Under the pieces are notes generated by a model that did not search any database, was not told the DNA's origin, and saw only the letters and a list, made by a program, of their open reading frames with translations. Below, piece by piece: positions 1 to 52,542 of a stretch of DNA of 52,542 nt. Positions within the stretch are counted from its first letter, which is position 1; each line of letters starts with the position of its first letter. This DNA is from Thelocarpon superellum (lineage: Eukaryota), in contig JAPEUG010000007.1 of assembly GCA_026025795.1 (NCBI GenBank), forward strand, positions 62,001-114,542, given 5' to 3'. Position numbers and translations under genes: made by a program.

Positions 1-216
1 GAGCTTCTCCGTGACCGAACTGTCCTCCCAGAAGCCGCGTGATTCACGAACGCCACTCTATTGTCGGCACGGATCTTGAGCCCGACTCGCTTCTTATTCT
101 CCTCCATTCTGTCTGAACCAGACCATCATACTAACGACATCCGCACTCAAAGCAATTGGAACAAAGTGTCTCCCACAGGACACCTTCAAGGTTAGGACGC
201 ACGGCAATTGACAGCC

Positions 217-1804
217 ATGGCCTTTACGGACGATGCAGTCCTTGCCAAACTCTCGGCCCTCAACGAGACCCAAGAAAGCATCGTGACCGTCGCGCAATGG
301 GTCTTATTCCACAAGTGGGCCCTTCCCTCTGCGATCTACCTTTCGACGTTTCTTCGATCGGAGGCTGATTGATCATGGTCAATACAGGAGACATGCCGAG
401 CGAACCGCGCAGCTATGGATGCAGAGAGTCAAGGATTCGGGCGCCAACAAGAAGCTGAATTTGATCTACCTCGCCAATGGTGCGGCCGCCGAGCGAGACA
501 TAACCTCGTCTCTGGCTCCCTACTGACGGGATTCCGCAGAGGTCGTTCAGCAGTCTAAAGCTCGACGTAAAGATGACTTTCTCATCGCCTTTTCTCCCGT
601 GCGTCGAATACTTCCCTACTTTTTTTCTTTGCTCACCTGGCCAGGTCATCGCCGACGCAGTGGGAACGGCGTATCGAGGTGCGACGGTAGAAGTGCAACA
701 GAAGATCCGACGGGTGGTGGAAGTGTGGCGACAACGTCAGATATTCGAGCTGCCAATTCAGGTGGCCGTGGAGACTCGCATTGATGGTATGGCTCTCCCT
801 GACCGAGCATGACTTCGGTATTGATGAAGATAGATCTCGACAAGTCGCGATCATCAGGGAAACGCTCGATTCTGGGAGGCTCGTTTCTGTCGAGCTCTGC
901 GAGTACCGTTCCTCCCGAACTCCAACCCCTTGTGCCACTCCAAACCGCTGTTTCCAAGGTTTCATCCGGCAAATCAACCACGGTCACGACCGCCAATCAA
1001 GAATACGACAAGCTCAACGACCCGGCGACGCCCACCCCATCGCCGCCCGTACATGCTGCTCGCCTAAGCGGACTCTTGAAATCGCTTGCTAGCGCCGAAG
1101 GAGCCGTAGCAGACAGCATCAAGGCGCGACGGGCGCTGATCCAAGGACTCGAGAAGATCCTTGACACGAACCGCACCTTGCTCCAGACCGAGGAAACACA
1201 GATTTCTAGTCTCACAGAGCGTAAAGGCACGGTCGAGGCGCAGAAGCGCGAGGTCGAAGACGGCATCATGCGGGGCCTGGCTGAAGAATCGCCATCAATT
1301 CATCTTGGCAGTGCCAGTTCCGGCGTCGACGACCTCGGTGCCTCCCTGGGCGTTGGCGAAAGGCCGATTGGAGAAGAACTCAGCCCACCTAGCGTCGAGG
1401 CCTTGACGCCCACTGGAACCCCCCCGTCAGAGCCACTCCCGCCATCCACATCCACCGCTGTCCCAGACACCGAGACCGCAGTCCCATCTACACTCCCCAC
1501 CGAGCCGTCTCCTGTCGCCCCAGCTGCCCCAGCCGGCTCAGCAGGCTCAGATCTCCTGTCAAGCCTCGCGCTGATGCAGTCCCACCTCCACTCACCCCCA
1601 ACGGCCACGAGCGCGACGACGAACGGAACTGCAGGAACCGGCACCGCGAAGAAGCGCAAGTTGAATCACCATAGCGGAGAGGAAGACTTCAGCAACGAGC
1701 TGGGCAATGCGGCCGATGGGATGGATGGCCTGGACGACGACGTCGCCGACATCCTGCGGCAAGAGAGCGGCGAGCGGCGTGGCGTTCCGCCCTCTTCGTC
1801 CTGA
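217..1804 (+). CDS. RTT103: CTD-interacting domain (CID/RPR) protein, Rtt103/RPRD1-like; 5 exons
   Basis: Spliced reading MAFTDDAVLAKLSALNETQESIVTVAQWVLFHKRHAE...KKLNLIYLANEVVQQSKARRKDDFLIAFSPVIADA...RRVVEVWRQRQIF is a CID domain. Four GT-AG introns (first donor at 315); the last exon runs in ORF 809-1804. Confidence 0.85.
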
Positions 1805-1975
1805 ACGTCGCTCCTATCATCTTTAGTCATGTACTTCACACTGTATGTACGCCTAGCCTAGTGGGACGCCTGGAGAAGGATTTCACGGACTTTGGGAGGG
1901 GCGAAGGTAAAGAAGTGCAACAGGGCACGACGGGGTGGCACATGGATACCCGCTAGTCGTTTAGCCATGTCATAT

Positions 1976-3481
1976 CTACGGCCAGCGACAGGCCAGCGGC
2001 AGCGCCCAAGACGCATCGCCGTCATTGTGGCACGTCCATGCTCGCCTCCGCCGGCCCCGTCGTCTTCGCTTGCTCCAGCTCCTGGCGCTGTGCTCTGCTG
2101 CCCCTGCTGCTGCTGCTCCTTCCGGTCCGCCGACCCCGACCCAGCTTCGCTCGCCGCCGAGTAAGTCTCGCTCGCTTCCGAAGGCGTTCGGCGCGCCGTC
2201 CACTGCGTCCCATGCTGCTGGCGCCACGGGGCCAGGCGAAGAGGCAGAGTCGGCTTCTGCATTGGGCGCGGCAGCGGACTGGCTCTGCCGCTTGGGTTTT
2301 ACAAGTAAGATGATGAACATGCCCACCACCAGGATGATCAGGAGGAGGAGGATTTTGCGTTTCGTGCTCCGTCGCTGGTAGCCCGATGCCTGTGGGGGGA
2401 CCCGAGCGGATGGGTCAGCGATGACGGGTCGAGAGGATGAGGGGTACGGAGGGATGCACGCACCACTTTGATCTCCTTGTCTGCTGCTTTGACGTCCACG
2501 GCCACCCGGTCAACGTTGTAGTCGATGCGATCGAGCATCGTGCCTTGGTCGATGACCATGGCTTGTAGGTCTTTGAAGATGTCGGCCAGCTCGATGATGC
2601 CCGTGGCAATGTCGGTGATCTCGCGCTCGCGATGCAGAATTACTGCGTCGTGGATACCTCCTCGGTGCTTCTGCGACGTCTGCTGTAGTGTGGACTGCGA
2701 AAAGGACTTGTCCGCGTCGGATTCGATCATGGATGGGTCCGAGTAAGGGTTTTGGGCCGCGATGGGTCGGTCGAGAGGCGTGGTCATCCCGCCGAGACCT
2801 CGGAGCTCTGTTTCCACTTTCTGTCAGAGGCTGTAAGAGCTAGTGTGCAAGGATCATGGACACGCACTCTTCAGGTAGACGCTCTGTTTCTTTCGGAAGC
2901 CGGCGCTGGCCTCTTGGACACGCCCCGCCAAGGAGATTTGGATGTTCCGCGCCATGGCCTCCTCCCCTTTGCTCACGCCTCCTCCTCCCTGCTGGTGCGC
3001 ATCGCGAACCATCGTTTCCACCTTTTTGATCGCTCGCTGGCAGGCGTGGAAGCCCCGTGTGATGTCCTGCGTAAGCTTTTCGATTTGCCCTTCCTCCGCC
3101 CGCCGCACCTCGTCGTCGTCGAAGCCCGGTAAGACATGTTTGGAATGAAGCTTGTCTAGCTGGGAGGACTTCTTGGCGATGTCCGCCAGAAGATCCGTCA
3201 CCTCGTCGCTGATATCCACCCATCGCGGCGGGAGGAGATCCATCTCGATCACAGCATCTCCGTCATCTTCAAAGGCCCCCGCCGACATGAGCCCGCGGCG
3301 CTCCTCGGACGCCAAGGCATTCGGCGAGAAGCCATTGGAGGACGACGCAGCATAGCGAGGCTTCTTGGCCGGATGATGGGCGTATGACTGGCGGTAGGAA
3401 ATGTAGCTTCGAGGCCCGTCGGTCAGCGTTGAGACGCCGGGAGGCTTGCCACACTTACAGATTGGTCCGGTCGCGCCACAT
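1976..3481 (-). CDS. TLG2: Golgi/endosomal t-SNARE Tlg2 (syntaxin-16 family), multi-exon
   Basis: N-peptide MWRDRTNL/YISYRQSY, Habc region (DLLPPRWVD, HVLPGFDD), SNARE motif REREITDIATGIIELADIFKDLQAMVIDQGTMLDRIDYNV, then a TM helix; the frame stays open to the stop at 1976. Confidence 0.93.
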
Positions 3482-3997
3482 GGCGAGCACCACCCGGTGT
3501 GGAGCGATGCTCACACCGTAACGATCACCGACTTGACATCAGAAGCAGGCGGCGGGAGGTGTGAGAGCTTTGGTCAGGCTCCGGTGAATGCACGGTCTGG
3601 GGGCTTGTACGAGCACTCCGCCAGGTAGCTATGTTGCCTCGGCCGTCATTCATTCACCCGTCATGCTACGTATCGGTACACCGAGAAGCTATCCAGTTGG
3701 GGGAATTTACGTCGGGCAAGGGCGGCCATTGGTTGTGATTATGATCATAATTTTACCCGACGTGGCCAATGAAGTTCCAGAGAATTTAGCGCAGCCAAGC
3801 AATCAGCGGGCTCTCTGCAGCTCGCGCGTCAGTCCATCACCACCATCACCTCCTCTCGTGCGCCCGCCCTCCTAACTCCTTCATCATCAATCTCTCTTAT
3901 CATCAGCCTTGCACTTCCTTCTCGTCAGTAAAGTTGTAGCCACCCCGGTCATCAGCAGCCCCTCTCACTCCCCTCCTTCGGCCACGCCCCTTTGACC

Positions 3998-4952
<955 letters not shown>

Positions 4953-5431
4953 GCCCCATCCGCCCATCCGCCATGTCCGCCCCTCCGTCAACCAGTCAGC
5001 CCATTATTCAGTCGATCAGTCGGTGTCGAAGTCTTAAGGTGGTCGTAGTGATGGCAATAGCAATCACTTCTTCAAACTCAATCCAATCCAATTGACCTTC
5101 TTGGTTTGATCACTTCCACCACTTGTTCCGTTTCCTTTTCTCTAGATCTTCTCTGGGAATCTATACATCACGGCACACACCGTGGTCCGGTCCGGTCCGA
5201 CGACAATGGATAGAAACCCGATATGACAGACGTCGGCCGGGCCTTCCGGGACTCCTCTAGGGCTTTTCGTAGGCAGTAAAGAACGCAAGAAGGAAGAAGA
5301 GCAGCGTGTCGTATGACTGGACAACAGATGAGGAAGCCCGCTGACTGGGTAAGTAGGTTAGATATGAGAGAGCCCACTGACTGGATAGGTAGGAAGGGTA
5401 CACGTAGGAAGGGTACACGGAGGCCAATGAA

Positions 5432-6525
5432 TCACGCCCGCAATCTCAAGAGGTCGCAATACTGCCTCGGTAGATCCAACGCCGCGCTTCCCACGCCCAG
5501 GCCAGGGACGAGCACATAACTCTTTCCATCGCGAAGGCCCAACGAATTCCACAGTGCCTGAATTGCTGTGGACCCCGTGGCCCAATCTTCTTCTTCCCTT
5601 TCGTCTTCCTCATCATCCTCAGCATCCTCCTCTCCCTCCGGCTCTCTTCCTCTGCCACCTGCTCTCTCGCCGGCCGCGAGGCCATCAAAAACGGCGCCAT
5701 TCCGAGACCCTCGCGCCTTGTCCGCCTCCGAAAGCGAGAGCGATGGACGATCAACGAGCCACTCGACCTCGACCACCACGCCCCTCGACACCTGCGCGCC
5801 ATGAGCCTGCTTGACCTCGCCCAAGCGGATGCGGAAATCCTGCACTTCGAACGCGAGGCCATTGCTCACAATCAGCATCTGCCGACTCGTCCAGAGCGGG
5901 CCCATCTTGGTGGAGAGCAGGGTGCTGAACTCGTCCGTGCCGCTCGGGGCCGCAATCGTAATCATGCTGCCGCCGCCCGTGTGGGCCGCGCCTGTTTTCC
6001 GTGGCCGGTAGCGGCGGCGGCGGCGGCGGCGGTCATGTGAAGAGGAGGACGCGGACGCGGCGGCGGCAGTTCGCGCCCGTGCCGCCTTCTGCTGCGCTTC
6101 TACCGCGGCCGCCGCCGCGGCGGCCGCGGCAGCGGAGGGGTTCTGAGGCTGCGCGGGCGTGATGTTGACGAAGCTGCGGCCGGGTAGGTGCGAGAGCGTC
6201 AGGAGCTGCATGTAGCGTATGGGGGCGTTGGCGCCGCTGGGGGCCGCGGAGCCGGCGGTGGAGCTGGCTGTGGTGGTGGTGGTGGTGGTGGTGGTGGTGG
6301 TGGACGCGGCGGGCGTGGGCACCGTCGAGCGCATCAGACGGTGCTCGAGGGTCCATCGTGCTAGAGGGGTGCATTCGTATGTTTTGGTCAGCCGGTCCGC
6401 CAGCGCTGGGAGCACGGTCGACGCCGAGTTGCCTGCGGTGTCCGGGATGAAGTAGAGTCTGGGTTATGTCAGGTGGGTTCGGGGAGTGGTGGAGCGGAGG
6501 GTCACTAGACTGACCCTGTGATCAT
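5432..6525 (-). CDS. MED20: Mediator subunit 20 (Med20/Srb2) with poly-Thr/poly-Ala insertions
   Basis: Short first exon MITG, intron, then LYFIPD...; motifs WTLEHRLMR, LLSTKMGPLWTSRQML, EVQDFRIRLGEVK, RGVVVEVEW and RQYCDLLR resemble Pezizomycotina Med20. Confidence 0.8.
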
Positions 6526-7011
6526 AGTGCTTCTGCATGGACACTTGACCCTCGACGGCTTTGCTCTTTCAATGAGAGATGGGAGCTTTGTGGGTGTTGA
6601 TATGACATGTTGTCCTTGCCCGCGTTGAAGACTCAACTTACCTGAATGTCGATGAGCTCGCTTGTGGCGGCATTCACCCCCCGGCCAGACGAGCTCAAGA
6701 CGTAGGATGATGAGGGTTTGGAGAGGCCGACTCTGCCCGCGCATGGATGATTTGTATCTTGGATGCTCCACTCAGAAGGCTACCCAGGAAGGTGTAAAGA
6801 TTGGCTACATATACAGTACAGAGAACAAGCCTTCTTTCATCATCCAAGTCGAGCTGTCATGTAGAGATCCCCCCCTGGTCGGGTCCTAATCCAAACCTCC
6901 CCCACTAAAGACCCTCTCCCAGGAGAACTCGGATGGGCGTGGTTTAGCTCGATCGAGATCGCTCCACTGCCTTAACCCTCGGGAGCGGTCGCTCCATGAC
7001 ATGTCGTCAGA

Positions 7012-9174
7012 TCACTCGGGTTGAGGTCGTTTCAGCGGGTGCGCCTCCGTATTCCTGTCGTGGAAGTGTCAGCAGACGACATGATCAACCCAGAGACATC
7101 CCTTACAGCACATACTCATCCAAGCTCACCAGGGTAGGATCGCTGAAGATGAGGTAGAAATACTTGAGCGTTTCCGCCAGCCAGAAGCTCTCCATTCGGT
7201 CCGACATCTCGGGCGATGGATTGGCCGACGTCACGTCATCGATCGCGGCATTCGCAAGCTCCGTCGCCGTATATCGCTCGATGGCCCCAAACATCTTCCA
7301 CGCCGTGTCGAGCAAGGTCGTATTGCCCGTGATGCGGTAGAGGATGAAGAGGGATTCAATCGCTTCGGGTCTGTGCCAGCAGGGCGCATGAGAAGCGGTC
7401 GGATGGACAGCGGCGCGGTACGTACCGCAAGATATACTTTCGGGCTTCGTATCCCACCACTCCAGGTACGAGGCCTTGCTTCGAGATGAGATGCTCCACC
7501 TCCGCGTCGGACATGGGTGGGGCATCGCTTGCCGTGCGATACCTTTCTCCAATTGCTCTGTACCATTGGTTCTGGTCCCAAGGGCAATGGTCTTCGTCGG
7601 CACACGGCACCGGGAAGAAGACCTCCGGCATGATCCCCGTCGGCATAATCTCGTACGCCCAGATGCACCCCTCCACCAATTCTTGCGCCACCTGAAGGTC
7701 GGCGGGACGATTAAAGATCTTCGCTCCGATGGCCACCATTCCTCCAGTGAAACAGGCCAGATGCTGCGCCCTGGGCACCAGTTTGACCTCACCATCCGAC
7801 AGGACTTTCGCGTCGCCCGAGAGGAGTACCCTGCGGCCATCTTCCGTCATGGGCCGGAAGAAGTTGCGTTGCTTGGCCACCTCGATTGACACCTCGTACA
7901 TCTTTCGACTTTGAGGGGACAGCCCACCCAACAGCATGTATTGCTGAAAACATCAGCGTGCCTCCACCGATAGCGCGGCAAGGGTCATGCCCACCTTTGG
8001 AAGATACTCAAACAAAGAATCGGCCATGCCACCCAACGTAAAGGAGCCATCACCCAGGAAAGACAGGGTCTGGGCATTGGCGACGACTGGCCACATGCCC
8101 GGGAGCTTCGTCTGATTCTGTGCCTGATCCAATTCGTTGGTGATGCGCTGGACGGCGTCAAAGTACTTGAGATCGCCCGTCAATTGAGACAATCGCGTGA
8201 ACTCGAGCGAGAGCGAGCCCAGTTCGGCAATCAACGCAAACGCCGGCGCCTTCTGTCCGTCGCCCTTGTTGTATCTGGTCCGAGGCATTAGAGATGCGCA
8301 ACGTGCGAGCGGTTCCCAAGACTCACGTCTCCCAGTCCCATCGAGTGACGGGCATGCGGTTGGGCGTGTCAAAGGCTCCATAGAGCATATCGCCAACCTC
8401 GGTCGCCTTGGTCAGGAGGAGGGCGTGGCGGCCTTGGCTGAGATCATGCGCGGCAAGCAGCCCGCCCAGGTAGCGGATCGTCGTTTCAAAAACGTTGATC
8501 GATGGATCCTCGGTCGCAGTGAAGTCAATGGCGTCCAGTGCGGCGACAGCCTCGTCAAATTCGGCCTGTAGCCCCATCATCCAGAGAGTGTCCAACGTGT
8601 CCACCAGAGTCGCCGCCCACCCGCCGAAGGCATTGCGATATCCACCCGAGATGGGCTTAAGCTCGTCCTTGAGCCAGGCATGCGTCTTGTAGCTGGCCCA
8701 GGACCGCTGGAACGACTTCTTGACGGCCCGCAAGCGTTCCTCCCGGATGACGCCCGCCGCGCCATCTTCGGTGTGAAATGAATCTTGGATCTTTGGGATC
8801 CGTGCCGGTTGTGCCGTGGGGAGGGTAAGCAGCGATTGCACCGGATACCGCTCCGGCTGCTTCGAGTAATGGATCAGGTCGTCGGTCACCGGCGCCGGCG
8901 GGACCACGACCGCAGAGCCTGTGGGCGTTGTGGTCGGACTGGTGGCCGCGGCGGGGCTGGTCGACGTCGTGATCGGCACGTTGACAACGGGACCGGCAAC
9001 ATCCTCGTCGGCATGGGCGAGGTTGACGGTGTGATCGATGGGCCGCACGGGCTCCGCCACAGGGTCATAGGGACGAAGCCGGTACCAGTCGGACACCAGC
9101 GACGGTCTGTAGAGCAGGATGAGGAAGACCACGGCCAGGACGACGAAGACGTTCCATCGCCGGATGACAGGCAT
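7012..9174 (-). CDS. Class I alpha-1,2-mannosidase (GH47), type II membrane protein, multi-exon
   Basis: N-terminal TM anchor; motifs GWAATLVDTLDTL, VFETTIRYLGGLL, AELGSLSLEFTRLSQLTGD, GGMADSLFEYLPK, HLACFTGG, RPEAIES, MESFWLAETLKYFYL and the terminal NTEAHPL. Confidence 0.95.
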
Positions 9175-9297
9175 GGTCCGGGAGGGGGTAACGCAAAGCG
9201 TCCACAGCACGGTGCGACTCCAACATCGGCGCCGACGCCGACGCCAGCACCAACCATCGTCAGTCGTCTATCCGAGGCCGCCGAGCACGGCACTCAC

Positions 9298-9332
9298 GCT
9301 GCGGGCTGCGGGCTGCGGGCTGCGGGCTGCGG
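9298..9332. repeat. (GCTGCGG)5 heptamer repeat upstream of the mannosidase gene
   Basis: Read directly from the sequence. Confidence 0.9.
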
Positions 9333-10116
9333 GCCCCGGTCGGGACGGGCGCCGTAGTACGGGCGGCGGGCCCCGGCACAAGCGCAGGAGCGCAGGCGCC
9401 CACGCGTATTCTCCTCGCACTCGTGCAGCTTTCACAATGCCCTCAACAACTGCCCCTCTGCTGCGCGCGCGCAAGGGTGAGAGCATGGTCTACCTGGCGG
9501 CACCGAGATGATTACATCGCAATCATCTCGCGGGCGGTCAGCTAAACCCTGTATAGGAAGCTGCCGGGCCTCGCCATTGGCGCCCTGAAACGATGAACTC
9601 TCGTCGGGGGAGTCCCTGTGGCCGATGGGGAGCGCGCCAAGCCCGCGTCTCGTAGCGACAAACTCTCCTCCAAGAACGTGGACAAAAGATGTCCTCGCCC
9701 GGTAGGTCGATCCTCCCAGCACACCCCCTTCACCTGCCGAACGAATGGTCAACATGGGCCTGGTCGGCATTGTCGCGATAAGCTTTTCAGCTGAGCTCTC
9801 TACAGCCCTATCCCCTCTCACATGCGTTATCAGGATGTTGTCGTCCTCTCTCCGTTGGGAGGATGGCCTGGGTTTGCTCATGCCGTGGGATTTTGGTCGC
9901 CCGCAAGCCGAGCAAAGTGACTTAGTTCATCCCTCTCATAGAGGTCTCTTATTGAGCTCTCTTACAGAGCTCACTTATAGGGCGTCTATCATGTATATTT
10001 CAGAGCGTTGCCGTATCACCATCTCCTTGACTCATCGTGCAGTGCCCACCAACGTCTGCATCGCGCCGTGACGCGAACACAGGATGGAGGCGGGCGCCCG
10101 CCCAAGCCGACGTCTG

Positions 10117-11281
10117 ATGTCGGCCCCCCACTCCGTTGGACGGGCAGCGTACATTTGGCTGCGTCTGTGGATCTTGCTTTCCCTCACCACTTCTACTATG
10201 GCCAATCCCACCGCCCATGGACTGGCCCGCCGTCAAGATTCGGGACTGGTACGATCTTGACCTGTAGGCGCTGCACACGTGCTTACGATCGTTGTAGCGT
10301 ATGGTTTGCTCCGACAGCAGCGTCCCCGCCGACGCGCCCAAAGGGACGAAGAGCTTGCTCGATCTGTGCACAGAGTCTGCCTCGTGTCAATGCAACGCCG
10401 ACGGCAGCGTACAGTGCGGCGCGGGGACGTACAACCAAGAATGCAGCAATGCATGTGAATGCGAAAAGGACGTCACCAGTCATCCGATCGAGGTTGACGC
10501 AGAGGACGCAGACGATCTCGAGGCGGAGAAGAAGGCGGCCGAAGAAAAGAAGGCAGCTGAAGAAAAGAAGGCGGCCGAAGAAAAGAAGGCGACCGAAGAA
10601 AAGAAGGCGGCCGAAGAAAAGAAGGCGACCGAAGAAAAGAAGGCGCGAGAGAAGGCAGTGGCGGAACAGAAAGCCCAAGAACAGGAGGCGCAAGACAAGA
10701 AAGCGGAAGAGGAGAGAGCGGAAGAGGAGAAGGCGGAATATCAAATGGAATATATCGACCTAGGAGACCCGCCGTCAGAGTCAGACGACTGGGAGATAAT
10801 CGACGGTGCGGGGAGGAATCCCGCCGCGGGCAACTGTTCCCTGCCCGAGACGGTCCAGCCACCGCCCTCGGAGCAAACGCACCCCGTCGGTCTCCAAAAG
10901 CTTGCACATCTCCGCACTCGCTGTCCGCTCCGCTCGGGATGCGAGGGCCCGCGGAACTGCAGCTTCAACACCGGCACGTTTAAGCGATGCTCGGAATGCG
11001 TCGCCCGGCCCGTTGCCCCGTCCAAGGGTCTGGGCTCCACGGCAGCGAGCATCGCCGGTGTTGCAGGCGTGTTTGCAAGCTTCTGCCGTCCACCCCGATC
11101 TCATCTGCCCAAGCGCGGCGAGGGCGACGGTGAAGGTGAAGCAGACTATCCGTGTGTGTGTAACCGTTCGTTCGTTGGGCACGAATGCTGTGGTAGCGTG
11201 GATGGGATGATTTGGGGCCCTGCGCACATGAAGCTGGGTGAGCTCCGCGTGCAGAGTCACGATGACTTCTGGGATGCATGA
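10117..11281 (+). CDS. Putative secreted Cys-rich protein with an (A[A/T]EEKK)n charged spacer
   Basis: Exon 1 (10117-10248) reads MSAPHSVGRAAYIWLRLWILLSLTTSTMANPTAHGLARRQDSGL: a signal-peptide-like stretch and a dibasic RR. A 49-bp GT-AG intron (10249-10297) joins it in phase to ORF 10301-11281. An in-frame upstream ATG at 10084 is an alternative start. Confidence 0.75.
10524..10645 (+). repeat. Coding 18-bp tandem repeat (about 6-7 copies of GCGRCCGAAGAAAAGAAG)
   Basis: Encodes AAEEKK/ATEEKK repeats. Confidence 0.95.
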
Positions 11282-11516
11282 CTGCCGCCTCGACAGTACC
11301 ATCTCTCCTGTGTCCAGGACGAAGATGACGCCGCTGGATATCCATTCGACTGTACCTGTTCAAGATTTGCTAGCATCATAGACGTTCGATTGACATCATT
11401 GCTCTCTATCCCCAACAGATTCTATCAAGTGCCTTCCATGTATCTCATCCAATTCCATCCCAACTCGTTCGTCACTCAACAGACGCCACTCTATACTCCC
11501 CAAGGATTCAAAGACG

Positions 11517-13085
11517 TCACACACTGCCAGCGAGAAAGCTCAGAAGGCTGCCCACAGTCAAGCCAGCCACCAGCGCCAACCCCATGAACCCACCCGCCGC
11601 CTCTCGCTCCTCAGCGTCCACCAGATCGGCGGCGCCCATCATGCATTCGCTTCCGAGCCACCCGTTCGACAGGCCAAATCCGAATTGCACCACGCAGAGG
11701 TAGAAAAAATCGCTCGGGATGACGGCGCCCCGGCCGCGAATGTTACAGAGGAGATAGAGGGGAATGAACAGCAGCCGAAGAATGGAGAAGATGAAGAGCA
11801 GCTTGGGCCGGTGATTGCTGAATGGAAAGCTGATGGGCAACGACAGAAGCGTGGAGAGACGACCGAACAAGTCGCCCGTGTTCCAGAACAGAAAGGCGAG
11901 TGGGATGAACGTGGCCGGTTGGAGGAGACGCGGTTGAGAGGGGGACGTCGGCTGGACGCTGAGGATGGCCTGGGTTCACGTCCGTGAGCCCTTGAGCGCG
12001 AGGCGAGCTTGACACGGGACCACAGGGGACCGAACGAACCTGAGTGAAGACTGGAAAGAACATGGTGACCCCAAAGCAGAGAAAGACGGCAGTGGCCAGC
12101 CAACGCAGCTTTATGAACAGCGTCCACATGCCGATTACCCGACGCTCGGCGGGTTGCGAGTCCTGGGCATTGGACAGGCTGTCGTCCAGTCGTTTGGCGG
12201 CTTTGTGAGCCCGGTGTCGTGGGAGGAGATAGAGAAAGGCAAGCAATGCCAGCGTGGACACACCCGTGGCCGTCAGAAAATACGACATGGCTGAGGTAGA
12301 GGCCTTCTGCCCGCCGCCGCTGGTCTCTTCGCCGTCATCCGTCGTCTGCACGGAGAGCACGGACACGATCTCTGCGAGGTGGTAAGCAAAGTGATTTGCT
12401 TTCCGTGGAGGATGCCGCCTACGCGCAATACACGGAAGGACTCCCGCAATGGCTTGCCCCGTCATGATGGCTTGTGTGTATTCCTCCCGGCCGAAGCCCG
12501 ATACGTACGCAAATACCCCGTTCTGGCTCAAGCCCGTGGCTAGGCTCGCGGCGAATACCATGGTCAACAAAAAGACCAGATAAGCAGCCGGTGTGACTCC
12601 GCGGAAGAGACGCGTCGAGGAGGCCAGTAGGGTGAAGATGACGACGTTCAAGAGGAGCGAGGTCACGATGCGTTTCGGATAAGACGCCTTGGCTTGGAGC
12701 TTGGTGAGAACAATCATGGACCCGAGGTTGGCAACGGTCGAAACAGAGAGGATGGCGGACTGGAAATGCGTGAGGATCCATTCGTCTTTGCGGAATCGTC
12801 GTTGGAAATATGGCGCTGCGGCCAGGAACATGTTCCTGTCCTCAATATCAGGATGCCTGTCTCCCCTCATGCACTTCGGAATGCTCACCATGCCCACAGC
12901 ATGGCCACGCCAAGCAGTAAGAAGATGGCATAGTCCACCCATGAGAAGGGGCTATGATGATGATTAGAATCTGGCACATCGGTACCTTCGATCGGCTCGC
13001 CATCGAGCGACTCGGATCCACCCGGGAGAGGCTCGTATGCTGGCGGCCGCGACCTTCGCCGGCCCAGGCGACGTAGGCGATCCAT
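11517..13085 (-). CDS. Equilibrative nucleoside transporter (ENT/SLC29, Fun26-like), multi-exon
   Basis: YAIFLLLGVAMLWAW/NMFLAAAPYF, YTQAIMTGQAIAG, FGLSNGWLGSECMM and GFMGLALVAGLTVGSLLSF are ENT-family motifs. Confidence 0.92.
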
Positions 13086-13505
13086 GCAGAGTGAAGGCAG
13101 TGAGGCACGAACCGCACCGTCCGGTATGTCCCACAGACGGTATCTTCAGTCCAACCGTGGTTCGCGGTCAGCCTGTCCGCCCAATCTGGACGGGACCTCG
13201 TGGGCGTGCCAGGTGATCGTCAGCAGGTCGCGAAGGCGTGCATGATGCCTGGATACGGTGGGGCAGAAGACCAAAGTGGCAGTTGGGTATTCACGAGAGC
13301 CACGCATCCGTCCTTGTCCTTTGTCTGGGCTCGACACACGTGGAGACATAGTACCGTTACGAGGCGAACGCGCACGAGGCCGAAGAGGTTGTCGTGTTTG
13401 GAAGATATCTTACAACGGGGGTGGTGGAGCAAATTCATACTGCGCTAAAGAACAAGACCAAGGCAACCAATGCAATCGCTCCGTCATTCGTCGTACCTCG
13501 TCGAC

Positions 13506-15358
13506 TTACAACGAGCGCATCTCATATGCCGGCGGCGGTGAGTCGTCCCGAGCACCGTCCTGCCAGAAGCTAGAGGATGCCGCGGACTTTTCGGCCTGCG
13601 CCCGTCGGGCCAGCTCGCTCGCCATCTTCATCATCCACGCCTGCTCGAGGATGCCGCCCGGGAAATTCTCCGTGGTCGGCATCGGCATCGGCATCGGCAT
13701 CGGCATCGGCATCGGCATCGGCATCGGCAATCCGGCCATGGATGGCGGAGACCCAGCCTTCTCTGACGAAAGGGATGGTACCATCGTCCGCGTGCGCGCC
13801 TTCTCCAGGTGCTCCGGGGAGGTCTGCGTGCCTTGCTGGACCCTCGATCCCGTCTGGGCGGGCTTGCGTGTCGGAGTGACCGGTCGCAGCTTCGGCGGGG
13901 AGCCACCCAGGTCGATACTCCCTGGACTGTTGTGAAATCTGACCTTCGCGTGCGGCGTCGATGGAGGCGTCACCACCTCCTCGTCTCTTCTCGGCAGAGA
14001 GGCAGGGATGGGGACGGGCGCCACCAGGGGCTCGCTGGGCTGATCGGGGGACGTGGGCTGTGCCGTATCCTTCTGGCCATCATCCGACTTGGTCCGTCGA
14101 AGGTTGATGACGCGCGTCTTCTTGGTTTTCTTGCTCGCGTGGCTTCGGCCGTGTCGTCCGGCACCAAAGGCAAAGCCGCCTGTGGACGCGAAGCTTCCCA
14201 AAGGCGGCCGTGAGGGCGACATTCGGTCGGAGGTTTCCGAGTAGGTAGAGGATATGCTGGTGCTAGAGCTGTGCCACGGCGCTCGAACGAAGGCTGAGAG
14301 CGTGGGGGTGAGGGGTGTGCTGGCCCCCAAGCTATCGCTCCGTTCGCCACATCCGGCCCACGCACGAAAGACGGCGTCACGGATGGAGGGGGTGAAGAGG
14401 GAGAGCGTCCGGTGAGAGTTGGTCAAGGCCGCCAAGCGCAGGAGATTCTTCTGTGAGAATTGTGGCTGCGTCTCCGATCCCGTGGCGTCAAGGGACATGG
14501 ACGAGACGCCTGCCGGGTCCATGGCCACCGGTTCTTGAGGGGGGCTGGCGAGTGGATCGACCGGGATCTCATTCTCGCCGCGCGGCGCGCTGGAGCGGGC
14601 GCATTCCTCGTCTTCCCGGGCACGATATTCCGGCACCCACAGACGGAGCGAGAGGCGGTGGATGATGGCCGGGACATCCTCCATCAGCAAATCCCGGAGC
14701 TGGGCTTCGATCTCCTTTTGAAGATAGTCGCGGACAAAGGGGATCGAGTCGAAGGTCGACGAGACCTTTAATGATTCCAGTGGGTCGTTTCGAAACACGA
14801 GGGTCAGTCCTTTTTGCTTGGAGAAGACCAGGATGATAAAGGCCGATAGTTTGATGTCTGAAAGGGTGATTTGGAGTGGAATCGTCAGGCCGGATCTAGT
14901 AGTCTCACGTATCAAAATGAGTGTTCGGGAGAGGGGGCTTGGCCATTTGACTTACGATGCGGCCAGCGGCTGTGGGGACGTGAAGGAGGGTTTCGACGAC
15001 AGGTAGGTGTTAAGCGGATTAGCCTAAGGAGTCACGTCAATATGAGCCTCTGCGGCCGTGCATGACCGTATCCAGAGCCACCTTGGCTCACCTGGACTCG
15101 CGTTTTGAGCGTCAGGAAGGCGTCGCCCGAGTAGCACATTTTGAAGATGCCTCGGAACCGATCCTCGGCCAGGTCTCCAATCTCCAGGATTTCCAGCTCC
15201 GGCGGAATGGAGCCGAGGTTCAGCTCATTGACGAGGATGTCGTCGACGATAATGGGCGGCTTCGGGGCCTTATTGAGGGCCGTGGTCAAGAGCTCCTTGG
15301 CGCGGGAGTAGAAGGAGGCATCGGCCGTCAACGGCGACCAGTTGAAGTTGAACGCCAT
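13506..15358 (-). CDS. MDM34: ERMES complex subunit Mdm34 (SMP domain), 3 exons
   Basis: [74 protein letters not shown]..., [34 protein letters not shown], and a C-terminal PPPAY. Confidence 0.97.
13675..13728. repeat. (ATCGGC)n hexamer repeat encoding (PM)n in Mdm34
   Basis: Eight perfect copies at 13681-13728 plus one variant copy. Confidence 0.95.
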
Positions 15359-16088
15359 GATGCGGGAGAATCGACGCGGGAGCCGAAACCGACGATCCTA
15401 GATGAGTCTGAGGCGGTGGAGATCCGCGGACCGAAGTCTCGACCGTCCGACGCGGTCGCGTGGGATGGCTTTCGATCGTGTGATGATGTGGATCACACCC
15501 CCGTCGCCTCATAGACGAGTTTTCACGGGAGCCCGCGACCGGCAAGGAACTGTAATCCCCACGGGACGCTTCAAGACCTTACAGAAGCTCCGACTCGATA
15601 GTGGCAGGCCCAGGCAGATGTCTGCGGCTGGGAAGTAGATGACGGATGGCCTTAAGGACAATTAGGAGACGATGAGTGGAAGTGGTCCTTGCGTCACAAC
15701 ATTCCTAATCGATCAGGCACGAGGGCAAAAACAGGGCAAAAGGCGCCTCGGTAGCCTCTACGGTGGACGATAGACACACAGCCTGCCGAATGAATCCCGG
15801 ACTGTCCCGGATCGTCCCAAACAGGCGGTTTCGCCGCGACTAACTGCTGTACTTCCGTGCAGCGTGACCATCCTTCTCTGGAACCGTCTTGATAAGGCGA
15901 GCAATCCAATGACAATCGCATTCAGTCATGCCGCGGGTATGCATAGCTATCTCCCCCTCCGACAGCTTGTAAATTAGATTATTACGCTGCACTAGAATCG
16001 CTGTTCCAAGACCCGACCCAACAAGTGTACATGGTGAAGTTGAAGGCGAAGGTGCACACCCCCGGATCTCTCTTGCCCGTTCCAGCCA

Positions 16089-17600
16089 CTAGCCTCGTAG
16101 GGTGGTCTTTTTCTGGTTCCTCCTCTGCTCCTTCTCCCGTTCCTTCTCCAAATATTTGCGTTGCTCGTCCGCGTTGAGGCCGTTGAGCTTCGCGTCGCGC
16201 TTCTCCTTCTTCTCCTTGTCGCGCTTAGTCGACCGCTCTTCGGCCTTCTCCTCGTCCTCCAAGCGCTGCAGCTTCCGAATCTGCTCCTCGCGCGTCTGGC
16301 GTACCTTCCGTAACGCTTCGGGTCGGAAGTGGGCCGATGACACCAAGAAGTCGGGCAGGCGGATGAAATGCTGGAAGATGGGCAGGGTCGGTTCGAAGTC
16401 CGCCGACGATGGCACGCGGAGCGAAAGGAACACCCGTTTCTTCGGCACCGTCTCTTCGAGTCTGGCCGATGCGTTAGCGTGGCTGACCAGGATCAAGATG
16501 CGGCACGAGCACGGACTTGGTGGGCTTGTCCAGCGGCTGATCCGAGACGATGAGATATTCCAGTAGCTCGCCCGCCACCTTGACCGCTTCGATCAGTTGC
16601 GGGGTGAGCAGCGCGTCCGTGACCTCGGCGCTCTCGGTCATGACCGTCGCCCAGGTTGGAAGCTTCGGGTTGTCTCTGGTGGTGGTTAAAGACACATCGT
16701 ATCGCTCCTCGCGCAGCTGCTTCATGATATCTTTGTGAACGACGGCCCAGACGAAGCCGTCATAGGTGGAGGATGAGGATGCCCGGCGTTGCTCCGCGAT
16801 CTCCTGCCCCTGCTTGCCGCCGCTAACGGGCACCAGCTCGGCTTCCTTGCCATCAAAGGCATACGTAACAGCATCCATGCGCTGCACGGGCGTGGGGAAG
16901 CTATCGAAGAAGAAACTCAGGCCATACTCGGCGCCGAGGGCCAAAGGATTGTATCGTTTGAGCATCGTGAGGGTGATGTCGGTGAAGGCGGCATTCATTC
17001 GGCCGGTGGCGTACGTCGCCCATTCTTGCGCCGTCTTTTCCTTGAGCAGCTCCTTGGGAAGTTCCAGCTCATCGCTGATCATTGCCTTGGCCAGTCCCTC
17101 GGATTCGACCTCGTCGATGGTCGGCGCCCGTCGGCCCCCAAAGCCCACCACGGCATATTCCTGTTGGAGGATGGGCGCATGGGCGACCATCCACTTCTTG
17201 GCGATGCGGCGATTGGTGCGCGATCCCCAGAGATGGAAGATGATGGCCAAAATGATGAAGGGGATCACGAACGCCTCTTGTACAAAATCTTTGGGCGACG
17301 TCCGTTCCCAGACGCGGTACCACTTGGTGTAAGGCAGCGCGCCGGCTGACCCGGTGGCGAACGCCGGCTGGCCCCCAGCAGCAGAAGCTGTCACTGGTAG
17401 TATCGAGACCGGCGTGGGATCTGGGGCCCCGGCAAAGTCCGCGAAGTCTGCCACGACGTTTCACTCGATCAGCGAACCGTTCACAGTTGTCGCGACAGCG
17501 ACCGTGGCACATCTTGGGTCGCACCTGCATCGTCGGCCGAGGGGACGGGCGAAGGTGCCGCCTTTGACCCGCCAAAGAATTGATTGAAAAGTCCCTCCAT
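16089..17600 (-). CDS. DUF1682 / CCDC47-like ER membrane protein (PAT complex subunit), 3 exons
   Basis: Exon 1 MEGLFNQFFGGSKAAPSPVPSADDA joins DFADFAGAPDP; TM helix followed by HLWGSRTNRRIAKKW, YATGR, FVWAVVHK, YLIVSDQPLDKP and a charged tail LNADEQRKYLEKERE. Confidence 0.88.
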
Positions 17601-18031
17601 CGTCAAGTAGAGCGCGCCCGGGGCGATTGCTATCTGGTTGGACAGTAGAGCTCGCGTTGACGCAGAGCTCGAGGATTCGAGTGGAAGAATTCGAGGAAAT
17701 TACGGTGACCCATTACTGCATAGTGTACAACGTCCGGGGTCTGCGTACAGTATCGCTTAGCCACCATTTCGGCAGTATTGCATCGGCCTCATCGGCCTCG
17801 TCCTCGCTCGGGTCCAGAAGACAGGCTGCAACACGAAGAACACAGGCTCCCGCATACGATTCATGCGATGGGATGTACGTGAGGCAGATGGGTAGATAGG
17901 AGCGCGATGCTTGATCTCGAGGAACTGTGCTACTCGTCCTGTTCGTTCTATATCTGTTCCACAGCCCTCTCTATCCACCTTCCTTGCTCCCGACGAATGG
18001 CTATGCCTCTCCCTTGGACTGTTCTTCGCCA

Positions 18032-18702
18032 TCAACTTTGGCCGAACCAGGTCTTGTGGCCCTGGATCAACGTTTGAGTCAGCAACGGCTCGGAACCTAC
18101 GTGCTTTGCACTCGGCGAAGAAGGGTGAGTCACTCACCAGAACGAGACGACCCATCATGTACATCGATCCTGTCGGACAGCATCGTCAGTTGCGCCCTCT
18201 CTTGGGCGATCGTGTAATGTCATGCGCCTGATATCATGCAGGCATGGGGAAGCTTCCGACGTACCAGCGAAACCACCGAAAAGGATCGTGTAGTAGGGGT
18301 ACAACATGAAAGGGCTTCTCGGGGTCTAGTGTTGATGAAGAGTCAGCAGCTGCTTCGTTGCGCGACTTAGGCATAGATGCTCGACATGGTACGGAGTGAG
18401 ACGTTGCCGTCTCGAGTAGTAGTATTGACGAATGCCATCCACAGCGTACGCGTGAGACCATGCGAATCGCTCACCTTATTCCATTGCCGTACGCCATCAT
18501 GCTTCTGGAACAACCGCTGATAGTGCGGGACATGATTGTTTCGATACACGAATCTGCAACGGTCGAGAAGGGTCAGCCCTCGGATGAGCCGGCAATGACC
18601 GACGGACGGTAGTCAACGACCGAGGTGAAGGGCAGCATGTTGAGAGACCAAAGCCGATGGATTGATCATCGCATGAAGAGATGTTTTCACCTACCCTGCC
18701 AT
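18032..18702 (-). CDS. COX7: Cytochrome c oxidase subunit VII (COX7/COX7A family), 69 aa, 5 exons
   Basis: Spliced product MAGFVYRNNHVPHYQRLFQKHDGVRQWNKTPRSPFMLYPYYTILFGGFAGSMYMMGRLVLGHKTWFGQS, with GT-AG junctions at all four introns. Confidence 0.85.
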
Positions 18703-18958
18703 TGCGACCGGATCAGACCCTGCCGATTGAGCTGCGGATATGAGAGCGGATTGAGGAAGGGCGTGGGTGACAACAGGTCGACGCTTCGTGATGATCTTCG
18801 TGTCGTCGGCTTGCCGAAGAGACGCTGACTAAGACCATCGCCCTCTAAACCGCTCGACAGCATCTATGGAGGACACTATGAGCTTTGGCAACACCATGAG
18901 ACGCTGCGAAGCTGCTGCCACCCTTGACTCATCGCGCTGAGCTGGCTGCCTACAGCTC

Positions 18959-21349
18959 ATGCGTTCAATCTTGCGGCAAATTGATCGGAACCTCGTCACG
19001 TCCTTAGGACTTGCTCGTAAAGCGTACAGCCGTCTTCCGAATCGAGATTCTCCTTCACGATTCATCTGCCCGTCATGTCGCGCCCTTTTGTCCAGCCACA
19101 AGGGCGAAGTGATCGAGCAAACGCGCGGGTTCCGATCATCAGCCAGCAGGCTTCAAGAGCGGCCTTCTCACGATACGCTCCTGGCTCCTGCCCGCACCGC
19201 CGATGACCCAGCGCTCCCGCACCTCCGCCTTGCTTCCTTCACCCAACTGGACTATGAGTCCGATCTCGTACAAGCCGACAATGGACAGCGACGCCTGATA
19301 GATGATCCGTCATACCGAAACAATGTCAACTTCTTGGCGTCCTTGTTACAATTCCGACGGCGTATCTACGGAAAAGAAGGGACCCGAACCATCTGGCACG
19401 GCATCCAGCGGCGTGAAATATTCGTGCCGATGACTGGAGAAGCTGGAAGCTACTTGTGGGAGGCTTTCCTTCAGTTGGGGTTTCGCGATGATTTGATCTT
19501 GCAGCAATTGTACCAGCGCGCCGTCCTAACATTCAAGGACTTGCCTGAAGCCTGGAGAAGCTTCTACGAAGCGATCATCGGACACTTTCTCGCCACCTCA
19601 CCAACCACGGCATACCAATGGCACAAGCGACTCGAGACACAAGGTCCGCTCGCGTCCGATAATCTGAGTCGGCTCGCGAAGATCGCGTTCCGAACGACGG
19701 ACTCATCCCGTATCTTTCGGCACATCTACCTTGATTCGCGCGCCCGCGACCTGTACTCCGCCATCGTTCCACACCTATGCGCCGAAGAACAGTTCGATGT
19801 TGCGTACCGATGGCACAAGCTCCTTCTGGACCATGGGGATCTTCCCTCTAGCTCGGATGTCGTTGAACCGCTGATGAACTACCTCTCGCTGTACGGCCAA
19901 GTCCCTCAGCTTGAAACGGTCACGCGAGGCTTGATCGATGTTGGTGTCCCTTTCGCGAGCTCCACGTCGAAATTCATCCAGGCCCCTTCCATGAGCTCGA
20001 GCGAGCTGATCAGTCGCGCTTTTGGCGAAACCTTTTCCATCCCACCCAAGCCCTACAACGACGACTTCTGTGCGCGCCTCTTTGCCACCACGTCCTTCTC
20101 GGTCAACATGATTATCAGTGGGATGCAAATGCTTGGAGTCGAGAGAATTGGGCCCAAAGCTTTACGGGAACTTGCGGTGCGCGACGTCAACCCGGAAGCC
20201 ATCCTGCAACGGATCCGTCGGTTGCAACATGCGCAAATATCCATCGGCTCGTCCAAGTTTTCCCGCCTCATAGAGCATTGCGCCTCGGAGGGGAAACAGG
20301 ACCTTCTCGTCGCCCTTCTCACTGGCGATCAACACCCTGACACGTACGAGGACCAAGACCTGCAAGAGTCGCTGCTGGCGTCATACATCCAAGCAGAAGA
20401 TTGGAGAAGCGTCGACACCTCCTTGGCCATTTTGACTAGCTTTACGAACCAGCCCAACGTCGAGCGTTGGAACCTCGTCCTCCGGGCCCATCTCTCGCTC
20501 CGAAACCTGGATGCGTGCAAGAAGACCATGGACGACATGCGGCTTGCTAGCGTCGTTGTTACATTTCGCTCGAGACGAACTCTCCTCCAAACCATCTTGC
20601 GGGCCCGTCGACCGGGCAAGAACCCAAAGACGACCTCGGAAGTACCAGATGATCTCGGCTTCGTCACACGCATCCTGATGAGCGTCATGGAGGCGGGTAC
20701 TACGATTGGTCCATTCACATGGAAGGAGATCCTGCGAAGGCTAGGACAAACCGGACGCCTTGACGAGCTCGAACGACTCAGCCTATGGCTTGCATTGTAC
20801 TACAATCCGACACTCGCAGGCCCCCTGGAGACCAGTCTTGCGCCACGACGGATGAGCGCGATGCCAGGGCGACCAGCTCTGGGAGTGCCAAAGACGATCT
20901 CGAGCTCGCATCCTTCCCATCCGCTGCGGATCTTGTTTCCGCCCAGCTTCCAACGAGCCGTCATCGCCTGGGGATTTCTCGACCCGGTGCTCAGAACAGA
21001 GTCTCCCTCGCGCACTCTGCTCCACGAGCAAGCCAGCAACACGCAAGCTCACCGGCCTTGGACCCGGGGCTTGCTCCTTCTCAAAGCGCTACGAGCGCGA
21101 GGTGTCTATGTGGAAACAGCCGTGGTGCGAAAGGCGTATCAGCAACGGCTCAGGATCTTGTATGGTCCCGGACGGTCGAAGGTGCCCCGCAACCACCGGG
21201 CACGCAAGCTCAATGACGTGCCCCTTCGCGTGATGATGGAAGATGCGCGACACGTGTGGGGTCGGAAACTGCTGCAAGGACTCTCTATCCCGCCTCCGCC
21301 TCGAAGTCTCTCCCCGGCGGAGGGAGTAGGTCCTCCACACATTGCGTGA
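18959..21349 (+). CDS. Mitochondrial pentatricopeptide-repeat-like protein, 796 aa, intronless
   Basis: Arg/Ser-rich presequence-like N-terminus; helical repeats (LYSAIVPHLC, WNLVLRAHL, WKEILRRLGQTGRLDELERL); DDFCARLFAT and HPLRILFP motifs recalled from a Pezizomycotina PPR family. Confidence 0.75.
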   Translation: MRSILRQIDRNLVTSLGLARKAYSRLPNRDSPSRFICPSCRALLSSHKGEVIEQTRGFRSSASRLQERPSHDTLLAPARTADDPALPHLRLASFTQLDYESDLVQADNGQRRLIDDPSYRNNVNFLASLLQFRRRIYGKEGTRTIWHGIQRREIFVPMTGEAGSYLWEAFLQLGFRDDLILQQLYQRAVLTFKDLPEAWRSFYEAIIGHFLATSPTTAYQWHKRLETQGPLASDNLSRLAKIAFRTTDSSRIFRHIYLDSRARDLYSAIVPHLCAEEQFDVAYRWHKLLLDHGDLPSSSDVVEPLMNYLSLYGQVPQLETVTRGLIDVGVPFASSTSKFIQAPSMSSSELISRAFGETFSIPPKPYNDDFCARLFATTSFSVNMIISGMQMLGVERIGPKALRELAVRDVNPEAILQRIRRLQHAQISIGSSKFSRLIEHCASEGKQDLLVALLTGDQHPDTYEDQDLQESLLASYIQAEDWRSVDTSLAILTSFTNQPNVERWNLVLRAHLSLRNLDACKKTMDDMRLASVVVTFRSRRTLLQTILRARRPGKNPKTTSEVPDDLGFVTRILMSVMEAGTTIGPFTWKEILRRLGQTGRLDELERLSLWLALYYNPTLAGPLETSLAPRRMSAMPGRPALGVPKTISSSHPSHPLRILFPPSFQRAVIAWGFLDPVLRTESPSRTLLHEQASNTQAHRPWTRGLLLLKALRARGVYVETAVVRKAYQQRLRILYGPGRSKVPRNHRARKLNDVPLRVMMEDARHVWGRKLLQGLSIPPPPRSLSPAEGVGPPHIA

Positions 21350-22358
21350 GGCCGTGAAGGCCAGACACGCCGTCCCTGCATCGTGAGTTAGCTCCTCTCA
21401 CTACACGGGGAGAAAGAGAATGTATATCGCTCTAGAGATGAACAAGATGTCGGAACGCAAGTGAAGCAATCATGCCGCCGACAGTCTACCAACTTCCTCC
21501 TACATCGGCCATCGTATCGTTCACAGCTAGTGACTGTCTCTCTTACGATTGTCCGTGCCCGGCGCCAGCCGCTCACAAATCGCACTAACAGCCCGCGCTA
21601 AATCTCGACGCCAGGTAAAGTCGTGCACTGGCAACGCTTGAATCACGTGAACGCTAGTCCCAATCTCGTAACATGTTGTCACTCGCGACGGCCACCCCCC
21701 CTTCACACCCGCCATCACCGCCCCCACCTGCCAGGCCATGATGTGGTAGCCCTACGCGGCGTCACCCCGGGCGGAAAGAGAGTCTAACGAGCCTCTCGCT
21801 TGATGGCGGTGATCAAGCTTTTTGACACTGCTGCTGCTGCTGCTGCTGCTGCCGCACACCCAGTTTCCTCTTCTACGTCAGATCGGCGAGCTCTTCAGCC
21901 CTGCTGAGCTGCTTCGTCTTCTTCTCAAGCTTCCGGCTGCTCCGTTCTCTCCGATCTGCAGACACGTCGGTCCCTGTCTGTGCCCGGCCTCGTGGATGGT
22001 CTTCGGGCGAGCCTTCTCTTCCCGCCGCGGACGCTCTTCTCCTCGTCCGCCTGCCGCACCGGAGATTACTGCTATTCTTTCTCCCCCCCTTCCCTCGTCT
22101 GAGACTGCATGAGCACGCCCGCGTGTGGCCGCTGACCTGGCGGGTCGACCGCCGCTTTCCTTCCATCTCTCGTCCAGCTTCTTCCACCTCCTCAGGTAAG
22201 TTGGTGAGATTCCTCGTCTCCGTCGGACTGAGTTCTATTGCTGATTGGCCCTGCAGCGTCAAAGATTGCAGTCGGTCTTCCACACAGGCCCTACTGGGCT
22301 CGTCTCGAGCCAGAAACACCTCCATCTGAGATTGCATCAACCCCGTCCCTTCCGGATC

Positions 22359-24605
22359 ATGCACCGTACCACGTCTCAGGCTAGCGGCATGGGCCTGCCA
22401 CCCGCCCGCAAGAAGATGACGACGTACGGAAAGAAGAAGGCGTCCATCAAGAACCGCCTCGAGTCGATCTTCGATAAGATCTCGCCGGCAAAGCCGCGCA
22501 AATCCACGCCGGGCCAGGATGCCGAGGCTCTCGCTCCATCCTCCTCTTCCCTGAGAGCCCCGCCTGCGGGCTTTGACGGCCCCGATGAGCGCCCCCTCTC
22601 CATGGACGCGGGCAATCAGAAGCAACCTCATTCCCCCAAGACAACTGCGAGACTTTCCGTCATCATCTCTCCTAAGGGCAGCCCTGCTGCGAGGGATGGT
22701 CGTCGGGACGCCGTCGTCCTCTCCCCGAGCGTGTCCCTCACCTCACTCTCAAGGCTCAGCCTTCACTCTCCGGGATCGAGCCCGACCCAAGCCGACGCTC
22801 TCCAATCGAGCGCACGACTCATCGTTGGAGTCCTCGAGTCCGCCGCTGCGGACGACCGACCCGGCGACGCCTCGACTCCGTCTGTTGCTCCGCAGACTCC
22901 CAAGCCGGCCAAGGGAAAGGGAAAGGCCGATGCTATGGATGAGGAGGATGGCGATCCAGATGTGGCCCTATCCAGCCACCGGAGAGTTCGGAAAGTCATC
23001 AGCGTCGCGGCGAGTCCGCGAACTCCCGGCCAGTCCCTTCCGGCGTCTCCCACGCCCGTTCGCAGCCATCGCCGAAGCCGACATCAGTCAATGACGCCAG
23101 AGGTCCAGGCTTTCGGTCGCTATCGCAGCCTCCGTCCGCGTCTGGCGGTACAGCTCCGTCCCATCGCCGACGTCACGCAGCCCCCTACCAGCGGGGCGAG
23201 ACGCATCAAGTTTCTGCAGCCTCTGCTACGCCACTCGAATGAGCCTACGCATCGCGACGGGCCTGTGGGCTTCGACCAATGGGCAGAGCGGATCTCGGCT
23301 CGATTCTTGATCCAGAAGATTGCCGAAGCCTCCTACGGCGAGGTGTATCGCTTGAGCTATCGTGACAATCCGGACAGTCCGGTCCTGCTCGAGTCGATCC
23401 TGAAGGTCGTTGCCCTCAAGCCACAGAAGGGCACTGGGCCGAGAAAGTTGAAGACGGGGCACATGAGCGCCGTGCAGGATGTCGCCATGGAAGTGGAGAA
23501 CCTGCTCCGGCTGAACGAAATCCCGGGCTTCACCAACTTTCGCGACGTCTTCGTCCTCAGCGGTCGCATGCCACAGCGGTTTGTCGAGGCCTGGATGACG
23601 TACGTGTCTAATGGAGCAGAGACCCTCTTCCCGGACCCGTCGGACGAGTCGAGCTATGCCGAGGACCAGCTCTGGGCAGTCATCGAGATGGAGAACGCCG
23701 GGACGGACATGGACCGCATTCGTCTGCGGACGGACCTGCAGGTCTGGGATGTGTTCTGGGGCGTCGCGATTGCGCTGGCAAAAGCCGAAGAGACGGTCGA
23801 TTTCGAGGTGGGTCGAGAGACTTCATGCCGGGGGTCGACAGAAGCATACTGACGGTATATCATGATAGCACCGTGATCTGCACCTAGGCAACATCTGTGT
23901 TAGACCAGCGTACGGAGATAGCCTGGGCCTCAACATGCCTGATGCCGTCTGCGAACCCGTTCGGCGGGGGCAGAAGTTTGGCCTGACCATGCTGCGCACG
24001 ACCATCATCGACTACAACCTGTCGCGGAGCCTGATGGACGACGGTACGGAGACACAGCTGGTCCACTATGACCTGGAGAAGGACGAAGAGTTGTTCCAGG
24101 GACGTGGCGAGTATCAGTATGACGTCTATCGGTAGTGAGTATCGATCAATTCACCCTCATTTTGGCGTCACTGACCGTGTGTTTCAGCATGCGTTTGGCC
24201 GTGGCCGTACCGCAGCCACCGATTCCGCTCCTGGCGTCTGGAGAGCCGGCCAGTACGCCATTGGCCCGCCCTGATTGGAGCCGGTCGCAGCTCTACACCA
24301 ATGTGCTCTGGCTGCACCATCTGCTTGTGCGCCTTCGTGAGCTTCGGACCGCCGAGCCGCCGAAAATGGGTGGTGAGCCGATCGAGGCCGCAGTTATCGT
24401 AGCCGAGCAGGTTGCGGAGCTGCTGCCAGTCATGGAGGCGATTCTGGATCCCCGTGGTCGGACGTCCGTCGACATTCGGTCGGCCAAGGACCTCGTCCTA
24501 TGGGCGATGGGTGCAGGGTACTTGGGCCTGGAAGACGTCATCTCTCCCGAGAACCCGCACTGGCGAGACACGCGACCGCGTCCACTCCATGAGACGCTGG
24601 TCTAG
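22359..24605 (+). CDS. Haspin-family Ser/Thr kinase (Alk1/2, Hrk1-like), 3 exons; start codon uncertain (22359 or 22389)
   Basis: TYGKK N-terminal motif, KIAEASYGEVY, FE/HRDLHLGNICV across the first intron, IIDYNLSR, LFQGRGEYQYDVYR and TNVLWLHHL. Confidence 0.92.
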
Positions 24606-24796
24606 CGAAGGTCAAGTTCGGGACATGGTGGTGTGGCGGTGGGGACGGTTGGGGAGGATGGCAGAAAGGATGCGTGGAAAGGATGGACGGAGGGATTAGG
24701 ACGGCCTTTAAGTAGCTGTACGATAATAATCATACGTTCATTTGATGCGCTGCCGATCCCCCGATGCATGACCGTGAATGCACACAGTGATGCATA

Positions 24797-25072
24797 GTGG
24801 CCGGGCGCCCTTCACAACCCATGCTGCTGTGCACCATGAACATCGGGCGCCCTCCCAGATGTGCTATGTTGTGTTGCCAAATACATCGGGCAATCTTCAT
24901 AAAATCACATATGTCACTACTGAGATATCAGGCATGCTCCTGGGTAATTCTTGGCTAATGCCAACTATCATCGGGCACTCTTCTAGATGGTATGTAGCTA
25001 ATTCCAATCAGTATCGGGCGGTCTTCTTAGACTTTCGAGTCCAACAGTTGTAGATATCGGAAGCGCTTCCTA
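24797..25072. repeat. Phased motif array, block I: 7 units, period 42-43 bp
   Basis: Motif about ATCGGGCnnnCTTC with its anchor C at 24802, 24844, 24887, 24929, 24972, 25015 and 25058; spacers are divergent. Confidence 0.85.
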
Positions 25073-25159
25073 GTATTGGATCACAAACTGGATTGATAAT
25101 CAGCAAGATAACCCCGACGGCCCTCGCAAGAGAGCCAAAATGGACTTCAACGTCCTTTA

Positions 25160-25312
25160 GCTCGACACCAGGCGAATACCCGACGCGCGGGTACGATGAA
25201 GAGTCACGAGCTCGACAACCAGGCGAATACCCGACGCGCGGGTACGATGAAGAGTCACGAGCTCGACAACCAGGCGAATACCCGACGCGCGGGTACGACG
25301 AAAGACTCACGA
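25160..25312. repeat. 51-bp tandem repeat, 3 copies
   Basis: GCTCGACAACCAGGCGAATACCCGACGCGCGGGTACGATGAAGAGTCACGA at 25160, 25210 and 25261; copies near-identical. Confidence 0.97.
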
Positions 25313-25413
25313 GGTTGGCTGTTGATATGGAGGCGGAGGTTGGAACGTGGGCGCTCCGGATGGCGCAGAGGGCTGCACCCTTTTCCTCTTGTTGTGGGCA
25401 CTGTCACGATGTA

Positions 25414-25459
25414 TGACGTCAATTACGTCACGTGACGTCAGTCACGTGGTACACCACGT
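25414..25459. promoter_or_regulatory. Dense cluster of CRE (TGACGTCA) and E-box (CACGTG) palindromes
   Basis: TGACGTCA at 25414 and 25433; 14-bp palindrome ACGTCACGTGACGT at 25425-25438; GTCACGTG at 25441; ACGTGGT/ACCACGT inverted repeat at 25444-25459. Regulatory function is inferred only. Confidence 0.5.
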
Positions 25460-25570
25460 ACCATACATATCGCAGAATCCCCCACGTAGCTAGAATCAAT
25501 CAATCAGACAAAATACACAACAAGATTAGCCCTAAAGAACGTCACAGACGTGACGGTCGTTGCGGAGCCA

Positions 25571-25860
25571 TGACACAGAAGGCCTCCGAGAGGTTAGGTA
25601 TTAATGCGTCCTCGCTGTCTAGGGTGCTCCTAGATGTTAGGTCGCGCATTGGTACGATTATCAGAAGTACTTCTAGAAATCATTAGTTGAACTACGCGGA
25701 CTTGTTGGAGTGCCGCCAGATATTAGAGTGCAAATGGCCGTAAGTTGTAGGAGGCGCTTCTAAACATCACAATTCAGAATACAAATGACATCGGATGTGC
25801 TTCTCGGTATGAATCCCGAGATTGTACAATTAAACCGCTCGTTGTAGAGGACCCCCCTCT
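25571..25860. repeat. Phased motif array, block II: 6 units, period 43-44 bp
   Basis: Anchors at 25576, 25619, 25662, 25706, 25749 and 25792 (e.g. ATCAGAAGTACTTCT, ATCGGATGTGCTTCT); an off-register AGAGG-n5-CCTCT dyad at 25846-25860. Confidence 0.75.
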
Positions 25861-25877
25861 TCTCTGAGAATCAGTGT

Positions 25878-26057
25878 TGTTACGACAGGCGGCCTCAAGT
25901 ACTAATTGATTCAATCAAGCATGTTACATCTGTCAGTGTATGTATTACGTAGGCACCAACAGGTGATATGATCACGTGATTCTAAGTCAATAGTATGTAG
26001 TTGTAGCTAGCTAGTCAAAGTAATGAACCAATTTTCAACCTTATCATGTACAATACA
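25878..26057. mobile_element. Solo LTR, 180 bp
   Basis: TGT...ACA termini flanked by a perfect 5-bp duplication AGTGT (25873-25877 and 26058-26062); no second copy seen in the window. Confidence 0.75.
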
Positions 26058-26238
26058 AGTGTTGTAGGAGCATGCATGTGACCAAGTCATGTGCCCACTC
26101 CTATTACAATCCTGGCTACATGTAGATTAGCAATTCAGCTCTGATTTCTACATCTGGTAGCAACATGAGAGGTTATATCAAGATCAAGTCCTCTAGGAGC
26201 CTAGGATTGGAGCTCCCAACCATGAGCAACCATACAAC

Positions 26239-29200
26239 TGTCATGGATGTACTGTACAGTAGTATACCTAGTATCGCGATGTCATGTGATGAGTCACATG
26301 ACGCCGCATCACAGTATATAGGCTTAGCTAGCGAGCTAAGTTAATGAAGCATCTTACATCCCACTCATTGTACAGTATAGCTGTTACAAATGGTAGCAAC
26401 ACCATCGTTTTCTCTTGTCTGATTGTCTGTGGTTCCATCAGAGACTGGACCATCGTTGACAACAGCAGAGAGACAACAGAGTATCCTGCCCTCTGGTCAA
26501 GATCCTGGACAAGCCAGGGGTGAGCTATGACATTGTCGTCCTGCTCCCCACCATCCACAGACAAGCCTCGAGCTCCCACCATCAACAGTTGAGCCCCAAG
26601 CTCCCACCGCCATTCAGCCATCGAGCCACCCATCAGTTGACAATCCATTGTCACTACCACCATCCCTCCACTGTCACTGTCAGCTGCCTTACCACTGTGA
26701 CACCCTCGTCCCCAGCTGCCTGGTGTCTCTGTATGGGCCATGCCTAGGGCCCAGCTGAACAAGTCAACAATCCTTCTCAGCCGCCAGCTCCAGTCCTTTG
26801 AACAGAAGACGTCCAGCTATTCCTTGCTGCCCCACATCAAAGACCTGGTCGATCTGCTTCCACCTACTGACACAGACACATCAGTACCATGTTATTGGTC
26901 GACAACGTCACTGACATTTTGTACCGCTCTTGGACGCTTCGAGCAAGAGGCTTCTGTCCTCGTGTCCAGACGTAGCAGACTCCGCCAATCAGACATCCCA
27001 CAAGCTCTGTCAGCAAAGGCAGACACCTACAACAAGCTAGTTAGTGACAGAGAAGCCGAAGTTGACAGCAGTCAACAACAGCCTGATTCTGCTTACTGTG
27101 GTGATACAGACGAGCAGCTCGACGACAAGCCACTGGACATTCCCAAGCCAGCTGGCATACCTGTACTACTGACCAACCTCACTGTCAGTACACCAGACCG
27201 TCCCAAGCGACCAGACGTCCCACAATTCCCACAAGAGGCACCATCTCGCCATCCTCGTTCCATGTCTAGATACCAAGCTACTGCAGGACTGTCTTCGACC
27301 ACGTCGCCTCCAGTCATGGCAAACGACAGCTTCACCCCAACTATGCTTGAGCAGATGCGAGCACTGATCTCCAGCGTCATCGACGAACAGCTCGACAAAT
27401 AAGCTGGGAACTCTGCAGGCAACTCTGGTCAAACAACCAATGCCTCCACCTCTGTGGCTCGTCCTTTGGAGCAACCAACAGATGTCGCCAACAACGCCTC
27501 AGTCTTCAAGGCCAAGGACCTTGGCTTCTTCGACCTAGTCCCTGATGCCTCCAACCATAGCACTGCTTGTGGGAAGGATAGGATCTTCTGTAACGTCTAC
27601 AACTTCACCACAAACGCCTGAGTGCAAGCCAAGACTGCTAGCCATGCTGTCCTTCAGCGAAACATCCACAAATGCTTCCTGAACAAGGCGAATTTGTGGT
27701 ACACCAACAAGCTCTCAGAGCTTCAGTGGACAGGCCTACAACACAGTGCCAATATCAAAGCCTGGTGCAAGCTTCTGGAGAAACGGTTCCAGGACTCCCC
27801 AGGCAAGTCCTTGGCTACACTCGAGTCAATCCGGTACACAGTCGAGGACGCCTGACATCGACAAGATCCTGCCAACTACATTCAGCTAATCGTCACCCAC
27901 AGTCACAACACCAGTGTGGTCTGCAACGACTACACCCACTGCCTGACAGCATACAAGCATCTCAATGCTGCGTTGCGTGTGACACTCCCACAAATGCACA
28001 GCAGGATGACTGTCCCTGACCTCATCAAGTCCATGAATGAAATGAAGCACTCGTGGTACAACCTGTACCCACCACGCAACCACAGTAAATCCAGCCATTT
28101 CTTGTCTCCGTTCTCCTCTTCTTTGTCATTGTCAACACCCTCGTCGGCTTTTCCTTCATCGTCTACTGGATCCGGACCTGGATCCGGACTGGGCTACTAT
28201 AGCCACTGGGCCAATCGAGCTGACAACCCACAACAGGCAAGCAGACAACCTGTGCGAAACGAGCGACAGGGACAAAACGACTGGCGCGACTGAGCCGACC
28301 AGCCACCATACGATTGCGACGATCGACGAGAAGGCCCACACAACAACCTGCGAGATCCTGTCAAGCTTCCAGCTCCATGGTATGGGCAGAATCGCCCATG
28401 GAATGGGCTGCGTCGTGACAGCCGTGGCGCGCCTGTGCGCGCTCACCAGGCCAACGCTGGCCCCTCCAACACCAGCCCTGACAACGACAACATCCATGAC
28501 AATGGCTTCGCTGGCTATGCTGAGGCGTATAACAAAGACCATTTGGCATACTGGACTGGCCAGGGCCTCCTCTACAGTGGAGGTCCTGCCTCAGAAGAGC
28601 TGGCTACCAACAACGACGATACTATGGGCCCAAGCCCAGTCATCTGTCGTTGTCTCAACTGCGAGCGGATGTTTCCATTGTCCACCAAGCTCCACTCGCA
28701 TCTCCACAGCAGATGCGGCAAAGCCGCCAGAGCCATCAAGGCTGCTGCTATGAGCGTTGGATTGAACGACGCAGACGCTGCCGCTGCTGCACCTCTCACT
28801 GCCACTGCCAGAAAGGCTGCCACAACTGATGCTGCCACAACAACCAGCAAGTTGGCTGCAGTCAACAACCACACCATTATCGAATCAGACGCCGCTGGCA
28901 CAACCAGACCAGGATTCGGATTCCGCGATTGGCGCTACACCACTATGCCAGCCCAATTGACTCCTGACACCAAAGCAGAACCAGTCTGCCTCGACTCCAG
29001 ATGTGCTATTAGCCTGATCGATTGACAATTCCTGCAGTCGCAGGTGCCCAACGCTGTTGTCAAGCGCCTCGGCTCTCCTGTGACTGTCTGCAGAATATCT
29101 GCTAACCATCACGACACCAGTGAGTTTGTTGAGACAACACTCTACATTGATGGTGTCAGCTACACCAACAGCACACAAGACAGAAAGCCCATCACTGCTA

Positions 29201-32200
29201 AAATCGCGTGGGAATTCCATGTCGTGGATGGTCTCGAGGCCAAGCTCTTGATTGGCGTCGATGTCATGGGTCCTGAGGGGATGTCCCTCAACCTCTGCAA
29301 CTGGACCACAACTATCTATAGCTGTGGTAACACTGTCATCCCGCTGACTGTGACTCCCTCAGGCAATCCGACTGCTGTCAAGATTAAGGCAAAAAGGTGC
29401 ACAACAGTTGCGCCTCGAGCCATTGCCCAAGTCGCCATCAATGGTGCCACCAAGACAGTTCCACCAGGGCAAGACTGCCTATTCGAGCCTCACTTCGACA
29501 GCGCCTATGTGCATGTTGTCAACCACTCCATGACACACATCCTTGTCACCAATGAGAGCGACAGTGAACTTGTCATTCCTCAGAACGCCCACCTTGGTGA
29601 TGTCGTTCCCTACAAAATGGACAGATGCTTCCTGGCATCACCAGACAATCACTTGCTCACCACAGCTTCACCGTCGCACCTGTTGGGCACTCGGCCCACC
29701 AAGAACTGGGCCCACACAGCCACCAAAGCTGTTGTGACAGCCACAGCCTTCCATACCACCCTGAAGGCAGTGGCCCTGTCCACGCACACCAGCCTGACCA
29801 GCGTTGTCAAACCGAACTACAATGCGCTGCTGGAGCTGGTCATGCCCAACAGTGTGACGCTCTATGCAGGTGGAGACCCCAACAACATCGAGCGCCTCGC
29901 CGACCTCCTCGACAATCATGCACAGCTCTTCATCAACACTGGCAACACTGTTGACATTCCAGAAACAGAATGGATGACTATTCCTCTTGTCGATGATTGG
30001 TCGACCTAGTACAAGGCTGGTAACGCCAAAGTATACCCTGTTGGCCCAGCCGACCGAGCTGAGATCAATCACAAATTCGACCAGCTGCACAAGCAAGGAT
30101 GTCTTGAGTGGTCAAACCAGACAACGCCATTCTCCTTCCCCTGCTTCGTCGTTTGGAAGACTGTGCCCAATGGCACACAGAAGGGCTGCGTTGTCATCGA
30201 CATACACACTCTCAACTGTATCACTGTGCCAGACACCTACCCTATGCCAGCTCAGAGCGATATTATCGCTACAGTACACAGAGCGACCCATATCTCGACT
30301 GTCGACTGCTCTGCGTTCTTCCACCAGTGGAGGGTTGCACCAGCCAACCACCACAAGCTCGCTGTCGTCTCCCACCAAGGACAAGAGACATTCAACATCA
30401 CTGTTATGGGATATTGGAACTTGCCAGCATATGTGCAACAACAAATCGACAAGATCCTACAGGATTACTGCACCTACACACACGCCTACATCGACGACAT
30501 CACCATCTTTACAACTGGGTCGATCAGCAACCACATCGACACACTCAATCAGGTTTTCCACCAGCTACGTCGCTACAATGTGGCACTCTCTGCCAAGAAA
30601 TCGTTCTTGGCCTATCCTTCAGTCGCCCTTCTGGGGCAACGAGTTGACTGCTTTGGCCTCACGACAGCAGAGGACAAGCTACACACCATCATGAGGCTTC
30701 AGTTTCCTTGGACACTCCGCCAACTCAAGACCTATCTCGGAATGACAGGCTACTTGCAGCAATACATGCCGTTCTACACCCAAATCGCCGCACCTCTACA
30801 AGCGCAAAAGACCTGACTGACAGCTACAATCCGCGACTCTAGCACAACAGGACAGTATAAGCGCCAATCGTCTCGACTGCTGCTGGTGACACTGTCGAGC
30901 AAAGAACTCGACACATTCCACCAGCTGCAGCAGATGTTTTCCCAGCCGACAGTCCTAACGCACTTCAACCTGTCACACCAGCTGTACATCGACCTCGACG
31001 TGTCCAAAACCTTCAGCTTTGGCACAATGGTTTACCATTCAAAGGTGGATAACACAATGTTGACTGCAGTCAACATCGCCACTTCGCTGGACACGCCGTC
31101 GGGGACAGCGACAACAATTGCTCGCCCAACAACTACAACGCCATTAGCGACTGTACATCCAACAACGCTGGCACCACCAAAGAAGTCGGACATCCAGCTG
31201 ATACTGTTCCTCAGCAAGCTGCTGAGCAGGCCAGAAACGCACTACTGGCCCACAGAGCTGGAAGTCGCCACACTCGTGTGGACAGTGCAGAAGATCCGAC
31301 ACCTTGTTGAGTCAACCACCACAACGATGATCGTTTACACCAACCATAACACCACAGTAATGATCACCCACCAAACAACGCTAGTGACAACCACAACCAA
31401 TCATTTGAACCTACAACTGATCTGTGTGTTGGAATACCTCCAGCGGTTCAACCTTGACATGCGATACCACTCTGGGGTCTCTAACAAGGTTCCTGACACA
31501 CTGTCGAGACTCGTCCAGCACAACGCAGAAGACAACAACGCACCAAGCGACGCTGCAGATACACCAATGGATGTCGCACACACACGCCTGGCCAACCGCT
31601 TCAGACAACTACCACTACCCACCAGCACCAAGGCCACACCGACGACCAACAACAGCATACTCGACGCACTCCACAGAGAACCTGCGTATACATACACAGG
31701 GGCACTTGTCGAGATGTTGGACAAATTCAAGCAGCGTCTGCTTGACAGATATTCCGAAGACCCGCGCTGGGCCTGCATACGCAACCAGCTTGACACCAAC
31801 GACGCTCTTGGCGCCAATGCCACAGAGCTACCATTCGTGCGAAGAGACAGCGTGCTGTACCACGTCGCACACAAGGGCCTCGAGCGACTGGCCATTCCAC
31901 AAACCATTGTTCGTGACATGTTTCGTATGGCTCACAACAACCTCAGCCACCCAGGATTCCACCAGGTCCATGCCCGCCTTGTCGACACAGTCTGTATCCA
32001 TCAGATGGCAACGCAATTACAGGCCTACTTACGCCACTGCCCTGACTGCCAGAAGATGGCAACGCCACAGCACAGCCTGTACAGCTCAATGCAGCCAATC
32101 CGATCTCTGCCAGCACCATTCCATACCATCACTCTGGATTTCATCCTGGGCTTGCCAACATCGACATTGTCGACTGGCAACACCAACTGCATCATGTCAG

Positions 32201-33557
32201 TCACAGATAAATTCAGCAAACAGACAACCTTCCTCCCTGGCTGTACAACTTATGACACTACCATGTGGGCAATGCGGCTCCTCGAGCGCCTTGCCTTCGC
32301 AGATTGGGGTCTTCCCACTGTCATTCTTACAGACTGCAACCTGAAGTTCCTCAGTGAGCTATGGTGCCAGATTTTCGCCCAGCAGAAGGTCTGCCTTGTT
32401 TATTCAGCGTTGTACCATCTGCAGACTGATGGCCAATCAGAGCAAACAAATCAGACAGCAGAGATCGCGCTTCGGTACCTGATCGCTGGCCTCGATAAGC
32501 CAGCAGAATGGCCAAGCCTCTTGCCTCAGCTGCAAGAGACACTCAACAATTCTGTCTCTGTTGCCAGACAATCCACCAACAAGATCGTTTACAGCTTTTG
32601 CCTGCGCAAGCCGATCGACCTCCTACATGCCACCGATGATAAGGCCAGCAGCACAGGAACAGAAGCAGAAGCCACAAACCACGACACAGAACATGCAGCT
32701 ATACGCGCTGACATCACAACAGCTCTCGACTTCGCCTGCATGACAGCAAAGCTGCACTACAACTGTCGACATACTGCGTGATTTCTCGACATCGGCGACT
32801 CTGTCATGCTGCAGCTACACCGCAGCTACCATCTCCTCGACAAGACAAGTCGCAAGACTGGCTAGCAATTTGCTGGACCTTTCCGTGTCGTCAAGCGCAT
32901 CAGGTGTCTCACGTACCACCTGAACTTTCCATCAAGTTGGAAAGTTCATCCAGTTGTGTCAATCGCGCACTTGGAGCTGGTACCACCACCCTTGGACAAT
33001 CCATTCAACCAGGCGCATCCCACAGAGCCGCCAGCTGTCACAGTCGGTGACAAGCCAGACCACTACAAGATCGAACACCTCCTCGATCGACAGATCATCC
33101 AACACAGACATGGTGTCTCATGCCAATATCTTGTCCACTGGAAGGGTTATGACAAATGCCACAACCAGTGGTACACCCTACACCAGCTGGACCACACGAA
33201 AGAGCTCGTGGACAACTACAATCGAGCCAACCCGCTCCCAGCATTCACGACCTGATGTCATGACGCTGGTATCTCCACTCGACTGCCTTGTTGACAGCAG
33301 TCACCTTTCGCTATGGAACAACCAATATGCTATACGACTACGACTACATCTTACACTGGAATGGAATGGGACAACAGGGCGTTGTCATTTCTTCAATTGC
33401 CAGCACTTGTCACAGACGTACTGTACAGTAGTATACCTAGTATCGCGATGTCATGTGATGAGTCACATGACGCCACATCACAGTATATAGGCTTAGCTAG
33501 CAAGCTAAGTTAATGAAGCATCTTACATCCCACTCATTGTACAGTATAGCTGTTACA
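26239..33557 (+). mobile_element. Element B: full-length chromodomain-bearing Ty3/Gypsy element (7.3 kb) inserted in the 5' leader of A
   Basis: 150-bp LTRs at 26239-26388 and 33408-33557; perfect TSD ACAAC; PBS TGGTAGCAAC at 26391. Confidence 0.96.
26740..33255 (+). pseudogene. Element B single-frame gag-pol (Gag, protease, RT, RNase H, integrase, chromodomain) with premature stops
   Basis: ORF pieces starting at 26740, 27622, 27916, 28435, 29044, 30163, 30886 and 32956 are all in one frame. Motifs: CLDSR (protease, G->R), AYIDD, YWPTELEV, HTITLDFILGLP, QTDGQSEQTNQ, YLVHWKGY. The stops are TGA/TAA/TAG, compatible with C->T changes. Confidence 0.93.
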
Positions 33558-33653
33558 ACAACCAAGTTGTAACCTCATATGACAAGAAGCAGCTCTAGGC
33601 AACAGAGCACAGTTGATATCCTAGACCCTGTCCTACAAGGGCCCCTAGGGACC

Positions 33654-36600
33654 ATGGCTGGTGAACCTAGTGAGTGTATGATGGACCTGGACACCTTGAT
33701 TGATCACTGACAGCCTCTAGGCCCACTAAATGACCTCTAGCAAGACTCCCTAGCACAGGGCCTAGCAGAGGATTGTAATGTGTTGTTGGACACAGCAAGT
33801 GCAGAATTGCAGTGTACAGCAGTGATTACCCTAGTTTGATTGATGTATCAACCTCTGCTAGCACAAATGGCAGCTCTAGAGAAGTTTGATAGCAAGATGA
33901 ACAATAGTGCAACAATTTGGAAATGGCTTGAGATTATGGAGACCTATCTACAAATGACAGAGATCCTAGTTGAGAAGTGTACAAGCTTTGCCTTGTCATA
34001 CCTGAAGGGCCTAGTGTGTAGCTAGTATACCTAGTAGGTGATTCAACAGGTTAAGGGACTAGGTGATACATGGCAGGATTTCAAGAGGCTGGCTCTTGAG
34101 AAGTTCTATGATCACAACAGTGAGGAGAAAGTGTATAACAAGCTCCATTCCATGCAATTCTGGAATGGATTAATCTCAGACTTCAACAACAACTTCTACA
34201 ACATGTAGCTTAGTTGTGGCAAGAAGGTCAACAAAGATGTGGCAATGACAGTGTATACTTAGACACTCCTAAGAAACACCAAATTTGATGTTAAGGGAGC
34301 AAGGCCACAGAACCTGAGAGAGGCTATGATTGAGGCTGAACATGTAGAGGAGAAGAATAGACCCCACTTCTAGAGGGTTCCTCAATCAGTCAGCTACCCT
34401 CTACAACTAACAGCTATCAACACTATGTAGTCACAACTATACAAATGTTGTAGAACACAAGGAAGGGGTTACAGATGTGGTGGAACTAGAACACCATGTC
34501 TAGTGATGTGCTAGACATGCCAAAAGACAGGGCATATCTCAAGAGACTGCCTAGGGAAAGGACAGGCCTGTATGACTTAACAGAATTGTATAGGCTAGAA
34601 CATACACTGTCTATCAAGCTGAAGACACTAGCTGTGAATGGTGTGATGGGGGTGTAGGAACCCCATAGGGCTATGAGGACACTTGTATAGCCTGGAGGAA
34701 TGGACTATATATCAGCAAGATTGAGAGTGATATCACTAGAATCCTCAAGTGTCTGGATTAACAGAAGGATGTACAGGAGGACTATACAATTTCTAGTGGA
34801 TAGTGGAGCTATGTATCACTTCATATCCTAGAGACTAGTGAACAAGTTGGAATTAGTAGTGACACCTACAGAAGGACATGTGGATCTTGGAGGAAACAAG
34901 AACATGTAGACACTTGATATCAAGGGATTTGTACACTACTAATAGACCTGCAGAGCATTCAAGAATAACACAGATTTCATTGTAGTGGATATAGAAGCAG
35001 ATGCCATCCTAGGACAGGACTTCCATCATCAATATCAAGCAATCTAGGACTATGATAACAGTAGTGTCATTATACAAAAGGATGGAGCAACCCACATGCT
35101 ACACAGATTGGAAGAACAACACAGGACAATTGACAATCCAAAGCTATAGCACTTCAACCTAGCTAGCTATAGGGAGCTGCAGCACTAGCTGGACAGTGAG
35201 ACAGAGTTTAGCCTACACTTTGTACAGCTGCAACACAACAACAAGAAGGACAGGAGTGCTTAACAGAAGCACTAAACAAACCATTCAACAGGAGACCCCA
35301 AACTTGACTATGAGCTAGGCCCTCTCCTGCAACAGTTCTGTACAGAGCTTCCTAAGAGAGCACTACCACCCTTAGACATCAATCACCAAATAGATATAGG
35401 AACAGCTACCCCTATCTGCAAGAATCCATACCCCTTATTAAAGGAGTAACTGGATGAGTAGAATTGACAGATCTAGTACCTACTAGAATGTGAGCTTATA
35501 CATCCAAGCTCATCACTATAGGGAGCACCTATTCTATTTGTCAAAAAGAAGAACAAGGAATAGAGGATGTGTATCAACTATTAAGCTATCAACACAGTCA
35601 CTATACAGAACAGTTACCTGCTTCCTTGGATACAGGACTGCCTTGATTTTGTAGGAAAGGCTAGGATCTTCAGCAAGATAGATCTATTAGTAGGATACTA
35701 GCAAGTCAATGTTGTAGAAGTGGATTGATATAAGACAGCTTTCACAACATGTATAGGAAAGTACAAGTAGTGTGTAATACCATTTGGTCTTACTAACACA
35801 CCTGGATCCTTCTAGGAGATGATGAACAACCTGTTTAGAGACATGATCAACAAGTTTGTCATCATCTACATCAACAATATCCTCATATACAGTGACAATT
35901 GTATGTCACACCTGACACATGTACAATTGGTCTTTGAACAGCTCTAGCTATGTAGCCTATAGGCTAAGCCATCAAAGTGCACATTCCTTGTCAAATCAAT
36001 TAAGTTCATTAGGCACATTCTAGAAGGGGGAGAGGTGTGTATAGAGGACAATAAGCTCCATACAATCAAGGAATGGCCACCCCTTAGGACAACACACAAA
36101 GCACACATGTTTCTAGGACTCTGCTCCTATTATTGACAATTCATTAAGGACTTTGCTATCCTCACAGCTCTGCTCTACACCTTGATCTATAGGGCTTAGA
36201 ATGTATAGCATCAACCTGTATGTTGGACTGTGTTGTGCAAAGCAGCATTTGACAAGCTTAAGAGCAAGATAGCTAGTGATGTTGTCCTAGCTCAACTAGA
36301 CTACAACAAGCTGTTTATCATTAAGACAGACACCTTGGACTACACCTAGGGTGCTGTTCTGCTGCAGAACACAGATGTACAAACTGAACAACTAGTAGTG
36401 TTTGACAGCAAAGCATTTACTAGTGCAGAACAGAACTACACAACTCATAAACACAAGCTTCTAGCTATCAAGATGGTGTTGAGGAAATGGAGAGTCTACA
36501 TCTAGAATAGCCACAAGACAATTGTATGGACAGACCACAGGAGCCTGCAATACCTGAAGACAACAAAGAACCCCTTAGATCAACTAGCAAGATGGCTTTT

Positions 36601-37639
36601 GGAGTTCTAGGAGTACAACCTTGATATCATACACAAGCCTAGAAGTAAGATAATAGTGACAGACACACTATCAAGAAGAAGTGATTACCAGTGTACAGCT
36701 GCAATCAACACAATGGAATGGGTAGACTACATGCTAGAGTTCCTCAAGACAGGCACAAAGTCACTAGACAAGACAATTAACAAAGAGCTTAAGAAGCACA
36801 AGGACAAGCTTTGATTGGATGAGGACAGATGTACAGAACACTAGAACAGCCTAGAGGAGCCCTAGATCCCATATGTTGAGCTATGGAAGTGGACAAGTTT
36901 ATTAGATCACCTACATTATAACTATAGGCATGTTAGGAGACTCCTGTTAGAGAGCCTCCTAAGGACTAGGGGATGGTGGCCTATGTGGAGAAAAGACATA
37001 CAACACTATACATCCTACTGCAAAGAGTGCTAGCTAGCAGCAAAGCCACAAGATCAACTAGACAAGCTGCACCCCTCTATATCATGGGGTTCTACAGCAC
37101 TGAGGCCATTTCAGTGCTAGGGTCTAGACCTAATAGGCAAGCTTCCCTATACAGAGAAGGGAAACACCTGGATCATCACCATGATCAACTACACCACCAG
37201 GTGGCTAGTAGCCAAGGTAGTACCACAAGCAGACACAGAGACACTAGCAGACTTCATCTACAATAAGATCTATCTACTGTACAGTACACCTCAAGAGATC
37301 CTAACAGACCAAGGACTGAACCTATAGGTGCCAGCAATGGCTCTATTCCTGCAACAGATGAAGACAAAGCATCAAGGAACTACACCATATCACCTACATA
37401 TAAACAGACTAGTGGAATGACTGAACAGGATACTAGGCAGCATGCTGTCCAAGTACATCACCTATTAGCTACAACACAACTAGGACCTCTATGTGAAGCA
37501 GGCCCTGTTTGCTGCACATGTATGTACATATAAGACAACAACAATGTTGCCTTTCAAGCTGCTCTATAGTGTGGAGCCTCACCTCCTAGGTGATTAGGCA
37601 GGCCCAACACCCCTGACAGAGGATGAGCAAGAGGACCCT
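33654..37639 (+). pseudogene. Element A gag-pol, 5' part (Gag with CCHC knuckle, protease, RT, RNase H, integrase core), heavily mutated
   Basis: C*TCQKTGHISRDC at ~34508, LVDSGA at ~34793, YINN (mutated YIDD) at ~35865, IKTDT (IETDA) at ~36320, integrase-like sequence at 36900-37600; interrupted by element C. Confidence 0.9.
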
Positions 37640-38100
37640 GTGCCTGTGACAACAAAGGCCTACAGCTAGGTGGAAACAGTAGATGTAGTCAATGGAGTTG
37701 ACTATGTGGCTTCTAGGGCTCATAGACCTATGACTAGCCTCCTTGTGTTACTCAAGTTGAACACTGGGGCTCTGCTAGCTTGTAGTGGGACTTGGTTTAT
37801 ATACAGTATGCTAGGTTATGTGCTGTATCATGTGACTGTCACATGGCTATCACATGATCACTCTTATCCTTGTGGCAAGGTGTGGAGCTCCTGGCCTCAC
37901 AATTACCCCCTTCCTTAGCACTCTGTTCTAGGAGTGCACACAGCTATTTACCTGCTGCTATTGAACTAGTGGCCCTATGGGGTGGTTGTCAATAGCACTG
38001 TAGGGCTAGGGCAATGTGTTGTTGTTGTGTTGTAGTGAATTGCTGCTAATTTGCACATTGTTGATATTTGTTATAGGTCTGTTGACACTCTGCTTCTTCT

Positions 38101-38875
38101 ATAGCTTCTTTGTTAACTAGGATCTTGATCTACAATTGTTGTAGCTTCTTTGTTCAAGGATATCCTGTGTTTGTTCTGCTCCTGTTCTGCTTCCATTGAT
38201 CTGCTTCTGCCTCTGTTCTGCTTTTGCCAAACCTTATGATGTCTACTATGTTCCCTAAGCAGGTGGCTGTGCCTAGCCTGCCTCCTGTGTTGGATTGGAG
38301 TGCTTGTCAACACTGCATCAAGTGGATTAGCCACAACTACAGCCATAGGTGCCATAAGCCTAATCTGTATAGGAAGTGCAATAGGTGCTAAACTACTAGG
38401 CACCCCTGTCTCTTAGTACATCAATTGCTCTGCTGTGTAGCTGTGCTGATTTGTTGTTGTTAACTAGATTCTAACAAAGTTTGTAGGACAGGTTAACACT
38501 ATCTTCTAGCTGCAAGAGCAGTACATGAACTTGCTCCTTCATCCTCCTACTAACACCATTGTAGTAGAAACACAGCTAGAGACCTATAGGTCTAGCCTAC
38601 TGCTCCACATCTTGAAGTTCTGTTCTACTGTTGAATTTAACAAGTGTGGATGGTGTGATAGCAGCACTCTTCTTGCTGTGACTAAGCACTTGAACTTCCT
38701 CCTAATGGAGATCCTGAACCAGCTGTGCTACTTGGTAGGTGTCTGTGTTGTCTCTGCTGCTTGCTAGGTGTTGCTCACATTGTAGTAGAATCGATTCCCT
38801 GTAGTCTGCCTATTTAGTCCTAACAAGGACCTAGACCTTCTAGACAAACCACTTAAGGGCAAGGCTGCTCCTTAA
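38101..38875 (+). pseudogene. Spliced Cys6 protein gene, antisense to element C
   Basis: CQHC-x11-C-x8-CNRC-x6-C at 38305-38409; a phase-0 intron at 38416-38467 (GTACAT...GCTGAT...TAG) joins it to the frame of ORF 38525-38767. Gene ends are approximate. Confidence 0.65.
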
Positions 38876-38924
38876 GTGTGTGGTTTCACAATTGGCAGAG
38901 TTAACCCTAGTACAAACCCTAGCT

Positions 38925-41555
38925 CTCAATCTAGTGTGCTGCACTCTAGAGGTAGTGTCTCTACTACACAAATGCTGTAACAATTGCTAGCATCTCTAGG
39001 TTGCCTGTATCATAGTTGTACTTAGTGTCTCTAAGCTTGTGCAAGTAGAATGCAATAGGTTGCTATTAGTGGTATAGCTTCTTGTCTTCCTAGTGCTGCT
39101 GGCATAGGATTCCTGAGATGCCTATCTATGAGGTGTCTGTCTTGACCTGTAGGGGGAGGCAGGGATCAAAGTGGCCTAAGACTAGTGCCTTGGTGAAGGT
39201 GTTGTGTAGTTGTTTAAAGGAGTAGTAAGCTTCCTGTGTCAATACCACTAGTGTGTTTGACTTCTTGCTTAGTGTCTTCACTAGCACATTGAGTGGCTGT
39301 GCAAGCTCTGCAAAGCCCTTGATGAAGTGCCTGTAGAAGTTTGTGAATCCAATGAATGATTGGATATCTCTTGTAGTCTTAGGAGCTGGCTATTCTACAA
39401 TAGCTTCCACCTTGCTAGGGTCCATATAGACCCCCTAAGGTGTAATGACATACCCTACAAAGGGGACTTTGTTGATATTGAACTAGTACTTTTCTAGCTT
39501 GAGAAATAGGCTGAGGTGTAGGAGGTGTTCAAGCACCTTGTACATGTGCTGTGTGTGCTTGGCCTTGACTTCACTGTATATGACAATGTTGTCCAAGTAT
39601 ACTACACAGAAGTTGTTTAGGTATTCTACTAGTTCTCTATTGATATAGCTCTAGAATGTAGCAGGGGTGTTGACAAGCCCAAATGGCATCACCTAGTATT
39701 CGAAGTGTCTATATCTTGTTTAGAAGGCTGTCTTCTACTTATCCCTGTCCTTGATGTGGATCAGGTTGTATACAGCACATACATTGAGCTTGGTGAACAC
39801 CTTGCCCTACAAGAGTTGATCTAGCAACTTGCTGATCAATGGCAGTGGGTGCTAGTTCTTCTTGGTGATCTTATTGAGACCCCTGTAGTCTACACAGAGT
39901 TGTAGTCCCCTGCCTAGCTTAGGTGCAAAGAGGACTAGGGCTCCTGCTAGCAACTTGGAATACTGGATGAACCCCTTTTCTAGGTTGGTTTCCATGTAGT
40001 CCTTGAGGATGCTTAGCTCTGTAGCTGATAGGTTGTAGAGAGGCCCCTATAGTGGCTCTCCCTCTGTGAGGTCAATGGCTATGTCATGTGGCCTATGTTG
40101 CAGTAGCTGGTTTGCTAGCTCCTTAGAGAAGACCTAATCAAGGTTAGAGTATTCAGGTGGTATAGATTGACTAATAGACACAGCTACTATAATGTAGTGC
40201 TCTTGTTAGTTGTTGTCCTTGTAGGACATGTAGATTGCAAGGACACTGATGTGCTCCTACTCCACTGCAGTGGCCAGCTCTTGGGCCTTCATGATTGTGA
40301 TGTTGTCACACTACTGTAGGATCTTGCCTCTGTGAGTCCATGTCTTTGTTGTCTAGCAGATGTCTGGGTTGTGCTTGTTAAGCTACAGGTAACCTAGAAC
40401 CATCTTGTACTAGTTGAATGGTGTAGCCACAAAGGAGTCCTTTGAGTCTAGGACCTGCCCTTTGCTATCTCTAGCATGGCTGGTCAACTGCTTGACCCTA
40501 TATGTAGGGATATGATGTCCTCTGAATGCTATTACCTGTAGGGCAGGCTTGTTGCAGTCACATAGCTACAGCTCCTTAGCTAGTAGATGTAACACAAAGT
40601 TTTGTTCTACTCTAGAATTGATTAGTGCTGTGGCTGTGACTGTCCTGTTGTCTTGTAGGATCTCAATTAGGATGACCAATTGTCTTGTGTTGGTCTCAGA
40701 ATGGTGACTCAGTAGTGCTGACATAATGTCTACTAAGTCCCTGCTTTTGGGTTGTGTGCTGGCTTCCCTTGCTTCTTGCTATAGCAGTCCTTCTCCTTAT
40801 GGCCCTTGTAGCTACACTAGTTGCATTTGCCACTAAACCCCTTTGATGTTGTATAGGTTGAACTACTACTATAGTCCTAGGGCTTAGTTGATGTGGATGA
40901 GGTGTTTAATGTTAATAGGGCAGATGTGTGGTTCCATGTACAGCTCCCTCCTATTGACTGGTTTGGTAGGGATCAGCCTGACTATGACATCAATCAACTG
41001 CTTCCACACAGCTGTAGCACTGATCTGCAGCCCTGTTTGGGTCCTGAGCCTAGCCCTAGGGCCCTGCTTACAGCCTGAGGGTTCAGGAGTTGCTGAACCT
41101 TAGATGCCTCTACTATTAGGCTCTCTTGATTGGTAGGGTGTTTGTCCTTAGTGTCAAGTTCTTGTTGTATCTCTAGTAGTAAGCTGGCCTATAGCACTCT
41201 AACACAAGCTGTGTTGTTGATAGGGTCTATGAGGTCCTCTAGTGATTCCAGGTAGGATACAAAGCAAAATAGGTCCTGTCCTGGCTTCTGCTTTGCTCTG
41301 TAGTATGACTGTGCTGCACTGTTAGCTCAGGTGTTGCTAGGGTTGATCAAAAGTTGGAAGAAGTTCTTAACTTCCTTCCAGGTTGTTAGTGGTGTGGCCC
41401 CTGCTTGCTTGTGTACAAACTGGTTGACTATGCCAGGCCCTAGCTAGTTGCTTGCAAGGGTAAGCTAGTCCTCATCTGTCTTATAGGTGTACAGCTTGGT
41501 GTGTAGAAGGTGTTTGACATAGTAGACCTAGTATTGCTACTTGTTGTAGGTGTGA
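38925..41555 (-). pseudogene. Element C gag (3' part), protease, RT and RNase H; the 5' part of gag lies at ~49494-49976
   Basis: CN*CSYKGHKEKDC knuckle at ~40800, LINS (LIDSG) at ~40620, VVYLDN at ~39595, HFDP...KTDTS...PIAFY...EMLAIV; homology stops abruptly at ~38925. Confidence 0.88.
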
Positions 41556-41860
41556 CTGTTTGTTACACATGTGTCTTGAATAGTCCTAAAGAGGTTGACT
41601 GGTCAGGGCTATAGTGAAGGGGTGTTGATTCTTAACTAGTCTAAGTCACTAAGCAGTGTGGGTTTAAATAGTAGCCCACCTGCTTACTAACTAGTCTAGT
41701 CTCCTTAGGTCCTTCCAACTGAGCCCTAGTCTCCCTGGGTCCTTCTGACTAAGCCCTAGACTAGTCCCAAGGTCTGTCTGACTTGTCCTGTAACACTGCA
41801 TCCCCCTCTTCTAGCTTCTTGTCCTGAGAAGCTTGTTGTCACTAGTCAGGATTAGGTTGA

Positions 41861-43768
41861 TTAGGTTACCATGGGTGAGGACTTGCTAAGTTGCTAGTTG
41901 AGGGTGTTGCAGAAGTCTCAAACCATCTGGACCTTAGATTTGAAAACAAGGAATATCATCAGGGTCGCTAGCTGTCCCCTCCTATTGTCTGGTCAGTTTT
42001 GAAGTTTGTAAAGGGCCCACTAGACATGGTGTCTCTAGACATGGTTGTTGAAGTTGTTGACATATTCTATAGTAGACATGTCTCCATCAATGAGACTGTT
42101 AGCCATGTTGTGATAGGTGTCTCTTCCTCTATGTTCCACATGTAGGAATAGGACATAGTAGGCTTTAATGTCCACTAGGGCCTATGTCAGGAACAATCCT
42201 AGTGTGAATTGTGCATAAACTGTTGATCTGGCTTGTCGCTTGAGTAGGATCGATGCTGGTGGCTTAGGGGTCAAGTCTGGATTTTTTTGTTGCCTCTTCT
42301 TCTAATCCATCACAGCTTTTGCCAATTCTGGACAATCTATGTAGAGGGTGCTGTACACAAACTTTGTGAATTTCAGATTGTAATCTGCTTAGAGCACAGC
42401 AAGAGGTTGTCTGGAAGGGGCCTATCCTCCTTTAACCAGCAAGAGCAGGATTTGTCTAAGTTAGTCTATGGAGAAGTGGGTTAGGTCCCTGTCTAGCAGT
42501 CCTAGGATCTTGTGAGAATGGTAAAGCAAAGGCACCACTGCCAGGAGTTTGTCTTGTTGTATCCCAAAGGCTGTGATTGGCATACATTCTCTTACTACAT
42601 TAGATAGGTGTAGCTGGGCTCTAGTGTGTGTGTCCAGTGGTGTCTTAGGATTGGGGATGAGTGTGTTGTCCTGATTGTGGAATCCTGGTGAGATTGTTTG
42701 TGGACCCTTCTCTACTGGCATTGTTTTGGCCTATTGTCCATTATCATCTCCTTCTGTGTCTGTCTCTTGTAGTTGCACTGTTGGTGGTATGGGTGTTATT
42801 GTTAGGATTGGTTCTTGCATGGGGGTGCTTGAGAGGACTGGGGACAGGAGTCCTTGGGACTCTGTGCTAGTCTACAACTAGGTACTTGTAATTAGTGGTG
42901 GTGGTTGGTGCAGTGCCCCTTGTCTCCTTGATGTGACTGGTTGTGGTGATGATCCTTCCTGTTAGCTTGGCTCTAGTCAACCTGCTGTCGCTTCCTAGGT
43001 GGGTTAGCTCAACTGCTGGGGATTTGGGTGATTCTGGTCTGAAATCGGTCCCTGCAGTGGGAGGTTTTGCTAGACTTGTCCCAAGTTGTACTAGGGTTGG
43101 GGAAGGGCAGTGTAAGAAGAGGGTAGCTGGAGGGGTTGTTGCACATGCCACTTGGAGTTATGTGGTTGGGGATGGTAGTAGCCATAGATAGGATAGTTTG
43201 GGTATGGGGATGGAAGTTGATGTCTATATAGTAATGGAGGTGGGCTGTACCTGAACCCTGGGTGTAGCCTGTAGGCAAATGGAAAGTTCAGAGCTGTGTA
43301 TCCCAAGTTGTGGATAGCTGGGACTAGTCTTGGACTAGCATCCTGTAGCAGGGCTGGCTGTGTCTAGTAGTTCTAGTGTGTCTGGTACTGGGGTGTAATT
43401 CCTGGGTACTCCAATTGCTGCTTGTGTAGTTGAGGTCCTAGTGGGTGCCTTGCCTGGTTGGCTTGTGAGGTGCTGTCTAGTAGCTGTTCATTGTTCTCAA
43501 TCATTGTACTGTATGAGTGGTGTCTTGGTTGTGGCTGGTTGATCTGTGTGGTGGATGAGTTGCTAGGCTATCCTTGCCTAGCAGCTTCTGCTCTGTCTTG
43601 TCCTGTCAAGACTTGTCTAGTATCAGTTAGTGGATACTAGGGCTCTGTTTGGCTTGAGTGAGGCATAGGTGTAGGGGGTCTTGGGGTGTGATGTGGTGGA
43701 GGTGGTGGTAGTGGCATGGTTGTTCAGTTCCCCAGGTATAACAGCTTGTTGTCATCATGACTTGCCAT
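41861..43768 (-). pseudogene. Element D extra 3' ORF (~636 codons, Pro/Gln-rich N-terminal part), same strand as pol
   Basis: ATG at 43768 (MASHDDNKLLY...). The same frame includes ORF 43091-43306 and the protein-like segment RQARSTVYAQFTLGLFL...DIKAYYVLFLHVEHRGRD from 42238. The internal stops in the stretches translated are TGA/TAG. Confidence 0.65.
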
Positions 43769-44139
43769 TTTGGTCAGGTTGTGAAGAGGGTGAGAAGGGG
43801 GTGAGGGTTGAGAACAGTAGAAGAAAAGGTTGTAGGATGTAGAGGGTTGGGGTGGCTAGGGCTTTCCTTTATGTGTGTGTTCACATCACTCTAGGGTCAC
43901 CTAGTTTCGATTCCTCACAATTCAATGTAGTAGTGAAGTGCTTGACACCTATGGAGACTTGTAGAGTTACTGGTGCTTGATGCCACTTATTAGGAGTCTC
44001 TTCTGTGTTTTAGCACTCAACGCTTGGTTTAGTGTTCATACCTGGCATTCAACACACATTGAGTGATCACACTTTCCTTAGCAGATATGAGAATTATGCA
44101 ATTGTGGTGTAGCAATAGCTAAGGGGGTAGATATAGTGG

Positions 44140-47100
44140 ATGCATCCTATACCTCCTCCAGCCACAGGTCTATGGGGTGTTGGTTGTGGAACTCCTGGAC
44201 TAGCTGTGCAGCATTCTTGACATTCTTTAGTAGCTTCTAAGTGTTGTTGTGGTTGCTGTATCCTTCCCACTTGACTAGGTATTGTAGTCTACCCCAATGT
44301 TGTCTTGAAGTGATGATCTTTTTAACAATGTACTCAAGTGCTGTCTCATCTCCATCACCCACTACCTTGACCAGCTCTAGGGCCACCTTGACTCTTCCAT
44401 CTAGGGTGTTTTTGTTCTATTGTTCAAGGCTACTCACATGGAAGACTGGGTGCACCTTGAAGGAGTGGGGGACTTGGAGTTGGTATGCTTGGTTGCCTAT
44501 ATGTTTTGAGATTGTATAGGGGCTGAGTTTCTTGGGGCTCAGCTTCTTGCTGGGTCTGTTGATCTAGAGGTTGGCAGCCTTTACCAAGACCCTGTCACCT
44601 GGGTTGAACTTGACTAGTTTGTGTTTCACATCATGCCTTTTTGCTTGGACATCCTGGGCATGAGTGAGGGTGTTAGTGAGGTCAGAATGGAAGGTGGTCA
44701 TGCTCTTGGCAAACTTCTCAGCCATTGGTGCCAACATCCCATGCTGTCGCTGCTAGGATGGTAGAGTCAGGTAGCAACCTGAACAGATAAAGAATAGCAA
44801 ATGTTTTGTCATCTCTCTAGGGGAATTGTTATATACAAATTCAGCAAGTGCTAAGAGGTCTGCCTAATCGTCCTGTCACTAGCTCAAGTAGTATCTCAGG
44901 TACTGTTTGAGGGTCTGGTTTAGTCATTCTGTGCTTCTGTTGGTCTGTGGGTGAAACACAGTGGAAAGGTGCCTTGAAACACCAAGGGCTTTTATGAGTG
45001 TTGCCTAGAAATGGGAAGTAAAGAGACTTCCCCAATCTGACACAATGGACAACAGAAGACTGTAGAGCTAGATAATGTTCTTAACCAGTAGGTGGGCTAG
45101 CCCAAACACATCAATGGTGGTTTGGCAGGGTACAAAGTGGCCCATTTGTGAGAATTGGTCAATTATCACCTAGACAGTGTCATAAGGCCCCTTATCTGTT
45201 GATGTCCTGGATTCTGGCAGGCTAGTGACAAAGTCCATTACTATGTCTGTCCATAGTCTGTTAGGGACTGGCAGGGGTGCTAGCTCACTGTATGTGGCAT
45301 GGTGGCTAGTCTTGTTGTATTGGCAAGTGCTACAGGTCTAGGTGTACTTGCTAACTAGGTCTGGTAGGGCAGGCCAGTATGCCTAACAACTGATGTGTTT
45401 GGTTGTCTTCTTGACTCTGAAGTGGTCTACAGTTGGCAAATTGTGGAACTCCTTGAGGATCTGAAGTCATAGTGGCTGAGTTAGGACATATAGTCAATCC
45501 CCTTTATAGAAGACTAGTCTGTCTTACAGGCTGAAGTTGGTGTCCTTGTCTAGGAGATGTAGGTTAGATGGGGTGTAAGCCTGACAGATTGTGTTGACTA
45601 GGGAAGGCTGATCCAGTGGTACTAGTTGTTTGCTGGTGTTGTTCAGAAGCTGGACTGTTGCTGTTCTTGCTTGTGTCATCCTAGTGATTCCTATAGTGAG
45701 GAGCTGTGCAATGGCCTCAGTTGGTAGTTGGGTCTTGTCTACTCTAGTTGCTAGTAAGGAGAGGAAGAGATTTGGTTGCTCAGCTATGTCCCCTGTGTTG
45801 TAGTCTGGTTGTTGTGATAGTGTGTCTGCTGGATTTTTCCAACCTACACAGTAGAGGAGTTCAAAATCAAAAGCAGATAGGAACTCAGCCCATTGTGCCT
45901 GTCACCTAGACAGCACAGTTGTTGTCATGAAGTATGTCAGGTTTGCATGATCTGAAATGACACAGATCTTGTGCAACACTCCTTTGAGGAAGTGTTGAAA
46001 GGTCTTGAAGCCTTGGACAATCACAAGCATCTTGTGGTCATAGGTCTCATACCTACTCTCTGTGTCCATGAGTTTTCAGGAGTAGAACATGACAGGGTGT
46101 CTATAGGTGTTGTCTTGGATTTGGGTGAGGACTGTAGCAATTGCAAAGGTGCTAGTGTCTGTCTCAAGTGTGCTTTGTTGCTCTAGGTCATGGTGGACCA
46201 GGAATGGGGCTGAGCAGAAAGCTGTTTTCAACACCTCAAATGATGCCTAGGCCTTGTTGTCCTATCCAAACAGGTGGTCCTTTCAGGTTAGGCAGGTCAT
46301 CCCTAGGGCGATTTTGCTGTAGTCTTAAATGAATTGCTAGTAGAAATTGGTGAATCCCAGGAAGGCCTAGACCTGCTTAAGGGTATGTAGGGTTGGCTAA
46401 GTCTGAATTGTGTCCACTTGTGATAGGTCTATCTTGAAACCATTGTGGCTAACAATAAAGCCAAGGAACTTGATGGTCCTTATCTAGAATTGACATTTCT
46501 TCAACTTGCAATACAGCCTAGCAGCTAGGAGCAGTTGGAGTACCTCATGGACATCCTTGGTGTGTTGATTGTTGTTAGTTAAGTAGATGAGGATGTTGTT
46601 AAGGTAGACAACACAGGTCAGGTCCACTACACTATGCAGTGTGCAATCAATATATCTCTAGAAGGTTGCTAGTGCATTGCACATTCTGAAGGGGAGGACA
46701 CAATACTTGTAGAGACTGTATCTGCTTTAGAAGGCTGTGAGGTACTTGTCCTCCTCCCAAATGTGTATAAGGTTGTATACTCCTCTAAGGTTAAGCTTAG
46801 TGAAGATAGTAGCCTTCTTGAGTTGGTCTAGTATGTTGCTAATTAGTGGGATGGGGTAGTGGTCCTTGACTGTGATCTGGTTTAGTCCCTGATAGTCTAT
46901 GCATAGTCTCAACAAGCCATCTTTCTTCTTGGTGAAGAGGACAGGCACCCTACAAGGAGATTTTGAGGGTTGGATAAATCCTAAGGCAAGATTCTTGTTG
47001 ATGTTATCTTGGAGTACCTTCATCTCTGTTGCACTCAGGTTGTAACAGGGGCTGTACAGGAGCTTTGCTGTTTTGTCTACAACTATCATGTGGTCTAGGT

Positions 47101-49200
47101 CACCCTGATGTGGTGGAAGTACAAGAGCTTGTTTCTTTTCAAACACAGCTGCGAGATCTGTATACTTGTCTAGTACTATGTCCACCTGTCCATCACTTCC
47201 TGTAGTGGCTGTGTTCACTGTAGGAAGTCCATGTTGTGCCTTAGACATTTCCACTAATGTCAGGAGAGGAACTAGACTATTTGTGGCCTCTCTATCCCCA
47301 TCCCCTTGGCTGGCCTGAAGGGGGGAGAGGAAGACCTCCCTAGAGCTAAAATCTATACAAGGGTTGCAGTCCCCTAGCTAGGGGAGTCCTAGGAGCAAGT
47401 TGTGGGACATTTCGACAGCCTGGAAAAAGTGAATGGACAAGTCTACTGTGTCTTGGGGGCCTATGTTGAGCTAGTACAGCAAGTGTGTGGCCACAGCTAG
47501 AGTCACACTGTCATCCACAGCTGTGATGCAAGGTAGCTCTGTAGGGCTCTGGATTAGTTTGCAAAGCAATTGGGTGACAATATGGTTGCCTACACAATTT
47601 ATAGTAGCTGCACTATCAAGGACAGCTATGACAGTGAGCTGTTGCAAGTCAGCTAGTCAAGTTGGGGTTGTGTCATAGATGAGGAAATCTAGGGTAATAA
47701 GTCTGCTTGGTGCCATGCAGTTAAGCTTGTAGTAGGTCCTGTTGCTCTGGATAGCTATTATGATGGTTGTTAGCACTTCCTTGTCCTTTGGCTGTTGTCC
47801 TTCAGCTCCACAGCCAGCAGCCTCTATAGTTGCAGAGTTTTGTTTTTCACTAGAGCCAACCCATTCTGCCTAAGCTGGAACTTAGAACAACAGTCTGATG
47901 CCTAGTGACCTTTATTACTACAGTTGAGGCATTAGCTGTTCTTGTGATGCTAACATTGATTAGCTGGGTAAAGATCAGCCTGTTGTAGGGTTCCTTGATT
48001 ACTGCTTGCTGTATTGAAGGGTGGTTGACCAGTTGAGGGGTAATGTGTCCTCTTCCAGTCCCCAACAGGTTCCTCCCAATGGACCTGCTTGTTCCCTGAG
48101 AGTGGTCCTAAGTTTCCATCTCCCTAGAAGCCTTCTTGATCTCTTAGGACATGCCTAGTCAAGGCAATGTGTTTCTTAGCCTGTTGTGCTGCTTGATGCT
48201 ATTGTGCAAATGTTGTGGGGGGAATTGGCTGCATTGACATTATCTTACTAAGGATTAGCACTGTCAGCTTCTAGTAGAAGATGTTGCTAATGGTGTTGTT
48301 GTTCTACAAGAGGTCTGCTTGGACTGTCTCAAATTGGTTGATGAAGTCTATGACAGGTTCACAGTAGCCTATCCTCAAGTTTGTCATTGCCCTTAAGGCA
48401 TCTCCCTTTGGGTTAGCTAGGCTGTAATTTTCTCCTAGCTAGTCCTTGAGGAGATCCCAATTAGCGAAAATGGGATTTGACAGCTCTATCGCTTTCATTA
48501 TTGTGAGTTGGTTGTAGAGGAAGCCTTTAGTGTAGTTGTAAGCCAACAAAGCTTTGACCAAGCTCACAGTGACTCCTGATAATGCAAGGTATTCTTCAAA
48601 CTGCACAATCCACCTGTGTAGCTCACAGGCTGTCCTGTTGAATGTTTGAGGTTTCCTGGCCTTTACATGTCTGTTACTAGTCATGGCTAAGGAATGGGTT
48701 GTACTGATGCTCTGCAAGTGAGGAAGTGTTCACCCTCAAATCAGAGGCAACTCCACATTGTGTGTTGTCTCAAGTACCAGGGTGCAAGGTTCATGAATCT
48801 CCTCTAGTAGGTTTGTTACCTAAGGGGTTGTCTGTTAGGCTGTGAGGATGGCACTGATCTGTTGATGCAATTCCCCTATGTCTTAAACCAGGATGGCATT
48901 TTCTCATTGTAGTTCTTAGACTTGTTCTCTCAAGGAACTAGTTGTTGAGGATCTGCCTCTGCTCAGGGGGTTGGGGGTGTCAATGACTTCTGTTGCTAGT
49001 TCTAGTTGGCTTGTTGGAATGGGTTCAACAGGTGGCATCTTGATTCCAGTGCTCTCATCTATCTCCAGGGTCTGTGGGGGGTCTACTTGGTAGTTGTCCC
49101 TATTATGTTTGTCACTAGAGGGCTTAAGGGGATTGGTGACTCCTTGGCTACAGGTGCAGGGTTGTCCTTGTGTGGGGATTATTGTCTAGGAGCTGTTTTC
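44140..49200 (-). pseudogene. Element D gag-pol (Gag, CCHC knuckle, protease, RT, RNase H, integrase, chromodomain)
   Basis: KARKPQTFN in Gag, CLNCSNKGH*ASDC at ~47900, LDSA at ~47610, PVLFTKKKDGLLRLCIDYQGLN, VYLNN at ~46600, WTDIVMDFVTSLP at ~45240, YLVKWEGY at ~44270; boundaries approximate. Confidence 0.92.
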
Positions 49201-50294
49201 CAAATCTCCTCAAGCTCACTGTGGTGAGGCTGACCAAGAGTGAAGAATCAAACTGTTACACATGTGTCTTGAATAGTCCTGAAGAGGTTGACTGGTCAGG
49301 GCTACAGTGAAGGGGTGTTGATTCTTAACTAGTCTAAGTCACCAAGTAGTGTGGGTTTAAATAGTAGCCCACCTGCTTACTAACTAGTCTAGTCTCCTCA
49401 GGTCCTTCCAACTGAGCCCTAGTCTCCCTAGGTCCTTCCAACCAAGCCCTAGACTAGTCCCAAGGTCTGTCCAACTCGTCCTGTGACACTGTTGTAGTAG
49501 GGTGGATTACCCACATCCCTGTCCTTCTCCTCTCTGTGTTGCTTCTGTGTGGTGCCTAAGGATGTGGACAAGTCAGGTGAATGGGGTTGTTGTTGGGGAG
49601 TGTTTCTAGCAGTCTGCTTAGGTGTGGTGTCAAGCTGTGTTTCTCTAGAGGTCTTATTAGCAGTTTCTCTAGGTGTGGTGTCTGTTGTGTGGCTCTGCTA
49701 CCTAGCAATCTCTTGCTCTAGTTTTTGAATATCAGCTTCCTTCTTGAGGACACACAGCTGTTCTTCAAGGGTCTGCTTGTGTTGTAGGTAGGATATTGTG
49801 GCTGTAGGTGGTGTAGGGGCTTCTGTGCTTGTTGAGGCCTGCTGGATCTCATAGTCTTGTTGACTGTCTGCTAAGATCTCAGTGTTGGTATTGATGTTGT
49901 TGATCCTAGTCTTAGTGTCAGGTCTGCTTGACCCCTGTGTGGCTCCTAGGTGGGATGTTGCTCAAGTCTCCACTATGGTGCCTGTCTGACTAGTTCTAGC
50001 TAGTACCCTACTAGGTATCAAGTGTTCAAAACTGTGATAACAAAGGCCTACAGCTAGGCAGAAACAGTAGACATAGTCAATGGAGTTGACTATATAGCTC
50101 CTAGGGCTCATAGACCTATGACTAGCCTCCTTGTGTTACTTGAGTTAAACACTAGGGCTCTACTAGCTTGTAGTGGGACTTGGTTTATATACAGTGTGCT
50201 AGGTCATGTACTGTATCATGTGACTGTCACATGGCCATCACATGATCACTCTTATCCTTGTGGCAAGGTGTGGAGCTCCTAGCCTCACAGTGCC

Positions 50295-50741
50295 TCTATT
50301 GGAAATGCTTTGTATAGAAGCAGAAAGGTTGACTAAGGAGCAATTAGAGAAGAATAAGAAGACATAGGACAACAGCAGAAAAGGAATTACATTTGAAAAG
50401 GGAGATCTAGTGCTGATCTGTAGAGCTATAGCACAGAAGTAGGACACTAAGTGGTAGGGACCCTACAGGATTAGACAAGTACACCCATTCAACATATACA
50501 AACTAGAAGATCCAAAGGGGGTACAGCTAGCAACCCTCATTAACAGTGACCAACTCCAGAAAGCAAGGGTTGAAGGTTGTATCACTAGGGGTTGGAAGAT
50601 GCTGTGTGCTAGAGGTTGACTAGTACAGGCAACCCAGTTGTACAGAAGTGAGCAATTGGAAGACATGCTGATAGTAGCCAATAACAACAAATTCAACACA
50701 ATTCTACTAGAGGAGGAAGACAGGGGTACAGATCACAAATA
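50295..50741 (+). pseudogene. Element A integrase C-terminus (GPY/F module), no chromodomain seen
   Basis: Resumes after the TSD of C: FEKGDLVLI...KW*GPYRIRQV...YKLEDPKG...LINSDQL. Confidence 0.8.
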
Positions 50742-50779
50742 GGAGGTGTATAGCAGAGGCACAGCAACAGGGCCTAGGT

Positions 50780-51624
50780 GTGGGCAACACAGGTGTTGTG
50801 GACAACTACAGGAGAACAACTCTAGTGAAGGAGTGACAAATAGCTAGCAATGGCTTAGTGTATGCCTACAGCTTATTGACATTGTCCTCCTTGATGTTAA
50901 CAGGTAGGACATACAACTAGAGCCACTAGCCAGCAGGAGGAGGAATGATGTTGGGTGTCAGCTAGTACAGCAGCAACAGGATAGTGCAAGGAGGAATGTA
51001 CTGGTCACCTACCACAATCAGTTAAGGGAAGGGGAGGAATGGAATAGGATCAATGCTCACTGTTGATGTAGTGTACAGCTCTATCCTAGTACATGCAATT
51101 GCTACATGTGCTACTGTGAATTTGCTAGCCACAAGAGTTGACAGCTGTCTTGCACTAGAGGAATGGGCTACAGTTCTCTAGACACTGATTGCACTCTAGA
51201 TCCACAGTCAGTCTATAGTGCTGCAGAAATGTTAGTAGTGTACAACATCAACAGCATCACCTACCTAAATAATGATAGCCTAGATAACCAACTTGTAACA
51301 CAACTTGACTACAGACATTAACATGGCACTATGAGAACACAGGTGCACACATGAGCTACAAGGACAAGTGACAATATCACAACACATATCAGGGTGTTGT
51401 ACAAACAGAAGGAGCTACTGCAGTCAGTATCTAGACACCTACTGCAGGTGTGATGGAATAGGGACAAACATTGCAGCCATTGTGGCCTAGGTGCAGGCAA
51501 TGAGAATTTGCTGGAGCAAGACAAGTGGCCTCTTTGGCCAAAACTGCTATTGTCAGTTCCAACTGTACAGTAGGTGCAAATCAACCTCACTAGACAGGGG
51601 AACCACCACACAGTGAGGCATCAT
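50780..51624 (-). pseudogene. Spliced DUF3716-like Cys-rich gene, antisense to element A
   Basis: Exon 1 51624-51265 (120 codons); intron 51264-51221 (GTAGGT...TACTAAC...TGCAG); exon 2 reads ECNQCLENCSPFL*CKTAV...STCSNCMY; second donor GTGAGC at 51060. Family assignment rests on recall of the CxxC...GPF..C...GACxNC motif; the 3' end is approximate. Confidence 0.65.
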
Positions 51625-51905
51625 GGTTACAGGTGGCAGAAGGAAGATTGTGAGAATCCACAGCAGTTGGTGGGTAAGTAAACAACAACAACAACAACAG
51701 GCGCATGTCACCATACTAGTGAGCACAGCAGGCCACGCTATTGGCCCTATGCTGGTTTCCTACTGTTTTGAAGCTATTCACTTTGATATCACAAGTTTAG
51801 GAGGGGGAGTGTGTAGGAGTGCGCATGTGACCAAGTCACGTGCCCACTCCTATTACAATCCCGGCTACGCGTAGATTAGCAATTCAGCTCTGATTCCTAC
51901 AGCGT

Positions 51906-52260
51906 TACATTAGGCAAGTCCCTCAGTAGATAACCAACACTAAGCACAGCTATCGGAAGAGCCCCTTGCAGATCCCACGCGACATGTTGGGAGACCATGC
52001 TTCCTACTGCCAAAACAGCAACACGATGCAATCGATATCGGGCGCCCCCTTATTACTAACAAGCCTGAGTCTCGTCAATGTTAGAGGTCTTCCTTGAGTA
52101 CACATGTTCTTTCGTGATCGCTACAGGACGCCCTCCTCGGAAATGTACGCCGCGTTGAGACAACAGCTGGGCATTACCCCTCCGGAAATTGAGATATATA
52201 TTGGGCGGTCCTCCAGGTAGATCGAGGCTGTTGGACGTATCCATTGAAGCGCGTCAGGAT
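51906..52260. repeat. Phased motif array, block III (continuation beyond the retrotransposon island)
   Basis: Anchors at 51911, 51954, 52039, 52082, 52124 and 52168, then 52202 and 52245 after a register shift (e.g. TATCGGAAGAGCCCC, TATCGGGCGCCCCCT, TATTGGGCGGTCCTCC). Confidence 0.7.
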
Positions 52261-52542
52261 CTTACCAGTGATTTTACTGCATTGCGATCGCTTCTTGTCA
52301 TGCACTAAGGTGCTGAATTTCGGTTTGCGCGATACATAAGATTCCGATCACAAGGGGACATCCGACAGAAAGCCCTAGTCAAGCCATCAACCTGGTATAC
52401 CATGAGAGCCCCGAGAGGTGTCCGCACAAAGAGAAAGACAGGGGCAGAGAGAGTCAGAGATTTGCAGCCGTTCCGTGCGCATACGTTCATTCATAATCAC
52501 TAGGGATATTCTTGCCGCTTCCCCCTCTCAGCCCTCTTCTCA

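Follow-up and report, generated by a model that had tools for sequence, protein, structure and literature searches.

The question raised by this locus is why, in non-coding DNA just downstream of a protein kinase gene, a short motif returns every 43 bp while the DNA between its copies drifts, and whether such a pattern points to a function or to the decay of an old repeat. The window, by which we mean the whole stretch of 52,542 bp that was analysed, is made up of two rather different parts. The first 24.7 kb have a high GC content (0.55-0.62) and contain housekeeping genes, namely those for Med20, a GH47 mannosidase, a nucleoside-transporter-like protein, CCDC47 and a haspin-like kinase. From approximately 25 kb on, the GC content is down to 0.41-0.53 and the DNA consists of retrotransposon remains. 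The array lies where the two parts meet and has a GC content of 0.47, compared with 0.57-0.62 in the gene part. The gene next to it is:

22245..24605, plus strand: 3' exons of the haspin-like protein kinase gene, with Pfam Haspin_kinase matches on two ORFs

The first of these ORFs (22245-23852) matches the Haspin_kinase profile with an E-value of 1.4e-9. The second (24123-24605) covers profile positions 294-363 of 364 with an E-value of 0.0044, which is below the curated cut-off. The stop codon of the gene ends at position 24605 and the array starts 190 bp further on. As to the relationships of the organism, an 802-aa ORF in the window has its best match at 49% identity and, among named organisms, comes closest to Acarospora (40% identity) and Trapelia (33% identity), both of them lichen-forming fungi, which makes a lichen-forming ascomycete the probable source.

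A 43-bp array in three blocks

The array and the piece that interrupts it were mapped as follows:

24797..25103, plus strand: block I, seven units of 42-43 bp and the left part of a split eighth unit
25104..25578, no strand assigned: 475-bp piece that splits the array within a core, delimited by phase, contig depth and contig ends
25576..25834, plus strand: block II, the right part of the split unit and five units of 43-44 bp
25835..25991, plus strand: eroded tail with two or three unit-like remnants, recognised by eye only
51945..52264, plus strand: block III, eight eroded units with the same motif and orientation as blocks I and II

For blocks I and II, the anchors, the steps between them and the core sequences read exactly as reported in the preliminary description, which had been made from the sequence letters, and the same is true for its two perfect 12-bp palindromes (25059-25070 and 25663-25674). 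The units follow each other head-to-tail in steps of 42-44 bp. Block I, with the core (C/T)AT-CGG-N5-CTYC, is the best-preserved portion of the array, and the tail remnants, for example those near 25844 and 25885, are off strict phase and without a profile match. The periodicity had been proposed for a check against shuffled sequence, and the peak is indeed significant. In an alignment-free self-match over lags 1-120, no lag scored higher than 43 in either block (match of 0.406 and z of 6.69 in block I, 0.391 and 5.06 in block II), with a 95th percentile of the best z across all 120 lags of about 3.3 in the control of 300 dinucleotide-preserving shuffles per region. When 129-bp sliding windows were moved over all 52.5 kb, the match at lag 43 exceeded 0.42 only at 24888-25142 and 25575-25764. 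Tandem Repeats Finder returned 64 rows for the window and none with period 43, indicating that the array is too diverged for that program. We agree that this is not a protein repeat, as 43 is not divisible by three and no ORF of at least 120 aa lies wholly inside block I or II; two ORFs of 120-131 aa overlap the array region and run mostly through the inserted 475-bp piece.

Blocks I and II, which had been described as two separate blocks, are one array that was cut by a 475-bp insertion or captured fragment. This follows from the phase: position 25058 plus 43 gives 25101, where CAG stands after AAT, and block II opens at 25576 with CAG followed by AAGGCCTCC. Deleting 25104-25578 in silico moves the anchor at 25576 to 25101, which restores the exact phase and rejoins the split core. 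CAG is found at both joints (25101-25103 and 25576-25578), and we read this as a target duplication or as microhomology. The piece contains a 51-bp tandem repeat in three copies and a cluster of palindromes with an ACGT core. Over its right two-thirds the contig depth is 4-10 times that of single-copy DNA, with values of 600-1148 at 25305-25565 and 95-158 in the flanks in the source run. Other copies of the piece lose the match at 25576 (three source-run contigs and one metagenome contig), and the contigs of two metagenome runs start matching at 25104, the left limit having fewer supporting data than the right one.

The third block came out of a search of the window, with 24700-25900 masked, for matches to a profile of 12 units from blocks I and II. 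The four best matches lie at 51945-52219, all on the plus strand, and each of them is weak when taken alone (E 0.9-6.9). However, all four matches scoring at least 3.8 lie no more than 300 bp apart. In 100 shuffles that preserved dinucleotides, the largest cluster of matches had a size of 1 in 96 cases and of 2 in four, and none reached 3 or more. The anchors of block III are at 51954, 51988, 52039, 52082, 52125, 52168 (a visual call), 52202 and 52244, giving steps of 34, 51, 43, 43, 43, 34 and 42 bp. Past this block, the window closes with 60 CT-rich bases, a composition common in fungal core promoters. An inverted partner array is missing from the window, though one could lie outside it: all three blocks have the same orientation, and the minus strand holds no cluster of sites.

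Between the tail of block II and block III lies a 26-kb nest of LTR retrotransposons (25992-51901) with the following parts:

25992..26060, plus strand: relic like the 3' half of a short Gypsy LTR, identified by sequence identity; start of the nest
26061..26152, plus strand: TG...CA element of about 90 bp with a very high copy number (family D6)
26155-26165: PBS-like TGGTAGCAACA after the first 90-bp TG...CA element
26239..33558, plus strand: Ty3/Gypsy retrotransposon with 151-bp LTRs at 26239-26389 and 33408-33558
33564..51811, no single strand: remainder of the nest, with degenerate remnants of LTR retrotransposons on either strand
37644-37901 and 50032-50289: LTR-like pair in the rest of the nest
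41561-41798 and 49254-49491: further LTR-like pair in the rest of the nest
51799-51809: purine run AGGAGGGGGAG before the second 90-bp TG...CA copy
51812..51901, plus strand: second copy of the 90-bp TG...CA element, 91% identical to 26061-26152; right end of the nest

The relic at the start of the nest is 70% identical over 73 bp to 26313-26385 and 33482-33554 (E 3.8e-5). The first 90-bp element has a depth of 28508, compared with about 100-157 for single-copy DNA, and loose ends at 26063 and 26152/26154; no target duplication was seen by eye for the 90-bp pair (26061-26152 and 51812-51901). The Ty3/Gypsy retrotransposon is flanked by a perfect 5-bp target duplication (ACAAC at 26234-26238 and 33559-33563). 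Its LTRs are 96.7% identical, and its consecutive ORFs, which lie in the same frame and are interrupted by three in-frame stops, code for RVT_1, RNase H and Integrase_H2C2 domains according to Pfam. In the rest of the nest, a Pfam scan of 58 stop-free ORFs of at least 62 aa, just two of which reach 110 aa, gave weak rve, RT_RNaseH_2 and RVT_1 matches in three ORFs, all below the curated cut-offs. Tyrosine recombinase and DNA transposase domains were absent from the ORFs scanned in the window, whose mobile-element domains are only those of reverse transcriptase, RNase H and integrase; a scan of this kind could overlook short or badly degraded genes. Block III begins 44 bp past the second 90-bp copy. 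As a block with the same motif lies beyond the 26-kb nest, the nest sits inside a once longer array, and the simplest reading is that 25992-51901 was inserted into formerly continuous intergenic DNA of at least 1.6 kb that carried the array, 21 or more units of which are recognisable.

Outside this locus, nothing related to the array was found in the material searched. Blocks I and II are single-copy, each being found on one contig with single-copy depth among the source-run contigs at a likeness of at least 80%. Over block I the depth of the source-run contig goes from 157 to 95, contig depth not being readable as a signal of such a step. Two low-depth moss-metagenome runs match parts of the region, for example 25608-25758 with one difference, and give no cover of block I. 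The match at 25608-25758 comes from the same or a very close organism and adds no evolutionary depth. In metagenomes, pairs of cores separated by 27-31 bp were found at 40 loci, none of which is related to the array; the majority are perfect tandem repeats of high GC content that have a period of 14, 21, 42 or 45 bp, and two loci with a 45-bp period, a multiple of three, are probably coding (L001 and L018). Within the window, a weight matrix of block I had only four weak matches beyond blocks I and II, and the motif is not enriched elsewhere. A literature search of limited extent, which does not imply absence from print, found no description of such a 43-bp array.

Conservation within the unit and erosion beside repeats

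Thirteen units of blocks I and II could be aligned nearly without gaps over 15 core and 29 spacer columns. The spacers had been called nearly unrelated. This proved incorrect, as their mean pairwise identity is 0.342, compared with 0.261 ± 0.009 with shuffled letters (z 9.1), and it is scarcely different between adjacent (0.365) and distant units (0.338). The spacers are therefore homologous and near saturation, which indicates that the array arose from tandem duplication and not by the addition of foreign spacers.

The core columns have an average identity of 0.606, which is distributed very unevenly. There is no variation in columns 9 and 12, and 12 of the 13 units agree in column 3, in column 10 and in the last column, whereas columns 5, 7 and 8, located between kept ones, have a near-random identity of 0.27-0.29. 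The kept columns are mostly G or C, though the local sequence has only 47% GC. Uniform-rate decay, matched for mean identity, was simulated 3000 times for each of two tree shapes. With a star tree, none of the simulations came up to the observed variance of column conservation and 0.13% reached the mean of the top five columns; with a Yule tree, the corresponding figures were about 0.5% and 2.6%. Under the less favourable Yule tree, P is only about 0.005-0.03, and these simulations take the array as noticed, although only arrays with a surviving core get noticed and ascertainment inflates the apparent constraint. Since columns of the two kinds, invariant and saturated, alternate within 12 bp, the pattern would not be explained by conversion tracts that homogenised the units. 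The statement that the motif is conserved while the spacers drift is hence accurate for the core columns, which the simulations find to be better kept, and has to be modified for the spacers, which still share ancestry. Motif and spacing being kept better than the rest of the unit, with columns so uneven, a protein-binding reading is reasonable. The palindromic character ascribed to the core fared less well. Apart from the two perfect palindromes, the symmetry is weak: complementarity is confined to columns 3 and 12, which pair in 12 of 13 units, and columns 6 and 9, which do so in 10, and no covariation beyond the column make-up was detected (42 of 78 cells, 38.0 ± 2.6 expected, P 0.10).

The three blocks differ in how much of the core they have kept. 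CGG stands at the anchor in six of the seven units of block I, and in only one of six and two of eight units of blocks II and III, respectively. The corresponding counts for CTYC are 7/7, 5/6 and 5/8, against a background of 0.092 in random 12-base windows. Lost CGGs read CAG, TGG, TAG, AGG and once TTG, which are mostly transitions at CpG, and the left half-site of block II was likewise altered mostly through transitions. Block I adjoins a gene, whereas blocks II and III adjoin multi-copy DNA, and the composite RIP index is positive in block II (+0.11) and negative in block I (-0.99). In four repeat pairs of the nest, all 44 of 44 differences are transitions and there are no gaps; 33 of these transitions are in CpA, nine in CpG and two in CpC context. 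RIP leaks into nearby single-copy DNA, as stated in the available part of one report (PMC2973834), and RIP-affected low-GC repeat regions occur in lichen-forming Xanthoria according to the available part of another (PMC13486527). Hence, RIP leakage or CpG deamination may have caused the loss of CGG in blocks II and III. With CGG largely gone from these blocks and interruptions of 475 bp and 26 kb tolerated, constraint on the whole array at the present day is unlikely.

Constant spacing as proof of selection was dropped as an argument. It needs an indel-to-substitution rate, and the local calibrator, with its 44 transitions and no gaps, reflects RIP and not ordinary drift.

Known systems and competing explanations

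Minisatellites are tandem repeats of 10-100 bp, and some have a better-conserved core inside the unit. The array is similar to them in being non-coding, in having units of about 43 bp that follow one another head-to-tail and are homologous over their entire length, and in its origin by tandem duplication, but it differs in that its units are nearly saturated with changes and yet have a few individual columns without any variation. Another tandem duplication that multiplies a short protein-binding motif in non-coding DNA beside a gene, producing a homotypic cluster of transcription-factor sites, is known from the cyp51A promoter of Aspergillus fumigatus, with repeats of 34 and 46 bp; as described in the accessible part of the source, it consists of two or three copies, which are recent and nearly identical and for which both the binding factors and the target gene are known, whereas the motif here is a putative binding motif and the array has at least 21 old, diverged units (PMC9239056).

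The array has one feature of a homotypic cluster of binding sites, a recurring short motif with base-specific conservation above its surroundings, the extent of which is inflated by ascertainment. Heat-shock elements and the named zinc-cluster consensus sites known to us do not fit the core. The fission-yeast Pho7 site, 5'-TCG(G/C)(A/T)xxTTxAA, has some likeness to it: in the part of the source at hand, this zinc-cluster (Zn2Cys6) site is also a two-part, asymmetric site of 12-13 bp in which TCGG is followed at a fixed distance by a short T-rich element (PMC5559640). However, the array has another spacing and another second element, CTYC five bases after CGG, and we take this as resemblance and not as membership. 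The array would seem to resemble zinc-cluster sites without matching them. With the Drosophila gypsy insulator, as presented in the available portion of the paper, the array shares a dense row of at least a dozen degenerate motif copies, spacers of lower GC content and an association with Ty3/Gypsy elements. That insulator, with 12 Su(Hw) sites within 340 bp of AT-rich DNA, has a spacing of about 28 bp on average, lies in the 5' untranslated region of its element and travels with it (PMC2374998). The array, in contrast, has a regular 43-bp spacing and is single-copy host DNA into which elements have inserted. It also lies outside the mapped LTRs and target duplications of the window, that is, not in the gypsy-type position inside a retrotransposon between the 5' LTR and gag.

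The DNA transposons CACTA/En-Spm, hAT and Mutator have subterminal binding-site repeats. A Starship element known from lichen-forming fungi has direct repeats of 4-5 bp and terminal inverted repeats of 10-12 bp, and the terms 'tandem repeat' and 'subterminal' each occur 0 times in the portion of the paper's text available (PMC13486527). As far as these sources go, the likeness consists of short motifs repeated near the end of a large inserted block; the array differs in being single-copy, regularly phased, in the same orientation on both sides of the nest and without a captain or transposase. CRISPR-like arrays have near-identical repeats and unrelated spacers, whereas here the cores vary and the spacers are homologous.

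How, then, did the core survive? An old eroded minisatellite had been named as the null model. This is correct for the origin of the array and, as regards function, a strong rival, which we consider a real possibility though one short of an even chance. On this view, slippage or unequal exchange multiplied a 43-bp unit in intergenic DNA that is dispensable, and the resulting array, which has no function, has decayed from then on, the core being the product of chance, of mutation rates that differ from site to site and of a bias in what is noticed. The homology of whole units, the single-copy state of the array, its location in a low-GC, transposon-invaded compartment (0.47, against 0.57-0.62 in the gene part), the two tolerated interruptions, the loss of CGG in 11 of the 14 units of blocks II and III and the lack of a relative at the 40 metagenome loci with paired cores are all in line with it. 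What it accounts for poorly is a conservation of columns more uneven than uniform decay yields, with invariant columns standing between saturated ones within 12 bp. In addition, the kept columns are mostly G or C and include CpG, which mutation bias and deamination would be expected to remove first.

The other explanations are far less probable. If the array were part of an ancient mobile element, it could have served there as subterminal binding sites for a transposase or recombinase, or it could be a tandem array from the interior of an old non-autonomous element. Past selection would in that case belong to the element family and not to the host; this explanation we regard as improbable. The array is located in a transposon-rich zone, transposon-borne site arrays are known, for example in the gypsy insulator as covered by the accessible text (PMC2374998), and a 12-base direct repeat flanks the whole array region (24731-24742 and 52480-52491), its local alignment score of 24 lying between the 95th percentile (20) and the maximum (25) of 300 shuffles. 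But blocks I and II are single-copy at a likeness of at least 80% in the source run, all blocks have one orientation and no inverted partner within the window, and the scanned ORFs have domains of LTR elements only, with no transposase or tyrosine recombinase. The array also lies outside every LTR element with mappable ends, and such arrays are not mentioned for the Starship of lichen-forming fungi in the available text (PMC13486527). The proposal of a mobile-element terminus is thus not borne out: the transposons interrupt the array and do not carry it. Least credible of all, with hardly any probability left to it, is the suggested repeat-spacer RNA precursor, a transcript that would be processed into pieces of about 43 nt. 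The regular length of the units and the partial palindrome in their short core would suit it, but the spacers are homologous to each other and not acquired, the repeats are far from identical, and there is no periodic or unusually stable fold. Folding of block I gave z-scores of -0.42 on one strand and -0.53 on the other, and block II, with a z-score of -2.40, showed no periodic hairpins; an Rfam search had 0 matches at E-values of up to 1. We know of no repeat-spacer RNA system in eukaryotes.

Origin and possible function of the array

Based on these results, we conclude with good confidence that the array originated by tandem duplication of a 43-bp unit and was later split by insertions. Its function is harder to judge. 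Our preferred reading, to which we give roughly an even chance, is that of a worn cluster of putative protein-binding sites with a past or present function. The base-specific conservation favours candidate sites for a protein that would read CGG and CTYC five bases apart. Duplication of the unit produced one long intergenic array of at least 21 units, covering about 1.1 kb or more before the insertions. The units have since diverged nearly to randomness except for a few core positions, that is AT, CGG, about five free bases and CTYC. According to this model, the core was most likely preserved by selection, past or present, for a DNA-binding protein that is sequence-specific and recognises two short half-sites, and the array would represent a homotypic cluster of binding sites, for example for a CGG reader of the fungal zinc-cluster type. 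In the next step, the array was cut by the 475-bp insertion and by the 26-kb nest of LTR retrotransposons, and the units beside these repeats then lost their CpG half-site via C-to-T and G-to-A changes that would be due to RIP leakage or CpG deamination. Block I alone still looks intact. The support for a function comes from this single locus, and ascertainment, the erosion of two of the three blocks and the tolerated interruptions weigh against a present function.

One might also speculate that the array acts as a platform onto which a sequence-specific protein is loaded and which marks a chromatin boundary between the housekeeping genes and the repeat compartment, although we consider this quite unlikely. 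As 43 bp correspond to approximately four helical turns, a protein bound to the sites could oligomerise along one face of the DNA, and Ty3/Gypsy integrases could be tethered to this protein or its chromatin. Such tethering would explain at least three independent insertions in about 1.5 kb of array DNA and the lack of any large insertion across 24 kb of genes.

The locus is informative beyond the array. It holds a very abundant LTR-like element of just about 90 bp, and it provides a clean case of RIP-type mutation in this lineage, with 44 of 44 differences being transitions and 33 of them at CpA. If the array is neutral, it is an ordinary old minisatellite and a warning that a conserved motif with drifting spacers can arise from the way in which arrays get noticed. 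To our knowledge, gene regulation in lichen-forming fungi has been little studied. If the core of a worn cluster of this kind is truly a binding site, it would be a cis-element candidate in these fungi, and the locus would be a natural example of a site array that was dismantled by retrotransposon insertion and RIP leakage.

Flanks of the array region and other repeats

The array of eroded 43-bp units is flanked on both sides by the 12-mer CATACGTTCATT in direct orientation (window 24731-24742 and 52480-52491). Aligned, this pair scores 24; among 300 shuffles the highest score was 25 and the 95th percentile 20. It may be due to chance or be what remains of an insertion or duplication long ago. 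Across the end of block II, positions 25804-25971 of the window are covered by two contigs of the sequencing run behind the assembly, one with a depth of 110 and no differences and the other with a depth of 43, nine substitutions and three gaps; this could point to another genotype or to an additional copy.

Tandem repeats and a palindrome cluster were found in the 475-bp piece inserted between blocks I and II and in a gene part of the window:

10529-10645: 18-bp tandem repeat, 6.5 copies of AAGAAGGCGGCCGAAGAA, within an ORF
25159-25313: 51-bp unit in tandem, 3 copies with 96% matches, within the inserted piece
25410-25470, also 25540-25556: dense cluster of ACGT-core palindromes, within the multi-copy inserted piece

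A copy of the 51-bp repeat in a metagenome contig shows 20 differences over 125 bases, a likeness of 84%. The palindromes include TGACGTCA and CACGTG, each present twice, and the cluster looks like a group of bZIP/bHLH sites from a transposon promoter. The 18-bp repeat probably encodes a Lys/Ala/Glu-rich protein repeat.

A metagenome contig with 43-bp units

Four 43-bp units are also located at the end (936-1089) of the 1089-bp metagenome contig L006, which is fungal in appearance and has one intron (GTGAGT...TAG). Each unit contains a kept core of 27 bases with TATCGGGCTTCCTTCC, while the rest is variable. The likeness to the window array may be due to chance, because the shared core and the period range of 41-45 bp were preset by the pattern with which this contig was found.

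Retrotransposons and RIP-type changes

The retrotransposon DNA between blocks II and III includes the following elements:

26061-26152 and 51812-51901: TG...CA element of ~90 bp, two copies
26239-33558: Ty3/Gypsy element with very short LTRs of 151 bp

The LTRs of the Ty3/Gypsy element are 96.7% identical, its target duplication (ACAAC) is perfect and only three in-frame stops are present over ~4.5 kb of pol. Its empty target site was seen uninterrupted in metagenome-run contigs, in related copies of the repeat that received the insertion.

The ~90-bp element has inverted ends (TGTAG...CTACA); the PBS-like TGGTAGCAACA comes after one copy, and a purine run stands before the other. Its contig depth of 28508, versus ~100-157 in single-copy DNA, suggests some 200 or more copies. 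The element would be an unusually short and very abundant LTR or solo-LTR family.

Four repeat pairs of the window were compared (26239-26389/33408-33558, 41561-41798/49254-49491, 37644-37901/50032-50289 and 26063-26152/51812-51901). All 44 differences are transitions, without a single gap; they fall at CpA in 33 cases, at CpG in nine and at CpC in two. This pattern is a clean signature of RIP in a lichen-type fungus.

Follow-up and report, generated by a model that had tools for sequence, protein, structure and literature searches.

A phased array of 43-bp quasi-palindromic sites between convergent genes of Thelocarpon superellum, and its possible relation to MITE-like elements

Tandem sites in known systems

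In CRISPR arrays, a partly palindromic repeat recurs at a fixed period with variable sequence between its copies, while CENP-B-box satellites and the fission-yeast CENP-B homologues offer the example of a protein-binding box that stands at fixed spacing in diverged monomers. Here, an array of 43-bp units is described from a window of 52,542 nucleotides (the whole stretch of Thelocarpon superellum DNA that was analysed). It resembles a CRISPR array in its fixed period, its partly palindromic repeat and the variable sequence in between, but its repeats are about 50% alike (core identity 0.50) rather than near-identical, its linkers are akin to their neighbours, with a likeness that drops with distance, rather than unrelated as spacers are, and its own neighbours are eukaryotic housekeeping genes, with no cas-type gene found beside it in a Pfam search of 15 of the 59 long frames of the window. 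In scans of other collections the pattern occurred at 57 loci of prokaryote genomes, at 102 of metagenomes and at none of viral contigs. Among the top-scoring prokaryote and metagenome matches (12 and 22 strand hits inspected) there was no long variable-linker array, most of those inspected being tandem repeats with uniform units of 21 or 42-44 bp, and linker identities in the metagenomes being 0.54-0.99. Many 21- and 42-bp partly palindromic tandem repeats, several of them in Bacteroidota, were encountered in these scans. With CENP-B-box satellites the array shares a conserved short box at fixed spacing in diverged monomers, and its binder may likewise be a domesticated transposase domain. 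Unlike such satellites, it is one 1-kb locus between two genes, with no homogenised monomers, no centromere evidence and no linked pogo-type binder.

Closer parallels come from transposons. Tandem-repeat MITEs of Donax are said to have given rise to arrays from element-internal repeats, and the satellite array of Tetris TIR-220 in Drosophila virilis grew from transposon-internal repeats (PMC4079207). As in these systems, T. superellum has a non-autonomous inverted-repeat element with internal repeats as well as a longer array of the same period elsewhere, and as in the Tetris type the internal repeats are seen expanding, in the family-1 copy on C20 described below. The array units of Tetris and Donax are reported to be homologous to the element over their full length, whereas the array and the MITE-like elements of T. 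superellum have only the core, the period and perhaps an upstream flank in common, which points to selection of a site instead of simple amplification. In Arabidopsis, the Spm motif is also found outside the transposons in a tandem cluster, MC4, which TnpA binds and whose copy number varies; it comprises 22 units of about 2 kb with some five motifs each, its binding is demonstrated, single motifs are insufficient where clusters suffice, and its function is unknown (10.64898/2026.08.24.746577). As with MC4, the motif considered here forms clusters within a transposon family as well as in a tandem array apart from it. Unlike MC4, the array has 43-bp units with one palindromic site each, saturated linkers and a putative binder, and a search of two transposase families, described below, found no cognate autonomous element for it. 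No description of such an array in fungi was found in the open-access and bioRxiv literature searched. The locus ties a phased array to a genome-wide site family, two MITE-like families and a named candidate protein, and binding, the dependence on spacing (32 or 43 bp against off-phase) and origin are now directly testable.

The array, its interruptions and its neighbours

The window is the end of contig C667 in a 19.2-Mb assembly of 797 contigs and continues on C654 through a 127-bp overlap. The array sits between the stop codons of two converging genes (Table 1), a haspin kinase on the left, identical to protein P0002 of the T. superellum MAG, and a sulfate permease on the right, whose stop codon (L003:72-74, window 52487-52489) was placed by the frames and the C654 overlap. 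The array ends at about 52297, 190 bp from the latter stop codon, and once the interruptions are taken out the original gap between the two genes is about 1.37 kb. A previous reading of the sequence alone had suggested that any associated gene be sought beyond the window; the next gene is the sulfate permease, its stop codon still within the window, and no mobile-element gene lies beyond the array. A recombinase, transposase or nuclease beside the array was accordingly dropped, haspin and sulfate permease being the neighbours that Pfam identifies.

Table 1. Features of the window, with positions counted from its first base
Feature	Position	Strand	Remarks
Haspin kinase gene, 3' part, intron-containing	22245..24605	+	PF12330; left neighbour, points at the array
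Haspin kinase stop codon	24603-24605	+	end of the last frame
G-rich stretch like the family-1 left terminal repeat	24645..24670	+	best plus-strand window match to one TIR
Array block I	24790..25103	+	slots 24801, 24843, 24886, 24928, 24971, 25014, 25057, first 4 bases of slot 8 (25100)
Small insertion	25104..25575	+	3' internal end and 174-bp 3' LTR (25402-25575) of a chromodomain Ty3/gypsy element; cuts slot 8
Array block II	25576..25877	+	rest of slot 8; slots 25618, 25661, 25704, 25748, 25791, decayed 25834
Single-copy AT-rich piece with LTR-like ends	25878..26062, completed by 51906-51909	+	one genome match; GC 0.37
Island, outer LTR element	26063..51901	+	90-bp LTRs 26063-26152 / 51812-51901, 82/90 identical; nested Ty3/gypsy elements inside
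Array block III	51910..52297	+	slots 51910, 51953, 51995 (decayed), 52038, 52081, 52124, 52167 (weak), 52201, 52244 (weak), 52282
14 bases identical to a family-2 unit flank on C258	51939..51952	+	in register with the core
Sulfate permease (SulP), 3' end and stop	52487..52542	-	PF00916 E 9e-77 and STAS; gene continues on C654; right neighbour, points at the array

The information in the unit is concentrated in about 18 positions that form a quasi-palindrome with the core G(G/A)(A/C)G-NN-C(T/C)(T/C)C. With both interruptions removed, the array holds 24 slots over 974 bp, in keeping with an earlier estimate of roughly 20 units, and 21 of the 23 spacings are 42-44 bp; slots 25834, 51995, 52167 and 52244 were placed by phase in this count. 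Its length, previously put at about 1.5 kb or longer, comes to about 1.0 kb, closed on both sides, and a continuation past the window, which had also been envisaged, is ruled out, neither the rest of the window nor C654 containing any chain. A matrix derived from 11 units of blocks I-II only, scored as the best of +/-1 nt with the rest of the window as background, places block III above background. Five of the eight anchors of the sequence-only reading score at p<0.001 and six at p<0.02 (51911, 0.016; 51954, <1e-4; 52039, 1e-4; 52082, 8e-4; 52124, <1e-4; 52168, 0.23; 52202, 6e-5; 52245, 0.054). For chains of six units at 42-44 bp, the top score in block III is 45.0, whereas plus-strand chains outside the array reach 0.0 at best. 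The array does, as had been proposed, resume right after the island, and it does so in the orientation and with the consensus of blocks I-II. A further unit at 52282, absent from those anchors, has p=0.008 with a matrix from MITE copies. The lag-43 base autocorrelation reaches p=0.003 in block I, in block II and in the joined array, but is not significant in block III alone (p=0.83), the most decayed block, in which slots 51995, 52167 and 52244 are decayed and two of the last three intervals are off-period at 34 and 38 bp. A de novo scan for periodicity lacked the power to place the array ahead of repeats in coding sequence.

Two interruptions separate the blocks. The small insertion shares 85% identity with sequence on C776 downstream of a chromodomain frame (PF00385, E 2e-12), its left edge at 25104 was independently seen as a loose end in run X3, and its removal together with a duplicated CAG restores a spacing of 43+43. 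Inside this gypsy remnant lie three 51-bp tandem units (25159-25313), which are shorter and different in number in the related C776 stretch, and in the chromodomain element on C776 (1033-2275) an additional open frame separates the chromodomain from the 3' LTR. The larger interruption is composite. Its outer element is flanked by a 4-bp duplication (GTGT/GCGT), and the island contains reverse transcriptase, RNase H and integrase zinc domains by Pfam. The 90-bp LTR of the outer element has at least 40 copies in the genome, and among 14 loci examined all 8 solo LTRs carry 4-bp target duplications, the other 6 being 5' or 3' LTRs to which this test does not apply. The AT-rich piece split by the outer element has no matching target duplication, its ends being read from sequence, and is likely to be an older solo LTR into which the outer element inserted. 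Three further LTR pairs are nested in the island (26239-33557, 37645-50289 and 41561-49488), 97%, 93% and 95% alike respectively, each with 5-bp duplications, and the observed/expected CpG ratio is 0.24 in the island and 1.04 in the haspin gene.

These boundaries bear on the phase across the larger join. The distance of about 91 bp formerly given between 25792 and 51911 without the island is right for the cut chosen there only, because the island edge was misplaced and four or five bases too many were kept. Removal of the outer element alone (26063-51901) leaves 276 bp, or 6.4 periods, between slots 25791 and 51910, and removal of the older LTR-like piece as well leaves 87 bp, or 43+44. Since phase is regained across both joins, and the outer element has its 4-bp target duplication, the array is older than both insertions, as the sequence-only reading had held. 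The idea that both insertions hit the same motif base was dropped once the 4-bp duplication showed that the island begins at 26063; slot positions 3 and -1 are the last bases before the two cuts, and two such events are indistinguishable from chance.

Other samples add a hint of variation. In run X1, a possible source, the depth is 157-161 over the haspin gene, which has no second allele, and drops across 24794-25785, to 95 in block I and 114 in block II. A second contig in the same run, at depth 43, carries 9 substitutions and 3 indels over 25804-25971 (7% diverged). It is possible that a second haplotype lacks or replaces 24794-25785, about 12 slots. In runs X2 and X3, both from another study, 25608-25758 is present with one change, which falls in a linker. 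A transposon-free allele was looked for in four runs, none of which has a joint spanning the island edge.

Could the locus be a centromere core, that is, a box-bearing repeat of the CENP-B-box type with nested retrotransposons as pericentromeric fill? The conserved box in diverged monomers and the 26-kb nested gypsy island, with a chromodomain in one related element, would suit this explanation, as would the occurrence of site clusters near 90-bp LTRs, in 3 of 33 loci (95 kb, null 0.2), when 18 arbitrary stretches had none (145 kb, null 1.0). However, this excess is slight, with non-coding DNA as a confounder, genes lie within 190 bp on both sides of the array, and a single long array was found in 19 Mb instead of one per chromosome, albeit in a fragmented assembly; a centromere is very unlikely.

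The site in the genome and in MITE-like families

Strict patterns had suggested that the array site is single-copy, a status overturned by looser ones. Three cores at a fixed 43 bp give 10 matches on 6 contigs and three cores at 42-44 bp give 15 on 8 contigs, the control being 0 in both cases, while spacings of 23-41 bp give 35 against a control of 4, many of them near 32 bp, and spacings of 45-71 bp give 32 against 11, partly the same clusters with a skipped site. Spacings of 32 and 43 bp occur within one cluster on C366 (32, 32, 43) and on C124 (42, 43, 42, 32); the latter, a five-site cluster at C124:45822-45990, is followed by a hairpin-like inverted repeat and matches family 2 weakly. Altogether this core, spaced by 43 or about 32 bp, is found in two dispersed MITE-like families and at three other loci, and many of the short clusters, most of those traced, belong to these two decayed families. 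Only one long array was seen in 19 Mb, the other clusters inspected having 3-7 sites, an absence that is not firm with 797 contigs.

Family 1 is about 330 bp long and decayed, with terminal inverted repeats and with longer matches that are 64-83% identical (13 candidates scored). Its copies have three sites each, 12 of 21 intervals in 11 copies being exactly 43 bp, and the copy on C20 is expanded to five. Family 2 has ends unlike those of family 1 and sites at 31-33 and then 42-46 bp; its copies differ in unit number, and its profile matches 23 of the 28 loci examined, of which 5 are the training copies. Both families appear MITE-like on account of their size, inverted ends and absence of coding capacity, and in MITE copies the cores are kept slightly better than the rest (0.73 against 0.64). 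A search with PF13358 (DDE_3), which matched nothing, and PF03184 (DDE_1) found no autonomous parent. Five DDE_1 copies were set aside as an unrelated family with other ends and no site cluster, and a family-1 copy near one DDE_1 element lies outside that element's ends. These DDE_1 copies (C556, C100, C339, C130 and C1) are of pogo/Fot1 type, 2.0 kb long and 89-93% alike, with terminal repeats of about 50 bp, and every copy has stops in its frame.

Two clusters lie outside recognisable MITEs. The cluster on C57 has three sites and that on C220 four, the latter likewise between convergent frames, and both have the same period, with flanks and linkers unlike family 1. A cluster on C132 lies across exonic and intronic sequence of a dehydrogenase gene and was taken as chance. 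Meiotic double cuts are a source of duplications in a ladder of 33, 43 and 53 bp; this origin was rejected for the site, as 32 and 43 bp are enriched with no run of 53-bp spacings among the loci inspected. At the start of contig C335 (1-135) a perfect 24-bp tandem repeat has a core-like site in every unit.

How the array relates to these families was judged from core, linker, flank and ends. A matrix of the family-1 core scores the 22 intact slots of the window at z=13.5 and block III at z=7.8, and also picks up slots that the window matrix scores weakly or misses (25704, p=0.006; 52167, p=0.016), although the core is common to array and MITEs partly by construction, because the families were found with array-derived patterns, so that what is independent in the likeness lies in the period and the controls. 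The linkers of family 1 reach z=1.2 on the window. The array flank upstream of the core resembles family 2, with a combined p=3e-5 (0.003 without the best slot) and rank 2 of 40 against out-of-phase controls, whereas the downstream flank gives p=0.55 and the family-2 43-bp linker is not in phase with the array (rank 27 of 42). The TIR-like stretch in Table 1 stands 159 bp before the first core, compared with 147 bp in a full-length copy, and has p=0.035 against local shuffles; no right-hand counterpart is found at the array (p=0.72), and profiles of families 1 and 2 match nowhere in the window. Descent of the array from the MITEs is plausible but unproven.

The same observations may be read without any transposon descent, the core being the site of an ordinary host transcription factor, multiplied by local duplication as in an enhancer-type cluster, and the MITEs merely carrying a host site. 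The lack of family-1 linker homology and of a profile match in the window fits such an origin, and so do the clusters on C57 and C220 outside recognisable MITEs, the former in a promoter position. It fits poorly with the membership of most traced short clusters in two MITE-like families, with the 14 bases identical to a family-2 flank and the family-2 signal upstream of the core, and with the place of the long array behind two stop codons, far from any promoter. We consider it of low probability.

Probable selection, possible function and a candidate binder

Identity across units is 0.50 in the core and 0.29 in the linker, where composition predicts 0.257. Linker identity decreases from 0.34 between neighbours to 0.27 at distances of at least 9 units (Spearman -0.19, the pairs not being independent), and this greater likeness of neighbouring linkers fits an old tandem expansion. 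The spacing, on the other hand, is kept. Among 17 clean intervals, picked by hand from the slot positions and crossing no insertion, 12 are exactly 43 bp and 15 are within 1 bp. At the divergence that the linkers have reached, the indel-to-substitution ratio of 0.074 in non-array parts of MITE copies predicts a fraction of indel-free intervals of about 0.09, against which the exact spacing has p=1e-9, and p=0.011 even if the chance of an indel-free interval is set to 0.4. Spacing this exact despite near-saturated linkers exceeds the indel expectation and therefore speaks for selection on spacing, and we infer from these comparisons that both cores and spacing are under selection.

Selection might in principle act on RNA, the locus being a transcribed array of small hairpins with unique linkers, serving as CRISPR-like guides or as a scaffold RNA for proteins. 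A short stem with one bulged base on the 3' side can be drawn for several units, G-U pairs outnumber A-C by 15 to 4 in the upper stem (plus strand), and the one-bulge register has 41 of 102 Watson-Crick cells, against 25 and 23 in the other registers. The G-U excess, however, follows from the consensus itself, the linkers show tandem kinship, a 26-kb insertion would break a single transcript, and the core is found in the interiors of DNA transposons. Over 23 units the mean folding z is -0.27 on the plus and -0.09 on the minus strand, no better than shuffles, and Rfam and tRNA scans returned no match. Hairpin RNA, highly improbable on this evidence, was rejected.

A more serious contender holds that nothing is selected and that the array evolves neutrally, as the relic of a minisatellite or of an expanded MITE interior long without function, whose GC-rich palindromic core is merely the most visible part. 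Two or three retrotransposon hits inside the array agree with this, as do the decayed slots, the missing autocorrelation of block III and the possible haplotype without some 12 slots. Family-1 copies, moreover, expand their units with no need for a host function, and the anchors were initially picked by core likeness. Against a relic, the linkers are near saturation yet the spacing is exact far beyond what MITE indels lead one to expect, the cores at the phase-placed slots 25704 and 52167 still score with a matrix from outside the window, and the period is the same at C57 and C220, where linkers are unrelated to family 1. On balance, a relic seems unlikely.

The reading we favour, tentatively and with slightly less than even confidence, is that selection maintains the array, in phase with the helix, as a platform on which a dimeric and probably transposon-related protein docks, the site unit being present in MITEs as well and the array having grown by tandem expansion. 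Distances of 43 and 32 bp correspond to about 4 and 3 helical turns, and a binder using them would sit on one face of the helix. Under such a scheme, a binding-site unit of the MITE-interior kind would have expanded in tandem to a row of about 1 kb, later split by two retrotransposon insertions, and selection would keep the core and the 43-bp phase as a docking platform for a putative dimeric DNA-binding protein. The sites would work in groups of a few, because the other clusters are small (3-7 sites) and the array survives in three blocks. The decay of block III and the tolerance of a 26-kb split count against docking, as do the possible haplotype of run X1 in which 24794-25785 is missing or replaced and the slightness of the advantage of cores over other sequence in MITE copies.

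P0122, the best candidate for the binder, is proposed by position only. The C57 triplet consists of three sites 43 bp apart at about 130-230 bp upstream of the P0122 start codon and upstream of a TATA-like stretch, through which P0122 would regulate itself. The protein is single-copy, has 312 aa and combines a helix-turn-helix-like (HTH-like) part with a coiled coil; a palindromic core would suit an HTH dimer whose own promoter contains the sites. Its HTH is a weak match to sigma-70 region 4 (E 8e-4, below the Pfam cut-off), and its language-model neighbours are of the same kind (0.91-0.94). The structural model has a long confident helix at 192-292 and is otherwise poor, the HTH part being unreliable at pLDDT 40-60, and gives no fold match. 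Among 1.84 billion representatives P0122 has a T. impressellum orthologue (M1832_004631, 33%), two partial relatives and one spurious match to a plant repeat; the HTH-like part is the best conserved stretch between P0122 and its relatives, although the relatives P0123 and P0125 have no HTH match in Pfam. No solved relative was found by sequence or fold, and no further homologues among proteins of 554-2000 aa.

If P0122 is the binder, the long array would act as a high-avidity sink or an anchoring site for it. A stronger and rather unlikely version makes the array a purpose-built decoy that soaks up a transposon-encoded binder or anchors its domesticated copy, P0122. The arrayed site would then be the very site that the DNA transposons of this fungus need in cis, and filamentous ascomycetes would have an undescribed class of such phased arrays between their convergent genes, this locus among them, each array specific to its lineage and paired with a fast-evolving binder of its own. 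Should the array indeed titrate or anchor a transposon-derived protein, it would amount to transposon control at the level of DNA or to a rewiring for host use.

Three features of the window lie apart from the array. A 25-bp near-perfect inverted repeat at 4786-4864 surrounds three exact 13-bp tandem units and has a partial inverted match at 18080-18114, an open frame of 802 codons at 18941-21349 has no Pfam match, and at 10508-10669 seven 18-bp units within an open frame encode a repeat rich in lysine, alanine and glutamate.
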